This document shows positions 1 through 64,000 of a stretch of 64,000 bases of DNA, in pieces. This DNA comes from Ignavibacteria bacterium. GTDB taxonomy: Bacteria > Bacteroidota > Ignavibacteria > UBA10030 > UBA6906. The notes beneath the pieces were generated by a model. The model saw only the letters and a program-made list of their open reading frames with translations, was not told the DNA's origin and did no database searches. How positions within the stretch are numbered: the stretch's first letter is position 1; every line of letters begins with the position of its first letter. The position numbers and the translations under genes are program-made. Location: contig PSMW01000001.1 of assembly GCA_040290295.1 (NCBI GenBank), forward strand, positions 79,298-143,297, written 5' to 3'.

Positions 1-1
1 T

Positions 2-424
2 CATATCAATTTCGGATCGAGTTTCCTCACCGATACCGCTCGTCGCAAAAGCGAAGCGATCGATGCCGCCCTCACTCGGTATTTCGAAGAGCACAACCTT
101 CACCCCTCCGATTCGCTTGCGGTGGCGTACGAGCAACAGTATCGCGCCGAGCATCCACGAACATACGCCGACGTGAAAGATGTTGTGGCTCATATCGATC
201 ACGTCGTGCAGTTGGTGGGGATCGACTACGTCGGGCTTGGCTCCGACTTCGACGGCGTCGGCGATTCGCTGCCGACAGGCCTGAAGGATGTATCGATGTA
301 TCCCAATCTCATCTATGAACTGTTGGATCGGGGCTACACGGAGGACGATATCCGGAAAATCTGTGGAGAGAATCTTCTGCGGGTGTGGGCGGAAGTCGAA
401 CGCATCGCAGCAGGCTATCCCTAA
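2..424 (+). CDS. Membrane dipeptidase (peptidase M19 / renal dipeptidase family), C-terminal fragment; the 5' end lies outside the window
   Basis: Frame 2 is open from base 2 (HINFGSSFLTDTARRK...). The translation contains GIDYVGLGSDFDGVGDSLPTGLKDVSMYPNLIYELLDRGYTEDDIRKICGENLLRVW, typical of the M19 C-terminus. Stop TAA at 422-424. Confidence 0.8.
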   Translation, partial: HINFGSSFLTDTARRKSEAIDAALTRYFEEHNLHPSDSLAVAYEQQYRAEHPRTYADVKDVVAHIDHVVQLVGIDYVGLGSDFDGVGDSLPTGLKDVSMYPNLIYELLDRGYTEDDIRKICGENLLRVWAEVERIAAGYP

Positions 425-1707
425 TAATCCGCCGAGTTCGTCTCTTCCTTCCTCCATGCGCCAACAGCATAGCACAGCAACGTCGGAATCAACACAAGGC
501 TGAATCGTGCGAGGGCATAGAGAGGAAGATGAGAGAGAACATAGAAGCCCATGACCAGCGGAGGCAAAGCAACGAAGCGGTGCCGTCCGCTCATCCGCAT
601 TGCCTTTCTCATTCCCATCACCGACAAGACGACCAAGGGCAGTTGGAGCCACGAGGTCACCATAGTCGCTACGGCTGAACTGCTGATGGTCCAAAACATG
701 ACAGCATTCAGCATAAGCTTCCGCGCAAAGAAGAGTGGATCGTCGAGATAGCGTTCGATCGACGACTGCATGATGCGGTGGTCGAGTTCATAATCGCCGC
801 GTCGTTCTGCTTCGTGTAGCGCCCTCTGCGTCACCGTGTCCCCGCTAGCGAGAATGTGAGGCTTGCCGATCTGGACGAGTTTCATGTAGCTCAGCGGCGC
901 TTCGAAGTAATGTTCTGCCAGCACGTCGCCCATGCGAAAATTGAACCCGACGAGCGTGTGTACCGGTATCGGTTTTCCCGTGAGGTGCAGGTTCCGCATC
1001 GTCCACGGTAGAACAACGAACAGCGAAGCACAGAAGAGCATGATCGCGTGAAAGATGCGATGACGGTGCCCGGATCGGAAGAGCATAAAAAGCGCGGCAG
1101 CGAGCGGGAGCGGAAGAAACGTTTGCTTGCACAACGCCGCTGTGCCACCGAGTACTCCCGCGAGAAATACGCGCGGCAGGGATGGTCGTGTTCCGTACCA
1201 GAAAAGGAGGGCAATGAATACCGTGAAGAGAAATACCGAAAGAGTCTCGATGACGATCCGGGCGGTGTACCATAACAAGAAAGGATGGATGGCACAGAGG
1301 AGAGCCGCGCTCAACGCTTTGCTCACGCGCTGCCACAACATCCTTCCTATGACGAAGCAGAGTATCGTCGTCGCACCGTGGAGCATTGCCTGCGCGATTT
1401 GCACACTGACCGGATACACATGTTCCCCGAAGAAGAGGACAGCGGCGACAAACGCAGGATACAACGGTCCTCGCAGAATCGTCGGCGTTTTGCTGGGATA
1501 GTAGGTCAGTGTCTGCACCTTGTACAAGCCATAGGCGAGCTTGTCGTAGCCGTCCTCTGCGATCTTGCTGTTGAGCGGATCGGCTATGCGAGGGTAGAGA
1601 ATGAGAGCGAAGATCATCGAGCCAAGAACGGCAAGGATGCCCACGAGCGTTGTCAGCGTCGTTGGCGAGGTGTGCTTGATGCGGGTGAGAAATGCACGTG
1701 CGTTCAT
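421..1707 (-). CDS. GT-C fold membrane glycosyl/arabinosyltransferase (ArnT/PMT family 39/83-like)
   Basis: Polytopic membrane protein with an ArnT-like N-terminal region (EDGYDKLAYGLY..., RGPLYPAF, many TM helices). The first 102 aa of the ORF-track ORF overlap the upstream gene. ATG at 1705-1707 (MNARAFLTRIK) forms an ATGA overlap with the stop of the CPBP gene. Confidence 0.6.
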   Translation of the reverse strand: MNARAFLTRIKHTSPTTLTTLVGILAVLGSMIFALILYPRIADPLNSKIAEDGYDKLAYGLYKVQTLTYYPSKTPTILRGPLYPAFVAAVLFFGEHVYPVSVQIAQAMLHGATTILCFVIGRMLWQRVSKALSAALLCAIHPFLLWYTARIVIETLSVFLFTVFIALLFWYGTRPSLPRVFLAGVLGGTAALCKQTFLPLPLAAALFMLFRSGHRHRIFHAIMLFCASLFVVLPWTMRNLHLTGKPIPVHTLVGFNFRMGDVLAEHYFEAPLSYMKLVQIGKPHILASGDTVTQRALHEAERRGDYELDHRIMQSSIERYLDDPLFFARKLMLNAVMFWTISSSAVATMVTSWLQLPLVVLSVMGMRKAMRMSGRHRFVALPPLVMGFYVLSHLPLYALARFSLVLIPTLLCYAVGAWRKEETNSADY

Positions 1708-2663
1708 CGTGCCATCCACATCTGCATGCTTCCTGCAAGCTCCATCAGGTACGCGACGCCGAGGTGAAGCATCACTCCGCCATAAATGGATTTGGTGTTG
1801 TAGGAAATGATGCCGAGGATCAATCCCCCCACAATCGAACCGGCCGCTTCGCCGATGGGCTTTTGAAAGTGAATGAACGCGTACACCACAACCATTGGAA
1901 GAATGGAAGCCGAGCCGAGAAACCGCGCAAATGCCATTACCATGAATCCTCGAAAGAGAAACTCGACGAAGACAAAATCCAGGCCGTAGGAGAACTGAAA
2001 TGCTGCCGCCCACGCCGTTCGTTTACCCGGCGCCAACGACGCTGGTAGGCCGAACGTGAAGCGCGGATACGCCTCTCGAAAGTCGGGACTGAACGACGCC
2101 GCAAACACAATCGGCACCAATAAGAGCAAGATGAACGCATAGGTTCTCAAGCGGATGTTCGACGTGCTGAAGCCATACAGATATGTCGCTCGCCGATCGT
2201 ACACGTACCAGTATGCGGCGATAGGTCCGAGCACTGCAACACCAGGAACGACATTGCTTGCAAAGCGCGCGATATAGGTATGAAGCTCCGCGGGTACGAA
2301 GAGGAGCATGTCGGGATGCGACCGAACGAAAGCGAAAGGTACGTTGTGCAAGACCACATACACGGCAAGCAGAATGAACCAGAAATGGAACAAGAACCAG
2401 AAATGCGCTTCTCGCATCACCTCCCATCGTCGATGCACCGCGCTCCAGAGCGCCAGCGTGATGAAATACGGAACGGCATAGAAGAAATAATAAAATGCTG
2501 CTTCTTCCCACGGCGAGGTCAGTCGGCGCAGGACAGTTGTCTCGAAGTCGAAGCCGTAATTGATGCCGAAGCTGATCATCAGCACCAATGCTGTGCCGCC
2601 GAAGAGGCGGGCATTCCACTTGTGGCGGAGGTACTCTCGAATATACTGAACGATGACTTTCAC
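1704..2663 (-). CDS. CPBP family intramembrane glutamic endopeptidase (CAAX protease / Abi-like)
   Basis: Multi-TM protein with a VEFLFRGF (EExxxR-type) motif, an FIHFQKP histidine motif and a C-terminal GGVMLHLGVAY motif. Translationally coupled (ATGA) to the downstream GT-C gene. Confidence 0.7.
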   Translation of the reverse strand: MKVIVQYIREYLRHKWNARLFGGTALVLMISFGINYGFDFETTVLRRLTSPWEEAAFYYFFYAVPYFITLALWSAVHRRWEVMREAHFWFLFHFWFILLAVYVVLHNVPFAFVRSHPDMLLFVPAELHTYIARFASNVVPGVAVLGPIAAYWYVYDRRATYLYGFSTSNIRLRTYAFILLLLVPIVFAASFSPDFREAYPRFTFGLPASLAPGKRTAWAAAFQFSYGLDFVFVEFLFRGFMVMAFARFLGSASILPMVVVYAFIHFQKPIGEAAGSIVGGLILGIISYNTKSIYGGVMLHLGVAYLMELAGSMQMWMAR

Positions 2664-2690
2664 GCTCGGCTTGCCGGCGAAGGATTGCGC

Positions 2691-4331
2691 TTATCCTTCT
2701 TTCTTCGCGGGCATCGGGAGCTGCTGAATGACTTCGAGAAGCTTGTCGCCATCGATAGGTTTTTGCAGGAACGCGTCAATACCGGCAGCGAGCACTTCCT
2801 TGGTCGAATAGAACTGCGAGTAAGCAGTGACCATGAGGATCGGGAAGCCGGGCCAATCCTTTTTGACGCGTCGAGAGAATTCGATGCCGTTCATCTTCGG
2901 CATGTCGAGATCGACGATCGCGAGGTCTGGTGCTTCCACGTGCATCATCTCAAGAGCATGCTCGCCGTTGCCTGCTTCGCACACACGATAGCCGTGCGAG
3001 AGAAGCAGATGTTTCAACGCCTCGCGGAAGTCCTCGTTGTCGTCGATGAGGAGAATGGTTGGACCTTTTTTCATATCGCTTACCATATCGATTGGGTTGA
3101 ACATATTCCCCCCATGAGTTGATGATGAGTGATGAAGTGCTTCGCGCGTTGCTTCGATGGCAAAAGTCATCTCCTGTGCGGTGTTGTAGAAATGGGGCGC
3201 GTAGCGGAGTTTTCCTTCACGCACAGCGACGGTGATGTTCTGTTTGAGCAATGTTCGAAACACGAGTTTTGCGTTTGTTGATGGTGGCAACTCGATGGTC
3301 AGGATGCCAGCTCTCTCGTGGTCAGCGTCGGGAGTGATCGCTTGTACTCCCGGGATCTGACTCAACCCATCCAGCAACATGCGCGTCAGGTTCAAGATCC
3401 TTCGTTCGATTTGCGTGGCGCCGAACGAGAGCAAAACCTCCAGTGCCGCCGCCAAGCCGTACAACCCCGGAATGTTGCGCGTACCGCCTTCAAACATGCG
3501 TGCCGATGATGCGAGCGGTTGATTGGAGTTAAAGAAATCCCACGGATCTTCCACGGCAAGCCAACCCACAAAGGCAGGCTGTATGCGTTGCTGCAACTCT
3601 TCGGTGATGTATAGCCAGCCCGTTCCCTGAGGGGCCAGTTGCCACTTTTGGCATCCCGAAGCCAGCGCGTCAATCTTCATTCGTTGCACGTCCAGCTCGA
3701 CGGCACCTGCCGCTTGAATACCGTCCACAACAAAGAGGATTCCTCTACTCCGACAGAGCGACCCGATCGCCTCGAGGTCGGCGCGGTAGCCGGTAAGGAA
3801 TTGCACCGCACTGAGCGCGACCAGTCGTGTGCGAGGAGTGATCGCTTTGGCGATACGCTCGGCTGTTGGGTGTCCGTCGCGTTGAGGAATCACATCGATT
3901 TCCACTCCATGGCTTTTCAGTGCGCGGTAGGGCCAAACGTTCGCCGGAAATTCCGCCTCGTGCAACACAATGCGATCGCCACTCTTCCACTTCAAGCCAA
4001 CAGCGACCACGTTGATCGGGTCGGAAGTGTTTGTCATCAGCGCGATGCGGTCGGGAGATTCAGCATGGATCAGGCGAGCAACAAGGCGGCGACACTCTTC
4101 GATCTTCGCAACATCCTTCGTCATGGAGGTTTCGATCATTCCGGCTGAACGTTCGTGGAGATGTGCCGTGATCGCTTCGACGACGCGCGTGCACATAGGC
4201 GCAGTGCCGGCGTGATTGAGATACACTTTCCCTTGCTGCGTGTGGGGAAAGAGTATTCGCGCCGACTGCAAGGCATCGGCGTTGACCGTCTCTTCCGGTT
4301 GAAGAGTTTCTGAAATCATCCTCGTACGCAA
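2691..4331 (-). CDS. Class-V aminotransferase-fold PLP enzyme (cysteine desulfurase / selenocysteine lyase-like) fused to a C-terminal response-regulator receiver domain
   Basis: A single 546-aa ORF with no internal stop. N-terminal ~410 aa: VYLNHAGTAP, LVALSAVQFLTGY, FVVDGIQAAG, PLP-lysine context ASGCQKWQLAPQGTGWLY. C-terminal ~120 aa: REC motifs ILLIDDNED, LAIVDLDMPKMNG, ILMVTAY, FLQKP. Confidence 0.75.
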   Translation of the reverse strand: MRTRMISETLQPEETVNADALQSARILFPHTQQGKVYLNHAGTAPMCTRVVEAITAHLHERSAGMIETSMTKDVAKIEECRRLVARLIHAESPDRIALMTNTSDPINVVAVGLKWKSGDRIVLHEAEFPANVWPYRALKSHGVEIDVIPQRDGHPTAERIAKAITPRTRLVALSAVQFLTGYRADLEAIGSLCRSRGILFVVDGIQAAGAVELDVQRMKIDALASGCQKWQLAPQGTGWLYITEELQQRIQPAFVGWLAVEDPWDFFNSNQPLASSARMFEGGTRNIPGLYGLAAALEVLLSFGATQIERRILNLTRMLLDGLSQIPGVQAITPDADHERAGILTIELPPSTNAKLVFRTLLKQNITVAVREGKLRYAPHFYNTAQEMTFAIEATREALHHSSSTHGGNMFNPIDMVSDMKKGPTILLIDDNEDFREALKHLLLSHGYRVCEAGNGEHALEMMHVEAPDLAIVDLDMPKMNGIEFSRRVKKDWPGFPILMVTAYSQFYSTKEVLAAGIDAFLQKPIDGDKLLEVIQQLPMPAKKEG

Positions 4332-4532
4332 AATAACGTATGCACTGCGGATAAAAGCGGTAGCATCGACTTCAAGACAACATGTGGTCTAAAAATAGAA
4401 ACTTGGAGCAGGAGATGCAAAAGGAAAATCGTATGTGTGCATATCCTCTAATCACCTGTGCGCTATTAGCCATCAAAGATAACGGCCATTCTCACGATCG
4501 GGCATACTCGTACACTTTCAACGCAATCAGCT

Positions 4533-4548
4533 TGGCACCCTGCTTGAC
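4533..4548 (+). promoter_or_regulatory. Variant sigma-54-type -24/-12 element (TGGCAC-N5-TTGA) upstream of the glycosylation megagene
   Basis: Sequence cTTGGCACCCTGCTTGAc lies in the 259-bp intergenic region, 43-88 nt upstream of the candidate starts. The -24 GG is perfect; the -12 reads GA instead of GC. Confidence 0.3.
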
Positions 4549-4590
4549 CTTTCGCCTGTACTGTAGATACGGCAGGCACAACAGCGAACA

Positions 4591-7500
4591 GTGCCGTATC
4601 GACAGAACAGTACATCACACGAGAGCGTGATTCTGATGAAGCAGTGTGGATATACCGCAACCTCTCATTTCCAAATATCGAAGCGTGAAGAGTTGGGTGC
4701 CCTTTTCAATCGGCTTGGTTTGCTGGGCAACGGCGCAGAAATCGGAGTTCAGGCGGGAGCCTTTTCTGCGGTACAGAGACGAAGCTGGCAGGGTAAGCGA
4801 CTGCATTTGATCGGCCGTTGGCGCCACGCGGAGGACTATCATGATATTGCCAACGTTTCCCAACCCCAACAGGATAGACTCTACCGATCCGTGATCGAGA
4901 AGTTTTCCGGTGATCGCATCGTCACGATCTATCGGTTAGACTCGGTGGAAGCCGCTTCGCAATTCCCCGATAATTTTTTCGATTGGATCTATCTCGATGC
5001 CGACCACTCGTACAACGAGTGTACAGCGGACCTGCATGCATGGTATCCAAAACTCAGAGCGGGCGGCGTTTTCGCGGGACACGCTTTTGTGGATGGTGTC
5101 GTTGAGGCGGGGGAGTTCGGAGTCAAATCGGGGGTCGAGGAATTCATCAAACCCTTACACATTGAGCTGTTCTTCACTCAAGAAAGCGAGTGGAAGTCGT
5201 GGTACTTCGTGAAGCCCGACCATCAGGGATGTGCCTTCGTAACTCTTGCCGCGGGAGAGTTCTTTCAACGAACGTTCGACCGTTACTTTCGCGAGAGCCT
5301 CGAGCAGTACGCAGAAAGAGTTGGAGTTCCACGCTACATTTTTCGTGAACCGTGGGATCGCACACCCTCCGCACTCCGGCGAAGCCTTGCTTGGCAGAAG
5401 CTCCTGATCTTCGAACTCCCGGATCTTGCGCGCTTCGATCGGTTGTGTTGGCTCGACGCCGATATCATGACAACGAGGTCGTCGGAGAACATCTTCGAAT
5501 GCGTTGCCGGAAATCAATGGGGTGCTGTGAGTGAGCTGAGGAATTTCACTTCTCCCGATGAATTGGGGCGAGTGTACGAGAGCCGGGGCGTTCCTGTTCT
5601 CTCGGATATGATCAATACCGGTGTGCTGGTTGTGCACCGCCAAACTCATGCACACGCGATGCATGCACTCTATGGTGAGGCGATGGAGCGGCGAGGTCAA
5701 CCGGAACAGCGAGATGGAGGGTGGTTCGAGCAGCCGTATCTGTCTCACGTACTCATGTCCGAGTTCACAGGAACCGTGTTACCAGTACGCTTCAATCGGC
5801 TTGTTGTGCGCCATCTCCTCCGACTACCGAGGCCACAGGACGTCTATACCATGTTGTCGCGTTCATCGGTCTTTCTCCACTGGCCCGGCCGCCCAGCGGA
5901 GAAGTTTTCGGAGGATGAACTAGAAAGCGTGATGTCGATCGTCCAATCCACGGAAGTCGAACGAGTGAGCATTCCAGCCAAGACGTCGTCGCTTCATGCT
6001 CTACAAACCACCACCAGTACACTACGGGGGCACACCATGAGTCATGCACGAATCACGTTTGCCATTCTCACCCATAATGCACTCGAATACACGAAACGGT
6101 GTTTGCAAAGCATCGAACGCACTACGCCCGCTCCTTACCGCATCGTCGTGGTGGACAACGCGTCGACTGATGGGACGCCTCAATGGTTAGCCGAATGCGG
6201 CATCGAAAATCTCCACTATGTGTTAATCGAGAAGAACCTTGGCGTTCCGGGTGGAAGGAACAGACTGATTTGTGAGATCATGCCGAGTCTTGAACCGAGT
6301 GAATTTGTCCTCTTTCTCGACAATGATGTCGAGTTGCTCGATGGATGGTATCTGCCCTTCCTTCACTTGTTCCAGAAAGAGCCGACGGTGGGGATTGCAG
6401 GTGTGGTAGGGCATTCGATTATTGTAGGCAAGGATAGACGTGACCTTCTCCCTGCTCCTACCCAACAAGCCGAGGAGGTCGATCTTGTTTCTGGGTTCTT
6501 CATGCTTATGCGTTCTGACGCGATCCGCGCTGTCGGATTTTTTGATGAAACTCTCGGACGGTTCTGGCACGAGGATGATGACTACTGCATTCGTGCGAAA
6601 GGGGCAGGCTTTAGGGTGTTTGCGGTTCCTACAAAAGCCGTGTTCCACCACGCGCATAAGTCGGGCGTAGCATTACCGAGTATTGCCAAGGGTGGATCGC
6701 CGGAGAACCAAAAGTATCTCGCAAAGAAGTGGCGATGTTTGGGTTTAGTGAACGCACATGGGAAGATTGTGCAGCGCCGTGGAGTTGCTGCCAAGAGAGC
6801 GAAGCAGGTCATCATTGGCGTCGATGCTCGGACGTTCCAGTATCAAGAGTCGGTCTCACGCGGGATCGGGCATTATTCATTCTCTCATCTTCTGCACGTT
6901 GCCCGACTTCGTCCTGATTGGCAGTTCGTACTCTACCGGGAATCCGACAACATACCGTCGAGCATGGAACCGCTCCTTGCACTGCCGAATGTTACCACCA
7001 AGAGTGTGGATGAGTACACGAGCAATGCGATCGATCTTTTCCATGTGTGCGATCCGTTGAATGCACTGTTCGGATTCGATTCACCGTTTCGTCTCTTCCC
7101 CGCAGAGCGCATGACCGTGACCTTCTATGACCTGACCCCGCTGCGTCTCTATTTTCCTGTGATGCCGGAAAGCTTTCAGACGGCGTATCGTCAACGCCTG
7201 CGACAACTCCAGCAGAGTGGAGCTACGCTTCTGGCGATTTCTCAATACACCAGAGATGATCTGATCAGGGAGGGCATCGTCCCTGCTGATCGGGTAGAAG
7301 TCGTTATGGCCGGCTTGAACCAGTCGGTTGGTCCGAAGAGCTTCCCGTCGGATTCTGTTCGTGAGCTTAAGTCTCGGCTGAGCATTTCGAAGCCCTTCTT
7401 CCTCCACGTGGGTGCTCTCGATCCGCATAAGAATTTTGAAACAACGTTGAAAGCTTTTGTCACGTGCTCGAAGCGAATGCCATGTCAACTTGTTGTTGTA

Positions 7501-10164
7501 GGACGGCTCGAGCATCACCTGAAAGCGTATGCTGATCAAGTGAAATCGAAGAAGATCAAGAATGTCATCTTCACCGGATTTCTTTCCAGAGAAGAACTCG
7601 AAGTGTTGTACGCCGAGGCGCGTGGGCTTCTGTTCATGTCATTGTACGAAGGTTTCGGTTTCCCTGTCCTCGAAGCAATGGCTCGGGGTTGTCCGGTGAT
7701 TGCATCGAATTGCACCTCGATACCGGAAGTGGCAGGCGACGCTGCTATCTTACTGCCGCCAACCGCCGTTGAAGAAATTGCGCAGGCAATGCACCGACTG
7801 CTGACAGGCAGCAGCTTGCGAGAGGAATGTCGGGCAAAAGGGGTGGAGCGCGCGCAACTCTTTACGTGGGACGCGACGGCAGAACGCACACTGCGTGTGT
7901 GGGAGCGGCTGTTAGAGATTCCGCACACGGTATCACCGACACACTCCGCAGAGAGTGAGGGGAGAAAATCGGGCGATGAGAGACAATCTTCTTCCAACTC
8001 CCATATCCAGCCTCAGTGCCATACGCTCAGTTTGCAGGATCAATCCGATGCAGCGAAGGAGCCGCGAGAATCGAACAATGACGCAGAAGCGCTACCACCG
8101 TTGGTTTGGGAAGGTCCAATCTTCAGTCACGGTTCGTTAGCGCACGTAAACCGAAACATTGCTCGACAGCTTGCCAAGCAAGGCGTTCCACTGTCTATCT
8201 GTGTGAAGAGGGAAACCGGCGGCAATCTTTCTTCGGATATTCGGTTCGCGGCAATACGGTCACTCGTCAACAAGAACGTCGATGGGCAAGCGATCCACAT
8301 TCGCCATCAGTGGCCCCCGGATCTATCGCCGCCGACGAGTGGCTATCTGGTGATGATCCAGCCGTGGGAATTCGTTAGTCTGCCCAAGGAATGGATTCGC
8401 TTCGTCTGCACGCACGTCGATGAAGTTTGGACATACACGCAGTACGTGAGAAACGTGTACATCGCCAGTGGTGTCTCCCCGGAGCGTGTCCACGTTGTTC
8501 CGCTCGGCGTCGATCCTTTTGTGTACCATCCCGACGGGGGAATCTTCCCTCTCAGAACGAAGAAAACATTTCGCTTTCTTTTTGTCGGCGGCACAATTTA
8601 CCGAAAAGGGATCGACCTGCTCCTCGACGCTTACGTGGCTGCGTTTGACCGCGACGACGATGTTTGTCTTGTCGTGAAAGATTTCGGCGGCACCTCCTTC
8701 TACAAAGGTCAAACGATGCAGGAAAAAATTCGATCCATCCAGCGGGATCGTCGTGCACCCGAGGTCGAGTATATCGATCACGTGTTGACCGAGGATGAGA
8801 TGGCTGCATTGTATCGTACCTGTAATGTTTTGGTACAGCCATATCGTGGTGAAGGCTTTGGGCTTCCGATACTGGAAGCAATGGCGTGCGGTGTTCCAGC
8901 CATTGTGACCAAAGGAGGGGCATGTTTGGATTTTTGTCATGGAGAAAACAGCGTCCTGCTTCCCGCTGTGATGAAGCGATTGCCGGAAAAAAAGGTGGGT
9001 GAGTTTGAAACGCTCGATTTCCCGTGGATATTTGAGGTTGAAGGTGAAGTGCTGAAGAGTGCACTTCGCGATGCGTATGACCATCCAGAAGCGCTGAAAG
9101 CCAAAGGTGAGCGTGCTCAGCGAGAGGTGCGTGAGCGATGGACGTGGGAACATACTGCGGCATGCGTCCGACAGCGCGTAGCCTCGCTGGTCAAGAAGCC
9201 GACATTTCGTACTTCCACGGCCCTTGCCGTTGAGCAGCTCGAGGTTTCCGTGCGGGTTGCGGGCCGCCTCTATGCCGAGGGACGCTATGAGGTAGCGTTA
9301 TTTCTCAGTACGATTGCACAGGAGCTCATCGCTTCACGATTACCGAGTGAGGATCAGCCGAGGCTTCAGGCAGAAGTCGAGAACTTTCGTGGTGATTGCT
9401 TTTTTCGCATCAACGCGTTCGATGATGCGAAACAATGCTATGAGGCAGCCCTGCAAGCGAATCCCACGTCGTCTCATGCCTGCGCCGGCATCGCCGATGT
9501 CTTGTTCGTATGCGGGTTCGACACACAAGCGAAAACCTTGTATGAATGGGCGGTCAAGTACGACCCTCAGAACAAGCGGGCAGTGCAAGGTTTGGCGAAG
9601 GTCAACGCAGAGCTTCATCTCCCGCCGGACGATAACTCCTTGCTGATGGATGGCTCGATACAGAGCAGCTTGGAATACCTGCAGGTTAAAGCACTGGAAG
9701 AGTTGCAGGCAGGCGACCTGCAAGCCGCCATTCAAACTGCCGATGCGATCGAATCACTCCTTGCGTCAAGTCCGCCGCCAGAGCAAGTGCAGGAGCTTCG
9801 AGCAGCAACACTCAACTTGAAAGGTACGTGCTATCTCCGGCTTTCTGAAATCTCGAATGCGAAGCGTTGTTTCGAAGCGGCGCTGCAAGCCAATCCACGG
9901 TCATCAGCGGCATGTGCAGGATTGGGAGAAGTGTTCTGGGCATTGGGCACAGTGGAACATGCGAAAACCATGTTCGAGCGGGCGCTGAAGAACGATCCTC
10001 ACAATGAATCGGCACATACCGGACTCCGGAAGGCGAACGATGCATTAGGTTTGCCGCCGGACCACCGCACGCTTTCTGTAGCTGAAGACTCGAATCTGGT
10101 GCATGATGAAGATGGAAACGAATCCAACAGCTCACAAACGGTAACCGTCAATGCCTCACAGTAA
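4591..10164 (+). CDS. Multidomain glycan-assembly protein: class-I SAM methyltransferase + GT8-like + GT2 + GT4 + GT4 glycosyltransferase domains + C-terminal TPR repeats (1857 aa)
   Basis: Uninterrupted ORF. Motifs in order: GAEIGVQAGAFS and IYLDADHSY (MT); WLDADIM and INTGVLVV (GT8); ITFAILTHN, VVVDNASTDGT, FLDNDVEL, WHEDDDYC (GT2); EGFGFPVLEAMARGCPVIAS (GT4-1); GEGFGLPILEAMACGVPAIVT (GT4-2); repeated TPR-like A-L-x-x-N/D-P units at the end. The start may instead be the ATG at 4636 (MKQCGY). Confidence 0.8.
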   Translation: MPYRQNSTSHESVILMKQCGYTATSHFQISKREELGALFNRLGLLGNGAEIGVQAGAFSAVQRRSWQGKRLHLIGRWRHAEDYHDIANVSQPQQDRLYRSVIEKFSGDRIVTIYRLDSVEAASQFPDNFFDWIYLDADHSYNECTADLHAWYPKLRAGGVFAGHAFVDGVVEAGEFGVKSGVEEFIKPLHIELFFTQESEWKSWYFVKPDHQGCAFVTLAAGEFFQRTFDRYFRESLEQYAERVGVPRYIFREPWDRTPSALRRSLAWQKLLIFELPDLARFDRLCWLDADIMTTRSSENIFECVAGNQWGAVSELRNFTSPDELGRVYESRGVPVLSDMINTGVLVVHRQTHAHAMHALYGEAMERRGQPEQRDGGWFEQPYLSHVLMSEFTGTVLPVRFNRLVVRHLLRLPRPQDVYTMLSRSSVFLHWPGRPAEKFSEDELESVMSIVQSTEVERVSIPAKTSSLHALQTTTSTLRGHTMSHARITFAILTHNALEYTKRCLQSIERTTPAPYRIVVVDNASTDGTPQWLAECGIENLHYVLIEKNLGVPGGRNRLICEIMPSLEPSEFVLFLDNDVELLDGWYLPFLHLFQKEPTVGIAGVVGHSIIVGKDRRDLLPAPTQQAEEVDLVSGFFMLMRSDAIRAVGFFDETLGRFWHEDDDYCIRAKGAGFRVFAVPTKAVFHHAHKSGVALPSIAKGGSPENQKYLAKKWRCLGLVNAHGKIVQRRGVAAKRAKQVIIGVDARTFQYQESVSRGIGHYSFSHLLHVARLRPDWQFVLYRESDNIPSSMEPLLALPNVTTKSVDEYTSNAIDLFHVCDPLNALFGFDSPFRLFPAERMTVTFYDLTPLRLYFPVMPESFQTAYRQRLRQLQQSGATLLAISQYTRDDLIREGIVPADRVEVVMAGLNQSVGPKSFPSDSVRELKSRLSISKPFFLHVGALDPHKNFETTLKAFVTCSKRMPCQLVVVGRLEHHLKAYADQVKSKKIKNVIFTGFLSREELEVLYAEARGLLFMSLYEGFGFPVLEAMARGCPVIASNCTSIPEVAGDAAILLPPTAVEEIAQAMHRLLTGSSLREECRAKGVERAQLFTWDATAERTLRVWERLLEIPHTVSPTHSAESEGRKSGDERQSSSNSHIQPQCHTLSLQDQSDAAKEPRESNNDAEALPPLVWEGPIFSHGSLAHVNRNIARQLAKQGVPLSICVKRETGGNLSSDIRFAAIRSLVNKNVDGQAIHIRHQWPPDLSPPTSGYLVMIQPWEFVSLPKEWIRFVCTHVDEVWTYTQYVRNVYIASGVSPERVHVVPLGVDPFVYHPDGGIFPLRTKKTFRFLFVGGTIYRKGIDLLLDAYVAAFDRDDDVCLVVKDFGGTSFYKGQTMQEKIRSIQRDRRAPEVEYIDHVLTEDEMAALYRTCNVLVQPYRGEGFGLPILEAMACGVPAIVTKGGACLDFCHGENSVLLPAVMKRLPEKKVGEFETLDFPWIFEVEGEVLKSALRDAYDHPEALKAKGERAQREVRERWTWEHTAACVRQRVASLVKKPTFRTSTALAVEQLEVSVRVAGRLYAEGRYEVALFLSTIAQELIASRLPSEDQPRLQAEVENFRGDCFFRINAFDDAKQCYEAALQANPTSSHACAGIADVLFVCGFDTQAKTLYEWAVKYDPQNKRAVQGLAKVNAELHLPPDDNSLLMDGSIQSSLEYLQVKALEELQAGDLQAAIQTADAIESLLASSPPPEQVQELRAATLNLKGTCYLRLSEISNAKRCFEAALQANPRSSAACAGLGEVFWALGTVEHAKTMFERALKNDPHNESAHTGLRKANDALGLPPDHRTLSVAEDSNLVHDEDGNESNSSQTVTVNASQ

Positions 10165-11713
10165 TTGCCACCGCCGCCCGACGCTCTCGGTCAGCATGAT
10201 TGTGAAGAACGAGGAGGCGTTTCTCGACGATTGCTTGCAGAGCGTGCAACCAGTTGCGGATGAGATCGTCATCGTCGATACAGGTTCGACCGATCGTACG
10301 AAGGAGATCGCTCGAGGTTGGGGAACAAAGGTCTTCGACTTCGCATGGCAGGGTGACTTTGCAGCCGCGCGGAACTTCTCTCTGCAACAGTGCACAGGTG
10401 ATTGGGTGCTGTATATCGATGCTGATGAACGACTCACGGCAAAGTCGGCGCAAGCTTTGCCTCGACTGCTTTCACGCAACGAGGCAGATGCGTACACCGT
10501 CATCATCGACAGTCCTCAAACGATGCGGCAGGGAAGATTCAAGCAGCAGAATGCGTATCCACGTCTCTTTCGGCGGTTCGAGGGGATTGCATTCGAGGGG
10601 CGCGTGCACGAGCAAGTGTTGCCCTCACTCCAACGGCAGCGGCTCAAGGTTCTTCCTTCGTCTGTGACGATTCTTCATCTCGGCTACGATCGCGGGTATG
10701 ATGTTGTAAAGAAAAAAGCAGAGCGCAATCTCGAACTCTTGCAACGTCAGCTCGCCGTGAATCCCGGCGATGCTTATACGCAGTTCCAAGTCGGGAACAC
10801 GTTGGTTGTACTTCAGCGGTACGATGAAGCCGAGTCCATACTCGATCGCGCTCTACGCAACCCTCATCTCGATCGCAGCAATCGAGCATCGTGTTACAAC
10901 CTGATGGCTGAAGTAGCCGTGCGACGAGGTGATCCTCATCGCGCTGTGCAGATGTGTATGAGGTCGCTCGAAGCGGTACCGATTCAGATGATGGCGCGAT
11001 GGTTTCTCGCTCTTCTCTACTTCGACCTTCAAGAGTTTGATCAGGCGATACGGGTCCTTGAGGAAGTAGCGAAACTTCTGGATGAACCTTCGACGGTCCG
11101 ATTGAATCACATTGCTTCCGATCTCGATCTGAGGCGCTACCGTCTGGAGCTGCAACGTGCGATGACGTATGCAGCGGCGGGGAAAATGGCTGAAGCTGCC
11201 GATCGGTATCTTGCTGCAATAGAGGAGGAGCCGAGCAGTCGCGAAGCGGTTGAAGGTCTTCTTCGGTGTGTGGATCGAATAGGCGAGAGTGTGGTGGGTC
11301 TGCGTCTGCTTGAACGAGCGGCGCTACAATGCCCGAAGGAAAAACACATTCACATTGCGTTGGCTCGGCGGTATCACGAGCGAAAAGAGTTCGATGCCGC
11401 GTTCCACCACGTTGACTGCGCGATGGCATTAGAACCGGAGGATGGCGACACGTACGCGCTCGCGATCAAATGGAAGATGGAGTTGGGAGCCACCGAGGAA
11501 GCGTGGCGTTACATCGAACACGCCGAAGCGTGCGGTGTGCAAGCGTTTGAATTCCACAAGGCGTCGCTTCAGCTTTCCTTGTCACGAGGTGATCTCCGAT
11601 CCGCCTTCAAGCATTTAGAGTTGATGGCACAGACAAGCCAAGCCGACCTCACACCCCTGCGGAACCGGCTGGCTGCTCTCGCAGCCAAAATCTCATCCCA
11701 ACCTTCTGCGTGA
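10151..11713 (+). CDS. Family-2 glycosyltransferase with C-terminal TPR repeats
   Basis: N-terminus LSVSMIVKNEEAFLDDCLQSVQPVADEIVIVDTGSTDRT...YIDADE is typical of GT2. The C-terminal ~330 aa are TPR-like helical repeats. Overlaps the previous gene by 14 nt. Confidence 0.8.
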   Translation: MPHSNCHRRPTLSVSMIVKNEEAFLDDCLQSVQPVADEIVIVDTGSTDRTKEIARGWGTKVFDFAWQGDFAAARNFSLQQCTGDWVLYIDADERLTAKSAQALPRLLSRNEADAYTVIIDSPQTMRQGRFKQQNAYPRLFRRFEGIAFEGRVHEQVLPSLQRQRLKVLPSSVTILHLGYDRGYDVVKKKAERNLELLQRQLAVNPGDAYTQFQVGNTLVVLQRYDEAESILDRALRNPHLDRSNRASCYNLMAEVAVRRGDPHRAVQMCMRSLEAVPIQMMARWFLALLYFDLQEFDQAIRVLEEVAKLLDEPSTVRLNHIASDLDLRRYRLELQRAMTYAAAGKMAEAADRYLAAIEEEPSSREAVEGLLRCVDRIGESVVGLRLLERAALQCPKEKHIHIALARRYHERKEFDAAFHHVDCAMALEPEDGDTYALAIKWKMELGATEEAWRYIEHAEACGVQAFEFHKASLQLSLSRGDLRSAFKHLELMAQTSQADLTPLRNRLAALAAKISSQPSA

Positions 11714-11827
11714 ACTGACTGCACACATCCTCCACGCGAATCACAATGGAGTTGAGGACTTTTGTAAGACTTGCACTTCTGCTGTCACCTAAGTCCTTGA
11801 ACCACAAATAATTAAGGCGTCTCCCAC

Positions 11828-11854
11828 TAAAGAAACTCCATGCGTCTCCGATAA
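11828..11854 (+). promoter_or_regulatory. Sigma-28 (FliA) class-III promoter of the flagellin operon
   Basis: TAAAGAAA-N11-TCCGATAA compared with the consensus TAAAGTTT-N11-GCCGATAA. It lies 90 nt upstream of the flagellin ATG in an AT-rich intergenic region. Confidence 0.65.
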
Positions 11855-11892
11855 TGAGTGTAGAGCAACAAACTGCTCAACAACAAAACACT

Positions 11893-11908
11893 CGGGCATG
11901 GAAGCCCG
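11893..11908 (+). promoter_or_regulatory. Predicted CsrA binding site 1: GGA presented in a hairpin loop of the flagellin 5' leader
   Basis: CGGGC-ATGGAA-GCCCG: a perfect 5-bp stem with the GGA motif in a 6-nt loop, 36 nt upstream of the flagellin ATG. Confidence 0.5.
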
Positions 11909-11930
11909 GATCATCCATATACACAACATA

Positions 11931-11940
11931 CAAGGAGGTA
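11931..11940 (+). promoter_or_regulatory. Flagellin Shine-Dalgarno (AAGGAGG), also a predicted CsrA binding site 2
   Basis: CAAGGAGGTA ends 4 nt before the ATG at 11944. The GGA-containing SD mirrors the two-site arrangement of the B. subtilis hag leader. Confidence 0.5.
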
Positions 11941-11943
11941 GTT

Positions 11944-12768
11944 ATGCCATTAACCGGTGGTGCTCGTATCAACACGAATGTTGCTGCGATGAACGCGTTG
12001 AATGCGTTGAACGCAATCAATCGCGACCTGAGCATGCATCAGGAGCGCCTGGCAACAGGCCGAAGGATTAACACGGCAGCGGACGATCCGTCGGGCTACG
12101 TCATTTCCAAGAAGATGGAGGGAGGTATTCGTTCGTTGAATTCCGCGTTGGACAACTTGGGTGACGCACAATCCACCTACGGTGTTGCTGAGGGTGCATA
12201 CCAGAAGATTGCTGACCTCTTGGTGCAAATCAAGGAGAAGCAAACGCGCTTCATCAACGGTGCGTTCGGTGCAGACGAGAAGCAGGCGATCGCGACGGAA
12301 ATCTCGGGGCTGGCTTCGGAAATCGACGACATTGTCTCGACGACGAAGTTCAACGGGGTGCAGTTGCTGAGCGGCACGTACTCGCAGAACTTCCAGGTCG
12401 GTGAAGGCAGCACCGAAGTGTTTACGGTTGCCTTCAGTTCGAGCGTTTCGTCGGCGGCGTTGCTTGGCGTCGCAGCGGGCAGCATTACCACTGCCAATGT
12501 CACCACGCTCACCGTGGACGTAGGTCTTGGCACAGTCAACACGGCGATCGGTGCAATCGGTGCGTCGTTGAATCGTTTGTCTGTAAAAGAGGCAAACCTC
12601 AACACGGCCATCACGAACACCGAAGCAGCGAAGAGCCGCATCTTCGACGCCGACATTGCCAAGGAGCAGATCAAGGCTGCGAAGCTGCAGATCCTCCAGC
12701 AAACGTCCACGTCGATGCTGGTGCAGGCGAATGCATCGCCGCAGGTGTTCCTGTCACTGTTCCGATAA
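11944..12768 (+). CDS. fliC: Flagellin (short, 274 aa)
   Basis: MPLTGGARINTNVAAMNALNALN...RLATGRRINTAADDPSG N-terminus and ...SRIFDADIAKEQIKAAKLQILQQTSTSMLVQANASPQVFLSLFR C-terminus. The strong RBS favours ATG 11944 over the ORF-track start at 11854. Confidence 0.95.
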   Translation: MPLTGGARINTNVAAMNALNALNAINRDLSMHQERLATGRRINTAADDPSGYVISKKMEGGIRSLNSALDNLGDAQSTYGVAEGAYQKIADLLVQIKEKQTRFINGAFGADEKQAIATEISGLASEIDDIVSTTKFNGVQLLSGTYSQNFQVGEGSTEVFTVAFSSSVSSAALLGVAAGSITTANVTTLTVDVGLGTVNTAIGAIGASLNRLSVKEANLNTAITNTEAAKSRIFDADIAKEQIKAAKLQILQQTSTSMLVQANASPQVFLSLFR

Positions 12769-12799
12769 CCTCGAGTACACAGTGGCTTGACGAACAACA

Positions 12800-12826
12800 G
12801 GAGCGGCGCCCCGTAAGGCGCCCTCC
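12800..12826 (+). terminator. GC-rich hairpin after the flagellin gene (possible intrinsic terminator/attenuator)
   Basis: GGAG(C)GGCGCC-CCGTAA-GGCGCCCTCC forms a 10-bp stem with one bulge, followed by the AT-rich AGTATTATCT. There is no clean U-tract. Confidence 0.45.
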
Positions 12827-12851
12827 AGTATTATCTACCGAAAGGGAGTGA

Positions 12852-13235
12852 ATGACAAACGGAGGTTTATCCCCGATGCAGACAGCAGCACATACACCGG
12901 CACCGCCGGTCGAACGATTGTTCTCGGCGCCGAAAGTTCATTCCGCGCTGACAACGTACCGTAAGGAACAGGTTCTCAATCTCTCGCCCGTCGAGGTGAT
13001 TGATAAACTGTATGGAGTCGCGATTCAAGCAATCAAGAAAGACGACAAAGGATTGGCGTACCGAGCAATGAACGAGCTTATCGCGGCACTGAACTTCGAG
13101 TATCAAGAGGTTGCGTTGAGTTTGTACCGTCTGTACCAGTATGCGAAGTACTGTCTGCGCCAAGGCAAACATGATGACGCCGTCGAGGTTCTGGAAGAGC
13201 TTCGTTCGGCTTGGAAAGAAGCATTCAAGCTCTGA
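12852..13235 (+). CDS. fliS: Flagellin-specific export chaperone FliS
   Basis: YRKEQVLNLSPVEVIDKLYGVAIQAIKK matches the FliS core (Y..n.V.tasP.eLi.mLY). Position next to fliC/fliD. An alternative start ATG at 12876 has a better-spaced GGAGG. Confidence 0.75.
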   Translation: MTNGGLSPMQTAAHTPAPPVERLFSAPKVHSALTTYRKEQVLNLSPVEVIDKLYGVAIQAIKKDDKGLAYRAMNELIAALNFEYQEVALSLYRLYQYAKYCLRQGKHDDAVEVLEELRSAWKEAFKL

Positions 13236-13260
13236 CACCGATATGTAACGGGAAGAGGCA

Positions 13261-14700
13261 ATGCCTGAAATGTCGAACATATCGAGCCAGATCGATTCGC
13301 TGGTCCAGCAGTATCGACTCAGCATCGGTAAGCCGGCACGGCGACTCGAGGACCGGAAGACGTCGTTGAACGCGCGACTGTCGGTTCTGGCCGAACTCAA
13401 ATCCAAGCTCACGGCGTTGCATGCGCTTGCGAAGGATTTGAAAGCGACCGGTGCGCTGTCCAAGTTCAGTGCTTTTTCGGTGGACGGTTCGCTCCCCTCG
13501 ATCGTCACTGCGACAGCGACGTCAACCGCAGCGGTGGGTATGCATACGCTATTGGTCACGCAACTCGCCAAAGCTGATACCGTGATCTCCTCTCAGCTCA
13601 GCAGTGCGGCAACGACGATTTCCGCTACTGAAGGAGCTGGAACCAAGACGGTGCGTCTAACGGTGAACGGTGTCTCGGTAGATGTATCGTTCGAGATCCA
13701 AGACGGTGATACCAACAGCCAGGTGCTGTCGAGGCTGGCGTCGGCGGTCAACGCTGCGTCGGGTTCGAAAGTATCGGCGTCGGTCATCAACGATACAACG
13801 GGTACGAGCAGGCTGGTGCTGACGAGCAAGGAGAGTGGTTCGACGAACGCCATTACGCTCGAGGATGTGACCGGTTCGGTGTTCAACACCATCGGTCTCG
13901 GTGCCGATGTGGTCGCGAACCGAACTGCCACAAGTGGGACCGCCGGAGGATACTTGTACTCCTCGGTCGATTTGCTGAATGCAAAATTCAAGCTCGACGG
14001 TGTGGATATCGTCCGAGGCACGAATTCCGTGAGTGATGTGCTGACGGGCGTGACGTTGGAATTGAAAGCCGTCCAGAACCCAAACGATACACCGGTGTCG
14101 TTGAAGATTGGGGTGGATAAAGCGAAAGTGAAGACCGCGGTCGAAGATTTTCTCAAAGTGTACAACGAAGCGTTGTCGTACTTGCAAGCGAAGACCTCGG
14201 TAAACCCGGACAACAAGACGCGCGACATTCTCGCCAGTGATCAAGTCTTCAAAGGCTTGCGGATCAGTCTACGCGCCGTGATGAGTAGTGCGGTGAGCAG
14301 CGTTCTCAGCGGCAATCCAGCGGTGCTGGCGGACATCGGCATCAAAGCGAATGCGGATGGCAGGCTGAGTTTGAGCGATGCCGCGAAGTTCGAGGATGCG
14401 CTGGCGAGCGATGTGCGGAAGGTTGCCGATCTTTTCAACTCCACCGACGGTATCGCTGTCCGCTTGAGCAACGTGTTGGAAGGATTCACCACCTTCGGCG
14501 GGCAGATCGATATCGCACGCAATGGTACGCAGGATCAACTCTCGAACGTTAGCGCAGCACTCAAGCGCGCCAATGCAGAGATCGATCGGAAGGTGCTGGC
14601 GTTTCGGACACAGTTCGAGGCGCTGCAAAACGCATTGAACAGGATTTCGTTACAATCACAAGCAATTTCACGACTATCACAACAACTGTACGGATTCTAA
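13261..14700 (+). CDS. fliD: Flagellar filament cap protein FliD (HAP2)
   Basis: N-terminal SSQIDSLVQQY...RLEDRKTSLNARLSVLAELKSKL and C-terminal FRTQFEALQNALNRISLQSQAISRL heptad regions. Size 479 aa. Confidence 0.85.
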   Translation: MPEMSNISSQIDSLVQQYRLSIGKPARRLEDRKTSLNARLSVLAELKSKLTALHALAKDLKATGALSKFSAFSVDGSLPSIVTATATSTAAVGMHTLLVTQLAKADTVISSQLSSAATTISATEGAGTKTVRLTVNGVSVDVSFEIQDGDTNSQVLSRLASAVNAASGSKVSASVINDTTGTSRLVLTSKESGSTNAITLEDVTGSVFNTIGLGADVVANRTATSGTAGGYLYSSVDLLNAKFKLDGVDIVRGTNSVSDVLTGVTLELKAVQNPNDTPVSLKIGVDKAKVKTAVEDFLKVYNEALSYLQAKTSVNPDNKTRDILASDQVFKGLRISLRAVMSSAVSSVLSGNPAVLADIGIKANADGRLSLSDAAKFEDALASDVRKVADLFNSTDGIAVRLSNVLEGFTTFGGQIDIARNGTQDQLSNVSAALKRANAEIDRKVLAFRTQFEALQNALNRISLQSQAISRLSQQLYGF

Positions 14701-14720
14701 AGAGGTAGGGAGGAAAGACA

Positions 14721-15077
14721 ATGTCCATAACAATCGAACCATCGTTCACACCGGTACCGGTGACTTCTCCCGAAGAGGTGTTCTTGGACCCGACGCGTCG
14801 TTCGAAGCAGCACGATGCTGCCGTCCGAGAGGCGGAACATCACAAGAAGCTCTCGCGTGAGGAGGTGGAAAAAATCGTGCGCGAAGTAAACGACCAACTG
14901 CAGGCGATGCACACGGAGTTGAACTTTTCGGTGGACAAAGAAACCGACAAACTGGTATTGCGCATCATCAACAGCAAGACGCACGAGGTGATTCGACAGA
15001 TACCGGCGGAAGAAGCGTTGCGGATTGCCGCGCGCATCAGCAAGCTGCTCGGTCTCCTGATCGACGGGAACGCCTGA
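14721..15077 (+). CDS. flaG: FlaG family flagellar protein
   Basis: LNFSVDKETDKLVLRIINSKTHEVIRQIPAEEALRIAARISKLLGLLID is the characteristic FlaG C-terminal block. GGGAGG RBS. Confidence 0.85.
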   Translation: MSITIEPSFTPVPVTSPEEVFLDPTRRSKQHDAAVREAEHHKKLSREEVEKIVREVNDQLQAMHTELNFSVDKETDKLVLRIINSKTHEVIRQIPAEEALRIAARISKLLGLLIDGNA

Positions 15078-15079
15078 GT

Positions 15080-15424
15080 ATGGCACTCGCTGAGGTCTTG
15101 CGCTCGACGCTCCTGTCGCTCATCGAAGTGACGAACGAGTTGTGCAAAACGGTGGCGGATGGTGATTACTCGCCATTGAGTGAGCTTTTGGACCGGCGCG
15201 AACAGTTGCTCGAACAGCAAGCGTTTCTGCTGGCACGGTGGAAAGATTTTTCTCAGAATGTCGATAACGAACGTAGGGAGCTTGCCCGATTGCGGCCCCT
15301 GTCGGACCTTCTTCACAAAAATGACGAGCACCTCACTGGGCTCATCGCACAGAAAAGGGATCAGATAGCAGAACAATTGCGTCGAGCGGAGAACCAGCGC
15401 CGACTGCTTGTCTATTCACGCTGA
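15080..15424 (+). CDS. Small helical flagellar-locus protein, FliT-like export chaperone candidate
   Basis: 114-aa all-helical protein. LCKTVADGDYSPLSELLDRREQLL resembles the FliT pattern (gdW..l..l...R..l). Position after fliS/fliD/flaG. Weak similarity only. Confidence 0.45.
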   Translation: MALAEVLRSTLLSLIEVTNELCKTVADGDYSPLSELLDRREQLLEQQAFLLARWKDFSQNVDNERRELARLRPLSDLLHKNDEHLTGLIAQKRDQIAEQLRRAENQRRLLVYSR

Positions 15425-15436
15425 AAGGAACATGCT

Positions 15437-15703
15437 ATGGCAATAGATAAAATTGGGTTTGGGCGGCCGCTTGTGCCTTCCTCCGAGAACCCGAAAAACC
15501 GAGAATCACACACCGGGTCGCCTGATGCAAAGGATACGGTGCAGCTTTCCGGCGAAGCGCTGAAGCTCTTTGCTGCGGCGAGAGCGCAACGTCTTGCCGA
15601 AATCCAAGAACGAGTGCGGACAGGGTTCTACGATCGTCCAGAAATAACGGAAAAAGTGGTGGAAGGCTTGCTGCGCGACATCAAGCGCCCACCGACGGCA
15701 TGA
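15437..15703 (+). CDS. flgM: Anti-sigma-28 factor FlgM
   Basis: 88 aa. DTVQLSGEA...RLAEIQERVRTGFYDRPEITEKVVEGLL matches the FlgM C-terminal sigma-28-binding region (D.V.lS...v..ik..I..G.Y.v). Confidence 0.75.
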   Translation: MAIDKIGFGRPLVPSSENPKNRESHTGSPDAKDTVQLSGEALKLFAAARAQRLAEIQERVRTGFYDRPEITEKVVEGLLRDIKRPPTA

Positions 15704-15763
15704 ACCTTCGTTGTCCCCCGACGAACGGCTCATTGACCTACCTCACGCATTCCTGCAATGCGG

Positions 15764-15791
15764 TTGATTTTCCACTCCCTTTCGTTATATT
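15764..15791 (+). promoter_or_regulatory. Sigma-70-type promoter candidate (TTGATT-N16-TATATT)
   Basis: Good -35/-10 hexamers in the 139-bp gap, about 50 nt upstream of the LuxR-type regulator start. Confidence 0.4.
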
Positions 15792-15842
15792 GAACGGTGT
15801 TCGGTCAGCATCTACTCGAAACGCACCTCCGGGGGAGTAACT

Positions 15843-16511
15843 TTGAAACCAGAAAAAAGAATCTCCATCCTCGTTGCCGATGATCATACCATCGTTCGGA
15901 GCGGTATCGTTTCTCTTCTTTCGTTGAACCAAGAATTCGAGGTCGTGGGGCAAGCGGAGAATGGGCGAGAGGCAGTGGACCTCGCGCTGAGCAAACACCC
16001 CGATGTTGTGATCATGGATATCGGCATGCCAATTTTGAACGGGTTGGAAGCGACGCGGCAAATCAAGAAGCAAGCTCCCGATGTGAAGGTGCTCGTCCTC
16101 TCCGGTTACGATAACGATGAATATATCCTCCAAATGATTCAATGCGGTGCGAATGGCTATATCCTCAAGAATAGTTTTCTCGAAGATCTTTACGCCGCGA
16201 TTCGAAGTGTGCATAATGGTCAAGCGTTCTTCAGCCCGGCGGTATCGAAGATCATTATCGATAGCTACGCCACTCGGCCCGATGGACTCGCCGGCAAGAA
16301 ACCCACACGCCTATTAACGCGACGAGAGAGAGAGGTTCTTCAACTCATCGCCGAAGGTCATCTTCACGCCCAAATTGCTGAACGCTTGGGCATCAGCGTC
16401 CGCACCGTCGATACACATCGTCAGAATATCATGAAGAAGTTGGACATCCATGATACCGCAGGATTGGTAACGTATGCGATAAAGCACGGCATCGTCATCT
16501 TGCAACGTTAG
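15843..16511 (+). CDS. NarL/FixJ (LuxR-type HTH) family response regulator
   Basis: REC motifs ILVADDHTIVRSG, VVIMDIGMPILNG and VLVLSGY, plus a C-terminal LTRREREVLQLIAEGHLHAQIAERLGISVRTVDTHRQNIMKKL. TTG start. Confidence 0.9.
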   Translation: MKPEKRISILVADDHTIVRSGIVSLLSLNQEFEVVGQAENGREAVDLALSKHPDVVIMDIGMPILNGLEATRQIKKQAPDVKVLVLSGYDNDEYILQMIQCGANGYILKNSFLEDLYAAIRSVHNGQAFFSPAVSKIIIDSYATRPDGLAGKKPTRLLTRREREVLQLIAEGHLHAQIAERLGISVRTVDTHRQNIMKKLDIHDTAGLVTYAIKHGIVILQR

Positions 16512-16645
16512 TCACACTCGCTGTGCAGCGCTTCCACGCCCGATCTCCGACCTTACTCTCATTTGTTTTTTTACATCGTTGTCAACATCAGCTCAGTTTC
16601 AGTGACGGCACCAGTACGCTATAGAATGTTTGAAGTTACGTTGTT

Positions 16646-16661
16646 TGGCGTATTGTGTGCA
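16646..16661 (+). promoter_or_regulatory. Sigma-54-type -24/-12 promoter candidate (TGGCGT-N5-GTGCA)
   Basis: TGGCGTATTGTGTGCA has correct GG-N10-GC spacing. It lies in an AT-rich 222-bp intergenic region, 73 nt upstream of the kinase ATG. Confidence 0.4.
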
Positions 16662-16733
16662 GATGCAAACTATTGTACATTTGGCTGGTGAGATTAGGAA
16701 GAGACATCATCACGGTACACAGTCAGGGGAGAT

Positions 16734-18398
16734 ATGACTACAGCGACGAGTAGTGCTTCGGTTTCAAGCTCAGAGCAGACTTCGAGCATCATCCGCGTTC
16801 TCGCCGTTGATGACATGCCCGAGAATCTTCAGTTGTTGCGTGAGGTGCTCGCCGGACACGGCTTCGATGTTCTTGCGGCTTCTTCGGGGGAAGAAGCGTT
16901 GCGTCTTCTCGAACAATCACTCATTCATCTGATCGTTGCCGATGCAATGATGCCCTCGATGGATGGATTCCAGCTTTGCCGCGAAGTCAAGCGACGTCCA
17001 TCCTTAGCATCCATCCCTTTTATCATCTACACGGGGCATTATGTGGATGTCGAAGATCAAGAGTTCGCCAAGACCATCGGCGTGGATGCGTACGTGATGA
17101 AATATGACGGGCTTGCAACTCTACTCCAAACCATAGATCAACTCCTCCGGCAACGCTATGGATCTTCGAGCGAACTGACTGCGCGCGAGGAAGCGGGGGT
17201 GCCGCCAGAGGAGGACGAGCTTGCTTTCTTGCAACGTCACCACGCGCTCATCGTCAAAAAGCTCGAGGAGAAGATGCACGAGTTGGAAGTGTATGCCGAA
17301 ACCCTCGCCCGAAAAAACCGCGAACTCCAGGCATCCGAATCGCGCTATCGCAATCTCTTTGAACATGCCAGCATCGGGATTTTCATTCTCGACAAAGCAA
17401 CCGGTGCTCTGTTGGATATGAATGCCGAAGGCCTTTCGCTTCTCGGCTACTCTCGTGACGAAGTGCTTGCGCTTCCGCCACTTTCGTTTGTTGAAGATAA
17501 AGCGACCGCCAATTCCATTTTGCAAAGCGGAGCGTTCTTTTCCAAAGAGACACTGTTTCGTCGCCGTGATGGCGGGCTTGTGGAAGTGGAGCTTGCCGTG
17601 GGTCCATACGAGGAACAGGGCGATAGGAAACTTGTGCTCTATGCGTTGGATATTACCGACCAGAAGAAAATGCGGCGACACTTGCTTCAATCAGAGAAGA
17701 TGGCATTCATGGGCCGGCTTGCCGCGAGTATCGCGCACGATATTCGCAACCCGCTCGCGGCTATAACCCTTAACCTTCAGTATATCGCCAAACGGTTGCC
17801 AGCGGACTTCTCAGAGAAGGCAGCGCTTGATTTCGCAATCGAAGGAGCACAACGGATCAGCAAAATCGTCGAGAACACCCTGAGTCTCGCTCGCATCGCT
17901 CCTCCCATTGTGCGCTTGGAGGATATCAATCCCATCGTGGAAAAGGCAATCCGATTTCTTGATACGCAAATTGCACAAAAGCACATCACGGTTGAAACGG
18001 ATTTTGCCCCTAACCTCCCGAAGGTGAACGTCGAAGCAAAACAGATTGAGCAAGTGGTGTTGAACCTCGTCCAGAATGCGATTGACTGCACCCCGGAAAA
18101 CGGAACGATCAGTGTCTCGACATGTTTGATCGAGGACCTGAAAGCTCCTGCGGGTGCCAACAGCCAGCGGGTAGCGGTCGTGGTGCTCGATCGCGGTCCC
18201 AGCATCCCACCGGAGCAATTGCGCCATCTGTTCGAGCCGTTCCACACGACGAAGGTCGGAGGGACGGGGCTTGGGCTGGCACTCTCGAAACAGATTATGG
18301 ACAAGCATCGCGCAGAAATTCGCATCGAGCCGGCGGTTGGTGGGGGAACCATTGCCCGGCTGATATTCCCAGTTGTTCAACAATCCAGCGGAGACTGA
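16734..18398 (+). CDS. Sensor histidine kinase with N-terminal receiver and PAS domains (REC-PAS-HisKA-HATPase)
   Basis: REC: VLAVDDMPENL, LIVADAMMPSMDG. PAS: SESRYRNLFEHASIGIFILD. H-box: LAASIAHDIRNPL. ATPase: [33 protein letters not shown]. Confidence 0.9.
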   Translation: MTTATSSASVSSSEQTSSIIRVLAVDDMPENLQLLREVLAGHGFDVLAASSGEEALRLLEQSLIHLIVADAMMPSMDGFQLCREVKRRPSLASIPFIIYTGHYVDVEDQEFAKTIGVDAYVMKYDGLATLLQTIDQLLRQRYGSSSELTAREEAGVPPEEDELAFLQRHHALIVKKLEEKMHELEVYAETLARKNRELQASESRYRNLFEHASIGIFILDKATGALLDMNAEGLSLLGYSRDEVLALPPLSFVEDKATANSILQSGAFFSKETLFRRRDGGLVEVELAVGPYEEQGDRKLVLYALDITDQKKMRRHLLQSEKMAFMGRLAASIAHDIRNPLAAITLNLQYIAKRLPADFSEKAALDFAIEGAQRISKIVENTLSLARIAPPIVRLEDINPIVEKAIRFLDTQIAQKHITVETDFAPNLPKVNVEAKQIEQVVLNLVQNAIDCTPENGTISVSTCLIEDLKAPAGANSQRVAVVVLDRGPSIPPEQLRHLFEPFHTTKVGGTGLGLALSKQIMDKHRAEIRIEPAVGGGTIARLIFPVVQQSSGD

Positions 18399-18403
18399 GC
18401 ACT

Positions 18404-19831
18404 ATGTCCAAGGGAAGAATTCTTGTCGTTGATGACGAACGGATCCTTACTGAAAGTCTGCAGAACATTCTCACCTCCTCCGGCTACACCGTGAATACAT
18501 GCCTGAGCGGTGAGGAGTTTTTACCGATGGTACAGACGGTCAATCCCGATCTCGTGCTGTTGGACATCTTCATGGGGGACGTGAACGGCTTGCAACTTTT
18601 GCGCAAGATGAAGGAAGAAGGGGACGATACACCCGTGCTCATGATGACGGCGCACGCCGATGTTGCGCTGGCGGTCGAGGCGATGAAGGAGGGCGCGGTC
18701 GATTTCGTGCTGAAGCCGTTCGACCTGTCTCATCTCAGTGTGCTCATCGAAAAGTCCATGGAGCAATCTCGCCTGAAGCGCAAAGTTGCGTTACTCCAGA
18801 GCGAACTGGAAGAGCAGCGTGCCCGGAGCGGCATCATCGGCAGAAGCGCTTCGTTGCGTCGCACATTGGAAACGGCGGAAAAACTTGCGCAGACGGATAC
18901 CACTGTTCTCTTAGAAGGAGAAAGCGGAACAGGGAAGGAATTGATCGCACGATTCATCTACCAGAGAAGCGCGCGTGCCGACAGGCCGTTCATCACGGTC
19001 AATTGCGGTGCGATTCCCAAAAATCTCGCCGAGAGCGAGTTTTTTGGATACGAAAAAGGAGCATTTACCGGCGCTACGGACAAGATGCGACAGGGGAAAT
19101 TCGAGCTTGCCAACGGCGGGACAATCTTCCTCGACGAAATCGGTGAGCTGTCGCTCGACATGCAGGTGAAATTGCTCCGCGTGCTGGAAGACCATCGGTT
19201 CTATCGTTTAGGCGGAACGCGGGAACTGACGGTGGATGTTCGCGTCATTGCTGCATCGAACAGAGACCTTGCCAAGGAGGTTGAAGCGGGACGTTTTCGC
19301 GAGGACTTGTACTACCGGTTGAACGTCGCGCTCGTGAAGATTGCTCCGCTGCGCGAACGCGAAGAAGACATTGCGGTGATTGCGTACGCGTTCTTACAGG
19401 AGTTCAGTAAGAAATTCAACAAAGATGCGCCGAAGCTTTCCGACGATGCGCTCACGCTCTTACAAAGCCTGCCATGGAAAGGGAACGTGCGTGAATTGCG
19501 CAACGCGATCGAGCGCGTCGTCCTCTTGCATAACGGTCCTCTGCTGACCGCTGAACATTTTTCGTTTCTCTCCCAAGCGCATGAGAAAACACCCAACGGA
19601 CAATCGGCATCGAATACCTATCGTTTAGAGATTCCGCCGACAGGTGTAACGATGGCGCAAGTGGTACGCGATCTCATTCTCAAAACTCTGGCTTTGACCA
19701 ACGGCAATCAGGTGCACGCGGCAAAAATCCTGGGCCTCACTCGCTCGAAGTTGCGCTATCGCATGGACCAGCTTGGGATTCATCCCGAGCAACGAAGCTA
19801 CACGGTGCTCACAGACCGGGCGCTAACGTGA
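18404..19831 (+). CDS. Sigma-54-dependent (NtrC/FleR/FlgR-type) response regulator: REC + AAA+ + Fis-type HTH
   Basis: [28 protein letters not shown], Walker A GESGTGKE, sigma-54 contact loop EKGAFTGA, and a C-terminal [23 protein letters not shown] 18404 lies 6 nt after the kinase stop; the ORF-track start at 18122 is an upstream extension overlapping the kinase. Confidence 0.92.
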
Positions 19832-19934
19832 GCGCCGTGTGAGCACGTGCACCGCCGGGATTTTCCGGCCTAAGTGTTGTGGGAGGGAGGGGCGACATGA
19901 AATCATCGATCGACAAACAAGGAGTCCCCACGTC

Positions 19935-20381
19935 ATGATGGCATCGGCAGCATCAGAAAACACCTCCCACCGGGCGCCTCTGACACCTGACCAACGGGCG
20001 AGCAGTACACAGAACAAACTGATTCTCTTAGTTGACGACGAATTTTTGATGCAAGAGTTGGGAAGGGAGTTATTGGAGGAGCAGGGTTATCGTGTCATTG
20101 TTGCGGGCGATGGGCTTGAAGCGCTGGAACTCTTCCAACAACATAAAGACGAAATTGCCTTGGTTATTCTCGACCTTCTCATGCCAAAGCTCGATGGAGG
20201 GCAAACGTATCTTGCGCTGAAAAAACTCAAACCCAATGTCAAAGCCTTCTTTTGCACGGGGTACACGCCGCAAGAGATCATTGGCTCGTTGCTGGAGCAA
20301 GAGTCTCTTCGGGCGTTGCAAAAGCCCTTTCGTCCTTCCGAATTTGTCCAAGTCGTTCGGGAAATGTTGGAGACGAACTGA
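19935..20381 (+). CDS. Stand-alone receiver-domain response regulator (CheY-like)
   Basis: ILLVDDEFLMQEL, LVILDLLMPKLDG, FFCTGY and LQKPF. An AAGGAG RBS sits 10 nt before ATG 19935. Confidence 0.85.
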   Translation: MMASAASENTSHRAPLTPDQRASSTQNKLILLVDDEFLMQELGRELLEEQGYRVIVAGDGLEALELFQQHKDEIALVILDLLMPKLDGGQTYLALKKLKPNVKAFFCTGYTPQEIIGSLLEQESLRALQKPFRPSEFVQVVREMLETN

Positions 20382-20488
20382 ACGCACATCTCGCCGGCGC
20401 ACTCTGCAATTTCTACAAAACGGCACACGGTAGTGAGAAGCAAGTACAGCGGTGCTCGCTCCACGTGCTGAATGGTCGATCCAGCGCT

Positions 20489-20504
20489 TGGCACCGTGCT
20501 TGGG
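20489..20504 (+). promoter_or_regulatory. Variant sigma-54-type -24/-12 element (TGGCAC-N5-TTGG)
   Basis: cTTGGCACCGTGCTTGGg lies in the 233-bp gap before the HEAT-repeat gene. It nearly duplicates the element at 4533 (cTTGGCACCCTGCTTGAc). The -12 C is not conserved. Confidence 0.3.
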
Positions 20505-20614
20505 AGGAATATGCTCGGCATTGCGCTGCAGTGAAGGAACAGTGCGAAGCGTATTCACCAACAACGAACAAGCGTGTGGTAGGACATCAAGCAAGTGAGC
20601 GGGGCAACGGCCCC

Positions 20615-21913
20615 ATGCGAGGAGACGATGGGCACTTTCTCAACGCGCTCATTGATCCGGATGAATCGGTGCGGCGTGCCACCATCGACACGTTTGTGCG
20701 CGTGGGTGGTGAACACGCCGCCGCTGCCGTTGTGCAAGGCATCGCAAGCCCCGACGAAGCCGTGCGTACGGCAGTAGCCGAAGTCTTGATTATGCTCGGT
20801 CCTCCTGCATTTCCCCCGCTCCGACCGTATCTCCAACACACCGATTGTTCCGTGCGAAAGGTTGCGGTAGAAATCTGTGGACTCTTGAACCATCCCGAAT
20901 GCCTTGCATCGCTCGCGCCGTTGCTTCGTGACGAGGACCCGGCTGTTGTCCACTCGACTATCGCTGCCCTTGGCACGGCATGCGGTGAGGCGGCACTTCC
21001 GCATCTCATACGCTTGTATGACGAGGACGAGTATGCCCGTCCATCGATCATCGCCACCGTCGGAAGCATGGAGAGCGAGGCGGCGAGGAACTTTCTGTTC
21101 ACGTGTTTTGCAGAAGCCGTTACGGCGGAAAGTCACGATCCGCTCACACTCTTCGGCATACTGGAAGTCCTCGGTCGCACGGGCGACGAGCACGTTTATG
21201 CGTTTCTCGATTCACAGTTGGAACATACGCCACCTGCTGTTCGCGTCCGCATGCTTGCAGCGATGATGTGGATAGCCGACCGTGCAGGCATACAGATGAC
21301 GTTCTCTCACGCTTCCCAGGATGACGTGATACGCTTGTTGAGCGATAGCGACCTTCGCGTGCGTCTTCATGCTGTGAACGTGTTGGCACCGGATACCGAT
21401 CCTACCGTGACCGAGGCGTTTCTCCACGCCCTCGGTACCTCAGAGTATCTCGACGCTGTATTGGTCAACCTGCTTGAACGGCGGGATGACGCCTTTCCTA
21501 CCGCTATTGCGAATCTCCTTTCCCCGTCGTTCACGAAGAAGAAAGAGCTTATTGTGCTTCTTCGCGCGTTGGTGAAACGAAGCCGCGAGAATACGGAACT
21601 TTTCTACCCACGAGAACTTCTTGTCTCTGCGTTCGATTCCGTTGCGTCGCAATGGGATGTTTCGGGTGAAGGAATTCGTCCCCTAATCCTCGAAACGTTG
21701 TTTACCATCGATGGCGAGCGAGCGTGCAAGCTCTTGCACGAGTGGATGAAGTGTGAAGACTCGCTCATGCGCATGCGCCTGGTGGAGTTAGCGGGTTCTC
21801 TCGATGATGCGCGTGCTACCGAATTTGCTGCGCACTATGTCGAAGATGAAGATGAACTTGTACGATCAGCCGTTCAGTTGGTACTTCAGTCACCGAAGAA
21901 CAGCTCCTCCTGA
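20615..21913 (+). CDS. HEAT-repeat (PBS-lyase HEAT-like) protein
   Basis: Repeated units of the type D.DE.VR..A...L (DPDESVRRATIDTFVRVG, SPDEAVRTAVAEVL, HTDCSVRKVAVEICG, DEDPAVVHSTIAAL, DSDLRVRLHAVNVL, EDEDELVRSAVQLVL). The start is uncertain (ATG 20615 or GTG 20576). Confidence 0.7.
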   Translation: MRGDDGHFLNALIDPDESVRRATIDTFVRVGGEHAAAAVVQGIASPDEAVRTAVAEVLIMLGPPAFPPLRPYLQHTDCSVRKVAVEICGLLNHPECLASLAPLLRDEDPAVVHSTIAALGTACGEAALPHLIRLYDEDEYARPSIIATVGSMESEAARNFLFTCFAEAVTAESHDPLTLFGILEVLGRTGDEHVYAFLDSQLEHTPPAVRVRMLAAMMWIADRAGIQMTFSHASQDDVIRLLSDSDLRVRLHAVNVLAPDTDPTVTEAFLHALGTSEYLDAVLVNLLERRDDAFPTAIANLLSPSFTKKKELIVLLRALVKRSRENTELFYPRELLVSAFDSVASQWDVSGEGIRPLILETLFTIDGERACKLLHEWMKCEDSLMRMRLVELAGSLDDARATEFAAHYVEDEDELVRSAVQLVLQSPKNSSS

Positions 21914-22086
21914 CGAGCACCCCAAGCGCTGTATGTCAATGCGCATCCCTTGAACGCTTCTACCTCCCATCCATCTGTCTAATAATAGCCAGCCCGATCG
22001 AGTCATCAGTTTGCGAGTCAACCGATCGCGCGAGCGAGAAGCACATATTTCTTGAGGTTGACCGATGCTTCTCATGTGCGCTCCCG

Positions 22087-22102
22087 TGGCATATCGTTTG
22101 CG
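22087..22102 (+). promoter_or_regulatory. Sigma-54 -24/-12 promoter (TGGCAT-N5-TTGCG)
   Basis: TGGCATATCGTTTGCG has correct GG-N10-GC spacing. It sits 42 nt upstream of the small Cys-protein start, in a 220-bp intergenic region. Confidence 0.6.
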
Positions 22103-22143
22103 AAAAGCTCAGCACAACACTGCGCTATCGGAGGATGCTGGTT

Positions 22144-22368
22144 ATGACAGGATCGTTCAAACAATGCAGCTACTGCGGCGTGCTGTGGAAGACCAAAGAT
22201 GAATTTCTTGCCGATCGTTCAGTACGGCTTGAAGGCTATCAATGGCAAACGCAGCAGGTGATCGCTGGATTGCCCGCGAACGGTGTGCTCGTGTTCACGC
22301 ATGCAACACCGAGGTGTGGCACGTCCCTGACGATCTCTGCAAAACGCTTTCAACGCAATCCCAAATAA
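22144..22368 (+). CDS. Small cysteine-containing hypothetical protein (74 aa)
   Basis: MTGSFKQCSYCGVLWKTKDEFL...ATPRCGTSL (CxxC plus a distal C). GGAGG lies 9 nt upstream of ATG 22144, directly downstream of the sigma-54 promoter. I recognise no family. Confidence 0.4.
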   Translation: MTGSFKQCSYCGVLWKTKDEFLADRSVRLEGYQWQTQQVIAGLPANGVLVFTHATPRCGTSLTISAKRFQRNPK

Positions 22369-22391
22369 CAGACGACGCCAAAACGACCGGT

Positions 22392-22739
22392 ATGGGCAAA
22401 CTGAATTTAGATCAACTTCAAGCCGGTATGGTACTGGCAGCCGACGTTGTTGATCGTAACCATCGTGTGCTGCTCAAAGCGGGCATCGCACTGACCGAGA
22501 AACATCTTACGGTCCTTCGCCAATGGGGAATCACCGAAGCGGATATTCAGGGAGTCACTCGAGAGGAACTGAACGCGCAAGAAAGTGTGGAACTGGACCA
22601 AGACCTTCTCGCTCACGCTGAGACGTCGTACCGTGAGTTGTTTCGGCATGCCGATATGCAGCACCCCTTCAATCAAGAACTGATGCGCTTGAATGTGCTT
22701 CGCACGGTGCAACGAACGATGAGAGGGCTTGAGTCGTGA
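22392..22739 (+). CDS. Small regulatory-domain protein resembling the N-terminal domain found on HD-GYP proteins (DUF3391-like)
   Basis: MGKLNLDQLQAGMVLAADVVDRNHRVLLKAGIALTEKHLTVLRQWGITEADI follows the L.pGMvLa.dv.d..g..Ll.aG..lt...i..L pattern. GTGA overlap with the downstream HDOD gene. Family assignment is from memory only. Confidence 0.5.
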   Translation: MGKLNLDQLQAGMVLAADVVDRNHRVLLKAGIALTEKHLTVLRQWGITEADIQGVTREELNAQESVELDQDLLAHAETSYRELFRHADMQHPFNQELMRLNVLRTVQRTMRGLES

Positions 22740-23578
22740 TTACCGGACCGAACGATCTGCTGAAAGGTTACGTCGAGGTTGCTTCGCTTCCCACGGTCTT
22801 TGCTCGGATCAACGAAGCAGTGAACAACCCGCGCTCGTCGATGCATGAGATCGGGAGGATCATCAGCGAGGACGCAGGACTCACCGCCCGCTTGCTCATG
22901 TTGGTCAACAGCGCCTTCTTCAGTTTGCCGCAACGCATCGATTCAATCACCCAAGCCATCACGATTGTAGGGACGCAGCAGTTGCGCGACCTTGCACTGG
23001 CAACGTCGGTAATTAAGCTCTTCAAGGGGATTCCATCGGATTTGGTTGACATGGAGCGGTTCTGGAAACATTCTATCGGCGTCGGCATTGCCGCACGGAC
23101 GCTGGCAGCGTATCGTCGTGAACCCAACGTCGAACGTTTCTTTGTTTCTGGTATTCTGCACGACATCGGTCGCTTGGTGATGTATATGAAGATTCCCGAT
23201 CTCTCTCGGACAGCGTTGGTGCGGACAAGGGAGAACAACGAGTTGCTCCACGTTGCCGAAGAGCAGGTAATCGGGTTCGATCATGCTGCCGTGGGCAGAG
23301 CGTTGATGCAGAACTGGCGTTTGTCGGTTTATCAAGAAGAGGTAGTCGCTTTCCATCATCGTCCGGAGTTGGCAGGACGATTTCCGGTGGAGACCGCCAT
23401 CGTGCACACGGCGGACATCCTTGCCCACAGCATGGGCTTGGGAAGCAGTGGTGAGCAATTCGTTCCGCCGCTCGATGCCGCGGCGTGGGAGCGTTTGGAG
23501 TTGCCTGTGAGCGTCTTGGCGCCGACACTCGATCAGATCGACCGCCAATATGCCGAAGCAGTCAAACTGATTCTGTGA
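22736..23578 (+). CDS. HDOD domain protein
   Basis: [62 protein letters not shown]...[12 protein letters not shown]...[11 protein letters not shown] is the standard HDOD layout. Confidence 0.85.
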
Positions 23579-23591
23579 AGAGGAATCGGTA

Positions 23592-25835
23592 ATGGAGCCA
23601 GCATCCATGCGAAGACATACCGGTCCTCTTCCCCCTGAAGTCGTCCAGGAGATCGAACGCTTAGAGTCGCGCATCCGATATCTTGAGGAAATTAATCGGA
23701 TGAACCTCGATGCCCTTAACATCGTTGTTGCCATGGGCGACCGCTACACGACCTCGCGTTCGGATTGGGATGCCCACCACATTCTGACAGCGACACGAGA
23801 CTTTGCGTCTCGTCTCGTCAACTTTGAGACGGTAGCGTACTATATGGTGGATGAGGAAACCGGCGAGTTCACGCTCAGAGAGTGCATTCCGGCAGAGCAT
23901 GCAGATTCCGTTCGTGATGAGATTGAATACCAAACCCGTCAAGGGATGTTCGCGTGGGCATTGAACCAACACCGTGCGGTAACGGTGCAAAGTGTGGAGG
24001 AAGGAAGAAGTGTGGTACTACACGTCATTGCTACGCGCGAACGCGTCCATGGAATGTTTGTCGGTTTGCTTAAGGGGAACGGGGGACAGGTTGCCGACGG
24101 TTCGCTCAATCTGCTTTCTATTCTTCTCATCATCACCGCGAGCGCACTGGAGAACGTTGCACTCTACTCGCGCATCAACGAACAGAACCGCCAACTGGAA
24201 GAAACGGTACAGGAACGGACACTCGAGCTGCAGAAAGCGCTGCGCGACCTTCAAGCAGCGAGTGAGGCGAAAAGCCAATTCCTTGCAAACATGAGTCATG
24301 AGATCCGCACGCCGATGAATGGCGTGTTGGGATTGACGGAACTGCTTCTGGATACCCATCTCGACTCTGTCCAGCGCGACTATGTCGAGACCATCCATTC
24401 CAGCAGTGAAGCGTTGCTCACGATCATCAACGACATCCTGGACTTCTCCAAAATCGAAGCGAGGAAATTAACATTGGAACATGTACCGCTCGATGTGCAC
24501 AAGCTGCTCATCGACTGCGTCGGTCTCTTCAAGAAACGAGCAAACGCAAAACGCGTGTCGATCGAAACCATTGTGCAACCGGATGTTCCTCTCTGGGTCA
24601 TTGGCGACCCGACCCGTCTTCGGCAAATCATCACCAACGTTGTCAGCAATGCAGTGAAGTTTACCGACGAGGGAACAATCACCGTCCGCGTCGCATGCGT
24701 TGTTCTGACTGATCGGGAGACCACGCTGAAGTTCTCCGTGACCGACACCGGGATCGGTATTCCCGAAGAGGTGCAGCGAGAACTCTTCCAGCCCTTCACT
24801 CAAGCTGATGGAAGCACAACGCGGAAGTACGGTGGAACAGGACTGGGACTTGCGATCTGCAAGCAGTTGGTGGAATTGATGAGAGGAACCATTGGGGTAG
24901 ACAGTGTGCCGCGGAAGGGCAGCACGTTCTGGTTTACCGCAGTATTTGAACGAGGAACGGGATATGAGGCAGCATCAAACGGACGAACCTCTCGAACAAC
25001 GCGCGAGGACAAACTCCCGGAGGGGATTCGCATTTTGCTGGTGGAGGATAATGCGGTCAATCAAAAGGTTGCGACGAAGATGTTGCAGAAGTTTGGGTGT
25101 GTTCCCGACGTCGCCAGCAACGGAAGAGAAGCGCTCGAAGCGGTTCAGCGTACCCGCTACGATGTTGTGCTGATGGATTGCATGATGCCGGAAATGGATG
25201 GCTTCGCCGCAACGCAAGCGATCCGTGCTGATGAAAATGGTGAACGCCGCGTGCCCATCATCGCGATGACGGCAAGCGTACTGCAGAGCGAGCGCGAGCG
25301 GTGTTTTCAGAGCGGCATGGATGCATACATCACCAAGCCGATCCGAGCGGATGTGTTGTTCGATACCATCATGCAGTGGATTCCCAAGCCGACGCACAAG
25401 TCCGTCCCAACGGCGAATATCGAGCAGGTGCCGGAGATACGCAGCGTGCCGACGGACTCGCTCGATGGTGTACTCGATTCGAAACGTTTGCAGGAGTTGG
25501 ATGAGTTGGGCGATCCATCGTTGGTGGTGGAGTTATTTCAAATGTTTCAGCAGGACGTGCCGCAGCAGCTTGGGGCACTACGCGATGCGATTGCCTCCCA
25601 AGATGCACCCGCCGTGCAGTTGATTGCCCATACCATCAAAGGGGGGAGTCGCAATATCGGCGCGCAGCAACTGGCAGCATATTGTCAGACGCTCGAAACC
25701 TCGGCAAAAGCAGGCAATCTTGCAACAGCCTACGAACTCTTGCAGAGCATTGAGAATGAGATATCGAGAGTGCAACAAGTAATCGAGCAATACCCACATC
25801 AGGCAGCAAAGGATCATGAAAATTCTCACGGCTGA
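23592..25835 (+). CDS. Hybrid sensor histidine kinase (GAF-HisKA-HATPase-REC-Hpt)
   Basis: GAF-like N-terminal region. H-box [18 protein letters not shown]. ATPase [58 protein letters not shown]. Hpt [12 protein letters not shown]. Confidence 0.92.
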
Positions 25836-26391
25836 CGACGACACCATCTCACGGCGTGTTTTGACCGCAGCGCTCAAATCCTTCGGTCACGAGGTCGTGG
25901 AAACCCGCGACGGGGCTGACGCTTGGGCAGAGTATCGAGTCAATCACTATCCGCTGGTCATCTCCGACTGGATGATGCCCAACGTGGACGGTGTTGAATT
26001 GTGTCGGCGGATTCGCACCGACCAGAGACCGAAGTACACGTACGTCATCCTGCTGACCTCACTGGAGGGAAAAGAAAAGTATCTGGAGGGCATGGAAGCA
26101 GGGGCGGACGACTTCATCAGCAAGCCCTTCGATAGAGACACCCTTCTTGCCCGTATCCGCGTTGCCGAACGGATTCTCGCCTTGCAGGCGGAAGTGAAGC
26201 AGTTGGAAGGCTTGCTTCCTATCTGCGCCTACTGCAAGAAAATCAAAGACGACGCAAACCAGTGGCAGCACATGGAAACCTACATCTCTCACCGCACCGA
26301 AGCGAACTTCTCTCACGGTATTTGCCCTGACTGCTACCAGAAGCACATGGTGCCGCAGTTGCAACAACTCCGCAAAGCGCATAGCGGTTGA
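25816..26391 (+). CDS. Response regulator: receiver domain plus C-terminal Cys/His-rich (double CxxC) tail
   Basis: REC: [32 protein letters not shown]. Tail: [44 protein letters not shown]. Overlaps the hybrid kinase gene by 20 nt. Confidence 0.85.
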
Positions 26392-26484
26392 ACAATCCGC
26401 CAAGTGTCGGATACTAGCCAACACCATCCGCGGTTCACAGCATTCGCTCATACGATTTTTCGCACAGACATGATGGAATCCGCT

Positions 26485-26500
26485 TGGCACTTGTATTGCA
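26485..26500 (+). promoter_or_regulatory. Canonical sigma-54 promoter (TGGCAC-N5-TTGCA) of the flgB operon
   Basis: TGGCACTTGTATTGCA matches the -24/-12 consensus exactly. It lies 51 nt upstream of the flgB ATG in a 150-bp intergenic region. Confidence 0.75.
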
Positions 26501-26550
26501 GATTTCAGTGCAGGCAGACAGAGGTGTGAACGCACAAGAAGGTGACGACG

Positions 26551-26979
26551 ATGGGATTGTTCGATGCAACCAAGATTCCGCTGCTGAGCAAGGCGTTGGA
26601 TGCGTACGCGTTGCGGCAAAAGGTGAGCGCTTCCAACATTGCCAACATCACGACGGCGGGATACAAGAGTCAGCGAGTATCGTTCGAGGAGCAGCTTGCG
26701 GACGCGCAGGCAGGCATGCATGTGCGAGGCGCGCAGACGAACGCGAAGCACCTTCCGGTCGGCTCGCCGCATGGTATCGAACAGATTCGCCCCGAAGTGC
26801 ACAACGTCGCGGACGATCCTCCGCCCGGTTACAACGAGATGGCAAGCGGCTTCAACGATGTGGATATCGATGTCGAGATGGCGGAGATGGTAAAGAACCA
26901 GATTCGGTACAAATTCAGCGCTCGGATGTTGGGGGATACGATCAAGGGGATTCAAAAAGCGATACGGGGCACGCTATGA
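26551..26979 (+). CDS. flgB: Flagellar basal-body rod protein FlgB
   Basis: LSKALDAYALRQKVSASNIANITTAGYKSQRVSFEE is the rod-protein N-terminal signature. An AAGAAGG RBS sits before ATG 26551; the ORF-track GTG is at 26542. Confidence 0.9.
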   Translation: MGLFDATKIPLLSKALDAYALRQKVSASNIANITTAGYKSQRVSFEEQLADAQAGMHVRGAQTNAKHLPVGSPHGIEQIRPEVHNVADDPPPGYNEMASGFNDVDIDVEMAEMVKNQIRYKFSARMLGDTIKGIQKAIRGTL

Positions 26980-27479
26980 AAATCGAAAAGCTTTTTGCCG
27001 GTCTTAGCATCAGCGCGATGGGACTGAGTGCGCAACGGAAACGGATGAACGCCATCGCCAACAACATTGCGAACGCGGAAACCACGCGCACGGAAGCCGG
27101 AACACCGTACCGCCGGAAAGTTGTCTCGATGCAATCGGTAGGCGCAGAGACGTTCGAGACCGCCGTTGCGCAGCAAGCTACAGCCGTGCGACTCAAAGCT
27201 ACCCAGCAAGGTCATTTTTCTGGAAGCGATGTGGCATTCCGCGAGGTGGCATCGCTGCCCGGTAGTGTCGAAGCGCAGGAAGGAGAGGATATGTCGGATT
27301 TCAGACTCATGCACGATCCGACGCATCCCGATGCGGATGAGCAGGGGTATGTGAAAATGCCGAACGTGAACATCGTAACGGAAATGGTCGATATGATGTC
27401 CGCCTCGCGGGCATACGAAGCGAACATCACGGTGTTGAACGCGCAGAAAGCGATGGCAAAAGATACGTTGGAGATCTGA
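26976..27479 (+). CDS. flgC: Flagellar basal-body rod protein FlgC
   Basis: MKIEKLFAGLSISAMGLSAQRKRMNAIANNIANAETTRT... and C-terminal VNIVTEMVDMMSASRAYEANITVLNAQKAM. ATGA overlap with flgB. Confidence 0.92.
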   Translation: MKIEKLFAGLSISAMGLSAQRKRMNAIANNIANAETTRTEAGTPYRRKVVSMQSVGAETFETAVAQQATAVRLKATQQGHFSGSDVAFREVASLPGSVEAQEGEDMSDFRLMHDPTHPDADEQGYVKMPNVNIVTEMVDMMSASRAYEANITVLNAQKAMAKDTLEI

Positions 27480-27481
27480 AC

Positions 27482-27766
27482 ATGAACGTGAACCGAATTT
27501 CTCTTCCACCCTCCCCTCTCCAAACGCCGGCACACACGGCGCCTTCTGCGGAGAAAACTTTTCACGATCAGCTTGCCCAGCATGCTACGCCGGTGCAAAA
27601 GGCAGCGTCGCCGCAACCCGATGCGATCCTGACGGATGCGGAGAAGGAATTCTTCGAGAATCTCTACCCGGCGTCGGTGGAGGCGATTCGCTCGTACAGC
27701 CCGTACCATCGGGATGCCGCCACGACATCGGCAAGGGTCGGAACACTTGTGGATAGGAAAGGATGA
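27482..27766 (+). CDS. Hypothetical Pro/Ala-rich protein inserted between flgC and fliE
   Basis: 94-aa ORF starting 2 nt after the flgC stop and ending 6 nt before fliE. MNVNRISLPPSPLQTPAHTAPSAEKTFHDQL...EKEFFENLYPASVEAIRSY. No recognised family. Confidence 0.45.
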   Translation: MNVNRISLPPSPLQTPAHTAPSAEKTFHDQLAQHATPVQKAASPQPDAILTDAEKEFFENLYPASVEAIRSYSPYHRDAATTSARVGTLVDRKG

Positions 27767-27772
27767 GAGACG

Positions 27773-28069
27773 ATGCAAGAACTTCAATTGCTCCCCGAAC
27801 TCGGCGGTGCGGGTCGCCGCAACGTCGAGAAATTGTTGAAGGAAACGAATATATCGTTCAGCGAAACATTGAATCAAGCCGTTCGCGATGTCAATGCGCT
27901 GCAAGGTGAAGCAGGCAAAGCCATCGAGCGGATGGTGAGCGGTGAGGCGACTGACCTGCACGAAGTCATGATCGCTGTGGAGAAAGCGAAGACGAGTTTC
28001 GAGCTGTTGATGGAGATACGCAACAAAGCGATCGATGCCTACAAAGAAATCATGAGAATGCAGGTGTAG
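27773..28069 (+). CDS. fliE: Flagellar hook-basal body complex protein FliE
   Basis: SFSETLNQAVRDVNALQGEAGKAIERMVSGEATDLHEVMIAVEKAKTSFELLMEIRNKAIDAYKEIMRMQV is the canonical FliE sequence. Confidence 0.92.
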   Translation: MQELQLLPELGGAGRRNVEKLLKETNISFSETLNQAVRDVNALQGEAGKAIERMVSGEATDLHEVMIAVEKAKTSFELLMEIRNKAIDAYKEIMRMQV

Positions 28070-28070
28070 C

Positions 28071-29657
28071 ATGACAGAATTCCAGTCGCAGGTGCGAACG
28101 CAGTTCACCGATCTGCTGCGCCGGCTCTCGTTCGCGCAGCGCATCGCGCTCGGTGCGGTCACCATCGGCGCGGTTGCTGCGATCATCCTGTTGGTGACGT
28201 ACGCGAACCGCCCGACCTTCGGCATCCTCTACAGCAATCTTGCACCACAAGATGCTGCCAAGATCGTCGAGAAGCTTCAGGAAAAGAAGATTCCGTACCA
28301 ACTGGAAGACGCCGGCAAGACGGTCTTGATCCCAAAGGAGAAGATCTACGACCTGCGGCTTGCGTTTGCAGGAGAGGGGTTGCCGCAATCCAGTATCATC
28401 GGGTACGAAATTTTCGACCGAACGAATCTGGGGGTATCGGATTTCGTGCAGAGGGTGAACTACCGGCGTGCGATGGAGGGTGAGTTGGCGAGAACCATTC
28501 TTGGGTTGGAAGAGGTGGAGGCTGCTCGCGTCCACATTGTGGTGCCGGAGAAATCGCTGTTCAAAGAAGACGCGAAACCCACAACAGCGTCGGTTGTCTT
28601 GAAGCTCAAATCGGGGAAGCCCCTGCGGCACGAATCGATTCAAGGGATCATCCACCTGGTAGCAAGCAGTGTGGAAGGGCTGGAGCCGGTGAACGTCACC
28701 ATTATCGATTCGCGCGGCGCGCTGCTCTCGGACACGGAAAAAGCGAACACGCTTGCTGCGAGGACCGGCACGCAGTACCAATTGCAACAGAAAGTTGAAT
28801 CCTATCTTGCCCAAAAAGCCCAGATGATGTTGGAAGGCATTGTCGGTGCAGGCAACGCTCGCGTGCAGGTTACCGCCGAACTCGATTTCCGTCAGGTCGA
28901 ACGCACGCTCGAACAATACGATCCCGACAAAACCGTTGTCCGAAGCGAGCAGATCACGGAAGAAAAGAACGTGCTGAAAGATTCCAGCCAGCCATCCACC
29001 CGTAACAACACCGTGACGAACTATGAAATCAACAAGACGCTCGAGCACATTGTCGAGAATGTCGGCGGGATCAAACGCCTGTCCATTGCTGCAGTGGTCA
29101 ACGGTGTTCCGGTGCCCCAAGAACGTGACGGCAAGACGGTGATCGAGTACCAGCCGCGTAAACCGGAGGAGATGGTGCAATTGGAGGAGATCGTGAAGCG
29201 AGCAGTTGGATACGATTCGACGCGCAATGACGACGTTTCGGTTGTGAACTTGCCTTTCGGTGTGGGGGTCGAAGCGGATGACTTCTTCTACAAAGACAAG
29301 CCCGGAACGAGCTGGCAGGAAGTGTTCGAAGATCAAGTGTACGGTAAACTCTTCCTTCTTGTCGCCATGGTCGGCGCCGTGGTGATCCTGTGGTTCTTGC
29401 TGAGCAAGCTACGGGCACCAAAAGTGGTAGAGGAGAAATGGGGAAAGGAGATCACAGCCGTCGCAGGTATGCTGACGACCGCATCGGAGGGTACTCTCGG
29501 CGCACCACCTGATCGACGAGAACTGCCGGCGCCGGAAGAAATGATCTCGGAGGAAGCGCGCAGCCGGGAAGAACGTATCAAGGCGGTTACACGGTACATC
29601 GAGCAACGTCCGAAGGATGCAGGACGCCTGCTCAAGGTATGGTTGGCTGATACCTAG
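28071..29657 (+). CDS. fliF: Flagellar M-ring protein FliF
   Basis: N-terminal TM followed by PTFGILYSNLAPQDAAKIVEKLQEKKIPYQLEDAGKTVLIPKEKIYDLRLAFAGEGLP. A second TM lies near the C-terminus. 528 aa. Confidence 0.95.
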   Translation: MTEFQSQVRTQFTDLLRRLSFAQRIALGAVTIGAVAAIILLVTYANRPTFGILYSNLAPQDAAKIVEKLQEKKIPYQLEDAGKTVLIPKEKIYDLRLAFAGEGLPQSSIIGYEIFDRTNLGVSDFVQRVNYRRAMEGELARTILGLEEVEAARVHIVVPEKSLFKEDAKPTTASVVLKLKSGKPLRHESIQGIIHLVASSVEGLEPVNVTIIDSRGALLSDTEKANTLAARTGTQYQLQQKVESYLAQKAQMMLEGIVGAGNARVQVTAELDFRQVERTLEQYDPDKTVVRSEQITEEKNVLKDSSQPSTRNNTVTNYEINKTLEHIVENVGGIKRLSIAAVVNGVPVPQERDGKTVIEYQPRKPEEMVQLEEIVKRAVGYDSTRNDDVSVVNLPFGVGVEADDFFYKDKPGTSWQEVFEDQVYGKLFLLVAMVGAVVILWFLLSKLRAPKVVEEKWGKEITAVAGMLTTASEGTLGAPPDRRELPAPEEMISEEARSREERIKAVTRYIEQRPKDAGRLLKVWLADT

Positions 29658-29701
29658 CATCTCGCACAGTGCATGTCCCATAGCGCGTAGTCTAACGACA
29701 A

Positions 29702-30727
29702 ATGGTAGCGACAGCATCGACATCATCCAATCTGAGCAACAAGCAAAAGGCAGCGCTCCTGATGTTAGCGTTGGACCTCCCGACCTCGACGGCGCTCATG
29801 CGGAGCCTCTCGCAGCAGGAGATTGAGGACCTCACCGTCGAGATTACAAAACTCAAAGGAGTACCTGCAGCCGTGATCGACCGCGTGATCGATGAGTTTC
29901 AGCAGTTGATCACTGCTCAGGAGTTCCTGATCGAAGGTGGAACCGAACAGGCACAAGCCCTTCTGGAGAAATCGCTGGGACCTGAACGTGCGGCTGTCAT
30001 TCTCGAGCGTGTCCGCGGTGTCACGAATGTCCGCGGTTTCAATAATCTTAAGAAAGTGGACGCGTATCAAATCGCCACCTTCGTGCAAAAGGAGCACCCG
30101 CAAACAATCGCGTTGATTCTCTCGAACCTTCGAACGGAGCAAGTGGCGGAAGTGCTCTCGGAATTTCCTCAGGCACTTCGCAACGATGTCGTGTACCGCA
30201 TGGCGACGTTGGGAAAGGTGTCCCCTACGTTGCTCTCCGAAATGGAAGAAGCGCTTGAGGCGGTTGCTGAAACAGAGATGGCGCTCGGCGTCAGCGAAAC
30301 CGGAGGACCCAAATCGGTTGCAACCATTCTCAATCGCGTTGGCGGCGACACGGCAAAAGAAATTATGGAGCACCTCGAAAAGAGGGAACCGCAGCTTGCG
30401 CAAGAGATCAAGAATCTGATGTTCATGTTCGAGGACATCGTGTACGTGGACGATCGCGGTATCCAGCGCATCTTGCGTGAAGTTGATAAGAAAGACCTTG
30501 CGTTGGCGTTGAAGGTGGTGGACGAGAAGCTGAAAACCAAGATTCTTTCCAACATGTCCGAGCGTGCACGCGAGTTGTTGCAAGAAGAGTTGGAGTATAT
30601 GGGACCGGTGCGTTTGAAAGAAGTCGAGGCGGCACAGGCGCGCATCGTCGCGATCGTCAAGCAACTGGAAGAAGCGGGAGAAATCATCATTGCAGGAAGG
30701 GGAGGATCGGAAGAACTTGTCGTCTAA
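29702..30727 (+). CDS. fliG: Flagellar motor switch protein FliG
   Basis: KAALLMLALDLPTSTALMRSLSQQEIEDLTVEI..., MFMFEDIVYVDDRGIQRILREVD, EELEYMGPVRLKEVEAAQARIV. Confidence 0.95.
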   Translation: MVATASTSSNLSNKQKAALLMLALDLPTSTALMRSLSQQEIEDLTVEITKLKGVPAAVIDRVIDEFQQLITAQEFLIEGGTEQAQALLEKSLGPERAAVILERVRGVTNVRGFNNLKKVDAYQIATFVQKEHPQTIALILSNLRTEQVAEVLSEFPQALRNDVVYRMATLGKVSPTLLSEMEEALEAVAETEMALGVSETGGPKSVATILNRVGGDTAKEIMEHLEKREPQLAQEIKNLMFMFEDIVYVDDRGIQRILREVDKKDLALALKVVDEKLKTKILSNMSERARELLQEELEYMGPVRLKEVEAAQARIVAIVKQLEEAGEIIIAGRGGSEELVV

Positions 30728-31436
30728 GGCGATCAAAGTGCACACGCCTGGCGGGGGCGTGCACGTGTTCGGTTCGGGCAGAGGGCACCGCACAGCGATG
30801 CCGTTGCCCGAGTTCGATGCAGCAGGAGTCGAAGAAGAAGGCAGTGCTGCGGAGGAGGCTGCGAACAAACGACAACTCGATGAGCGTACTCCGGCACGCG
30901 CGACGGATGAGATTGAAGAACGATTGCGCGAGGAGTTCAAGGCGGGCTTCGACGAAGGAAGGCGGCATGCAGAAGGAACATTGGCGGAGGAATTTCACCG
31001 AAAGGAAGCGGAGCTTTCTGAGCGCGTCGAAACACTGTTGGGCAATATCATAAGGCAATATCACCAGTTTCAGTCGGCGGCAGAACGCAACGCCGTGCAA
31101 TTGGCGGTCGCGATTGCGGAACGTATCGTGAAGAAAGCGGTCACCATCGACGACGAGTTCGTCCTGCGGCAGATTCATGAAGCCATGAAGCGGGTTGTTG
31201 GTGTTGACCGTATCCGGATTCGTCTCAATCCGGCCGATGAGGAGTTTGTGCGAGCACATCGTCCAGCGCTCTTGACCAGCGCCGACGCGGTGCGTGAACT
31301 GACGTTGGAATCGGACGAAACGATTCCTCGCGGCAGTTGTATGCTCGAAAGTGATGCCGGCAACGTCGATGCAAGCATCGCCACACAACTCGAACGCGTG
31401 GAGGCTGCGTTGTTCAGCGATCAGGAGGCGAGATGA
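30690..31436 (+). CDS. fliH: Flagellar export apparatus protein FliH
   Basis: FKAGFDEGRRHAEGTL..., AVQLAVAIAERIVKKAV, IRIRLNPADEEFV, GSCMLESDAGNVDASIATQLERV. The start is uncertain: TTG 30690 overlaps fliG by 38 nt; GTG 30738 or ATG 30798 are alternatives. Confidence 0.8.
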   Translation: MQEGEDRKNLSSKAIKVHTPGGGVHVFGSGRGHRTAMPLPEFDAAGVEEEGSAAEEAANKRQLDERTPARATDEIEERLREEFKAGFDEGRRHAEGTLAEEFHRKEAELSERVETLLGNIIRQYHQFQSAAERNAVQLAVAIAERIVKKAVTIDDEFVLRQIHEAMKRVVGVDRIRIRLNPADEEFVRAHRPALLTSADAVRELTLESDETIPRGSCMLESDAGNVDASIATQLERVEAALFSDQEAR

Positions 31437-32779
31437 CGAGAACCGACGCCATGCCTGTTGTTCAAACGGACGATTTCTTTCAACCGTATTACGCGCGCTT
31501 GCATCATGCGGATATGCTGAAGGTGAACGGCAGGGTGTCGCAGGTGATCGGGCTGGTCATCGAGTCCATTGGTCCAAATTGTTTTTTAGGGGAAGTGTGC
31601 AAAGTGAAAGCGCGCAGTGGGGAGGACTTGTGTACCGCGGAAGTGGTGGGCTTCCGCGGTAACAAGGTTCTGTCGATGGTGTTAGGCGATGCGGGGCGCG
31701 TCAGCCCGGGAAGCGAAATCGTTGCGACGGGTCAAGCTCTATCGGTGCGCGTTGGGGACAAGCTGTTGGGACGTGTGCTGGATGGCCTTGGCCATCCCAT
31801 CGACGGCAAGGGACCCGTCGAGGCTATGGAGCGCCGATCGATCTACGCCCCGCCGCCGAATCCGCTCGAGCGGAAGCGCATCACCAAGCCAATCGCTACC
31901 GGCATTCGTTCCATCGACACGCTCAAGACCTGCGGTGTTGGTCAGCGCGTTGGCATTTTTGCCGGAAGCGGGGTCGGGAAAAGCGTGACGCTCGGAATGA
32001 TCGCTCGCTACGCCAGCTCGGACGTGAACGTCATCTGCCTGGTTGGTGAACGTGGACGTGAGGTGGGAGAATTCTTGGATAAGGAACTCGGGGAGGAAGG
32101 ACTGCGTCGATCGGTGGTGGTCGTTGCAACGAGCGATCAGGCAGCGCTTATCCGCATCAAGGCGGCATTTCTTGCAACAACGATTGCCGAGTACTTTCGC
32201 GACAAAGGGATGAATGTGATCTTGATGATGGACTCTCTCACACGTTTGGCGATGGCACAGCGCGAAGTGGGCCTCGCAATCGGCGAACCGCCGACGACCA
32301 AGGGCTACACACCTTCGGTCTTTGCCATGCTGCCGAAACTGTTGGAACGGGCAGGCAACAGCAGCAAGGGAAGCATCACGGGTTTGTACACCGTGCTGGT
32401 GGAGGGAGACGATATGAACGAGCCTGTCGCCGATACCGCTCGCTCGATCCTCGACGGACATATCGTTCTTTCGCGCAAGCTCGCCTCGGCAGGACACTAT
32501 CCTGCTGTGGATGTGTTGGAAAGCGTCAGTCGTGTTATGCCCGCAGTAACAACACCCCAGCATCGGGCGGCTGCCGCGCGTTTGCTGGACTTGCTGGCAA
32601 CGTATCGCGAAGCCGAAGACCTGATCAATATCGGTGCGTACGTTCGTGGCAACAACCCGAAGATCGACGAAGCGGTCAAGATGCGGGAAATTATTCGTGC
32701 CTTCCTCCGCCAGCAAGCGGACGAGCACGAAGAGTTCGAAACCAGTGTGCAGGTGTTGATCGAAATGATGCGAGCATAA
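31433..32779 (+). CDS. fliI: Flagellum-specific type-III ATPase FliI
   Basis: Walker A GIFAGSGVGKS, Walker B VILMMDSLTR, and EGDDMNEPVADTARSILDGHIVLSR. ATGA overlap with fliH. Confidence 0.97.
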   Translation: MTRTDAMPVVQTDDFFQPYYARLHHADMLKVNGRVSQVIGLVIESIGPNCFLGEVCKVKARSGEDLCTAEVVGFRGNKVLSMVLGDAGRVSPGSEIVATGQALSVRVGDKLLGRVLDGLGHPIDGKGPVEAMERRSIYAPPPNPLERKRITKPIATGIRSIDTLKTCGVGQRVGIFAGSGVGKSVTLGMIARYASSDVNVICLVGERGREVGEFLDKELGEEGLRRSVVVVATSDQAALIRIKAAFLATTIAEYFRDKGMNVILMMDSLTRLAMAQREVGLAIGEPPTTKGYTPSVFAMLPKLLERAGNSSKGSITGLYTVLVEGDDMNEPVADTARSILDGHIVLSRKLASAGHYPAVDVLESVSRVMPAVTTPQHRAAAARLLDLLATYREAEDLINIGAYVRGNNPKIDEAVKMREIIRAFLRQQADEHEEFETSVQVLIEMMRA

Positions 32780-32783
32780 GACC

Positions 32784-33236
32784 ATGACCAAACCGATAAC
32801 ACGTTTCTCTACCCTCGTTCGCGTGAAGCAACATCAGGAAAAACTCACGCAGCAACAACTCATGCAGATTCGTCAATCGCATCTGCAGGAAAAAGAGATG
32901 CTGGATCGTTTACAGGAGGCGCGGGAAGAAGCCGTGAAGGACACCTACGGCACCGGACGCGCAAAAGCCCACGATTTGCAGATTCACCGTGCGTTTATTT
33001 TTCGACTGACAAGAGAGATCAACCGTCAGACGACGAAAGTGAACGAAATGAAGGAGCAAGAAGAAGCGAAACGCGAGGAGTTGACCCAGCGGGCACAGGC
33101 ACGTCAGATGGTCGAAAAGCTCGACGAGAAGAGCAAGCATGAAGCGATGCGAGAACTTGAACGCAAAGAGCAACACTTCATCGATGAACTCGCACAACGA
33201 TCGAACAAGAAAAGCGACGGGAGGCTTGTACCATGA
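32784..33236 (+). CDS. fliJ: Flagellar export protein FliJ
   Basis: 150-aa coiled-coil protein. FSTLVRVKQHQEKLTQQQLMQIRQ... Position directly after fliI. Confidence 0.75.
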   Translation: MTKPITRFSTLVRVKQHQEKLTQQQLMQIRQSHLQEKEMLDRLQEAREEAVKDTYGTGRAKAHDLQIHRAFIFRLTREINRQTTKVNEMKEQEEAKREELTQRAQARQMVEKLDEKSKHEAMRELERKEQHFIDELAQRSNKKSDGRLVP

Positions 33237-33823
33237 AGGAACTGTTTCCGGTCCTCATATCTTCGCTGGTCACCATCACCGCTCTTATGGTGTTGATAGC
33301 GTTTGTGTACCCACAAGCGTTCTTTCTTATCCCGGGACTTGTCCCGCTGGAACTTGTCCAGCAGACGCCGGCGCAGCAGTCCGACTCCACACACCCAGCG
33401 GCAGACACGACCCACTCGCCGCCGGCAACGGAATCGCATGCTGCAGTTCAGGATAGCTCGCGCAAGCCCGAAGTTCATTCGACGCAGCAACCATCCGACC
33501 GCCATGCAGCAACTTCTCCCTCGGCGGTGGGAGAAAGCGATTCGGTGAAGGAATTGGTCGCGACGATTGCACACCTCCGCGAACGCTTGGCTAAGTCTGC
33601 AACAGGGAGTGGAGATTCGCTCTCCGATGCAGAGGCGCGAACCATGGCACAAATCTTCGAAGCGATGGATCCGGAAAGTGCTGCGCGTATCCTGAACAAC
33701 ATGGACGACTTTGCAGTGAAACAGGTTCTGACGGCTATGAAGAAACGTCAGAGTGCCAAGATTCTCGCAGCGCTCAATCCGAAACAAGCAGCTCGTATCC
33801 TCAAAGTGAAAGGTGAACTATGA
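33233..33823 (+). CDS. MotE/YlxF/FlbB-like flagellar protein (N-terminal TM plus MgtE_N-type helical C-terminus)
   Basis: N-terminal TM helix, a Pro/Ser/Thr-rich linker, and a C-terminus MAQIFEAMDPESAARILNNMDDFAVKQVLTAMKKRQSAKILAALNPKQAARIL. Same position as B. subtilis ylxF. ATGA overlap with fliJ. Confidence 0.6.
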   Translation: MKELFPVLISSLVTITALMVLIAFVYPQAFFLIPGLVPLELVQQTPAQQSDSTHPAADTTHSPPATESHAAVQDSSRKPEVHSTQQPSDRHAATSPSAVGESDSVKELVATIAHLRERLAKSATGSGDSLSDAEARTMAQIFEAMDPESAARILNNMDDFAVKQVLTAMKKRQSAKILAALNPKQAARILKVKGEL

Positions 33824-35478
33824 TCGGCTCCGTTGAACAATTCCTGTCGAACAATGCATCACCCGTCGGTCGCACTGACGAGAAGGACGCCCAGCAGTCC
33901 GCAAGCGAAACGACCGAGAAGAGCACGAATTTCCTCTCCCTACTCCTACAGTTCTTCGGCGGATTCGTTCATGCAACACCCGCGGCGCAGCACGAAGGTG
34001 CCGGTGCCGAAATCCCGAAGGAGAGTTCGAGTAATTCATCGTCCAACGTGCCTCCTCACGGCGGTCACACAGTGAGCATTGTCTCGGCCCTACGATCTGG
34101 GGGTGAACCCGACGCTGCTGCGCCGTTCGGCACACACGCTTCGACTGAACATGAAGCCTTCGCAATTGTTGGAAGAGCTGTACCTGTACAGCCGGGTTCG
34201 TTTACGTCGGAGCAAAGTTCCCCTCTGCCGACAACCTCGTCGCCAACGGAAAAGGTCATCACGCCAGGAGGCGATGGTGGCTCAGCGTCTCAGCGCGCAG
34301 TCGCGCGATCGGATGACGCGCTCAAGAGTGTTGAGAAGAATTCTGGACAGCGCGAAGCACGCCAGCAGAACATCTCGCATCCTCCATCGCAGGATGCGGG
34401 AACGGCGCGACCCGAAACGGCGATGCGGAACGTTGAAGACAAGCAAGCGACGCCGTTCAATGTATTGCAGCATGTGGGAGGAGCGCGCACCGTCGAGGGG
34501 CAGGCAACACGTGTGGGGGGTGACTCACCGGCGAGCTTTCTTATCGATTGGACTAGCGTGAAGGATTCGACGCAGACGCTTTCGTCATCTGCGCCGTTGC
34601 AGAATGCTGAAACTGCGGCGGCGCTCAAGGCCGTTGCAGACACGTTTGCCGACACGAAGCATTATACCGAGCGCGTGAACGTATCGAACGTTGCTGCGAG
34701 TGAGAAGAGGGTCGTGATGGACTTCGAGGAGGACGGTGCTTTCGCCGTCGCTCGCACGAACCAAGGAGGGAAGGAAGAGATCACAGCGCATCCTTCCGAC
34801 GCGAGAGCAGAAAAGTTGCCGCCTGCTGTCGGAGAAACGCCGCAAGAGAGCATGCAGCCTGATCGCACCGCGGCGGACGAACAACAGAAGAGTCATCCTG
34901 CGTCGATGAAAGGGAGAAGTGGAGAACTCGTGGAGCATCGTGGGGGGACTCCAGGGGAAACGGGCACGAATCTGTTTGTGCAGGTGCCTTCCCCTCGGCG
35001 ATCGGAAGTATCGAGTGAGAGCACAGTGGCGAGGAGCGCACCTCCTGCTGCGATGAAACTGCCGGAAGAGTTCGCGAAGAATGTGGTCCTCAAGATTGTG
35101 GACGAGGTGCGGCTCCACATTGCGGGCAAGACATCCGAAGTGCGAGTGCAGTTGAAGCCCGAACATCTGGGTGAGCTTTCGCTGCGCGTGACGATGCAGG
35201 AGGGAGAGCTTGCGGCGCGGCTCGATGTCAGTGTGCCCGCGGTAAAAGCAGCACTCGATGCGCAACTGCCGCAACTCCGAGAGGCGCTTGCTCAGCAAGG
35301 CATAGAAATCCACCGCTTCGACATCGTAGCCGACAGTTTGATGCACCGGCAGGCGCAGCAGGAGCAGCAGCGCTCGCGGCATCAGGGGTCAGCGAAGCGG
35401 CAAACGGATGTGGATGTGGCCGAGACGTACGCAGCGATGCGCGATCTCGGTTACAACACAGTCGAATACATCATCTAA
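33820..35478 (+). CDS. fliK: Flagellar hook-length control protein FliK
   Basis: Long, low-complexity N-terminal region and a C-terminal Flg_hook block: EVRVQLKPEHLGELSLRVTMQEGELAARLDVSVPAVKAALDAQLPQLREALAQQGIEIHRFDI. Confidence 0.88.
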   Translation: MIGSVEQFLSNNASPVGRTDEKDAQQSASETTEKSTNFLSLLLQFFGGFVHATPAAQHEGAGAEIPKESSSNSSSNVPPHGGHTVSIVSALRSGGEPDAAAPFGTHASTEHEAFAIVGRAVPVQPGSFTSEQSSPLPTTSSPTEKVITPGGDGGSASQRAVARSDDALKSVEKNSGQREARQQNISHPPSQDAGTARPETAMRNVEDKQATPFNVLQHVGGARTVEGQATRVGGDSPASFLIDWTSVKDSTQTLSSSAPLQNAETAAALKAVADTFADTKHYTERVNVSNVAASEKRVVMDFEEDGAFAVARTNQGGKEEITAHPSDARAEKLPPAVGETPQESMQPDRTAADEQQKSHPASMKGRSGELVEHRGGTPGETGTNLFVQVPSPRRSEVSSESTVARSAPPAAMKLPEEFAKNVVLKIVDEVRLHIAGKTSEVRVQLKPEHLGELSLRVTMQEGELAARLDVSVPAVKAALDAQLPQLREALAQQGIEIHRFDIVADSLMHRQAQQEQQRSRHQGSAKRQTDVDVAETYAAMRDLGYNTVEYII

Positions 35479-35500
35479 CAACAAACACCATGGAGGAACC

Positions 35501-36199
35501 ATGCCGATCTTTCAAGCAACAGGGGTGGGTCCGCCGCAAGTACGGAATGCACGCACCGGAAACAACGCCCTCGGCAAGGACGATTTTCTGATGCTGCTGA
35601 CCAACCAATTGCGGTTTCAGGACCCAATGAATCCGTTGAAGGGGACGGAGTTTGCGACACAGCTCGCGCAATTTGCTTCCGTCGAGCAGCTCAACAACAT
35701 CAGCAGCTCGCTGGCCGAGAGCATCAATGCGAATTACGTGTTGACGCAAGCGATCAACAACGGACTCTCAGCGGGTTTTGTCGGTAAAGAAGTCCGGGCG
35801 CTCAGCGATACGTTCAGGTTGCGAGCGCCGGCAGAACGGACACGTGACATCAAGCTGGGCTACACGCTTCCTTCTGCCGCGACGTCGGTGGTCGTGAAGA
35901 TCAAGGATGAGTCGGGACGTGTCGTCCGTACACTGAACGTCACTGGCACCGCACAAGGAGACAACACGTTCACATGGGATGGCCGTACTGACCCGAACAT
36001 CTTCCCGAACGACGAAGCACCTGCAGGCACGTACACCTTCGTCGTCGAAGCGCGCGATGCGAACAACGCCATGCTGAACGTCTCTACGTTCATGTACGGA
36101 ACAGTATCGGCCGTTCGCTTCGCAGCGGAGGGAACGAAGTTCGTGATCAACGGTCAGGAGATACTGCTGGGAAATATTCTGGAAGTGCTGGAGGGCTGA
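35501..36199 (+). CDS. flgD: Flagellar hook assembly (capping) protein FlgD
   Basis: LGKDDFLMLLTNQLRFQDPMNPLKGTEFATQLAQFASVEQL is the FlgD signature, followed by a FLgD Ig-like C-terminus. A GGAGG RBS sits before ATG 35501. Confidence 0.92.
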   Translation: MPIFQATGVGPPQVRNARTGNNALGKDDFLMLLTNQLRFQDPMNPLKGTEFATQLAQFASVEQLNNISSSLAESINANYVLTQAINNGLSAGFVGKEVRALSDTFRLRAPAERTRDIKLGYTLPSAATSVVVKIKDESGRVVRTLNVTGTAQGDNTFTWDGRTDPNIFPNDEAPAGTYTFVVEARDANNAMLNVSTFMYGTVSAVRFAAEGTKFVINGQEILLGNILEVLEG

Positions 36200-36204
36200 C
36201 ACCG

Positions 36205-36591
36205 ATGGCTGAGATCATCAACGGCGTGAAGGTTCCTTTCCTTCCTGTCGGCGGCGTCGAAGGATTGAAGCAGAAGTCTCCGATGCCGCTGCCATCGGAA
36301 CGGTCCTTCGATGCAATCCTCCAGAAGGAACTGCAAGAAGTACGGTTCTCGAAACACGCACAGGAGCGCTTGAACGCACGGAACATTCAATTGGATCAGA
36401 AAGACCTTGCCGATCTGCAGCAGGCGGTATCGCTTGCAGAGAAGAAGGGCGCCAACGATTCGCTCGTGTTGTTACGCGACGTTGCGTTCATTGTGAGTGT
36501 CAAGAATCGCACGGTGGTCACAGCGTTGGATGGGGAGAGCATGAAACAGAATGTCTTTACCAACATCGACAGCGCGGTGATTGCAGGATAG
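36205..36591 (+). CDS. Conserved 'flagellar operon protein' of the type found between flgD and flgE in Firmicutes and spirochaetes (TIGR02530-like)
   Basis: RFSKHAQERLNARNIQL...AVSLAEKKGANDSLVLLRDVAFIVSVKNRTVVTALD...NVFTNIDSAVI matches my memory of this family. Synteny flgD-X-flgE. Confidence 0.7.
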   Translation: MAEIINGVKVPFLPVGGVEGLKQKSPMPLPSERSFDAILQKELQEVRFSKHAQERLNARNIQLDQKDLADLQQAVSLAEKKGANDSLVLLRDVAFIVSVKNRTVVTALDGESMKQNVFTNIDSAVIAG

Positions 36592-36696
36592 CAACAACAG
36601 ATGAGGGCCGGTCCTCGCACAGAGGAGGCCCCCGTCGAGCTGACCGACAGAAGCTCGATCATCAATCATTCACAAACACAACAAGGGGGTACAACT

Positions 36697-37941
36697 ATGT
36701 CGCTCTACACTTCACTCTTCTGCGGCATCTCGGGGCTTCGCAACCATCAGGTGATGCTGGATGTCATCGGAAACAACATTTCCAATATCAACACGATCGG
36801 CTACAAAGCCTCCCGTGCGTTGTTTTCGGAAATGTTCGCACAAACGCGGTTGAACGCGTATCGCCCAACGCGCGATAATGGCGGTGTCAACCCGCAGCAA
36901 ATTGGGCTGGGGGCAAGCGTCGGTGCCATCCAGCAGATGTTTGCACAAGGCCATCTCGAAGGAACCGGCGCGCCGACCGACCTTGCGGTGACAGGTGGCG
37001 GTTTCTTCGTCGTCAAACGGGCAGGCAAGGAGTTCCTGACGCGCGTCGGCAACTTCACCTTCGACGCTCAAGGCAACATGGTGCTGCCGAGTAACGGCGC
37101 GATCTTGCAAGGACGGCTTGCCAACCCGGACGGCACGATTCCTCCCGATGCGCCGATTACGAACTTGCGTTTCGCATTCGATCGGAAGGCACCAGCAAAG
37201 GCGACGACGAGTGTCAGACTTGCGGGCAACTTGGATAGCGGCACCGCCGTCAATGGAACGGTGCAGTCTACGTTCCAAGTGTACGACTCGCTCGGCAATC
37301 AGCATAGCATCACCGTCACTTTCACGAAAACTGGCAACAACACGTGGACGTGGAACGCCGTGCAAACCGGACAGACAACATCCATCGGCAACGGCTCGCT
37401 CACGTTCGATGGTACCGGTACGCTGACGAACTCTACCGGTACGCCGATCGCGTTCACACCTACCAACGGTGCCGATCCGATCAGCTTCACGTTGGATGTC
37501 GGAACGCCGGGCCAGTTCAGCGGTATCACGCAAACCTCCGGCACCTCGATCGTGAGCATGCGTGATCAGAACGGCTATGCGTCGGGAACGCTCGAGAACA
37601 TTATCGTCGAGAAGGATGGGAAGGTGCAAGGCAAGTTCTCGAACGGCACGACGATCACCTTAGGTCAGATCATTCTCGCCGAGTTGAACAATCCGGGCGG
37701 CATGTTCAAAGAAGGAGATGGACTGTTCACCGTGACGGGCAACTCTGGCAATGTCACCTACGTGATTGCAGGTGAGGGGTCAAGCTCCGTAATCGCCAGC
37801 GGCGTGTTGGAACAATCCAACGTGGACCTGGCAGAGGAGTTCACACGTATGATCGTTGCGCAGCGCGGCTATCAATCGAACGCTCGCATCATCACCGTGA
37901 CGGACGAAATCCTGCAAGAGACCATCAACTTGCGGCGGTAG
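36697..37941 (+). CDS. flgE: Flagellar hook protein FlgE
   Basis: MSLYTSLFCGISGLRNHQVMLDVIGNNISNINTIGYKASR N-terminus and LEQSNVDLAEEFTRMIVAQRGYQSNARIITVTDEILQETINLRR C-terminus. An AAGGGGG RBS sits before ATG 36697. Confidence 0.95.
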   Translation: MSLYTSLFCGISGLRNHQVMLDVIGNNISNINTIGYKASRALFSEMFAQTRLNAYRPTRDNGGVNPQQIGLGASVGAIQQMFAQGHLEGTGAPTDLAVTGGGFFVVKRAGKEFLTRVGNFTFDAQGNMVLPSNGAILQGRLANPDGTIPPDAPITNLRFAFDRKAPAKATTSVRLAGNLDSGTAVNGTVQSTFQVYDSLGNQHSITVTFTKTGNNTWTWNAVQTGQTTSIGNGSLTFDGTGTLTNSTGTPIAFTPTNGADPISFTLDVGTPGQFSGITQTSGTSIVSMRDQNGYASGTLENIIVEKDGKVQGKFSNGTTITLGQIILAELNNPGGMFKEGDGLFTVTGNSGNVTYVIAGEGSSSVIASGVLEQSNVDLAEEFTRMIVAQRGYQSNARIITVTDEILQETINLRR

Positions 37942-38135
37942 TCGGAACGACGGCGGGTGGCTCGCTTTCGGGCTGCCCGCTGATGTCTTGTCCATGCTGG
38001 TAGCAGAGTCTTCCGAATCAGTTGGCTGATATTGACCACCAAGAGTGCCGCCACGTCGAGGTGCCTCGTGATGCACTCGAGGGATTCTCTCCCATTGTTC
38101 GCCCTTCCTCCTTACGATGCGTCAGAACCGTCCGA

Positions 38136-38151
38136 TGGCATACGCTTTGAC
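38136..38151 (+). promoter_or_regulatory. Variant -24/-12 element (TGGCAT-N5-TTGA) in the flgE-fliL gap; its 3' part also reads as a sigma-70 -35 (TTGACC)
   Basis: TGGCATACGCTTTGAC lies 39 nt upstream of the fliL ATG. This is the only sizeable gap (248 bp) inside the 37-kb cluster. The -12 reads GA, not GC. Confidence 0.3.
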
Positions 38152-38189
38152 CTTTCTGCGTGCACCACGACTAATCATGAGGCTGTACC

Positions 38190-38741
38190 ATGGCTGATGA
38201 AACACCTGAACAAACGTCTCCAGCACCGGAAGAACAAAAAGGGAGAGCGCTGAAAAAGATTGTCCTGATCGGCGTCCCCGCGTTCTTTATGCAACTTGTA
38301 CTCGTGTACTTTCTGACGGCGAAATTTCTCGTACCGGTTGCGTTACAAAATACCGGCGCAATGATCGTGACACCGGTCGCGCAAGCGCACTGCGAGCACA
38401 CCGAATCTCCAGCAGCAGAAAAAAAGGGGGATGTCCGCGAGGAATACATCTACGTCATTAAAGATTTGATCATCAACCCTGCGGGGACGAACGGGCAGCG
38501 CTATCTGCTTACGACCATCGGCTTCAATGTCAGTTCGGAAGAAGCGAGGAAGGAGCTGGAGAAGAAAGAGCTTGCGGTACGGGATGCGCTGAACTCCATC
38601 CTCACGAGCAAGACGATGGATGATTTAATCGACGTGTCGAAACGCGAGCTCCTTCGTCAAGAGATTTTTACGCGCTGCAGAGAGTTGGTGAAAATCGGCA
38701 AACTCCAGAGCGTGTACTTCAGCAAATATATCATCCAGTAA
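38190..38741 (+). CDS. fliL: Flagellar basal body-associated protein FliL
   Basis: Single N-terminal TM, then YVIKDLIINPAGTNGQRYLLTTIGFNVSSEEARKELEKKELAVRDALNSILTSKTMDDL...VYFSKYIIQ. Confidence 0.88.
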   Translation: MADETPEQTSPAPEEQKGRALKKIVLIGVPAFFMQLVLVYFLTAKFLVPVALQNTGAMIVTPVAQAHCEHTESPAAEKKGDVREEYIYVIKDLIINPAGTNGQRYLLTTIGFNVSSEEARKELEKKELAVRDALNSILTSKTMDDLIDVSKRELLRQEIFTRCRELVKIGKLQSVYFSKYIIQ

Positions 38742-38752
38742 CACCTCGAACA

Positions 38753-39751
38753 ATGGCGGAGATTCTCTCACAACAAGAAATCAACACGCTGCTGTCGGGG
38801 ATGCCCGACGAACAGCACGCACGTGGTTCGGTCGATGCGAGTACCAAGGAGGTGGGACGGGAGATCGTTCGGTTCGACTTTCGGATGCCACGCCGCCTGT
38901 CGAGCCGCCAACTCCAAACCTTTCATGCCATCCACGACAGCTTCGCGGATGCGATGAGTTCATTTCTCGTGTCGCGTTTACAGACCACAGCCGCCGTCAA
39001 CGTCGTCTCGGTCGAGCAAATGTTCTACTCAGAGTACGTGGTCTCAACTCCGCGCCCGAGTTGCTTGTACGTCTTCACGATCAAGGAACTCGGTGCCAAA
39101 AGCGTGATGGAACTAAATCCGGCACTTGTTCTGGCAATCATCGCGCGTATGTTGGGTGGCTCCACCGAAAACGTGGCGGAGGTTCGGCCCATCACCAAGA
39201 TCGAACAGAACATTTTCAAGGGCATGGTGCTGCGCGGGTTGGGTGAATTGCAACGCACATGGACGACGTTGGTTGAAAGCGAGTTCGTGCTCGATCGGTA
39301 TGAAACCGAAGCCGACTTCATCCAAATTGCTCCGACGAGCGAGATCGTTTTGGTTGTCAAGCTGGAAGTCATGCTCGGCGACTTCCGCTATGCCGCATCG
39401 TTGTGCTTTCCCACGTTGCCGCTGGAAGATGTTCTTGCGACGCTTCAAACGCGGCAACACGCCAACACCCAGCGAGGAGCCGATAAGGGGGATTGGTCCG
39501 GCACGATTCTCCGAACGCTGGAGACGACGAAAATTCCCGTCACGTGCATTCTCGGCGAAACGACACTAACGTTGCAGCAACTCAAAGAGTTGGAGGTGGG
39601 GGACCTCCTGATCACCAACACGCCGGTCAACGGCGAGTTGCGTCTCATGGTGGGCGACCGTGTGCGTGCACGCGGTCGCCCCGGTATCTCCAACGGCAGA
39701 ACGGCCTTGAAAATTTCTCACATCATTGTGGAACAGGACAACAACGCTTAG
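38753..39751 (+). CDS. fliM: Flagellar motor switch protein FliM
   Basis: N-terminal CheY-P-binding-type motif ILSQQEINTLL, FDFRMPRRLS, and the central FliM domain. 332 aa. Confidence 0.95.
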   Translation: MAEILSQQEINTLLSGMPDEQHARGSVDASTKEVGREIVRFDFRMPRRLSSRQLQTFHAIHDSFADAMSSFLVSRLQTTAAVNVVSVEQMFYSEYVVSTPRPSCLYVFTIKELGAKSVMELNPALVLAIIARMLGGSTENVAEVRPITKIEQNIFKGMVLRGLGELQRTWTTLVESEFVLDRYETEADFIQIAPTSEIVLVVKLEVMLGDFRYAASLCFPTLPLEDVLATLQTRQHANTQRGADKGDWSGTILRTLETTKIPVTCILGETTLTLQQLKELEVGDLLITNTPVNGELRLMVGDRVRARGRPGISNGRTALKISHIIVEQDNNA

Positions 39752-39757
39752 AGCCTT

Positions 39758-40177
39758 ATGGAACAAGTCAAAGACGACGAGATGCTGAAGTTTCCTCCTC
39801 GTGAAAAACAGAGGGAAGAAGAACCCAACGAGCCGACGAGCGGTCCGCACATCCAAGCTGCAGAGTTTCAGCAGTTCGACGGCAGCGAACCTCCTGCATC
39901 GGCAAACGAGCGGGAGAGGAAGTTGGATTTGCTCATGGGATTGACTCTTCCGGTATCGATCGAGCTGGGCAGGACCGAACTGGAAATTCGCAGCGTGCTC
40001 GATCTCAAGCGCGGCTCTATCATCGAGTTCGATAAGATGGCGAGTGAACCCGTGGACATCTTCGTCAACGGCAAGAAGATGGCGGAAGGGGAGGTTGTCG
40101 TGATCGACAAACACTTCGCCATTCGCGTCACCAACTTGGTGAACGCTGCCGAACGTATCAAAGGGCTGGGGAGGTAG
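39758..40177 (+). CDS. fliN: Flagellar motor switch protein FliN
   Basis: LDLLMGLTLPVSIELGRTELEIRSVLDLKRGSIIEFDKMASEPVDIFVNGKKMAEGEVVVIDKHFAIRVTNLV (SpoA domain). Confidence 0.93.
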   Translation: MEQVKDDEMLKFPPREKQREEEPNEPTSGPHIQAAEFQQFDGSEPPASANERERKLDLLMGLTLPVSIELGRTELEIRSVLDLKRGSIIEFDKMASEPVDIFVNGKKMAEGEVVVIDKHFAIRVTNLVNAAERIKGLGR

Positions 40178-40180
40178 GGC

Positions 40181-40579
40181 ATGGAATGGCTCGTCGTGAA
40201 AACGCTGCTGTCGCTTGCAGCCGTCATCGCGTTGATGGTCGGCGTCGTGTTTCTGCTGAAGAAGTACGTGGTTCGAGGGCGAACGGGGTCCTCCAGCATC
40301 GTGGAGATGAAACTGCTCGGAACGATGATGATCCAACCGAAGCGCTCGATCGCTGCGCTGAAAGTGATGAACAAGGTCATCATCATCGGGCTGAGCGAGC
40401 ACGGTATGCATGCACTCGGCGAAGTAAGCGATGAGCACAGCCTGCACCGCATCGACGAACGCCTTGCAGCGCAGCAGGCGGAGCAGTCGTGGGTGCCGAT
40501 GCGGTCTCTTCGCGCTCCGACATTCGCACGTGCACTTGCTGCGCAATTGGGAAAACTTGCAGCGAAAGGGTCGCACTGA
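40181..40579 (+). CDS. fliO: Flagellar biosynthesis protein FliO
   Basis: A single TM (LLSLAAVIALMVGVVFLL) followed by LGTMMIQPKRSIAALKVMNKVIIIGLSEHGMHALGEV. Position directly before fliP. Confidence 0.75.
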   Translation: MEWLVVKTLLSLAAVIALMVGVVFLLKKYVVRGRTGSSSIVEMKLLGTMMIQPKRSIAALKVMNKVIIIGLSEHGMHALGEVSDEHSLHRIDERLAAQQAEQSWVPMRSLRAPTFARALAAQLGKLAAKGSH

Positions 40580-41328
40580 TGCGTGTCCTCATCCCCCTCA
40601 TGATCTGCATGCTCGCGTTGAGCGGCACCGCGTTCGCTCAGGAAAAAGCTCTGCCCTTCCCGAAACTCTCCGTCGAGGTCGGCAAAGCAACTAGTCCTGA
40701 CGACGTTTCGGTGACGTTGCAGATACTGTTCTTGATGACGATCCTCTCGCTTGCGCCGGCAATTCTCATCCTCACGACGGCGTTTACGCGGATCATCGTC
40801 GTCTTCCATTTCTTGAAACAAGCAATGGGCACGCCGCAGATGCCTCCTTCACAGGTGCTCATCGGCTTGGCAATGTTCCTCACGTTTTTCGTGATGGCGC
40901 CGACGTGGAGCAAGGTGAACGACCAAGCGCTCCAGCCCTATCTCCAAAAAAAAATGTCGCTGCAGGAAGCCTACGAAAAAGGAGTCGAGCCGATTCGCGG
41001 GTTCATGTTTCGCCAAACGAGAGAAGAGGATTTAGGGTTGTTCTTGAACTTCGCAAAACTCGAGAAGCCCAAGAACCGTTCCGAGGTGCCGACCTACGTG
41101 CTGGTGCCTGCCTACGCCATCAGTGAGCTGCGCGTGGGGTTCCAAATCGGATTTGTGTTGTTCATCCCCTTCCTTCTCATCGATATGGTCGTTGCGAGCA
41201 TCCTGATGTCTATGGGCATGATGATGCTACCGCCGGTAATGGTCTCGATGCCGTTCAAGATTCTCCTGTTCATCTTGGTGGATGGATGGTATTTGGTTGT
41301 CGAATCGTTGATGCAAAGTTTTCATTGA
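40579..41328 (+). CDS. fliP: Flagellar export gate protein FliP
   Basis: Signal peptide MRVLIPLMICMLALSGTAFA, then LQILFLMTILSLAPAILILTTAFTRIIVVFHFLKQAMGTPQMPPSQVLIGLAMFLTFFVMAP. The start overlaps the fliO stop (TGATG). Confidence 0.95.
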   Translation: MRVLIPLMICMLALSGTAFAQEKALPFPKLSVEVGKATSPDDVSVTLQILFLMTILSLAPAILILTTAFTRIIVVFHFLKQAMGTPQMPPSQVLIGLAMFLTFFVMAPTWSKVNDQALQPYLQKKMSLQEAYEKGVEPIRGFMFRQTREEDLGLFLNFAKLEKPKNRSEVPTYVLVPAYAISELRVGFQIGFVLFIPFLLIDMVVASILMSMGMMMLPPVMVSMPFKILLFILVDGWYLVVESLMQSFH

Positions 41329-41337
41329 GGAGCGAGC

Positions 41338-41607
41338 ATGAATGTTGAGTTTGTCGTCCACCTTTTTCGAGAAGCATTATATACCGGCATGGTGGTCGCA
41401 GCGCCGCTTCTAATCGTTTCGTTGGTTGTCGGGTTGATCGTTTCGATTCTTCAGGCAGCGACGTCCATTCAGGAGTTCACGCTCTCGTTCGTCCCGAAAC
41501 TTATCGCGTTGGCAGTGGTGCTGGTACTGACGCTGCCGTGGATGATCGATACGCTTATTGGGTTTACGATCAATCTCTACCATCACATTCCGACACTGGT
41601 GCACTGA
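41338..41607 (+). CDS. fliQ: Flagellar export gate protein FliQ
   Basis: 89 aa. LLIVSLVVGLIVSILQAATSIQEFTLSFVPKLIAL. Confidence 0.93.
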   Translation: MNVEFVVHLFREALYTGMVVAAPLLIVSLVVGLIVSILQAATSIQEFTLSFVPKLIALAVVLVLTLPWMIDTLIGFTINLYHHIPTLVH

Positions 41608-41610
41608 GCC

Positions 41611-42378
41611 ATGGAACTGTACGTGAGCCAGTTTCTGATCTTCCTGATGATCTTTGTTCGGGTAATGGCGCTTGTTGTCGTCGCGCCGATGATCGGGCAC
41701 ATGGCTGTGCCGATTCAGGTGAAAGTAGCGATCGGGTTGTTCGTCGCGTTCGTCATGTATCCGCTTGCGTCGCATGAAGCGGCTGTGGTGCATACCGAAC
41801 TGATTCCGCTTGTGCTCGCCGTGTTCAAGGAAGCGGCAGTGGGCTTGCTCATCGGCTTTGCAGCCGGCTTGCTGTTTGCCGGAGTTCGTTTTGCAGGAGA
41901 ACTGATCGCGATCGACGCGGGACTGTCGCTTGCGGCGCTGTTCGATCCGGAGAGCCATGCCCACGCGTCGGTTATCAGCGAGTCGCTGTATCTGCTCATG
42001 CTGATGGTGTTCGTGATGGTCGATGGGCATCACGTTCTGCTGGAAGCGTTGCAGCTCAGCTACGTGAGTGTTCCGATGGGCAGTGTCGCACTCAACGGTG
42101 AGCTTGCGGAACACCTTCTGAAGATGGTGGGGATGGTGTTCGTTGTTGCGGTCAAGCTGGCGGCGCCCGTCATGGTGGCGATGTTTCTCATCAACGTTGC
42201 ACTTTCGATCCTCGCGCGCGTCATGCCGCAAATGAATCTTTTTGCAGTACTCTTCCCGTTGAAAGTCGGCGTTGGGCTGCTGGTGCTGACGACAGCGTTG
42301 CCGCTTCTGGTGTTCGTCTTCAAGAAGCTGCTGGCAGGATTCGAGGAGAGTCTGTTCGAACTCGTGAAGGTCCTTTGA
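41611..42378 (+). CDS. fliR: Flagellar export gate protein FliR
   Basis: 255-aa polytopic protein. FLMIFVRVMALVVVAPMIGH..., AVFKEAAVGLLIGFAAGLLF. Synteny fliPQR-flhB. Confidence 0.92.
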   Translation: MELYVSQFLIFLMIFVRVMALVVVAPMIGHMAVPIQVKVAIGLFVAFVMYPLASHEAAVVHTELIPLVLAVFKEAAVGLLIGFAAGLLFAGVRFAGELIAIDAGLSLAALFDPESHAHASVISESLYLLMLMVFVMVDGHHVLLEALQLSYVSVPMGSVALNGELAEHLLKMVGMVFVVAVKLAAPVMVAMFLINVALSILARVMPQMNLFAVLFPLKVGVGLLVLTTALPLLVFVFKKLLAGFEESLFELVKVL

Positions 42379-42381
42379 GTC

Positions 42382-43473
42382 ATGGCAGAATTCGAAACGG
42401 CAGAACAAAGAACCGAACCGGCATCTCACAAAAAGCGCACCGATGCTCGAGCGAAGGGGAGCGTGGCAAAGTCGATCGATGTCAACTCCGCGTTGGTGAT
42501 CGTCTTCGGGTTGCTGATTCTGTCCATTGGCGGCGCGGGGCTCGCTGCAAAGCTGAGCGCGGTTGCGCAGAGTGTGTTCGGGAGCCTCTCCGCAGTCAAC
42601 CTGACACCGGAAAATGTTCATCGCCTTGTCGCGGATGGACTGTCGGGATTTTTTCTGGCGTTGATGCCGATTCTGTTTGGACTGATGCTCGTGGGTGTCA
42701 TCGCAAGCGTTGCGCAAGTCGGGTTCCTGTTCACCTGGGAGCCGGTGCTGCCGAAGTTCTCGAAGATGAACCCTCTTGCAGGGCTTCGGCGTGTGATGCT
42801 GTCGGCACGCTCGGTAGTGGAGTTGTCCAAAGGCATCGCGAAGGTAGCGATCGTGGGACTGGTTGCGTACAACGCGACACAAGCCGTCGTGTCCGATGCT
42901 GTGCTGCTGGTCGATAGCGACGCAGCGGCCATTCTGGAATTCATGGTGAAAGCATCTCTGAACGTGGGATGGAAAGTCGGGCTGGCGTTCTTCGTTCTGG
43001 CGGCGGCGGACTATGCCTTCCAACGCTGGGAACACGAAAAGTCGTTGCGCATGACGAAGCACGAAGTGAAGGAAGAATCCAAAGAAGCCGAAGGCGACCC
43101 GACCATCAAGGGGCGCATTCGTGCCATCCAGCGCCAGATTGCCTATCGCCGCATGATGCAGGACGTGCCCAAAGCCGACGTCGTGGTGACGAACCCGACA
43201 CACCTTGCTGTTGCACTCAAATATGAAATGGAAAAGATGAACGCTCCCCGCGTCGTCGCGAAAGGTGCCGATCTTCTTGCACAACGCATCAAGGAGATCG
43301 CTCGTGAGCACGATGTGCCGATCGTCGAAGACAAACCGCTTGCCCAGATGCTGTACAAGACCGTGGAAGTGGGGGATGAGATTCCTGAAAAACTTTTCCA
43401 AGCCGTTGCACAGGTGCTGGCTTTCGTGTACCGACTGCGAGACGAGCGACGACCACACTTTACCGTAAACTGA
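42382..43473 (+). CDS. flhB: Flagellar export switch protein FlhB
   Basis: EQRTEPASHKKRTDARAKGSVAKS N-terminus, the autocleavage motif VVVTNPTHLAVALKY, and VPIVEDKPLAQMLY. Confidence 0.96.
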   Translation: MAEFETAEQRTEPASHKKRTDARAKGSVAKSIDVNSALVIVFGLLILSIGGAGLAAKLSAVAQSVFGSLSAVNLTPENVHRLVADGLSGFFLALMPILFGLMLVGVIASVAQVGFLFTWEPVLPKFSKMNPLAGLRRVMLSARSVVELSKGIAKVAIVGLVAYNATQAVVSDAVLLVDSDAAAILEFMVKASLNVGWKVGLAFFVLAAADYAFQRWEHEKSLRMTKHEVKEESKEAEGDPTIKGRIRAIQRQIAYRRMMQDVPKADVVVTNPTHLAVALKYEMEKMNAPRVVAKGADLLAQRIKEIAREHDVPIVEDKPLAQMLYKTVEVGDEIPEKLFQAVAQVLAFVYRLRDERRPHFTVN

Positions 43474-43477
43474 GTGT

Positions 43478-45574
43478 ATGGACGGAACAGTTGCACAGCG
43501 AGGTATGTTGGACTCGCGATTGCTGAGAATGCTCAGTCGCAATACAGATATCCTGCTCGCGGCAGGAGTGATTCTCATCCTTGCGATGATGATCGTTCCG
43601 CTACCGGCGGTTGTCCTGGACGTCCTGATCTCGGCGAACATCACGCTCGCCATCCTCATCTTGACCGTCTCGATGTACATCACGCATCCGTTGGAGCTTT
43701 CGGTGTTTCCGGGCTTGCTCCTGATTCTGACGATCTTTCGGCTGTCGTTGAACGTGGCTTCGACGCGCCTCATTCTTGGCGAAGGGTACGCGGGTGAGGT
43801 CATCAATGCTTTCGGCGCGTTCGTGGTGAAGGGAAACTACGTCGTCGGCTTCATCATCTTCATCATCCTCGTCATCATCCAGTTCGTGGTCATCGTGAAA
43901 GGCGCGGGGCGTATTGCGGAAGTGGCAGCACGCTTTACACTCGACGCCATGCCCGGCAAGCAGATGGCGATCGATGCAGACATGAACGCCGGGTTGATCA
44001 CAGAGGAGCAAGCACGCCAGCGACGACGGGAGATTGCACGCGAAGCCGAATTCTACGGGGCGATGGATGGCGCCAGCAAGTTCGTCAAAGGCGACGCCAT
44101 TGCGGGTTTGCTTATCAATATCGTGAACATCGTCGGTGGGTTTATCATCGGCGTCGCACTGCGCGGAATGTCGTTTGCCGACGCACTCCAGAACTACACG
44201 TTGCTCACCGTGGGGGACGGGCTGGTGTCGCAGATACCCGCACTCATCACGGCAACGGCCGCGGGTATGATCGTGACCCGAAGCGCGTCGGGCAACGCAC
44301 TGGATATGGAGATGCGTGCTCAGCTTCTCGGTAAACCCAAAGCCATGCTCATGGCATCCGGCGCTCTGGCACTGTTTGCCGTTGTGCCCGGCTTACCCAC
44401 GATTCCCTTCCTCGTTCTTGCTATGGTTGCAGGCTTGGTCGGATTCGTCACGTTGAAGGGGAAGGAAAAGGAGTCTGCGAAATCCACGACGCCAATCACC
44501 ACCGCCGTACTACCGAGGCAGGAGCAAATCGAAGACTATCTGCAAGTCGATCCGCTCGAAGTCGAAATCGGCTACGGCTTGATCTCGCTGGTGGATGAGG
44601 CGCAAGGCGGCGATCTCTTCGCGCGCATCACCAATCTCCGTAAGCAACTGGCAATGGAGCTTGGGATTGTCATTCCGCCCGTGCGTGTGCGGGATAATCT
44701 CCAACTTGAGCCGAATCAGTACGTCATCAAAATTCGCGGCAACGTTGTGGCGACCAATGCGCTTATCGTGGATCGGATTTTGGCAATGAATCCGGGAACA
44801 GCGTCGAGCGCGGTGCACGGCATCGAGGCGCGCGAGCCGGCGTTCGGACTCCCCGCCCTCTGGATTGCGCCCCACGATCGTGAGACGGCAGAGTTGGCAG
44901 GATTCACCGTTGTCGAACCGGCCGCGGTGCTCTCCACCCATCTTCAAGAAATTCTCCGACGCAACTGCGACAAGATTCTCGGCAGGCAAGAAACGAAGAA
45001 ATTGATCGAGAATCTCAAGAAGGACTATCCGGCTGTCGTCGAGGAAATCAATCCAGAGACGTTGCCCTTTGGAACGATTCAGAAGGTATTGCAAAATCTC
45101 TTGCGCGAAGGAGTTCCCATTCGTGACCTCGTAACGATCCTCGAAGCACTGTCGGATTACTCGAAAGTGACCAAGAATGTCGATGTCCTGACGGAGTATG
45201 TACGTCACTCCCTTGCCGAAACGATTGCGCGCCTGTATCGAGATGCTCGAGGTGTCGTTCGCGCCATTGCCATGGGTCCGCAGCTCGAACAGCTGATCAC
45301 CAACGCGTTGCAGAACGCGCGAGAAAGCAGTCCCAGCTTGGGCTTGGCACCGGAGGTTATCGAAAGGATTCACAAGAATCTTTCGGCGAATCTTGAATCT
45401 GCAATGGCGGCAGGGTATCAACCTGTTGTGTTGTGTGTCGCAACCGTTCGACCGTATTTCTATCGGATGATCCGCACCGCGTTCCCAAACGTTGCCGTGC
45501 TGTCGTTCACCGAACTTCCCCCCGAAACCGACGTCGAATTCATCGGCAAACTGGAGGTAGAGTATGCGAATTAA
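43478..45574 (+). CDS. flhA: Flagellar export gate protein FlhA
   Basis: VFPGLLLILTIFRLSLNVASTRLIL, RIAEVAARFTLDAMPGKQMAIDADMNAG, GAMDGASKFVKGDAIAG. 698 aa. Confidence 0.97.
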   Translation: MDGTVAQRGMLDSRLLRMLSRNTDILLAAGVILILAMMIVPLPAVVLDVLISANITLAILILTVSMYITHPLELSVFPGLLLILTIFRLSLNVASTRLILGEGYAGEVINAFGAFVVKGNYVVGFIIFIILVIIQFVVIVKGAGRIAEVAARFTLDAMPGKQMAIDADMNAGLITEEQARQRRREIAREAEFYGAMDGASKFVKGDAIAGLLINIVNIVGGFIIGVALRGMSFADALQNYTLLTVGDGLVSQIPALITATAAGMIVTRSASGNALDMEMRAQLLGKPKAMLMASGALALFAVVPGLPTIPFLVLAMVAGLVGFVTLKGKEKESAKSTTPITTAVLPRQEQIEDYLQVDPLEVEIGYGLISLVDEAQGGDLFARITNLRKQLAMELGIVIPPVRVRDNLQLEPNQYVIKIRGNVVATNALIVDRILAMNPGTASSAVHGIEAREPAFGLPALWIAPHDRETAELAGFTVVEPAAVLSTHLQEILRRNCDKILGRQETKKLIENLKKDYPAVVEEINPETLPFGTIQKVLQNLLREGVPIRDLVTILEALSDYSKVTKNVDVLTEYVRHSLAETIARLYRDARGVVRAIAMGPQLEQLITNALQNARESSPSLGLAPEVIERIHKNLSANLESAMAAGYQPVVLCVATVRPYFYRMIRTAFPNVAVLSFTELPPETDVEFIGKLEVEYAN

Positions 45575-46802
45575 AAAGTTCACCGGCGCAACGCTGAAGG
45601 AAGCAACCGAAGCGATGAAAAGCGAATGGGGAGACGAGGCGATCATCCTCAGTACCCGCAAGGTGGCGCGAGGAGGCGTGTTGAATTTTCTCGGCAAGGA
45701 GGAATTCGAAATCACCGCAGCGCTCGACGATCAGCCAATTGCCCAACGCAGCGCTCGGTCATCCTTCGCTGCCACGCTCAACGAGGCAAAAACTGCGGCG
45801 GCTGTGACTCCTGAGAACACGCTCGCCAGCCTGCAACAGATGACCAAGCATTTCGAAGATCGAGCGAAGCGGCATCTCGCGTCACAGCCCTCTCCGATAA
45901 GCGACACAGCGGCGGTGCGAGAGTTGCGCGAGGAGGTCGAAAGTCTCCGCTCCATCGTGCAAGAAGTTGCCGTGCATCTCAAACATGCTCGTATGCCTGC
46001 CTTGCCCGAGCACCTCAAGCACGCCTATCTCACCCTGGTGGGGCAAGGCGTTGAAGAAACAATCGCCGCCGAACTGACACAGCGCATCTATCGAAGTTTA
46101 GGCGAGGACTTGTTGGAAAGCCGTCATCTCGTCGAACAAACCGTCGTGAAGGAGATTGCCTCGCTTTTCCCTCCTGCACCGGAGATGGTGTTGGGTATCC
46201 GTAAACCCTATATCGTTGCGCTCATCGGACCAACCGGAGTGGGAAAGACGACGACGATCGCGAAGCTGGCAGCGATCCAAAAACTCATGAAGGGAATGGA
46301 TGTGGGTTTGATTTCGGCGGACACCTATCGCATTGGTGCGATCGAGCAGCTCAGGACGTTCGCGGCGATCGCGAGCATCCCCATGCAGGTGGTGTACGAA
46401 CCCAACGAGATGCGGACAGCGCTCGCTCGTCTCGGCGGACGCGATGTCATCTTTGTTGATACGGTCGGACGCAGTCAACGTATGGCAAAAGAGATCGGCG
46501 AGATCGCACGCTTCGTCGGTGCCGCGCAGGCACACGAAGTTCACCTCGTGCTCAGCGCCTCCTCGGATGATAGGGTGATGCGGGAAACGGTCGAGACGTT
46601 CCGTTCCGTCGGTCCCAATCGCGTCATCTTCTCGAAGATGGATGAGGCGGCTTCTTATGGTCAACTGTTGAATGTTGTACAGCACGCCCAGTTGCCCGTT
46701 TCGTATCTGACGACGGGACAGAATGTTCCCGAAGACATTGCATTGGCAAACAATATGCACCTTGCGAGTATGGTGTACACGGGGGAGCTGATGCATGCTT
46801 GA
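45564..46802 (+). CDS. flhF: Flagellar SRP-type GTPase FlhF
   Basis: MRIKKFTGATLKEATEAMKSEWGDEAIILSTRKV B-domain. G1 LIGPTGVGKTTTIAKLAA, DTYRIGAIEQL, VDTVGRS. Confidence 0.93.
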   Translation: MRIKKFTGATLKEATEAMKSEWGDEAIILSTRKVARGGVLNFLGKEEFEITAALDDQPIAQRSARSSFAATLNEAKTAAAVTPENTLASLQQMTKHFEDRAKRHLASQPSPISDTAAVRELREEVESLRSIVQEVAVHLKHARMPALPEHLKHAYLTLVGQGVEETIAAELTQRIYRSLGEDLLESRHLVEQTVVKEIASLFPPAPEMVLGIRKPYIVALIGPTGVGKTTTIAKLAAIQKLMKGMDVGLISADTYRIGAIEQLRTFAAIASIPMQVVYEPNEMRTALARLGGRDVIFVDTVGRSQRMAKEIGEIARFVGAAQAHEVHLVLSASSDDRVMRETVETFRSVGPNRVIFSKMDEAASYGQLLNVVQHAQLPVSYLTTGQNVPEDIALANNMHLASMVYTGELMHA

Positions 46803-47634
46803 TCAAGCGACACGATTGCGCGAAATAGCTGAACGGTATTGTAGCCGTCCCGCTGGGATACGACCGCACACGATTGCAGTTGCCAGCGGCAAAGGCGGTG
46901 TGGGGAAAAGTACCGTGGCACTCAATCTTGCCGTGTTGCTTGCGGCAAACGGCGCCGCAACGCTGCTGCTCGATGCGGATGAAAATCTCGGCAATCTCGA
47001 CGTGATGGCCGGTGTAGCGCCGAAACACCGTCTGGGCAGCGTGCTCTCGGGTGAGCGCGATGTACACGACGTGCTCGTCCCGTTGAGCGAACGGCTTGCC
47101 CTCCTTCCCGCCGATTCCGGCAGTACCGACTATCGGCAGATGACGATCGAGCAGCAGCGAACACTGCTCAATGAAATTGCCGATCTCGAACAGCGCTTTG
47201 CGTATGTGGTGATCGACACGGCGGCGGGTCTCGGCACCGACGTGATCGGCTTTGTCGTCCGTTCGGACGAAGCCATCATCGTCATAACGCCGGAGCCGAC
47301 TGCTGTCATGGATGCATACGCACTCATCAAATTGGTGACTGCTGCCGATCCGATGGTGCCGTTGAGGGTGGTGATCAACAATGCACGCAGTGCGGGGGAA
47401 GCTGAAGAAACCGTTCGAAAGCTCCAAACAGCAGTGCGACATTTTTTGAAACGCCACGTGCACTTTCTCGGCTCTATTCCAGCCGATCCGCACATTGGCA
47501 AAGCGGTCGTGCAGCAGACACCTGTGGTCAAAGCATTTCCGTTGTGTCATGCCTCGCTCTCTCTCAGCGCGTTGACGGAGACGGTGATGGAGCAAACCGA
47601 GCGCACACGCGGAAGGAGATTCGCAACCGTATGA
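46795..47634 (+). CDS. flhG: MinD/ParA-type flagellar number regulator FlhG (FleN/YlxH)
   Basis: N-terminal FlhF-activating motif LDQATRLRE, the deviant Walker A IAVASGKGGVGKSTVALNLA, and VIDTAAG. Directly after flhF. Confidence 0.9.
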   Translation: MLDQATRLREIAERYCSRPAGIRPHTIAVASGKGGVGKSTVALNLAVLLAANGAATLLLDADENLGNLDVMAGVAPKHRLGSVLSGERDVHDVLVPLSERLALLPADSGSTDYRQMTIEQQRTLLNEIADLEQRFAYVVIDTAAGLGTDVIGFVVRSDEAIIVITPEPTAVMDAYALIKLVTAADPMVPLRVVINNARSAGEAEETVRKLQTAVRHFLKRHVHFLGSIPADPHIGKAVVQQTPVVKAFPLCHASLSLSALTETVMEQTERTRGRRFATV

Positions 47635-47876
47635 ACAAACTGATATTTCAAATCGGCATTCTTGGGTTCTGCATTTCGGCGGTCGTCTTCGGATCAAGCG
47701 GCGCGACGCTGCTGGAGATCGTTAGCCGTTCGTTCCTCGTGTTCGTCGGCATCGTCCTCGCGTTCGTGGTGGTACTGATCGTGAGCAGCGCGATGATCGA
47801 AAACAACGAGAAACACCAGCAGCCCAAGAACGACGCCGACGTGAAGCCACCGACAACAGCCCAGCAGCATCAATAA
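47631..47876 (+). CDS. Small two-TM hypothetical membrane protein between flhG and fliA
   Basis: MNKLIFQIGILGFCISAVVFG...LVFVGIVLAFVVVLIVSSAMI followed by a polar tail. ATGA overlap with flhG. GGAAGGAG RBS. Confidence 0.5.
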   Translation: MNKLIFQIGILGFCISAVVFGSSGATLLEIVSRSFLVFVGIVLAFVVVLIVSSAMIENNEKHQQPKNDADVKPPTTAQQHQ

Positions 47877-47889
47877 GGAAGCGTACGCC

Positions 47890-48654
47890 ATGCCGATGAC
47901 GCAACGAGAACAGTCGCATGATAAGTTGTGGCAGAACTATTTACGGACACAATCAGCCGAAGCGCGCAAGGCGTTGGTCAAGGAATATGTAGGATTGGTA
48001 AAATTCGTTATCAGCAAATTTCGGAACAACGCACGGCAATCCACGTCGGTCATCGACGAAGACGATTTGCTGCAAATCGGCATGATGGGGTTGTTGGATT
48101 CGATCGACCGCTTCGATCCGACGCGAGGAGTGAAGTTCGAAACGTATGCCATCACGCGCATTCGCGGCACGGTGCAAGACGAACTGCGCAAGCTCGATTG
48201 GGTGCCCCGCTCTGTGCGGGAGAAACTGAGAACGATCGATCGTGTCACGCAGAAGATCGAATGCACGCAAGTCCTCAGCACATCCGCGAAACGCATTACA
48301 CGCGAGCTTGCCATGACGCTAGATGAGTATATGACGATGGTGCGCGACGTGCAGATCGGCGTCCCCGAAGTCGTCGGGCAACACAATCAGGGCGAAGATG
48401 TGTTGGACGACCTCACGGCGGAAGATGACGCCGACCCTTCTGAGCGGGTGGCAGAGGACCAAGTGAAGGAGATGGTGGTACGAATGGTCGAAAATCTTCC
48501 GCCGCAAGATAAACTCATCATCTCCTTGTATTACTACGAGGAGTTGACGTTCAAAGAGATCGCCGGCATCTTGCATTTGTCGGAGTCGCGTGTCTTCCAG
48601 CGGCACGCCACCATTCTCGAGCGCTTGCGAGACCATGCCGGCGAATTGGTATGA
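47890..48654 (+). CDS. fliA: Flagellar sigma factor sigma-28 (FliA)
   Basis: Region 2: DDLLQIGMMGLLDSIDRFDPTRGVKFETYAITRIRGTVQDELRKLDWVPRSVR. Region 4: LPPQDKLIISLYYYEELTFKEIAGILHLSESRVFQRHATILERLR. Confidence 0.93.
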   Translation: MPMTQREQSHDKLWQNYLRTQSAEARKALVKEYVGLVKFVISKFRNNARQSTSVIDEDDLLQIGMMGLLDSIDRFDPTRGVKFETYAITRIRGTVQDELRKLDWVPRSVREKLRTIDRVTQKIECTQVLSTSAKRITRELAMTLDEYMTMVRDVQIGVPEVVGQHNQGEDVLDDLTAEDDADPSERVAEDQVKEMVVRMVENLPPQDKLIISLYYYEELTFKEIAGILHLSESRVFQRHATILERLRDHAGELV

Positions 48655-48709
48655 AGCATACCGCAACCTGACGAGCAACGCACATAAGGACACAGAGGGG
48701 GATTGCACC

Positions 48710-48994
48710 ATGAAACACGTCCACGAGCAGGAAAGGCAAGTCAACCCGATCATGATGATGCCGGAAAATGTGTGGAAGGAATACATCAGGCCCAAGACGA
48801 GCTTGTTCGATCAGGTGGAGAACTTGCCGTACGACGAAAAGCTTGTCCTCGCACTTCATTACTACGAAGGTTTGTCCTTTGCCGAGATTGGTTTCTTGAT
48901 GGGTATGAGTGCATGGGATGCGGCAGCACTCCATGCCGATGCCCTGACCACGTTGCAATCAAAACTTCACGAGATTTTCAAGAGCGAGGAGTAG
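48710..48994 (+). CDS. Stand-alone sigma-70 family region-4-like protein (paralog of FliA region 4), 94 aa
   Basis: QVENLPYDEKLVLALHYYEGLSFAEIGFLMGMSAWDAAALHADALTTLQSKL aligns with FliA MVENLPPQDKLIISLYYYEELTFKEIAGILHLSESRVFQRHATILERLR. No region 2 or 3. An AGAGGGGG RBS sits before ATG 48710. Confidence 0.65.
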   Translation: MKHVHEQERQVNPIMMMPENVWKEYIRPKTSLFDQVENLPYDEKLVLALHYYEGLSFAEIGFLMGMSAWDAAALHADALTTLQSKLHEIFKSEE

Positions 48995-49870
48995 ATGTTG
49001 TCTCCCGACTTTGTACGCGATAAGGTTCAAACGATCATTCAACTTCCCACACTCCCCACTGTTGCGCAGGAGGTTGTCGAGTTGGTCGATAACCCCCGTA
49101 CGTCTGCCTCTCGGTTGGGGAGGGTGATCGAATCCGATCAAGGGCTAACCGGCAAAGTGCTGAAGATCGCGAATTCGGCTTTCTACGGATTTCCTCGGCA
49201 GATCGCGACTGTGGACTTTGCGATCATCGTACTCGGCTTCGATGCCTTGAAGGAGATCGTGATCAGCATTTCGTTGGTCAGTGCGTTGCAAAAGAAGAGC
49301 GATGTGCCCTTCGACGCGCGCGGCTTCTGGGATCATGCCGTCTACAGCGCGGTGATTGCTCGCCGGCTTGCACGCGATCTTGGCTATCGGGTCAGCGGCG
49401 AAGTGTTTGTCGGCGGATTGCTGCACGATATGGGCATCTCGGTTCTGCATCAACATTTCTGCAAGGAGTATCTTGCGATGGTCTCGACCGTGGAGGCACA
49501 GCAGATCCCGTTCTTGGACGCAGAAAAGGAAGTGCTCGGCGTGACACACGCACAGGTTGGCGGTTGGCTTGCGGAACGATGGAACTTCCCGAACCACTTG
49601 GTGGAAGCCATCAGCATGCATCATACGCCGCTCGCAGCGAAGGAGAACCCTGAACTGGTCGGTATTATTCACTGTGCGGATGTGTTGGCGAACCGATTGT
49701 GCAAGCGCCCAATGTTGTTCGATGCAGGCTTGGATTTCCAACCGGACGTTCTTCAACGCTTGGGTTTGGGCGATCCGCTCGTTCTCGAACAATACATCAC
49801 GACGTATCGTTCGATCATCGACGCGGATATGAAGCAGTTCGACACGATGTTCAGTTCGGTAAAGGAGTAG
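48995..49870 (+). CDS. HDOD domain protein (second copy)
   Basis: LPTLPTVAQEVVELVDNPRTSASRLGRVIESDQGLTGKVLKIANSAFYGFPRQIATVDFAIIVLG, FWDHAVYSAVIARRLA, GLLHDMGISVL. Confidence 0.85.
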   Translation: MLSPDFVRDKVQTIIQLPTLPTVAQEVVELVDNPRTSASRLGRVIESDQGLTGKVLKIANSAFYGFPRQIATVDFAIIVLGFDALKEIVISISLVSALQKKSDVPFDARGFWDHAVYSAVIARRLARDLGYRVSGEVFVGGLLHDMGISVLHQHFCKEYLAMVSTVEAQQIPFLDAEKEVLGVTHAQVGGWLAERWNFPNHLVEAISMHHTPLAAKENPELVGIIHCADVLANRLCKRPMLFDAGLDFQPDVLQRLGLGDPLVLEQYITTYRSIIDADMKQFDTMFSSVKE

Positions 49871-49874
49871 GACG

Positions 49875-51257
49875 ATGCAGGCAGCCGAACAACATTCGCG
49901 AGTTCGTATGAACCGCCTCCAATTGCTCGACGCCCTGGCGCCGCAATTCGAGTCGTTCATGGAGAGCCGCGAGCAGTATATTAAAGCACTCGAAGAAACG
50001 GTCGCGCTGCTGAAGCGAGCAAATCTTCAAGCCTCCGAAAACAATCGCGCCATCCGTACCACGATCGACGAGCTGATGGCGATGCAGCAGCTCTCCAACA
50101 GCATCAGCACCGCGCATGAACCGGAGGCGATCGTCTCGACACTCATCCACTTGACGCGGCAAGTGTTGCCCGTCATCGAGTCGAATATTTTCCTTTTCGA
50201 AGGGAAACCGCAGCGCCTCGTTCCACTCTCGACAAAATGTTCGGCTGCGTTCGTGGAAGAAGCGCAAAAGCATGTCGAGGCGGGCATCGTCGATTGGGTG
50301 ATCGCCGAACAGCGCACAGTGATTTTCCCCGATATCGAGTCTATGGGCGCCAGCGGGACGAAGAACATCCTCGTGATTGTTCCACTCATCATCCGCAATG
50401 AAGCGATCGGGATCTTCATGATTCGCTCGCCGAAATCCCACGCCGAGATCGCCAACCACGACATCCAACTCTTGACTGTCCTGGCGAACCAAGCCGCCGT
50501 GGGTGTCGAAAACTGGCGCGCCTTCGAGAAGGTCGTTGCGCTGAACAAGGAACTGCAAGCCTCGCAGGCGCAAACCATGCATGCCACCAAACTTGCTGCA
50601 ATCGGGGAACTGGCGGCAAGCATCGTTCACGAAATCAAAAATCCGATCCAAGTCATGGTCATGCACATGGAGATGGTGCAGCGCGGCAAACCGCTGCCGC
50701 ATTGGACGGACACCGTCGCGAAGCAAGTGAAGCGTCTCAGCGAAATTACTCGCCGCCTCATGAACTTTTCGCGCAACGTTGCCGACGAGCCGCGCATGGA
50801 CGAAGTGCAGATCAACCAGCCGATCGAAGAAACCGTGGCGATGGTGGAGCATGAGTATCGCATCAACAACATCGACATCGTCACGGATCTGAAGGAAGAC
50901 TTGCCCCCCATTGTTGCGAACGCGGGTGCATTGCAACAAGTGTTCTTGAATCTCCTCATCAATGCGCGCGATGCAATGCCCAACGGCGGAACAATCACCA
51001 TACGTACAGAATCTTCCGGCTACTACGTGGTGGTGAAGTTTGCCGATACGGGCACGGGGATCGCCCAAGAACATCTCGACAAGATCTTCATGCCCTTCTT
51101 CACTACGAAGCCTGAGGGGCAAGGAACGGGCCTCGGGCTATCCATCTGCCGAAAAATCATCAGTGAACACAAGGGCGCGATAAAGGTGGAAAGCGAAGAT
51201 GGCAAAGGAACGACATTCAGCATTTTTCTCCCGATGCTGAGGAGGTTACACCGATGA
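49875..51257 (+). CDS. Cytoplasmic sensor histidine kinase with GAF-like input domain
   Basis: GAF-like region (EPEAIVSTLIHLTRQVLPV...LIIRNEAIGIFMI). H-box LAASIVHEIKNPIQV. ATPase LLINARDAMPNGG, DTGTGIAQEHLDKIFMPFFTTK, GTGLGLSICRKII. Confidence 0.88.
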   Translation: MQAAEQHSRVRMNRLQLLDALAPQFESFMESREQYIKALEETVALLKRANLQASENNRAIRTTIDELMAMQQLSNSISTAHEPEAIVSTLIHLTRQVLPVIESNIFLFEGKPQRLVPLSTKCSAAFVEEAQKHVEAGIVDWVIAEQRTVIFPDIESMGASGTKNILVIVPLIIRNEAIGIFMIRSPKSHAEIANHDIQLLTVLANQAAVGVENWRAFEKVVALNKELQASQAQTMHATKLAAIGELAASIVHEIKNPIQVMVMHMEMVQRGKPLPHWTDTVAKQVKRLSEITRRLMNFSRNVADEPRMDEVQINQPIEETVAMVEHEYRINNIDIVTDLKEDLPPIVANAGALQQVFLNLLINARDAMPNGGTITIRTESSGYYVVVKFADTGTGIAQEHLDKIFMPFFTTKPEGQGTGLGLSICRKIISEHKGAIKVESEDGKGTTFSIFLPMLRRLHR

Positions 51258-51928
51258 AGACCGGTCCGACATCCGTTCTCGTGCTGCTCGCCTGCGCCGC
51301 TTGTGTCCGTGCAGAAGAACCGACTACCGCGCGCCGGATCGTGGACCCCATCATCGATGTCCGTGCTTTGGTTCGTGGTGAGATGGAACGAGCGCACCAC
51401 GCGCTGCAACGCGAGGCGGCGTCTCCGATGCCGATGGCGCACCTCCATGTTGGGATTTTCTTTTTCGCTGCCGGCGTCTCGCTGCTGAGTACGTCGATGT
51501 TGCTGTGGGTTCTCTTGCGTCGCAAGCGGAGGGATGTGTCGATGGCACCGCTTCGTTCGTTGCCGGCAACAATGCAGCCGCCTCGCACGGATCCAGTGGA
51601 TGCACTCTTGAAGCAGGCAGCATTGATTCTTCGTGAAAAGCGCGCTGCACATTCCCCGCGATCGTTCGCGCCTGTCGATGAAGAGGTGAGCGGAAACGTC
51701 GGGCTTGCGCGTACGTTTCAACGCGGGAAGGGAGAGTTGGCGTTAGCGCAGAAATGTGAAGCGGCCGGCAAGACCTATCCGTGGGAGAAGAAACTTCGCG
51801 AGGGCGCGGCGCTGAACGTGATTGCTGAAGGCTCTCCCCTTGCCGCAAAAACATTAGGGATCGGCACGGGCGAGATGCACCTCGTGCACTCGCTACGCGC
51901 ACTGCAGAAACAACATCAGAGGAGGTAA
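51254..51928 (+). CDS. Hypothetical secreted/membrane protein
   Basis: Signal-peptide-like N-terminus MKTGPTSVLVLLACAACVRA and one central TM (VGIFFFAAGVSLLSTSMLLWVLL). ATGA overlap with the kinase gene. No recognised family. Confidence 0.45.
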   Translation: MKTGPTSVLVLLACAACVRAEEPTTARRIVDPIIDVRALVRGEMERAHHALQREAASPMPMAHLHVGIFFFAAGVSLLSTSMLLWVLLRRKRRDVSMAPLRSLPATMQPPRTDPVDALLKQAALILREKRAAHSPRSFAPVDEEVSGNVGLARTFQRGKGELALAQKCEAAGKTYPWEKKLREGAALNVIAEGSPLAAKTLGIGTGEMHLVHSLRALQKQHQRR

Positions 51929-51934
51929 CAGGTC

Positions 51935-52684
51935 ATGATCAAAGGATTGTACGCGTCGAGCAACGGCATGCCCCCGATGATGGTGAAGCTGGAAGTCATC
52001 GCCAACAATTTAGCGAACATCAACACCAGCGGTTTCAAGAAAGACGGACTGTTCGTCCAAATGATGAACGATCCGGGCATTGCGCCTGTTGTCGGGGCGG
52101 GCAAACTCTCGACGCGCGTGCAGACGGAACGCGTCACAGATTTCAGTGAAGGCTCTCTCGTTCAAACGAGTAATCCTCTCGATCTCGCCTTGCAAGGGCG
52201 CGGCTTCTTTGTCGTGCAGACCCCGCAAGGGACGCGCTACACACGCAACGGCAACTTCACCATTGCACTCGATGGCACATTGACAACCGGGGACGGCTTC
52301 CCGGTCCTTGCAAAGGATGGCACCATCAAGTTTCCCGATCTTCAACAGCTTGCACAGGAGAGTGTCAGGATTTTGCCGACCGGCGAAATTCATGTCGGCA
52401 CGAAAGCGATCGGAGCTCTTCGTATTGTGGATTTTGAGGACACAACGCGCTTGCAGAAAGCCGGCGGCGCGCTTTTCAGTCTTGACTCGACTGACGATAC
52501 CGGCATGCACGAGGTGGAACTCCCGACGGTCCGTCAGGGCTATCTTGAAGAATCGAACGTCGATGGCATCGCGGAGATGATCGAGATGATCGAAATAACG
52601 CGGCACTTCGAATCGAATCAGAAAGCGATCGCCTCGCAGGACGCGACGTTGGAGAAGGTGCTGGAAGTAGGAAAGTTTTCATAA
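51935..52684 (+). CDS. flgF: Flagellar basal-body rod protein FlgF
   Basis: MIKGLYASSNGMPPMMVKLEVIANNLANINTSGFKKD N-terminus and VRQGYLEESNVDGIAEMIEMIEITRHFESNQKAI C-terminus. Precedes flgG. Confidence 0.88.
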   Translation: MIKGLYASSNGMPPMMVKLEVIANNLANINTSGFKKDGLFVQMMNDPGIAPVVGAGKLSTRVQTERVTDFSEGSLVQTSNPLDLALQGRGFFVVQTPQGTRYTRNGNFTIALDGTLTTGDGFPVLAKDGTIKFPDLQQLAQESVRILPTGEIHVGTKAIGALRIVDFEDTTRLQKAGGALFSLDSTDDTGMHEVELPTVRQGYLEESNVDGIAEMIEMIEITRHFESNQKAIASQDATLEKVLEVGKFS

Positions 52685-52697
52685 AGGAGGATGACCG

Positions 52698-53489
52698 ATG
52701 AACAGAGCATTACGTACGGCTGCCGCAGGCATGGCGGCGCAACAATTGAACGTTGACACCATCGCGCACAACCTCGCGAACGTCAACACCACGGGCTTCA
52801 AGAAGTCGCGCGCAGAGTTTCAGGATCTGATGTATCAGACGCTGAAAGCCGGCGGTACACCCGTGACGACAGGCGCTCGCGAGACGAACGAGATCCAAAT
52901 CGGCACAGGCACCGCGCCGATGGCGACGCAGAAGAGTTTCCTGCAAGGCGATCTGGCGGCAACCTCCAATCCCTTCGATCTTGCCATCCACGGTGATGGA
53001 TTCTTTCAGGTGCGGCGCCCCGATGGAACTATGGCGTACACACGCGACGGCGCCTTCAAGCTGTCGGGCGACGGCACGCTCGTTACGTCGGCAGGCTATG
53101 TCGTCGAGCCGGGTATCACGATCACCAGCGATGCGCAGTCGCTTTCGGTGAGTAGGGAAGGGGTGATCGAAATCGCGGAGAAAGCGGGTGATACGCCGAC
53201 GCGTGTTGCACAAATCGAACTGGCGAAATTCGTCAACCCTGCAGGTTTGAAAGCCATCGGCGACAATCTTTTTGTGGAGACCACTGCGAGCGGCGCGCCC
53301 ATTGTCGGCGCCGCAGGTTCGGAAGGGTTCGGCGAAATCCATCAAGGCTATCTGGAAGCATCCAACGTTGACGTTGTCGAAGAGATGGTGAGCATGATCG
53401 TGGCGCAACGTGCTTACGAAATCAATTCGAAAACGATTAAGACGGTTGAGGATATGCTGCAGATGGCAAACAATCTCAAACGCGGATAA
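52698..53489 (+). CDS. flgG: Flagellar distal rod protein FlgG
   Basis: MNRALRTAAAGMAAQQLNVDTIAHNLANVNTTGFKKSRAEFQDLMYQ and IHQGYLEASNVDVVEEMVSMIVAQRAYEINSKTIKTVEDML. Confidence 0.95.
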   Translation: MNRALRTAAAGMAAQQLNVDTIAHNLANVNTTGFKKSRAEFQDLMYQTLKAGGTPVTTGARETNEIQIGTGTAPMATQKSFLQGDLAATSNPFDLAIHGDGFFQVRRPDGTMAYTRDGAFKLSGDGTLVTSAGYVVEPGITITSDAQSLSVSREGVIEIAEKAGDTPTRVAQIELAKFVNPAGLKAIGDNLFVETTASGAPIVGAAGSEGFGEIHQGYLEASNVDVVEEMVSMIVAQRAYEINSKTIKTVEDMLQMANNLKRG

Positions 53490-53500
53490 GGAGAACAGTT

Positions 53501-54196
53501 ATGATTGCCTGGATTGTCTTGTTGAGCGTTGCGTTGGGTGGCGGCACGCCGCGTACCGTAACAGAGGACGAGATCAAGCAAGCCGTCGAGCAATTCGTGC
53601 GAGCAAAGATCGGCAACGCGCATCAGGAAGTACGGATCGAGTTTCGCAGCGTGCCGAACAAGATCGCGAATATTCCGCACGACGCCCAACTCCATATCGT
53701 GGACGACAATGTGCCGACGTTGCAAGACGTCGTCATTCTTCCTGTTGAGATCGTTACGAACGATCGCGTGCTGCACACGTTTCTCGTGTCGCTGCGCGTA
53801 CGAACGTTCGATCCGGTCATCGTAGCAAACGAAACGATAGGCAATCGCCAGCAAGCTGAGGTCATACCCGTGACCATCGAACAACGCGAAACGACGGCGC
53901 TGCCAGCCGACAGGCTGACGACACGCGAGCAACTTCAGGGAAAGCGCACCAAGCAGATTGTTCGACGAGGTGCGGTTCTGCGTCAGAGCATGTTTGAGGA
54001 GATGCCCCTCGTCCAACAAGGCAGCGTTGTCACCTTGGTGGTGAAGACCGGTCAGGTGCTCGTTCGGACAGCGGCGATCGCTCGGGAAGACGGTACCTCC
54101 GGGGCACTGGTGCGCGTGCAACGACTCGGCTCCAACGAGTTGTTTTCGGCGCGCGTGGTGGATGAACGAACGGTCGAATTGGCAAACGACAAATAA
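53501..54196 (+). CDS. flgA: Flagellar P-ring assembly chaperone FlgA
   Basis: Signal peptide and a SAF-type C-terminus: RRGAVLRQSMFEEMPLVQQGSVVTLVVKTGQVLVRTAAIAREDGTSGALVRVQRLGSNELFSARVV. Confidence 0.85.
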   Translation: MIAWIVLLSVALGGGTPRTVTEDEIKQAVEQFVRAKIGNAHQEVRIEFRSVPNKIANIPHDAQLHIVDDNVPTLQDVVILPVEIVTNDRVLHTFLVSLRVRTFDPVIVANETIGNRQQAEVIPVTIEQRETTALPADRLTTREQLQGKRTKQIVRRGAVLRQSMFEEMPLVQQGSVVTLVVKTGQVLVRTAAIAREDGTSGALVRVQRLGSNELFSARVVDERTVELANDK

Positions 54197-54208
54197 GCGA
54201 GGTGTGAG

Positions 54209-54787
54209 ATGATAACGAGAGCGCTTTGTGGAGGACTTCTGGTGCTGACGGCAAGTCTGGCGTACGCTCAAGATATGCGCAACACGATCGGCCGATCGCT
54301 CTTTGCTGATCAGAAAGCGCATCGCGCCGGTGATGCGGTGACGGTACTGATCGTGGAAAGCTCGAGTGCCGTCAACGACGCGAAGACGACGACATCGCGC
54401 GGCAGCGATATCTCTCTCTCCGGCGACGTCTCGATCAGTGGTGGAACGGGAAAGAGTGTCGGCGTCGGGATCGGTACGGGCAACAAGTTCAACGGCGAGG
54501 GGAGCACGTCCAATCGCGGTTCGGTGCGCGCGAAAATCAGTGCGCACGTGGATTCGGTTCTCACGAACGGCAACTTGGCGATCAGCGGCACACGGTCCAT
54601 CACCATCAATGGAGAAGAGCAGAAGATCATCATCTCCGGCATCGTCCGGCCGTCGGATATCCTGCCGGATAATTCGGTCTTCTCGTTCAACATTGCCGAT
54701 GCGACGATCGTCATTCAGGGCGAAGGGAGTCTCACGCGTGTGCAAGAGCCCGGCTGGTTGACAAAAATCTTTCATTGGTTGTTTTGA
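54209..54787 (+). CDS. flgH: Flagellar L-ring protein FlgH
   Basis: SLFADQKAHRAGDAVTVLIVESSSAVNDAKTTTSR..., GNLAISGTRSITINGEEQKIIISGIVRPSDILPDNSVFSFNIADA. Confidence 0.93.
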   Translation: MITRALCGGLLVLTASLAYAQDMRNTIGRSLFADQKAHRAGDAVTVLIVESSSAVNDAKTTTSRGSDISLSGDVSISGGTGKSVGVGIGTGNKFNGEGSTSNRGSVRAKISAHVDSVLTNGNLAISGTRSITINGEEQKIIISGIVRPSDILPDNSVFSFNIADATIVIQGEGSLTRVQEPGWLTKIFHWLF

Positions 54788-54796
54788 GGAGGACGT

Positions 54797-55903
54797 ATGA
54801 ACAGGCACGTGCACAGCGCAGTCCTGCTTCTCTCCGTCCTGCTTGCGGTCTCGGCGAGCGCAGCGACGAGGATCAAGGACATTGCGTACTTGCAGGGAGT
54901 CAAGAGCAAGCAGCTCATCGGCTATGGATTGGTGGTCGGGTTGAATGGAACGGGCGACACGCAACGCTCGACCTTCACGCTGCAATCCGTTACAAGCATG
55001 CTGAAGCGGTTCGGCATCACGGTGCCGCAAGCCGATCTTCGCCTGCGCAACGTTGCCGCCGTGATGGTCACGGCCACCGTGCCGAGCTTTGCAAAGGAAG
55101 GCGGTGTTTTGGATGTGACCGTTTCCTCGATGGGTGACGCGACGAACTTGCAAGGCGGCACACTCTTGATGACACCCCTCTCGGCAATCGACGGCGAGGT
55201 GTACGCTATGGCGCAAGGACCGATTTCCGTCGGCGGCCTCAGCGTGCGGCAGAACAGCAATGAAGTGCGTCGCAATCACACCGCAGCCGGACGAATTCCG
55301 GGGGGGGCGATCCTCGAAAAATCGACCGGCACCGATTTGAGCAGAGACTCGACGCTGTTTATCGTGCTGACGCAGGCAGATTTCACGACGGCAAGCCGCA
55401 TCGCCGAACAAGTCAATGCGAAGTTCGGCGGCAACATCGCTCGTGCAAACGACGGCTCGACCATCGCGCTCATCGTGCCGAACGAGGTCCGACAAAACGG
55501 GAAGCTGGTGGATTTCATTTCGCAAGTGGAACTCCTCGAAGTGAATCCCGATGTGGCGGCAAAAGTCGTCATCAATGAAAAAACGGGAACGATTGTGGTA
55601 GGCGGAGCGGTCACTCTCTTACCCGTTGCGATTTCGCATGGCTCGCTCAATATCGATATCCAATCGACTCCGGTCATCTCGCAACCGAACGCCTTCTCAC
55701 AAGGACAAACCGTCGTCACGCAACTCACGACGGTGTCGGCGAAAGTGGATACATCGGTTGTCGTAGCGCTCGAAGGTGCCGCAACGGTACAGGATGTTGC
55801 GATGGCGCTGAATACACTCAAGGTCGGTGCTCGCGACATCATCGCCATCTTCCAGGCACTGAAGGAAGCTGGTGCCCTCAAAGCTGAGTTAATTATCATC
55901 TGA
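54797..55903 (+). CDS. flgI: Flagellar P-ring protein FlgI
   Basis: Signal peptide, then RIKDIAYLQGVKSKQLIGYGLVVGLNGTGD..., LQGGTLLMTPLSAIDGEVYAMAQG, and C-terminal IIAIFQALKEAGALKAELIII. Confidence 0.96.
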   Translation: MNRHVHSAVLLLSVLLAVSASAATRIKDIAYLQGVKSKQLIGYGLVVGLNGTGDTQRSTFTLQSVTSMLKRFGITVPQADLRLRNVAAVMVTATVPSFAKEGGVLDVTVSSMGDATNLQGGTLLMTPLSAIDGEVYAMAQGPISVGGLSVRQNSNEVRRNHTAAGRIPGGAILEKSTGTDLSRDSTLFIVLTQADFTTASRIAEQVNAKFGGNIARANDGSTIALIVPNEVRQNGKLVDFISQVELLEVNPDVAAKVVINEKTGTIVVGGAVTLLPVAISHGSLNIDIQSTPVISQPNAFSQGQTVVTQLTTVSAKVDTSVVVALEGAATVQDVAMALNTLKVGARDIIAIFQALKEAGALKAELIII

Positions 55904-55911
55904 GGTCGGCG

Positions 55912-56754
55912 ATGGGTGGCGAACACAGCACACAGGCGATACAACCCGGCCCTTGGACGAAGCTCGATGCCGCGCAAAAGCTTCGGTTGCAAAAAGCAGT
56001 CCGTGAGTTCGAATCCATCTTCGTCGGCTACATGCTGAAGAGCATGAGGAATACCGTCGAAAAAGCCGATAACTCTACCGGCGGCTTCGGCACCGAAATG
56101 TTGGAGGGGATGTTCGATGTAGAGTTGGCAAAGCATATTTCCGGCAGCAGCAATTTGGGATTGGCGGAGATGCTCTACCGTACGATGACGGGTGAATCGC
56201 TTCCCCGGTCGCCGTTGGTGACGCGGGTTGATGGGCGTGGGGAGTCCACGAAGCCGGGCGGGCAGGTGGAGCAACGAAGAGTTGTGCCTGAAGTCGAAAG
56301 CAACACCGCGCAGCCGCAAAGCGGGAGTGCGAAGACGTTGACCGAGCGACTGCGCTCGTTCGATGCGTATATTCGCGAGGCGTCCGAACGGTTCGGTGTG
56401 AAGGATTCGTTGATTCGTGCCGTCATTGCCGCGGAATCGTCTGCCAGGCCCGACGCACGCTCGGCGAAGGATGCTAAAGGTTTGATGCAACTCCTCGATG
56501 CAACAGCAGAGGCATTGGGCGTGAAGAACATCTGGGACCCGCGGGAAAATATTCTCGGCGGAGCGAAGTACCTGAAGCAACTCCTCGAACAGTTCGACGG
56601 CGATGAGCGCTTGGCGCTTGCCTCGTACAATGCCGGACCGGCAGTGGTGCAGAAGCATGGGGGTATTCCGCCCTATCCAGAAACGCGCGAGTATGTAGCC
56701 CGCGTGATGAAGTTTGTCGAGATGATCGAACAACAGGAGGACGGCGATGAATAA
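55912..56754 (+). CDS. flgJ: FlgJ-like rod-assembly protein: N-terminal rod-binding domain fused to a lytic transglycosylase (SLT) domain
   Basis: Rod-binding block AVREFESIFVGYMLKSMRNT...MFDVELAKHIS. SLT block LIRAVIAAESSARPDARSAKDAKGLMQLLDATAEALGV...LASYNAGPAVVQKHGGIPPYPETREYVARV. Confidence 0.85.
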   Translation: MGGEHSTQAIQPGPWTKLDAAQKLRLQKAVREFESIFVGYMLKSMRNTVEKADNSTGGFGTEMLEGMFDVELAKHISGSSNLGLAEMLYRTMTGESLPRSPLVTRVDGRGESTKPGGQVEQRRVVPEVESNTAQPQSGSAKTLTERLRSFDAYIREASERFGVKDSLIRAVIAAESSARPDARSAKDAKGLMQLLDATAEALGVKNIWDPRENILGGAKYLKQLLEQFDGDERLALASYNAGPAVVQKHGGIPPYPETREYVARVMKFVEMIEQQEDGDE

Positions 56755-57205
56755 CCTCGATTCCCTCACGGAGGTGATGGCAACGGAAGCCGAACTTGCC
56801 GAACGTTTGGTGGACGTGATCAAACAGCAGCAGCGCGCGCTCGTTGCGTGCAATGCAGAAGCAGTTGCAGCAACAGTAGAACAACAGCAGGAACTGATGA
56901 TGCCGCTCGAAGGATTGGAACAGGAACGCGAACGGGTGACGCGTGAAGTGCTGAGCACCCTTGCCCCAGAACGCGTTGCGGAGGACAAGCCGGTAACCTT
57001 TTCCGCGTTGTTGGAATATCTCGATGCAGACGAAGCCTCGCGCTTATCGAAGGCCGGGAGGAGATTGCTTGCGGCGATGGAAACCATGATGAAAGTCAAT
57101 CAAGCGAATCAGTTCCTCATCGAGCATTCGCGCAAGTTCGTGCGCGAGACGCTCCGCATCGTGACGAACGGGTACGCACGTCAATTGGTGGATAGAAAAA
57201 TCTGA
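56747..57205 (+). CDS. flgN: FlgN-family export chaperone (for FlgK/FlgL)
   Basis: Helical 152-aa protein. EAELAERLVDVIKQQQRALVACNAEAVAATVEQQQELM...NQANQFLIEHSRKFVRETL. Position directly before flgK. ATGA overlap with flgJ. Confidence 0.7.
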   Translation: MNNLDSLTEVMATEAELAERLVDVIKQQQRALVACNAEAVAATVEQQQELMMPLEGLEQERERVTREVLSTLAPERVAEDKPVTFSALLEYLDADEASRLSKAGRRLLAAMETMMKVNQANQFLIEHSRKFVRETLRIVTNGYARQLVDRKI

Positions 57206-57214
57206 GAGGATCGT

Positions 57215-58582
57215 ATGCCGGGATTATGGGGATTGCTCGAAATCGGACGCCGAGCCTTGTCGGCGCAAAGCACGGCAATGAACGTAACGAGCCACAACAT
57301 CGCCAACGCGAATTCCCCCGGCTACACGCGCCAGCGTGTGGACCTTGCCGCGACGATGCCGCTCAAGGACATGAGCGGATTCTTGATCGGGACGGGCGTT
57401 TCGGTCGCTGCCATCGAGCGGCTCCGTGACCGTTTCATCGACAACCAGTTCCGTCAAACGAACAGCTCGCTTGGCTCCGCAACGATGAGACACACCGTCT
57501 TGAGTCAGATCGAAGCGGGCTTGAGCGAACCGTCGGAGAACGGGATACAAGCGTTGCTGACCGGGTTCTTCAACAGTTTTCAAGAGCTGGCTTCCCACCC
57601 GGAAGAAAGTTCGGCACGACAAGCCGTTCTCCAACAAGCCAATCGGCTCGTGTCGGCTTTCAATCGGATTGCCGGCACCTTCACCGCGCAACGTATGACG
57701 GTTGCGGAAGACGCAACAAGCAAGGTCAACCGCATCAACGAACTGACCAGGCGCATCGCGGAACTGAATCGGCAGATCACCAACGCACAAAACGCGGGGA
57801 ATGTGCCGAGCGATTTGATGGATCAACGCGATCGGGCGCTCGATCAACTCTCGCAGTACACGTCGATAACCGCTTCACTCGATAGTCAAGGCTCGATGAT
57901 CGTCTCCATCGGCGGCGTGATGGTTGCGGGAAACGGAACGTCGGTGAGTTTGCAAAGTGCAGTCGTCAGCGGCGTGCTGAAAGTGTCAACGACGACGGGC
58001 CAAGAGGTGAACATCAACGGCGGTGAGTTGGGCAGCGCACTTGAACTGTACAATACGACGATTCCGGAGTATATGACGAAGTTGGACGAGATGGCGAACG
58101 CGCTCATCGCCCGTGTCAACGCTGTGCATGCGGCGGGATACGGTCTCGGCAATCCGCCACCGACCGGCATCAACTTCTTTACCGGAAGCGGTGCAGCGGG
58201 CATCGCCATCAACACACAAATTTCTTCCAACATCAACACTATTGCCGCCTCGAGCACGGGGGCGCCGGGCGACAACCAGACGGCGCTTGCTTTGTTCAAC
58301 ATCAGCTCCGAACAACTTATGGGCAACAATACGCTCACCCTCGCGCAGTTCTACGCCGCGTTTGTCAGCGGCATCGGCTCTGCCGTATCCTCTGCGCAAG
58401 GAGCAGGCAGCGGAGCCGAGTTGGTTTTGGCGCAACTGTCGAATCAACGGGAAATGGTCTCCGGAGTTTCGCTCGACGAAGAGATGACCAACATGATCAA
58501 GTTTCAACGTTCGTTCGAAGCGGCGGCGCGCGTGGTGCGCACCACCGACGAACTCATCCAAACAATCTTGAATATGGTGTGA
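57215..58582 (+). CDS. flgK: Flagellar hook-associated protein 1 FlgK
   Basis: LEIGRRALSAQSTAMNVTSHNIANANSPGYTRQRV N-terminus and GVSLDEEMTNMIKFQRSFEAAARVVRTTDELIQTILNM C-terminus. Confidence 0.95.
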   Translation: MPGLWGLLEIGRRALSAQSTAMNVTSHNIANANSPGYTRQRVDLAATMPLKDMSGFLIGTGVSVAAIERLRDRFIDNQFRQTNSSLGSATMRHTVLSQIEAGLSEPSENGIQALLTGFFNSFQELASHPEESSARQAVLQQANRLVSAFNRIAGTFTAQRMTVAEDATSKVNRINELTRRIAELNRQITNAQNAGNVPSDLMDQRDRALDQLSQYTSITASLDSQGSMIVSIGGVMVAGNGTSVSLQSAVVSGVLKVSTTTGQEVNINGGELGSALELYNTTIPEYMTKLDEMANALIARVNAVHAAGYGLGNPPPTGINFFTGSGAAGIAINTQISSNINTIAASSTGAPGDNQTALALFNISSEQLMGNNTLTLAQFYAAFVSGIGSAVSSAQGAGSGAELVLAQLSNQREMVSGVSLDEEMTNMIKFQRSFEAAARVVRTTDELIQTILNMV

Positions 58583-58584
58583 CC

Positions 58585-59472
58585 ATGCGGGTAACCGAAA
58601 ACATGTTCATACGCGACTTCCTCTTCAGCGTCAATGGAGCGCGCGGGAGGATGGCAAAACTTCAGGCGCAGATCGCTACCGGGCGGCGCGTCTCGACACC
58701 CTCGGACGATCCGGATGCAGCCGAGCGCATTCTGCGTCTGAAGAATACGATCGCACGCAACGAACAATTCCAAAGCAACGTGGCTGATGCTCAGACGATG
58801 CTGCAAGCCACTGAGCAAGCCCTGAATCGCTTTACCGACATGATGCTCGAAGCCAAGGACATACTCACCCGGGCGCGCAGCGGCGGGAGAACGCGGGAGC
58901 TTGGGACCCTTGCCGATCAACTCGATCAACTGATCGCCGACGCTGTGCAGGTGGCGAACACACGCTTCAACGGCAAGTATCTCTTCGGTGGCGTGCAGAC
59001 CACCGATCCGCCCTTCATCCTCGCACCCGATCGATCGGGCGTCACGATCAACCCCAATGGGATTACAGGCGACATCAAGGTGATGGTGAACGAAGGCGCG
59101 CCGCAGAAGATCAACATCGACGGACAAGAAGCGTTTCAAGGCGTAGCCATCTTTCAAGAATTGATCGCCATTCGGGATGCGATGCGCACCAACATTCCGC
59201 CGTCAGCCGCACAGTTCGATGCGGTCGACGGCTACGGCAAGTATGTGGCATCGCAGGCGGGTCGCGCAGGAGCGATGCTGCAATCGTTGGACATGCACGG
59301 CGAATTGCTGCAACGGCAGGCGGATCAACTGACACTCCTTCTCTCGGCTGATGAGGATACGGACATCGCCGAGGCATCCGTCAATTTGCAGAAAGAAGAG
59401 TTAGTGTTGAACGCAGCGCTCAGCATGGGGGCACGCGTTCTGCCGAAGACACTCTTGGATTTCTTGCGATAA
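58585..59472 (+). CDS. flgL: Flagellar hook-associated protein 3 FlgL
   Basis: MRVTENMFIRDFLFSVNGARGRMAKLQAQIATGRRVSTPSDDP (flagellin-like N-terminus) and C-terminal ASVNLQKEELVLNAALSMGARVLPKTLLDFL. ATG 58585 is preferred over the ORF-track GTG at 58579. Confidence 0.9.
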   Translation: MRVTENMFIRDFLFSVNGARGRMAKLQAQIATGRRVSTPSDDPDAAERILRLKNTIARNEQFQSNVADAQTMLQATEQALNRFTDMMLEAKDILTRARSGGRTRELGTLADQLDQLIADAVQVANTRFNGKYLFGGVQTTDPPFILAPDRSGVTINPNGITGDIKVMVNEGAPQKINIDGQEAFQGVAIFQELIAIRDAMRTNIPPSAAQFDAVDGYGKYVASQAGRAGAMLQSLDMHGELLQRQADQLTLLLSADEDTDIAEASVNLQKEELVLNAALSMGARVLPKTLLDFLR

Positions 59473-59474
59473 GC

Positions 59475-60236
59475 ATGAAAAGCCGATGGGACGCCGGGAC
59501 GATACTCGGCTTGCTGCTAGGGTTTGCCGTCGTGTTCGGTTCGTTCGTGATGGAAGGAGGAACCGTCGGCGCCCTGATTCTTGCGCCGGCGATGATGATC
59601 GTCTTCGGCGGAACGATCGCGACGGCAATGATCGGAACGTCGCTGCGCAACGTAGCACACATCGGCAGGTTGGTGATGCTGGCGATGCGTCCGCCCAAGC
59701 AGGAAGTACAGGCAACGATCGATTCGGTCGTTCAACTGGCAACCATCGCACGACGGGAAGGCTTGTTTGCACTCGAACGGTATATCGACTCGGTTCCGCA
59801 TCCGTTCGTGCGTCGCTTGCTGCGCCTCCTGATCGACGGCATCGAACCGCAGAGTTTGCGGAGTTTGGCAGAGACGGAAATGCATTACATCAGCGAGCGA
59901 CACGAGAAGAATGCCATGATCTTTCAGAAGATGGGCGGCTACTCGCCAACGATGGGCATCATCGGTACGGTCATGGGGTTGATCGCAACGTTCGCAGCGG
60001 CAGGAGAGGAGCCGGATGCGTTGATTCGGCATATCGCCAGCGCGTTCATCGCGACGTTATGGGGCGTACTGATGGCGAACTTGGTGTGGCTCCCCATCTA
60101 TGACAAGCTGAAGAGAATTCACAATGAAGAACATCATCACTTGGATGTTGCCTTGGAAGGCGTGCTCGGCATTCAGACCGGCGAAGTGCCGAGCGTTATC
60201 CGAGCCAAGTTGGAAGGGATGATGCCGATGAATTGA
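59475..60236 (+). CDS. motA: Flagellar stator protein MotA/PomA-type (set 1, 253 aa)
   Basis: Four TM segments. GTILGLLLGFAVVFGSFVMEGG, SPTMGIIGTVMGLI, FIATLWGVLMANLVWLPIYDKL. Confidence 0.9.
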   Translation: MKSRWDAGTILGLLLGFAVVFGSFVMEGGTVGALILAPAMMIVFGGTIATAMIGTSLRNVAHIGRLVMLAMRPPKQEVQATIDSVVQLATIARREGLFALERYIDSVPHPFVRRLLRLLIDGIEPQSLRSLAETEMHYISERHEKNAMIFQKMGGYSPTMGIIGTVMGLIATFAAAGEEPDALIRHIASAFIATLWGVLMANLVWLPIYDKLKRIHNEEHHHLDVALEGVLGIQTGEVPSVIRAKLEGMMPMN

Positions 60237-60253
60237 AAGGAACGCATCAGCGC

Positions 60254-60958
60254 ATGAACGGACGACGACCACATGCACGGCGAACCGACCAGCACGCGAA
60301 CACCGATCGTTGGCTACTGACCTATGCCGACCTGATCACCCTGTTGCTCGGCTTGTTCGTGATCCTCTATGCGATCTCGAAAGTCGATAACGAGCAATAC
60401 ATGCGCGTCGCGCAGGCGTTCGGCGGCTTGTTCGGGGGCTCGATCGGCATCGTTCCCTCATTGCGTTCTGCAACCGACATGAGTCCCGATCGGTTGACGA
60501 TCGAGAGCAAAATTCGGGGTGCGATGTACGAGGATATCCGATCACAGACGATCACGCTCTCGCAGGATGAGCGAGGTGTGGTGATTCATATCGCGGAAGA
60601 AGTGCTGTTCGCATCGGGGAGCGCGCTGCTGAAAAGCTCGTCACGCACGACGCTCGATCTGCTGGCAAGTGTGCTCAAGACGGTACCCAACGAGATTCGC
60701 ATCGAGGGCCATACGGATGACATGCCCATTCAGACATCGGCATTTCCATCGAACTGGCATCTGTCGGTTGCGCGGGCCGTCAGCACCGGCGAGTATCTGA
60801 CGCAACGTCATGGCTTCAGTGTGGACAAAGTTAGCATCATCGGATATGCCGATCGGAAGCCTCTCGTGCCGAATACCTCGGCCGAGAACCGCGCGAAGAA
60901 CCGTCGTGTCGACATCATCGTCATCGCACCGAAAGCAAACGCATTTACGGATCAATGA
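60254..60958 (+). CDS. motB: Flagellar stator protein MotB-type with OmpA-like peptidoglycan-binding domain (set 1)
   Basis: RWLLTYADLITLLLGLFVILYAIS (plug/TM with the conserved Asp). OmpA-like IRIEGHTDDMPI...NWHLSVARAVSTGEYL...NRAKNRRVDIIV. ATG 60254 follows AAAGGAA; the ORF-track TTG is at 60233. Confidence 0.9.
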   Translation: MNGRRPHARRTDQHANTDRWLLTYADLITLLLGLFVILYAISKVDNEQYMRVAQAFGGLFGGSIGIVPSLRSATDMSPDRLTIESKIRGAMYEDIRSQTITLSQDERGVVIHIAEEVLFASGSALLKSSSRTTLDLLASVLKTVPNEIRIEGHTDDMPIQTSAFPSNWHLSVARAVSTGEYLTQRHGFSVDKVSIIGYADRKPLVPNTSAENRAKNRRVDIIVIAPKANAFTDQ

Positions 60959-60972
60959 AAGGAACGCATGCC

Positions 60973-61392
60973 ATGAAGTGCTTGAACCGTCAGTGTGGAG
61001 AGATCGAGTACGATCAAGAACATGTGTACGAGTTCACCGAAGGATTGATCGGCTTCGAACATCTGAAACGCTTCGTCGTCGTACACGATCCGGCGTGCGA
61101 CCCGTTTCGATGGCTGGTGTCGGTAGAGGACGAGGATACGGCATTTCCCATTCTCGATCCGACGATCGTGTTCGAAGAATATCGCCTCGAAGTGCCTCAT
61201 GATAAAGTGTATGTTGCCGTCGTTGCTGCATTGAAAGATCCTGTCGAAGCATCGACAGTCAATTTGCGTAGTCCTATCCTGTTCGACACCACCAACCGCA
61301 CGGCGCAGCAAGTGGTGTTGGACAACGAGATGTACGCCATTCATCATCCGCTGGTGCAGCGGCAGGTTGTGTACGCTGAACAAGGGGGCTGA
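60973..61392 (+). CDS. fliW: Flagellar assembly factor FliW (CsrA antagonist)
   Basis: GEIEYDQEHVYEFTEGLIGFEHLKRFVVVHDPACDPFRWLVSVEDEDTAFPILDPTIVFEEY is the FliW signature. ATG 60973 sits 8 nt after AAAGGAA; the ORF-track ATG is at 60955. Confidence 0.9.
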   Translation: MKCLNRQCGEIEYDQEHVYEFTEGLIGFEHLKRFVVVHDPACDPFRWLVSVEDEDTAFPILDPTIVFEEYRLEVPHDKVYVAVVAALKDPVEASTVNLRSPILFDTTNRTAQQVVLDNEMYAIHHPLVQRQVVYAEQGG

Positions 61393-61393
61393 C

Positions 61394-61648
61394 ATGCTCA
61401 TCCTTGCGCGAAAGGTGAACGAAGCGATTCAGATCGGTGAAAACATCCGCATCAAGGTGCTTTCGATTTCTGAAAGCCAAGTGAAGATCGGCATCGAAGC
61501 ACCGAACGAGGTGCGCATCTATCGTGCGGAGATCTACGCCGAAATTCAAAAGGAAAACCTCTCGGCTGTTCAAACGCAGAAGAGTGCAGCGGTGAAAGCG
61601 GCGACCTTGCTGACCAAACCGGCAGAATCCACCAACAAGAGTACGTAG
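61394..61648 (+). CDS. csrA: Carbon storage regulator / translational repressor CsrA
   Basis: MLILARKVNEAIQIGENIRIKVLSISESQVKIGIEAPNEVRIYRAEIYAEIQKEN, with a C-terminal extension typical of FliW-partnered CsrA. An AAGGGGG RBS sits before ATG 61394. Confidence 0.95.
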   Translation: MLILARKVNEAIQIGENIRIKVLSISESQVKIGIEAPNEVRIYRAEIYAEIQKENLSAVQTQKSAAVKAATLLTKPAESTNKST

Positions 61649-61661
61649 AAGGAACAAGGCT

Positions 61662-62522
61662 ATGTTCGTCATTATCGGGATCGTTGTTGTGATTGTGTGC
61701 GTCATCGGCGGATTCGTCAGTCACGGAGGACCGTTAGCGGTACTCATTCAACCGTCGGAATTCGTTATCATCGGAGGTGCTGCAGTCGGTTCGCTGCTCG
61801 TCCAGACACCGCTCCCTATTCTGAAGAATGTGTTTGGCAAGATTACCTCGTTGTTCAAGGGTGATCCCTATACGAAGGAACAATATCTTAACTTGCTCAA
61901 GACGATGTTCGAGTTGTTCAACGCGGCAACACGCGAAGGCTTGATTGCCATCGAAGCACATGTCGAGAAACCTGCGGCAAGTTCCATCTTTAGCAAGAAC
62001 AAGTTTCTGATTCAACACCATCATGCACTCTATTACTTTGCCGATACGATGAAGTTGCTGATGGGAGGCGGCGTTCCTCCGCACGATCTCGAAGCGATGT
62101 TGGAAACCGATATCGAAACGCACCATCATGAATCCAGCGCGGCAAGCAACATGGTGCAGAAGGTTGCCGATGCGCTTCCCGGACTTGGGATTGTGGCTGC
62201 TGTTCTGGGCATTGTCATCACCATGCAAGCGATCGAAGGACCACCGACGGAAATCGGTCACAAGGTAGCGGCGGCACTCGTCGGGACGTTTTTGGGCGTT
62301 CTCATGTCCTATGGGTTTGTTGGGCCGATGGCAACGCACATCGATTTGCTCAGTCAGTCGGAGGCACGGTACTTCGAGTGCATCAAAGCGGGGATCGTTG
62401 CGTACGCCAAAGGCAATGCGCCGATGATCGTAGTCGAGTTCGCACGTCGGGTCATTCCGAACGACGTACGTCCTTCATTTGAAGAGGTCGAACGAGCGGT
62501 CAAAGCGATCAAGAACGGATAG
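61662..62522 (+). CDS. motA: Flagellar stator protein MotA (set 2, 286 aa, long cytoplasmic loop)
   Basis: MFVIIGIVVVIVCVIGGFVSHGG, LPGLGIVAAVLGIVITM, ALVGTFLGVLMSYGFVGP. A longer loop between TM2 and TM3 than in set 1. Confidence 0.9.
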   Translation: MFVIIGIVVVIVCVIGGFVSHGGPLAVLIQPSEFVIIGGAAVGSLLVQTPLPILKNVFGKITSLFKGDPYTKEQYLNLLKTMFELFNAATREGLIAIEAHVEKPAASSIFSKNKFLIQHHHALYYFADTMKLLMGGGVPPHDLEAMLETDIETHHHESSAASNMVQKVADALPGLGIVAAVLGIVITMQAIEGPPTEIGHKVAAALVGTFLGVLMSYGFVGPMATHIDLLSQSEARYFECIKAGIVAYAKGNAPMIVVEFARRVIPNDVRPSFEEVERAVKAIKNG

Positions 62523-62544
62523 CCGAAAAGAGTGACGAGCCGTT

Positions 62545-63348
62545 ATGAACAAGACCGGACACGACGTTCCTATCATCATCAAGAAGAAGAAACATGGCGG
62601 GCATGGCCATCACGTTGGTGCGTGGAAGGTGGCGTATGCCGACTTCGTGACGGCAATGATGGCGCTGTTCATCGTTCTGTGGATCGTCGGTCAGAGCAAA
62701 CAGGTGCGTCAGTATGTGGCGAACTATTTTAAGGATCCCGGCGCCTTCTTCGAGAACACCAAAGGTGGCGGCATGTTCTCCGGCAACAGTTTGATGACGA
62801 CCCAACAAGCGGTGGAAGAGAACTTGCAGCGCGACAGCAAACGCTTGCAGCAGATGGCGACCACAATTCTGGAGCATGTGAAGAAGGATAGCTCGCTCAA
62901 GAAGTTGGTGAACCAGATGGCGATCGAGCTGACGAAGGAAGGCTTGCGCATTCAACTCTACGAAACGGCAGAGAATGCATACTTCGATATCGGGACGGCG
63001 CGACTAAAGCCCGAGGCAGTCGGCATTCTCACCGCCATTGCCCAAGAAGTGGGAAAGATCCCCAACAATGTCGTGATCGAGGGGCATACCGACAGTCGGC
63101 CGTATTCGCGTTTGGATGGATACACGAACTATGAACTCAGTACCGATCGTGCCAACGCCGCTCGACGACTCATGATGAGCGCGGGCCTCAGGCCAGATCA
63201 GGTGGAAGAAGTGCGCGGTTATGCCGACCGTATGCTGCGCGATCGCAATCGTCCGTTCGACGATTCGAACAGAAGAATTACGATCCTCATCAAATTTCAA
63301 GAACAGGTAGCGTATGAGCAAAGCGGCCAAGATTCTACTCGTGGATGA
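62545..63348 (+). CDS. motB: Flagellar stator protein MotB with OmpA-like domain (set 2)
   Basis: GAWKVAYADFVTAMMALFIVLWIV (conserved Asp). OmpA-like VVIEGHTDSRPY...NYELSTDRANAARRLM...SNRRITILI. Confidence 0.9.
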   Translation: MNKTGHDVPIIIKKKKHGGHGHHVGAWKVAYADFVTAMMALFIVLWIVGQSKQVRQYVANYFKDPGAFFENTKGGGMFSGNSLMTTQQAVEENLQRDSKRLQQMATTILEHVKKDSSLKKLVNQMAIELTKEGLRIQLYETAENAYFDIGTARLKPEAVGILTAIAQEVGKIPNNVVIEGHTDSRPYSRLDGYTNYELSTDRANAARRLMMSAGLRPDQVEEVRGYADRMLRDRNRPFDDSNRRITILIKFQEQVAYEQSGQDSTRG

Positions 63349-64000
63349 CGACGAAGTGCAGTTGCAAGTGATCGCGCACGCCGTTCAATCGTTCTCCGAG
63401 TACATCGTCCTCACAGCAACGAGTGCTGCCGCGGCACTGCAGGTAGCCGAAAAGCACCAACCCGATGTGATCGTCAGCGATTACTTCATGCCGGATGAGG
63501 ATGGGTTCCTGTTCTGCAAGAAAGTGAAGAGCCATCCCACACTACGCCGCGCCATGTTCATCATCCTCACCTCCGCAACGACCGTCGGGCAAAGGATTCG
63601 GGGACTGGATATCGGCGCGGACGATTACATCACGAAACCGTTCAACAGCGAGGAACTGCTCTCGCACATCCGCGCAGCGTTGCGCATCAAAGCGCTCAAC
63701 GACGAACTAGAAGCGGACAAAATACAGCTCAAGCAGTTGTATAATGAATTGGAAGAAGATTTCATGGGTGTGATCGCTTTGCTCTCACACATCATCGGGC
63801 AGAGAGTGCCGAGTGCTTCCATGCGTGCCGAACGCGCTGCCGGCATGGTGCGATGGATCGGCGAGAGGCTTGGCTTAGGGGAGAATGACCTGAAGATGCT
63901 CGAAATCGCTGCACGCCTCCACGAGATCGGCAAGGTCAACCTTCCGGATGAGTTGTTGAAAAAACCGATCGCTCAACTCACCGACATTGAACGGAATGCT
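63314..64000 (+). CDS. Response regulator with HD-GYP-type output domain (RpfG-like), 3'-truncated by the window end
   Basis: My own translation from ATG 63314: MSKAAKILLVDDDEVQLQVI...VIVSDYFMPDEDG...IILTSA...ITKPF (REC), then a coiled linker and ...LEIAARLHEIGKVNLPDELLKKP (the start of an HD/HD-GYP domain). The frame stays open to base 64000. Overlaps motB by 35 nt. Confidence 0.75.
   Translation, partial: MSKAAKILLVDDDEVQLQVIAHAVQSFSEYIVLTATSAAAALQVAEKHQPDVIVSDYFMPDEDGFLFCKKVKSHPTLRRAMFIILTSATTVGQRIRGLDIGADDYITKPFNSEELLSHIRAALRIKALNDELEADKIQLKQLYNELEEDFMGVIALLSHIIGQRVPSASMRAERAAGMVRWIGERLGLGENDLKMLEIAARLHEIGKVNLPDELLKKPIAQLTDIERNA

What the first reader, a model, noticed from the sequence alone, without database searches (positions are those of the whole stretch)
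4591..11713. Flagellin-adjacent glyco-modification island built around an 1857-aa five-enzyme megaprotein (MT-GT8-GT2-GT4-GT4-TPR) and a GT2-TPR partner
Seen in the sequence: one uninterrupted 5.57-kb ORF strings together, in order:
- a class-I SAM methyltransferase (about nt 4640-5230; GAEIGVQAGAFS, IYLDADHSY)
- a GT8-like domain (5230-5900; WLDADIM, INTGVLVV)
- a GT2 domain that still opens with its own Met (6037-6660; ITFAILTHN, VVVDNASTDGT, FLDNDVEL, WHEDDDYC)
- two GT4/GT-B domains (6800-7920 with EGFGFPVLEAMARGCPVIAS; 8095-9190 with GEGFGLPILEAMACGVPAIVT), separated by a Ser-rich linker
- a TPR tail (9230-10080)

This ORF overlaps by 14 nt a second gene encoding GT2+TPR. The pair ends 230 bp before the only flagellin gene in the window. 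That flagellin has a short, Ser/Thr-rich variable region (SSSVSS, TTANVTTLT).

Established knowledge: flagellin O-glycosylation genes are typically clustered beside flagellin genes. Dedicated flagellin glycosyltransferases carrying TPR substrate-recognition modules are known (Caulobacter FlmG; Listeria GmaR, as I recall its architecture).

Inference: this looks like a self-contained flagellin (or flagellar surface) glycan assembly-and-methylation line in which normally separate enzymes are fused into one polypeptide. I know of no described system with this architecture. The window contains no pse/leg/neu-type nucleotide-sugar genes, so the glycan would have to be built from common sugar nucleotides.
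Basis: partly seen in the sequence, partly recalled or inferred. Interest (0 to 1): 0.75.

Follow-up and report, generated by a model that had tools for sequence, protein, structure and literature searches.

The report
Fused giant flagellin-glycosylation enzyme pair
Just upstream of the flagellin gene of an uncultured Ignavibacteria bacterium lie two coupled genes, a relative of the Listeria flagellin sugar-transferase GmaR and a 1,850-residue protein fusing one methyltransferase, four glycosyltransferases and a TPR tail, that most likely build a methylated sugar chain on flagellin; the kind of system is known, but the five-enzyme fusion is unusual.

Summary
ORF 4591-10164 is real and has the stated domain order: Methyltransf_24, a GT8/GT34-like retaining GT-A (shown by fold, not by Pfam threshold), GT2, two GT4 domains and TPR. 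It overlaps the 520-aa GT2+TPR gene by 14 nt. That gene ends 230 nt before a 274-aa flagellin with its own sigma-28-type promoter, at the edge of a ~52-kb flagellar cluster.

The fusion is not an assembly artefact:
- Two independent assemblies carry the same collinear protein (82% and ~49-64% identity).
- All catalytic motifs are conserved in all three.
- Domains have dN/dS 0.09-0.18; linkers have 0.54-1.08.

The partner's GT domain is 38% identical to the solved GT domain of Listeria GmaR, the flagellin O-GlcNAc transferase.

In 80 species-level loci holding a partner relative:
- 42 have flagellin within the flank.
- 26 have it immediately downstream on the same strand.
- Of the 65 with at least 3 kb of upstream sequence, 15 have a 900-2844-aa multi-GT protein directly upstream, with a variable domain set.

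Best reading: the partner primes flagellin Ser/Thr, and the megaprotein extends and O-methylates the glycan. This parallels C. difficile type B GT1/GT2/GT3. No glycan has been demonstrated.

Verdict: a new variant of a known kind, of moderate interest.

The parts
4591..10164 (+). Megaprotein gene (1857 aa from GTG 4591; 1842 aa from ATG 4636 as in the NCBI record). Soluble, with no transmembrane helix.
4636..5205 (+). Class I SAM methyltransferase domain (Methyltransf_24), aa 16-205. Motifs EIGVQAG and YLDADHSY. Its fold is closest to cation-dependent O-methyltransferases.
   Evidence: Pfam 6e-11. AF2 model pLDDT 88. Foldseek top hits are COMT/CCoAOMT-type O-MTs and M. hassiacum MeT1. 50-83% identical in 10 aligned relatives; phmmer found it in 16 further giant proteins.
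5227..5925 (+). GT8/GT34-like retaining GT-A domain, aa 213-445. DxD at aa 289-291.
6046..6780 (+). GT2 (inverting GT-A) domain, aa 486-730. Motifs VVDNAS, LDNDVE, HEDDDY.
   Evidence: Pfam 2.6e-16; motifs conserved in 3 orthologues
6793..7920 (+). First GT4 (GT-B) domain, aa 735-1110. EX7E motif at aa 1020.
7921..8085 (+). Ser/Gln-rich flexible linker, aa 1111-1165. dN/dS ~1. An extra ~350-aa GT4 module is inserted here in the L002 orthologue.
8086..9240 (+). Second GT4 (GT-B) domain, aa 1166-1550. EX7E motif at aa 1421.
9241..10035 (+). C-terminal TPR region, aa 1551-1815. Probable docking module for flagellin or for the partner.
   Evidence: Pfam TPR_1/2/16/19. A C-terminal TPR also occurs in the giants of L006, L010 and L017.
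10151..10720 (+). Partner protein, N-terminal GmaR/SunS-type GT2 domain, aa 1-190. DADE motif at aa 90-93.
   Evidence: PDB GmaR GT domain 22ao E=1.9e-49, SunS 7.6e-35; 38% identity to GmaR
10721..11713 (+). Partner protein, TPR/helical-repeat region, aa 191-520, plus stop codon.
11828..11853 (+). Sigma-28 (FliA)-type promoter, TAAA-N15-TCCGATAA. The only such match in the window.
11944..12768 (+). Flagellin, 274 aa. Short D0/D1-type, with a Ser/Thr-rich central segment (28% S+T over aa 141-215). Presumed acceptor.
12852..15077 (+). FliS-like, FliD and FlaG genes. They show that the pair sits at the head of the filament operon region.

Best explanation
This is a two-gene cytoplasmic flagellin O-glycosylation module.

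Proposed steps:
1. The 520-aa GT2+TPR protein is a GmaR/SunS-family protein glycosyltransferase. It recognises flagellin through its TPR region and puts the first sugar on Ser/Thr of the short central segment. By analogy with GmaR and C. difficile GT1, that sugar is a HexNAc.
2. The translationally coupled megaprotein docks through its own C-terminal TPR.
3. It uses its four glycosyltransferase domains (one retaining GT-A, one inverting GT2, two GT4) to extend that sugar into a short oligosaccharide from housekeeping sugar nucleotides.
4. Its O-methyltransferase-like domain methylates, and perhaps caps, the glycan.
5. Flagellin is then exported through the flagellar type III system.

Shown here: the domain identities, the intact motifs, selection on every domain, GmaR homology, conserved synteny with flagellin, and the soluble nature of both proteins.

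Inferred: the acceptor, the order of action, the sugars, and that the methyl group goes onto a sugar.
For: - Domain architecture.
- All DxD, ED and EX7E motifs and the SAM motifs are conserved in three orthologues.
- dN/dS is 0.09-0.18 in each domain and 0.54-1.08 in the linkers.
- The partner matches the GmaR GT domain at E=1.9e-49 and 38% identity, and SunS at 7.6e-35. GmaR is a GT+TPR flagellin O-GlcNAc transferase (PMC9638930).
- Of 80 species-level loci with a partner relative, 42 have flagellin in the flank, 31 within 1 kb, and 26 directly downstream on the same strand, across at least 8 phyla.
- Of the 65 of those loci with at least 3 kb of upstream sequence, 15 have a multi-GT ORF of 900 aa or more directly upstream.
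- Megaprotein homologues lie in flagellar loci: L002, L003, L004 and L085.
- The pair overlaps by 14 nt here and 4 nt in L002.
- Neither protein has a transmembrane helix.
- No Wzx/Wzy, ABC exporter, priming phosphotransferase or sugar-nucleotide genes were found among the ORFs scanned.
- Precedent: C. difficile GT1 primes with GlcNAc, and a GT+MT fusion adds and methylates rhamnose (PMC5207246).
- Precedent: TPR serves as the flagellin-binding module in FlmG (bioRxiv 2022.03.25.485807) and in Maf-1 (as cited in PMC13317340).
Against: - There are no biochemical or mass data. The organism is an uncultured MAG.
- 38 of the 80 partner-relative loci show no flagellin in the fetched flank. Some contigs end too early, but many Bacillota and Actinomycetota members probably have other acceptors, as SunS does.
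- The P0007 homologue sits between che genes and motAB, but no flagellin lies within 10 kb.
- GT4 and GT2 domains are generic, and on their own would fit polysaccharide synthesis equally well.
- Flagellin has its own sigma-28 promoter, so it is not obligatorily co-transcribed with the pair.
- A PMT_2-like membrane protein lies 2.5 kb upstream on the other strand.
Confidence: 0.72

Rival explanations
1. Same flagellin-glycosylation system, but with the roles reversed or shared. The megaprotein itself primes flagellin, through its C-terminal TPR next to a GT-B domain (a FlmG-like pairing in reverse order). The GmaR-like partner then adds a later or separate sugar, or modifies different sites.
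For: - Both proteins carry TPR modules.
- FlmG combines TPR with a GT-B domain.
- In L003 and L004 several TPR-bearing GT proteins lie between the partner and flagellin.
Against: - The GmaR-like partner is the conserved element and the one nearest flagellin, whereas the giants vary in composition.
- Its characterised homologues GmaR and SunS act directly on polypeptide acceptors.
Confidence: 0.13
2. The megaprotein builds a glycan that is not on flagellin, such as an exopolysaccharide, an LPS-like or other lipid-linked polymer, or a glycan on another flagellar or surface protein. On this reading it merely neighbours the flagellar cluster, in the manner of the multi-domain O-antigen polymerases with methyl capping (WbdA/WbdD type; from my own knowledge).
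For: - GT2, GT4 and methyltransferase fusions are typical of polysaccharide synthesis.
- NCBIfam's best (sub-threshold) matches are EPS- and PEP-CTERM-type GT4 enzymes.
- The P0007 locus has no flagellin within 10 kb.
- A PMT_2-like gene lies upstream.
Against: - No exporter, flippase, polymerase, priming transferase or sugar-nucleotide genes were found among the ORFs scanned with Pfam.
- Homologues are repeatedly placed between flagellar genes and directly upstream of the GmaR-like gene and flagellin.
- The pair is translationally coupled to a GmaR homologue.
- A TPR tail is present.
Confidence: 0.1
3. The single 5.6-kb ORF is an assembly or frameshift artefact, or a decaying fusion in which some domains are dead.
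For: The source is a metagenome-assembled genome, and read-level support could not be checked here.
Against: - The same collinear fusion occurs in two independent assemblies from other samples: L001 (1872 aa) and L002 (2185 aa).
- Every domain is under purifying selection (ω 0.09-0.18), and all catalytic motifs are conserved.
Confidence: 0.02
4. The pair belongs to a conflict or anti-phage system. This is suggested by the Pfam 'GT4-conflict' hit.
For: PF20706 GT4-conflict, E=1.2e-22 on the GT4 domains.
Against: - The hit overlaps stronger generic Glycos_transf_1 hits from what I take to be a related family.
- PADLOC gives no match for either protein.
- The genomic context is flagellar.
Confidence: 0.02

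Closest known systems
Listeria monocytogenes GmaR (flagellin beta-O-GlcNAc transferase and MogR antirepressor)
   Same: - The partner has the same N-terminal GT2 domain: 38% identity, and E=1.9e-49 against the solved domain with a profile.
- The DADE motif is shared.
- The GT domain is followed directly by TPR repeats.
- The gene lies in the flagellar cluster next to a short (~280-aa) flagellin.

   Different: - The partner is 520 aa rather than 637 aa.
- Its C-terminal part shows only generic TPR similarity, with no detectable match to the GmaR linker and antirepressor domains.
- No thermosensing or MogR role is expected.
- GmaR adds a single GlcNAc and has no elongating megaprotein beside it.
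Clostridioides difficile type B flagellin modification locus (GT1, GT2, GT3; PMC5207246)
   Same: - A priming GT adds HexNAc to flagellin.
- A second enzyme fuses a GT with a methyltransferase, and extends the glycan and methylates the added sugars.
- The genes lie beside fliC.

   Different: - There the enzymes are three separate proteins. The fusion has two activities, and the methyltransferase is PF08241.
- Here five catalytic domains plus TPR are in one chain, and the methyltransferase is Methyltransf_24.
- Homology of the partner to CD0240/GT1 was not tested.
Caulobacter FlmG and the Maf flagellin glycosyltransferases
   Same: A TPR module is used to recognise flagellin, joined to a GT domain. 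Glycosylation is cytoplasmic and precedes export.
   Different: - FlmG has an N-terminal TPR and one GT-B domain, and transfers Pse or Leg.
- Maf proteins carry the MAF_flag10 GT-A domain.
- The window has neither a Maf domain nor nonulosonic-acid genes.
Pseudomonas syringae Fgt1/Fgt2 glycosylation island
   Same: Glycosyltransferase genes lie directly upstream of fliC and are required for flagellin glycosylation (PMC3402453). They are large multi-domain GTs of ~1000-1200 aa (size from my own recollection, not checked).
   Different: - No sequence comparison was made.
- Those are two separate enzymes making a Rha-Rha-viosamine trisaccharide, with dedicated sugar-nucleotide genes elsewhere.
- I know of no TPR or fused methyltransferase in them.
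SunS / ThuS peptide S-glycosyltransferases
   Same: GT2 domain plus a helical, TPR-like peptide-recognition region. E=7.6e-35 to SunS over the GT domain and the first repeats.
   Different: - They act on Cys of small bacteriocin precursors.
- Their genes sit in glycocin clusters, not flagellar clusters.

Membership tests
GmaR/SunS-type GT2+TPR protein glycosyltransferases (partner, 10151-11713) | N-terminal GT-A domain homologous to the GmaR/SunS catalytic domain | tested here: met
   Profile against PDB: GmaR 22ao E=1.9e-49, SunS 7msp 7.6e-35. BLASTP: 38% identity over 197 aa, 7e-35.
GmaR/SunS-type GT2+TPR protein glycosyltransferases (partner, 10151-11713) | Conserved DxD(E) metal/nucleotide-sugar motif | tested here: met
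   D90-A91-D92-E93 is invariant in alignment A1 and aligns to the GmaR DADE.
GmaR/SunS-type GT2+TPR protein glycosyltransferases (partner, 10151-11713) | TPR/helical-repeat region immediately C-terminal to the GT domain | tested here: met
   Pfam TPR families over aa 194-372; TPR matches in the PDB.
GmaR proper (bifunctional antirepressor) | C-terminal linker and antirepressor domains that bind MogR | tested here: not met
   The protein is 117 aa shorter than GmaR. The C-terminal 331 aa give only generic TPR hits, and no GmaR chain is among the 60 listed of 76 hits at E<=1. The GmaR domain layout is from PMC9638930.
GmaR/SunS-type GT2+TPR protein glycosyltransferases (partner, 10151-11713) | Gene linked to flagellin | tested here: met
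   230 nt upstream of flagellin here. In 26 of 80 relative loci it is directly upstream on the same strand, and in 42 of 80 flagellin lies within the flank.
GmaR/SunS-type GT2+TPR protein glycosyltransferases (partner, 10151-11713) | Transfers a sugar (GlcNAc for GmaR) to flagellin Ser/Thr | not testable with these tools
   Needs MS or an enzyme assay.
CAZy GT8 (megaprotein aa 213-445) | Sequence match to the GT8 profile above threshold | tested here: not met
   PF01501 E=0.025, 14.6 bits against a cut-off of 24.3. 11 of its 32 aligned relatives do match.
Retaining GT-A fold, GT8/GT34/GT6-like (megaprotein aa 213-445) | GT-A fold with a DxD motif, structurally closest to retaining GT-A enzymes | tested here: met
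   AF2 model pLDDT 87.5. Foldseek: A64R 2e-9, glycogenin, GTA/GTB, XXT1. The DxD is conserved.
GT4 / Glycos_transf_1 (two domains) | Pfam PF00534 above threshold, and an EX7E motif | tested here: met
   168 bits over two stretches. EGFGFPVLE at aa 1020 and EGFGLPILE at aa 1421.
GT2 (megaprotein aa 486-730) | PF00535 above threshold, with DxD and ED motifs | tested here: met
   60.4 bits. DND at aa 577 and HEDDD at aa 660, both conserved.
Cation-dependent class I O-methyltransferases (megaprotein aa 16-205) | Rossmann SAM-binding fold with a glycine-rich motif I and an acidic metal-binding motif | tested here: met
   Methyltransf_24, 43.6 bits. The model's best matches are COMT/CCoAOMT-type O-MTs and the sugar O-MT MeT1. 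EIGVQAG and DADH are near-invariant across the aligned relatives. The substrate is not determined.
FlmG-type flagellin glycosyltransferases | N-terminal TPR plus a single C-terminal GT-B domain, with Pse/Leg donor genes | tested here: not met
   The TPR is C-terminal. There are five catalytic domains. No nonulosonic-acid genes were found among the ORFs scanned.
Maf flagellin glycosyltransferases | MAF_flag10 domain | tested here: not met
   No such Pfam hit in either protein.
Lipid-linked polysaccharide (O-antigen/EPS) assembly loci | Co-located priming transferase and exporter or polymerase (Wzx/Wzy or ABC) | tested here: not met
   None among the ORFs scanned with Pfam. ORFs below the size cut-offs used (150 aa beyond 20 kb, 80 aa before), and several listed ORFs, were not scanned.

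The most novel reading that the evidence does not exclude
The window is one example of an unrecognised, widespread class of 'mega flagellin-glycan synthases'. In Ignavibacteria, Melioribacteraceae and Kapabacteria-type genomes, and in some other phyla, a conserved GmaR-like primer is paired with a 1000-2800-aa polypeptide. The GT, MT and radical-SAM modules of that polypeptide are shuffled, inserted and deleted at flexible linkers (for example the extra GT4 in L002). It would then act as a protein-tethered, assembly-line-like glycan synthase held on flagellin by its TPR tail. Module swapping would rapidly diversify the flagellar surface glycan between lineages.
Probability: 0.3. Interest if true: 0.7.

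Novelty: new variant of a known kind. Interest (0 to 1): 0.5.

Why it matters
Flagellin glycosylation has been worked out mainly in pathogens, and mostly for nonulosonic acids (Maf, FlmG) or single sugars (GmaR).

This locus extends that picture in three ways:
- GmaR-type GT2+TPR enzymes sit next to flagellin in many environmental phyla.
- In one large lineage, the elongation and tailoring steps have been condensed into single giant polypeptides of variable module content.
- The megaprotein is annotated only as 'hypothetical protein'.

If confirmed, it would give:
- a compact two-gene cassette for building a defined methylated oligosaccharide on a protein in the cytoplasm, which is useful for glyco-engineering;
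- a natural system for studying how fused glycosyltransferases hand a growing glycan from one active site to the next;
- a marker (a GmaR-like GT next to flagellin) for predicting glycosylated flagella in uncultured bacteria.

Tried and rejected
- **PDB search, aa 205-480.** The sequence search gave only spurious hemocyanin hits. The fold had to be obtained by modelling.
- **PDB search, N-terminal 720 aa.** Only weak GT2 hits, and nothing for the MT domain.
- **Promoter and terminator scan, 4200-13300.** No excess over shuffles. A sigma-28 pattern search was informative instead.
- **L001, the closest orthologue.** The contig ends inside the partner gene, so flagellin adjacency could not be checked there.
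- **P0023 (MT plus GT8-like, 487 aa).** It sits on a 2-kb contig, so there is no context.
- **Literature search** for Ignavibacteria + flagellin + glycosyltransferase returned nothing, and no listed paper held the phrase 'multidomain glycosyltransferase'. The library is incomplete, so this is weak evidence of novelty.
- **Defence-system reading.** Rejected after the PADLOC search.
- **Artefactual-fusion reading.** Rejected after comparing orthologues and computing dN/dS.
- **Filing the partner as GmaR proper.** Rejected, because the antirepressor part is not detectable.

Full report
**1. What is in the sequence**

The window carries an uninterrupted ORF at 4591-10164 on the + strand. It is 1857 aa from GTG 4591. 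An identical protein is in NCBI as 'MAG: hypothetical protein C4326_00385 [Ignavibacteria bacterium]'. There it is called from the ATG at 4636 (1842 aa). I could not settle which start is used.

A second ORF at 10151-11713 (520 aa) overlaps it by 14 nt.

The flagellin ORF is listed from 11854, but its real start is almost certainly ATG 11944. AAGGAGG lies 6 nt upstream, and the orthologue in L002 begins 'MALSGGARINTN' against 'MPLTGGARINTN' here.

A sigma-28-type promoter, TAAA-N15-TCCGATAA, lies at 11828-11853. It is the only such match in the window. A FliA-like sigma factor is encoded at 47890-48654.

Downstream of flagellin, the ORFs scanned are flagellar, chemotaxis or regulatory through to 64 kb:
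- FliS-like, FliD, FlaG
- regulators
- a rod protein, FliF, FliG, FliH, FliI, FliK, FlgD, FlgE, FliL, FliM, FliP, FliR, FlhB, FlhA
- FlhF- and FlhG-like proteins (assigned by position from SRP54-GTPase and ParA/MinD-type hits), and FliA
- FlgI, FlgK, an FlgL-like protein, MotA, MotB

Among the ORFs scanned there were no sugar-nucleotide, flippase, polymerase or exporter genes. The pair therefore sits at the 5' edge of a flagellar cluster of about 52 kb.

Upstream, on the other strand, lie an aminotransferase-V/receiver fusion and a weak PMT_2-like protein.

**2. Domain architecture of the megaprotein**

Pfam gives these hits above threshold:
- Methyltransf_24, aa 50-164
- Glycos_transf_2, aa 491-616 (Glyco_tranf_2_3, below its cut-off, extends it to aa 687)
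- Glycos_transf_1, twice (best stretch aa 933-1084; the second GT4 lies at ~1320-1524)
- TPR, aa 1594-1626 and 1748-1810

It also has no PDB relative by sequence.

An exhaustive HMMER search found 400 relatives of this segment, mostly stand-alone proteins of 250-300 aa. Eleven of the 32 aligned relatives hit Pfam GT8. An AlphaFold model built on that alignment has pLDDT 87.5. Its best Foldseek matches are the PBCV-1 capsid-glycan transferase A64R, glycogenin (GT8), the blood-group GTA/GTB enzymes (GT6) and XXT1 (GT34). It is therefore a retaining GT-A of the GT8/GT34 type, with a DxD at aa 289-291.

The methyltransferase model (pLDDT 88) is closest to cation-dependent O-methyltransferases of the COMT/CCoAOMT type. 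These include the sugar O-methyltransferase MeT1 of Mycobacterium hassiacum.

Neither protein has a predicted membrane helix.

**3. The fusion is genuine and every module is maintained**

Two independent assemblies carry the same collinear protein:
- L001, from a Logan run: 1872 aa, 82% identity.
- L002, from GCA_040960315.1: 2185 aa, 49% overall and 54-64% per domain.

The SAM motifs, three DxD motifs, the GT2 'EDDD' and both EX7E motifs are conserved in all three proteins.

Against L001, dN/dS is 0.09-0.18 in each of the six domains. It is 0.54 and 1.08 in the two linkers.

L002 has about 350 extra residues, an additional GT4 module, inserted exactly in the Ser-rich linker 2.

The MT domain recurs at 50-83% identity in 10 aligned relatives, and phmmer found it in 16 further giant proteins, at quite different positions along the chain. 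It is a free-standing ~290-aa protein in L014 and L015.

**4. The partner is a GmaR-family enzyme**

A profile of the partner and three orthologues hits the solved GT domain of Listeria GmaR at E=1.9e-49. It then hits SunS at 7.6e-35 and a ThuS-like enzyme. Pairwise identity to GmaR is 38% over 197 aa. The DADE motif is invariant.

GmaR is a 637-aa protein with GT, TPR, linker and antirepressor domains. It O-GlcNAcylates flagellin (PMC9638930).

The partner's C-terminal 331 aa show only generic TPR similarity. I therefore file it in the GmaR/SunS GT2+TPR family, but not as a GmaR-type antirepressor.

**5. Conserved linkage to flagellin**

A scan of one genome per species, using the partner profile, returned 80 loci:
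- 42 contain a flagellin ORF in the fetched flank.
- 31 have it within 1 kb.
- 26 have it immediately downstream on the same strand.

These loci span Ignavibacteria, Melioribacteraceae and Kapabacteria-type genomes, Methylomirabilis, Desulfobacterota, Planctomycetota, Anaerolineae, Zixibacteria, Verrucomicrobiota and Fervidibacter.

For a random gene, I would roughly estimate the chance of lying within 10 kb of flagellin at about 1%.

Of the 65 loci with at least 3 kb of upstream sequence, 15 have a same-strand ORF of 900 aa or more ending at the partner's start. Six of these are 1500 aa or more, and the largest is 2844 aa.

The domain sets of these giants differ:
- GT2 x2 + GT4 + TPR
- radical SAM + GT2 x4 + GT4
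- other combinations

Megaprotein homologues found by sequence lie in the same places:
- L002: radical SAM, giant, GT2-TPR, flagellin.
- L003 and L004: giant, GT2-TPR, two more GT/MT giants, flagellin, and in L004 also FliS and FliD.
- L085: che genes, radical SAM, giant, three GTs, FlbD, MotAB.

None lies in an LPS- or EPS-type locus.

In two Chthonomonadales genomes, a GT4b-like domain (40-44% identical) is fused to a GmaR-like GT2 domain in one protein. That ties the two gene products together functionally.

**6. Mechanism proposed**

This is inference resting on sections 2-5 and on published analogues.
1. The partner binds flagellin through its TPR and primes Ser/Thr in the short, Ser/Thr-rich central segment (28% S+T).
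2. The translationally coupled megaprotein docks through its C-terminal TPR.
3. It adds up to four further sugars and O-methylates the product.
4. Donors are housekeeping sugar nucleotides, because none are encoded nearby.
5. All of this happens in the cytoplasm, before FliS binding and type III export.

The closest worked-out analogue is C. difficile type B flagellin. There GT1 adds GlcNAc, a GT-methyltransferase fusion adds and methylates rhamnoses, and GT3 completes the glycan (PMC5207246).

TPR modules confer flagellin recognition in FlmG and in Maf-1 (as cited in PMC13317340). GT2+TPR is already used as a predictor of flagellin glycosyltransferases in Clostridium (PMC13317340).

**7. Rivals**

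- A polysaccharide-synthesis role cannot be excluded from sequence alone. It is disfavoured by the missing export and priming genes, and by the repeated flagellar placement.
- Role reversal between the two TPR-bearing proteins is possible.
- An assembly artefact is essentially excluded.
- A defence-system role is essentially excluded.

**8. Novelty and verdict**

The kind of system is known: a flagellin glycosylation island with a TPR-bearing primer, elongating GTs and a methyltransferase.

What I could not find described (the library is incomplete) is the condensation of one methyltransferase and four glycosyltransferases plus a TPR into a single chain. Nor could I find the wider family of 1000-2800-aa variable giants coupled to a GmaR-like gene in Ignavibacteria-type genomes.

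I rate it a new variant of a known kind, with interest 0.5. No glycan has been demonstrated, and the decisive experiments are mass spectrometry and reconstitution.

Noticed in passing
window 11828-11853 (+); also 47890-48654: Sigma-28-type promoter TAAA-N15-TCCGATAA, 90 nt upstream of the real flagellin start. It is the only match in 64 kb. A FliA-like sigma factor gene lies in the same window.
   Followed up: partly
window 11854-11943: The mechanical flagellin ORF begins 90 nt (30 codons) too early. The real start, ATG 11944, has an AAGGAGG Shine-Dalgarno sequence and matches the orthologue N-termini.
   Followed up: yes
window 2691-4331 (-): Class V aminotransferase fused to a response-regulator receiver domain (546 aa). 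The same fusion is the upstream neighbour of the megaprotein orthologue in L001.
   Followed up: no
L006 (CALRIY020000023.1, filed as Synechococcus sp. UW140 MAG): It carries an Ignavibacteria-type 2844-aa multi-GT giant, a GT2-TPR gene and a flagellin. A flagellin in a Synechococcus bin suggests contamination of the bin.
   Followed up: no
L002 1268-2389; L085 8813-9937; L014 2508-9968 (N-terminus): A radical SAM enzyme recurs directly upstream of the giants in relatives, or fused to them. It is absent from the window. It may tailor the sugar.
   Followed up: no
L063 7904-11743; L080 1303-4896 (Chthonomonadales): One ORF of 1200-1280 aa fuses a domain 40-44% identical to the megaprotein's second GT4 with a GmaR-like GT2 domain. 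No flagellin lies within the flank.
   Followed up: partly
L003 and L004: These are larger islands: formyltransferase, WbqC-like and pyruvyl-transferase genes, plus three or four giant GT/MT/TPR proteins before flagellin. That implies more elaborate glycans in those lineages.
   Followed up: no
window 20252-21913; 22736-23578; 48995-49870: A 553-aa HEAT-repeat protein and two HDOD-domain proteins are embedded in the flagellar cluster.
   Followed up: no
window 12852-15077: The gene order is flagellin, FliS-like (127 aa, partial FliS profile), FliD, FlaG. It is followed by two ORFs with no Pfam match (15080-15424 and 15437-15703).
   Followed up: no
window 421-2013 (-): A 530-aa ORF with a borderline PMT_2 (GT-C mannosyltransferase-like) match, 26.3 bits against a cut-off of 26.1. 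It lies 2.5 kb upstream of the pair on the opposite strand.
   Followed up: no

Follow-up and report, generated by a model that had tools for sequence, protein, structure and literature searches.

What might region 4 of a flagellar sigma factor do when it is encoded by itself, directly downstream of the gene for the complete factor? The question arises from a stretch of 64,000 nucleotides from an Ignavibacteria bacterium (contig PSMW01000001.1; hereafter, the window). Here fliA (positions 47890 to 48654, + strand) encodes a full-length sigma-28 of 254 residues, with matches to Pfam Sigma70_r2 and Sigma70_r4, a score of 205 bits against TIGR02479 (cut-off 189.6), and an intact region 4 (TFKEIA...SESRVFQRH). 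After a gap of 55 nt from the fliA stop (48654), a second ORF begins on the + strand (48710 to 48994; ATG at 48710, TAG at 48992 to 48994). A Shine-Dalgarno-like sequence, AGAGGGGG (48694 to 48701, + strand, read from the sequence), lies 8 nt 5' of its start codon.

The 94-residue product is acidic, degenerate, and free of any other sigma factor region. The ORF encodes region 4 of sigma-28 as a stand-alone paralogue, and not a working sigma factor. Judging from its residues and those of its relatives, the protein may act on the expression of flagellar genes, as a decoy that binds protein.

A region 4 domain by itself

BLASTP against the window FliA aligns residues 36-90 of the ORF with FliA residues 200-254, ungapped, with 21 of 55 positions identical and 32 of 55 similar (E 3e-10). 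Two Pfam region 4 models score above their cut-offs: Sigma70_r4 (PF04545; 27.0 bits, cut-off 24.1) and Sigma70_r4_2 (PF08281; 28.5 bits, cut-off 25.7). Neither sigma region 2 nor region 3 has a Pfam match in the ORF, and only 28 residues precede the region 4 match. The original prediction, made from the sequence alone, had described an ORF with a ribosome-binding site just after fliA, had counted about 19 identities over 44 ungapped positions by eye, and had seen region 4 without regions 2 or 3; all three observations stand.

Other searches agree on the parent. The best NCBIfam matches are the C-terminal ends of WhiG/FliA models, with TIGR02479 (FliA_WhiG) itself at 33.4 bits, far under its cut-off of 189.6; FliA and WhiG also head the PDB sequence search. 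The YlxM/p13 model (UPF0122, PF04297) gave no match to the ORF at E values up to 1.

An AlphaFold2 model of the protein, made with 35 homologues (pLDDT 90, pTM 0.78), has four main helices (residues 19-35, 41-51, 57-64, and 68-92) along with a short ordered N-terminal segment; the N-terminal motif NPIMxMP..VW.EYI is modelled with high confidence. Among the best 50 PDB matches listed by Foldseek, the top 42 are all sigma region 4 domains, as are nearly all of the 50. These neighbours include sigma-28 (among them the sigma-28/FlgM complex), WhiG, ECF sigma factors, and PhyR region 4; matches to region 4 domains have probability 1.0 and TM-scores, on the target, of up to 0.85. The protein is thus modelled as a compact helix-turn-helix fold similar to solved region 4 domains.

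Conservation outside this genome, on which the original prediction had made its case depend, is plain. A search of 5.8 billion proteins returned 35 homologues of 78-99 residues (56-100% identity), and 22 columns are invariant across 35 sequences. The start, the length, and the ribosome-binding site of the ORF are conserved as well. Across ten loci dN is 0.06-0.48 and synonymous sites are mostly saturated; dN/dS, taken from non-saturated pairs only, is 0.06-0.26. The ORF is a real gene under purifying selection, and not a product of chance or decay.

The family is nevertheless narrow: when 1.84 billion cluster representatives were searched exhaustively with HMMER, a single 50%-identity cluster came up (E 1e-44), along with P0036, a single divergent stand-alone form (95 residues, E 1e-18). 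In a single scan with patterns specific to the stand-alone proteins, the carriers are metagenome-assembled genomes labelled Ignavibacteriales, Ignavibacteriota, 'Chitinophagales' or 'Bacteroidota'.

DNA-contact residues lost, FlgM-contact residues kept

In the Escherichia coli sigma-28 initiation complex, residues K208 and R220 contact the −35 element (10.1101/2020.01.02.893370); in Pseudomonas aeruginosa sigma-28, base-specific contacts are made by S224 and Q228 (PMC12784957). The P. aeruginosa numbering was checked on the PDB chain alignment (index = native + 5), and the quoted residues all agree. In the stand-alone protein the position of E. coli K208 (P. aeruginosa K213) is A58; that of P. 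aeruginosa S224 is W69; that of E. coli R220 (P. aeruginosa R225) is D70; and that of P. aeruginosa Q228 is A73. None of the mapped −35 contact positions is conserved, whereas SESR..Q is kept in all seven FliA proteins compared.

Replacement of the FliA recognition helix SESRVFQRH by SAWDAAALH, with loss of the DNA contacts, had been noted in the original prediction, and it proves to be genuine and a conserved trait of the family, all members having W69 and at least 90% having D70. Residues E68-W69-D70-A71, together with H75, make up a remodelled helix surface that is strongly conserved within the stand-alone family.

Related region 4 domains occur fused to an HDOD domain, encoded at the equivalent position next to fliA (here called the slot; see below). 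At the R220 position, slot proteins have neither Arg nor Lys, whether stand-alone or fused. The fusion proteins lack the EWDA motif, and their recognition helix varies.

Charge tells a similar story. Stand-alone family members have a net charge of −2 to −12 and a pI of 4.4-6.0. Region 4 cores of slot proteins have a pI of 4.1-5.1, with the exception of one neutral fusion domain (P0051, 6.9), against 6.8-9.7 for FliA cores. Acidity and the loss of DNA-contact residues together make protein binding far likelier than DNA binding. The original prediction had preferred a protein-binding role because the DNA-contact residues are lost and those that determine the fold are kept; the other option that it raised, a competitor for −35 sites, finds no support.

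What might the protein bind? P. aeruginosa FlgM binds region 4 through L187, I191, L200, A203, L204, Y206, and L210 (PMC12784957). The corresponding residues of the stand-alone protein are L32, V36, L45, A48, L49, Y51, and L55, so all seven FlgM-contact positions are kept (six identical, one conservative), which strengthens the suggestion of the original prediction that the protein could titrate FlgM. Four of them (A48, L49, Y51, and L55) are invariant in 35 of 35 family members. In seven fusion domains A48, L49, and Y51 are likewise invariant, and at the position of L55 six have Leu and the seventh Val.

Such conservation could have more than one cause, and the hydrophobic residues may be kept partly for folding or for binding the RNA polymerase beta flap. 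Mutants of P. aeruginosa bear on this point. With the L204R change FlgM binding falls from 2.2 to 422 nM, a loss of about 190-fold, and motility of the L187R and L204R mutants is almost normal; the authors place these residues outside DNA and RNA polymerase binding (PMC12784957). A change that hits FlgM binding and spares motility indicates that L204 is dispensable for folding and for binding RNA polymerase, which makes the invariance of the equivalent L49 informative.

The slot downstream of fliA

In the window, the TAG of the ORF directly abuts the ATG of a gene for a 291-residue HDOD-domain protein (48995 to 49870, + strand; Pfam HDOD, E 4.7e-64). Next come a gene for a 460-residue histidine kinase with Pfam GAF, HisKA, and HATPase domains (49875 to 51257, + strand) and, between the kinase gene and flgF, a gene for a 224-residue protein (51254 to 51928, + strand) with no Pfam or NCBIfam match. 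Counterparts of the latter, 194-377 residues long, are encoded at the equivalent position in related loci. No promoter-like or terminator-like sites were found between fliA, the stand-alone ORF, and the HDOD gene.

Related loci share this arrangement. The usual order is flhB, flhA, flhF, flhG, a gene for a small membrane protein, fliA, the slot gene, and the HDOD gene, followed by the GAF-HisKA-HATPase kinase gene, the unknown gene, flgF, and flgG. The original prediction had proposed a survey of the position after fliA in related genomes: as in the window, the slot gene lies directly 3' of fliA in 16 of 16 related loci (15 when the near-duplicates L001 and L002 are counted once). The HDOD gene lies directly 3' of the slot gene in all loci examined except for the rearranged locus L009; the short contig of L017 contains just the first 30 residues of the HDOD protein. 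Again excepting L009, the GAF kinase gene is syntenic in every locus of sufficient extent. In L009 the fliA gene and the stand-alone gene sit beside genes for a hybrid kinase and a receiver protein, followed by unrelated genes, with no adjoining HDOD or GAF kinase gene. The pair is intact even there, so linkage to fliA is the most constant of these associations.

The distance from the stop codon of the stand-alone gene to the HDOD start is 0-12 nt at the eight loci with an identified HDOD start, and 0 nt in the window. Readthrough of the stop codon was considered and rejected: the two window ORFs are in frame and separated by a single TAG, whereas related loci differ in frame and between them use all three stop codons. 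Varied frames and stop codons, along with the short gaps, point to translational coupling instead.

In sister lineages the slot is filled differently, by HDOD-sigma4 proteins of 342-367 residues, whose N-terminal part is an HDOD domain and whose C-terminal part is region 4. Five of these (P0038, P0051, P0110, P0116, and P0172; 342-365 residues) were the next-best matches in the exhaustive search, and a sixth (P0185; 367 residues) came from a later one. Wherever the context can be read, the fusion gene is located between fliA and the stand-alone HDOD gene with its kinase gene. This position was seen for P0038, P0110, P0116, P0185, and locus L021, a long-read contig in which the HDOD-sigma4 gene is frameshifted; P0051 and P0172 share the domain architecture. 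The P0116 locus has a second HDOD-sigma4 copy in tandem.

Profile comparisons bring the two forms together. The stand-alone family aligns with the fusion region 4 domains at an hhalign score of 134 (E 3e-26), and with FliA region 4 at a score of 92 (E 8e-18); fusion region 4 domains against FliA region 4 give 121 (E 1e-24). By the first two scores the stand-alone family is nearer to the fusion domains than to FliA region 4. Because the fusions occupy the equivalent slot in sister lineages, the ORF can be regarded as the stand-alone form of the HDOD-sigma4 family. It lacks the N-terminal HDOD domain; with 94 residues in all, and merely 55 nt separating it from fliA, there is no room for an HDOD remnant.

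The hhalign alignment begins at K29, and no homology was found between residues 1-28 and the fusion linker. By eye, W22 can be matched with a conserved Phe of the fusion linkers, an equivalence that is unproven. An AlphaFold2 model of fusion P0110 has a pLDDT of 82 and a pTM of only 0.60; its HDOD part matches 3HC1, SadB, and Cj0248.

A mimic of sigma-28 region 4?

A general model can be proposed, in which the protein is a sigma factor mimic that titrates FlgM and has an HDOD protein or domain as its regulator. By analogy with known systems we consider this model a real possibility, while stopping short of calling it likely. A copy of FliA region 4 would have lost DNA binding and kept the hydrophobic groove in which FlgM binds sigma-28. 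Its gene probably shares a transcript with fliA, and its translation is probably coupled to that of the HDOD gene. The mimic would capture FlgM, or another ligand of the FlgM groove, and so leave more FliA free. The separate polypeptide encoded here probably works with, or is controlled by, the HDOD protein and GAF histidine kinase encoded next to it.

Such a protein would be an anti-anti-sigma factor by mimicry, as is PhyR for NepR and sigma-EcfG. The degenerate sigma-like domain of PhyR, restrained by a receiver domain, captures NepR and thereby frees sigma-EcfG (PMC4598750). The likeness has several parts: a domain of sigma origin that no longer has the residues for promoter recognition, does not work as a sigma factor, and acts (as predicted for the mimic) by binding protein; genetic linkage to the sigma factor that is served; and fusion to a signalling domain, seen for the mimic in sister lineages, with a histidine kinase gene alongside (PMC4598750). 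The differences are equally clear. PhyR joins sigma-2-like and sigma-4-like domains to a receiver, whereas the window ORF has sigma-4 only and its relatives have HDOD; and the window protein is free, at 94 residues.

The direct parent in both sequence and fold is region 4 of FliA/WhiG, with 38% identity to that of the window FliA. The hydrophobic FlgM-contact residues are common to parent and mimic, but the mimic is acidic, lacks regions 2 and 3, and has its −35 contacts replaced. Structures of the parent are known in complex with FlgM (1RP3, 9WSF) and with RsiG and c-di-GMP (6PFJ).

The proposed target is a probable FlgM of 88 residues, encoded 33 kb from the stand-alone ORF (15437 to 15703, + strand) after fliD, flaG, and a FliT-like ORF. 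Its top Pfam match is FlgM (PF04316), below threshold (E 0.031; 14.9 bits, cut-off 25); NCBIfam and PDB sequence searches gave no match. Residues L53/I56/V60 and V74-V75..L78-L79 have, by eye, the spacing of the P. aeruginosa FlgM residues that contact region 4. Gene context and hydrophobic pattern both fit FlgM.

Several considerations temper the decoy model. FlgM normally contacts three sigma domains at once, and one region 4 on its own may be too weak a binder to compete. The conserved remodelled helix (E68-W69-D70-A71 and H75) suggests a second contact, one for which a simple FlgM decoy would have no need. The distance of 33 kb to the FlgM candidate and its sub-threshold score also count against the model, which leaves the ordered N-terminal motif unaccounted for.

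In its extended form, the model would make fliA, the mimic, the HDOD protein, and the GAF kinase a partner-switch that controls sigma-28 inside the cell. A region 4 mimic, free or HDOD-fused, would capture FlgM upon a signal sensed by the HDOD or kinase proteins. This is a more tentative proposal, and we consider it somewhat doubtful. Were it true, FliA activity would not depend solely on FlgM export through the finished hook-basal body.

Other readings

The remaining readings are less probable. The best of them, in our view unlikely, casts the sigma-4-like domain as partner, output or adaptor of the HDOD/GAF-kinase cassette, without direct contact to FlgM or RNA polymerase. Much about the locus is consistent with it: HDOD and sigma-4 are in one chain in sister lineages; the stand-alone stop and HDOD start are nearly or fully adjacent at the eight loci measured; and the arrangement of an HDOD gene followed by a GAF kinase gene is present twice in the window. 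The conserved EWDA surface could touch HDOD, although the motif is missing from the fusion proteins.

HDOD proteins themselves offer a precedent, having been tied repeatedly to the control of flagellar motility, with SadB as a protein adaptor in AmrZ proteolysis (PMC6543031, PMC12075610). Those compared here, SadB (Pseudomonas), GsmR (Xanthomonas), and Cj0248 (Campylobacter), differ in that known HDOD proteins have YbaK or receiver partners and no sigma-4, and the window ORF has no HDOD. Against this reading, the pair of fliA and stand-alone gene persists in L009 with neither HDOD gene nor kinase gene of the GAF type as neighbour, and the choice of a FliA-derived domain with intact FlgM-contact residues is left unaccounted for. 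The HDOD-partner and FlgM-decoy readings are compatible, with HDOD as regulator of the mimic.

Less likely still is that the free domain docks on the beta-flap tip helix and competes for RNA polymerase. Sigma factors would then be hindered from reaching core, or the region 4 of FliA itself would be replaced, and transcription would be damped or re-tuned. Region 4 domains on their own are able to bind the beta flap, a site also used by gp33 of phage T4. The retained fold and hydrophobic core suit such a role, as do the lost DNA contacts, which befit a non-productive occupant. However, a block at the flap would hit all sigma factors, a poor fit to strict fliA linkage, and the invariant L49 has a P. 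aeruginosa equivalent that reportedly lies outside RNA polymerase binding.

A small helix-turn-helix regulator that binds DNA with a new specificity is very improbable. The fold would allow it, and one family member is named accordingly in an NCBI record; charge and the lost DNA-contact residues led to its rejection, every mapped contact being replaced, by an invariant Trp and a near-invariant Asp among others, and the recognition helix being variable among the fusions.

Most improbable of all is that the ORF has no function and is what remains of a partly duplicated fliA or of an HDOD-sigma4 gene that decayed. Its shortness, its place next to its parent, and its lack of the HDOD part known in sister lineages would suit this view. 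The dN/dS values, with synonymous sites mostly saturated, reject it; 22 columns are invariant, the start, the length, and the ribosome-binding site are conserved, and the AlphaFold2 model is confident.

Precedents and implications

Sigma functions on separate small polypeptides have precedents in phage T4 gp33 and Bacillus SigO-RsoA. The former has no homology to region 4. The pieces of the latter jointly make a working sigma factor, whereas here FliA is complete and the extra domain, by its residues, is predicted to be unable to read DNA.

In the classical view FlgM controls sigma-28, and secretion removes FlgM. With a dedicated region 4 mimic encoded next to fliA, control would gain a further layer in the cytoplasm, one that might respond to a signal. 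To our knowledge, sigma factor mimicry has so far come from PhyR alone; if the FlgM-decoy model is true, mimicry would extend to a group 3 sigma factor, for the first time outside the PhyR/ECF system. Through the HDOD-sigma4 fusions, the enigmatic HDOD domain gains a concrete partner and, if the partner-switch is true, a defined output.

In the literature searched, we found no paper that joins HDOD with region 4 and sigma, and nothing on sigma factor mimicry linked to FlgM beyond general reviews. Within that literature three features appear to be undescribed: a conserved paralogue that consists of region 4 alone and is linked to fliA; its correspondence to the HDOD-sigma4 fusions; and the combination of replaced DNA-contact residues with retained FlgM-contact residues. 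The fusions, the HDOD/GAF kinase coupling, and the PhyR precedent (PMC4598750) were absent from the original prediction.

Several candidates for a wider family were set aside. Short FliA-like proteins of 70-140 residues (E ~1e-18 and ~1e-10) have an intact T/SESRVSQLH, and are fragments or mis-called WhiG/FliA genes; loci L011 and L012 both encode full-length FliA. As a domain, the region 4 described here is unremarkable, and its database labels are generic: the NCBI record mentioned above calls its family member a 'sigma factor-like helix-turn-helix DNA-binding protein'.

HDOD genes and fusions

The 94-aa stand-alone region 4 gene that follows fliA (the sigma-4 ORF, 48710-48994) and the downstream HDOD ORF (48995-49870) share a reading frame, and they are separated only by the TAG stop codon of the first, with the ATG of the second directly after it (48992-48997). 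The same zero gap occurs in two related loci, L004 and L005; elsewhere the two ORFs lie 3-12 nt apart in different frames, which disfavours stop-codon readthrough from the sigma-4 ORF into the HDOD ORF. Judged from its sequence, the junction looks like one of translational coupling.

In sister lineages, the slot after fliA is filled by HDOD-sigma4 fusions. One of these, P0110, carries HN (LLHNVG) in place of the HD motif and HT in place of the HH motif of its HDOD domain; both motifs are retained in the remaining fusions and in the HDOD protein of the window. From these motifs, a degenerate metal site is possible in some of the fusions only. L018 (6481-8555), and likewise L019, has two fusion genes in tandem (343 and 349 aa), flanked by fliA and a stand-alone HDOD gene, so that three HDOD domains follow one another.

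The window also encodes a second HDOD protein (280 aa, 32% identity to that at 48995). The gene directly after it specifies a GAF-HisKA-HATPase-REC-Hpt hybrid kinase of 747 aa, and one for a 191-aa receiver protein comes next. With this set (22736-26391), the order HDOD gene, GAF kinase is present twice within the window. A similar hybrid kinase and receiver lie immediately upstream of fliA and the sigma-4 gene in L009, a rearranged locus.

Neighbouring genes and other regulators

Two further genes keep their positions around fliA. The flhG-fliA interval encodes a small hydrophobic protein of about 80 aa without a family match (47634-47876), and every related locus has a counterpart of 75-95 aa in the same place. 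Between the GAF histidine kinase gene at 49875-51257 and flgF lies a 224-aa ORF (51254-51928) with no match in Pfam or NCBIfam; its counterparts in related loci are 194-377 aa long and just 32-38% identical.

A sigma-54 tier above FliA is probable in this organism, given a REC-PAS-histidine kinase and, after it, a sigma-54 activator with a receiver domain (16734-19831; FleS/FleR-like or FlrB/FlrC-like). A REC-LuxR regulator (15843-16511) is encoded immediately past the FlgM candidate (15437-15703).

Other proteins with FliA region 4

Metagenome protein sets contain many "FliA" entries of 70-140 aa in which the TESRVSQLH motif is intact; some of them come from contigs hundreds of kb long. They resemble actinobacterial whiG genes that were split or assigned a wrong start, and can be mistaken for stand-alone region 4 proteins. 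The profile search also returned P0183 (305 aa), in which an SRP54-type GTPase domain precedes an intact FliA region 4 (SESRISQLH); this protein is either a genuine Ffh/FlhF-sigma4 chimera or an artefact of assembly or gene calling.
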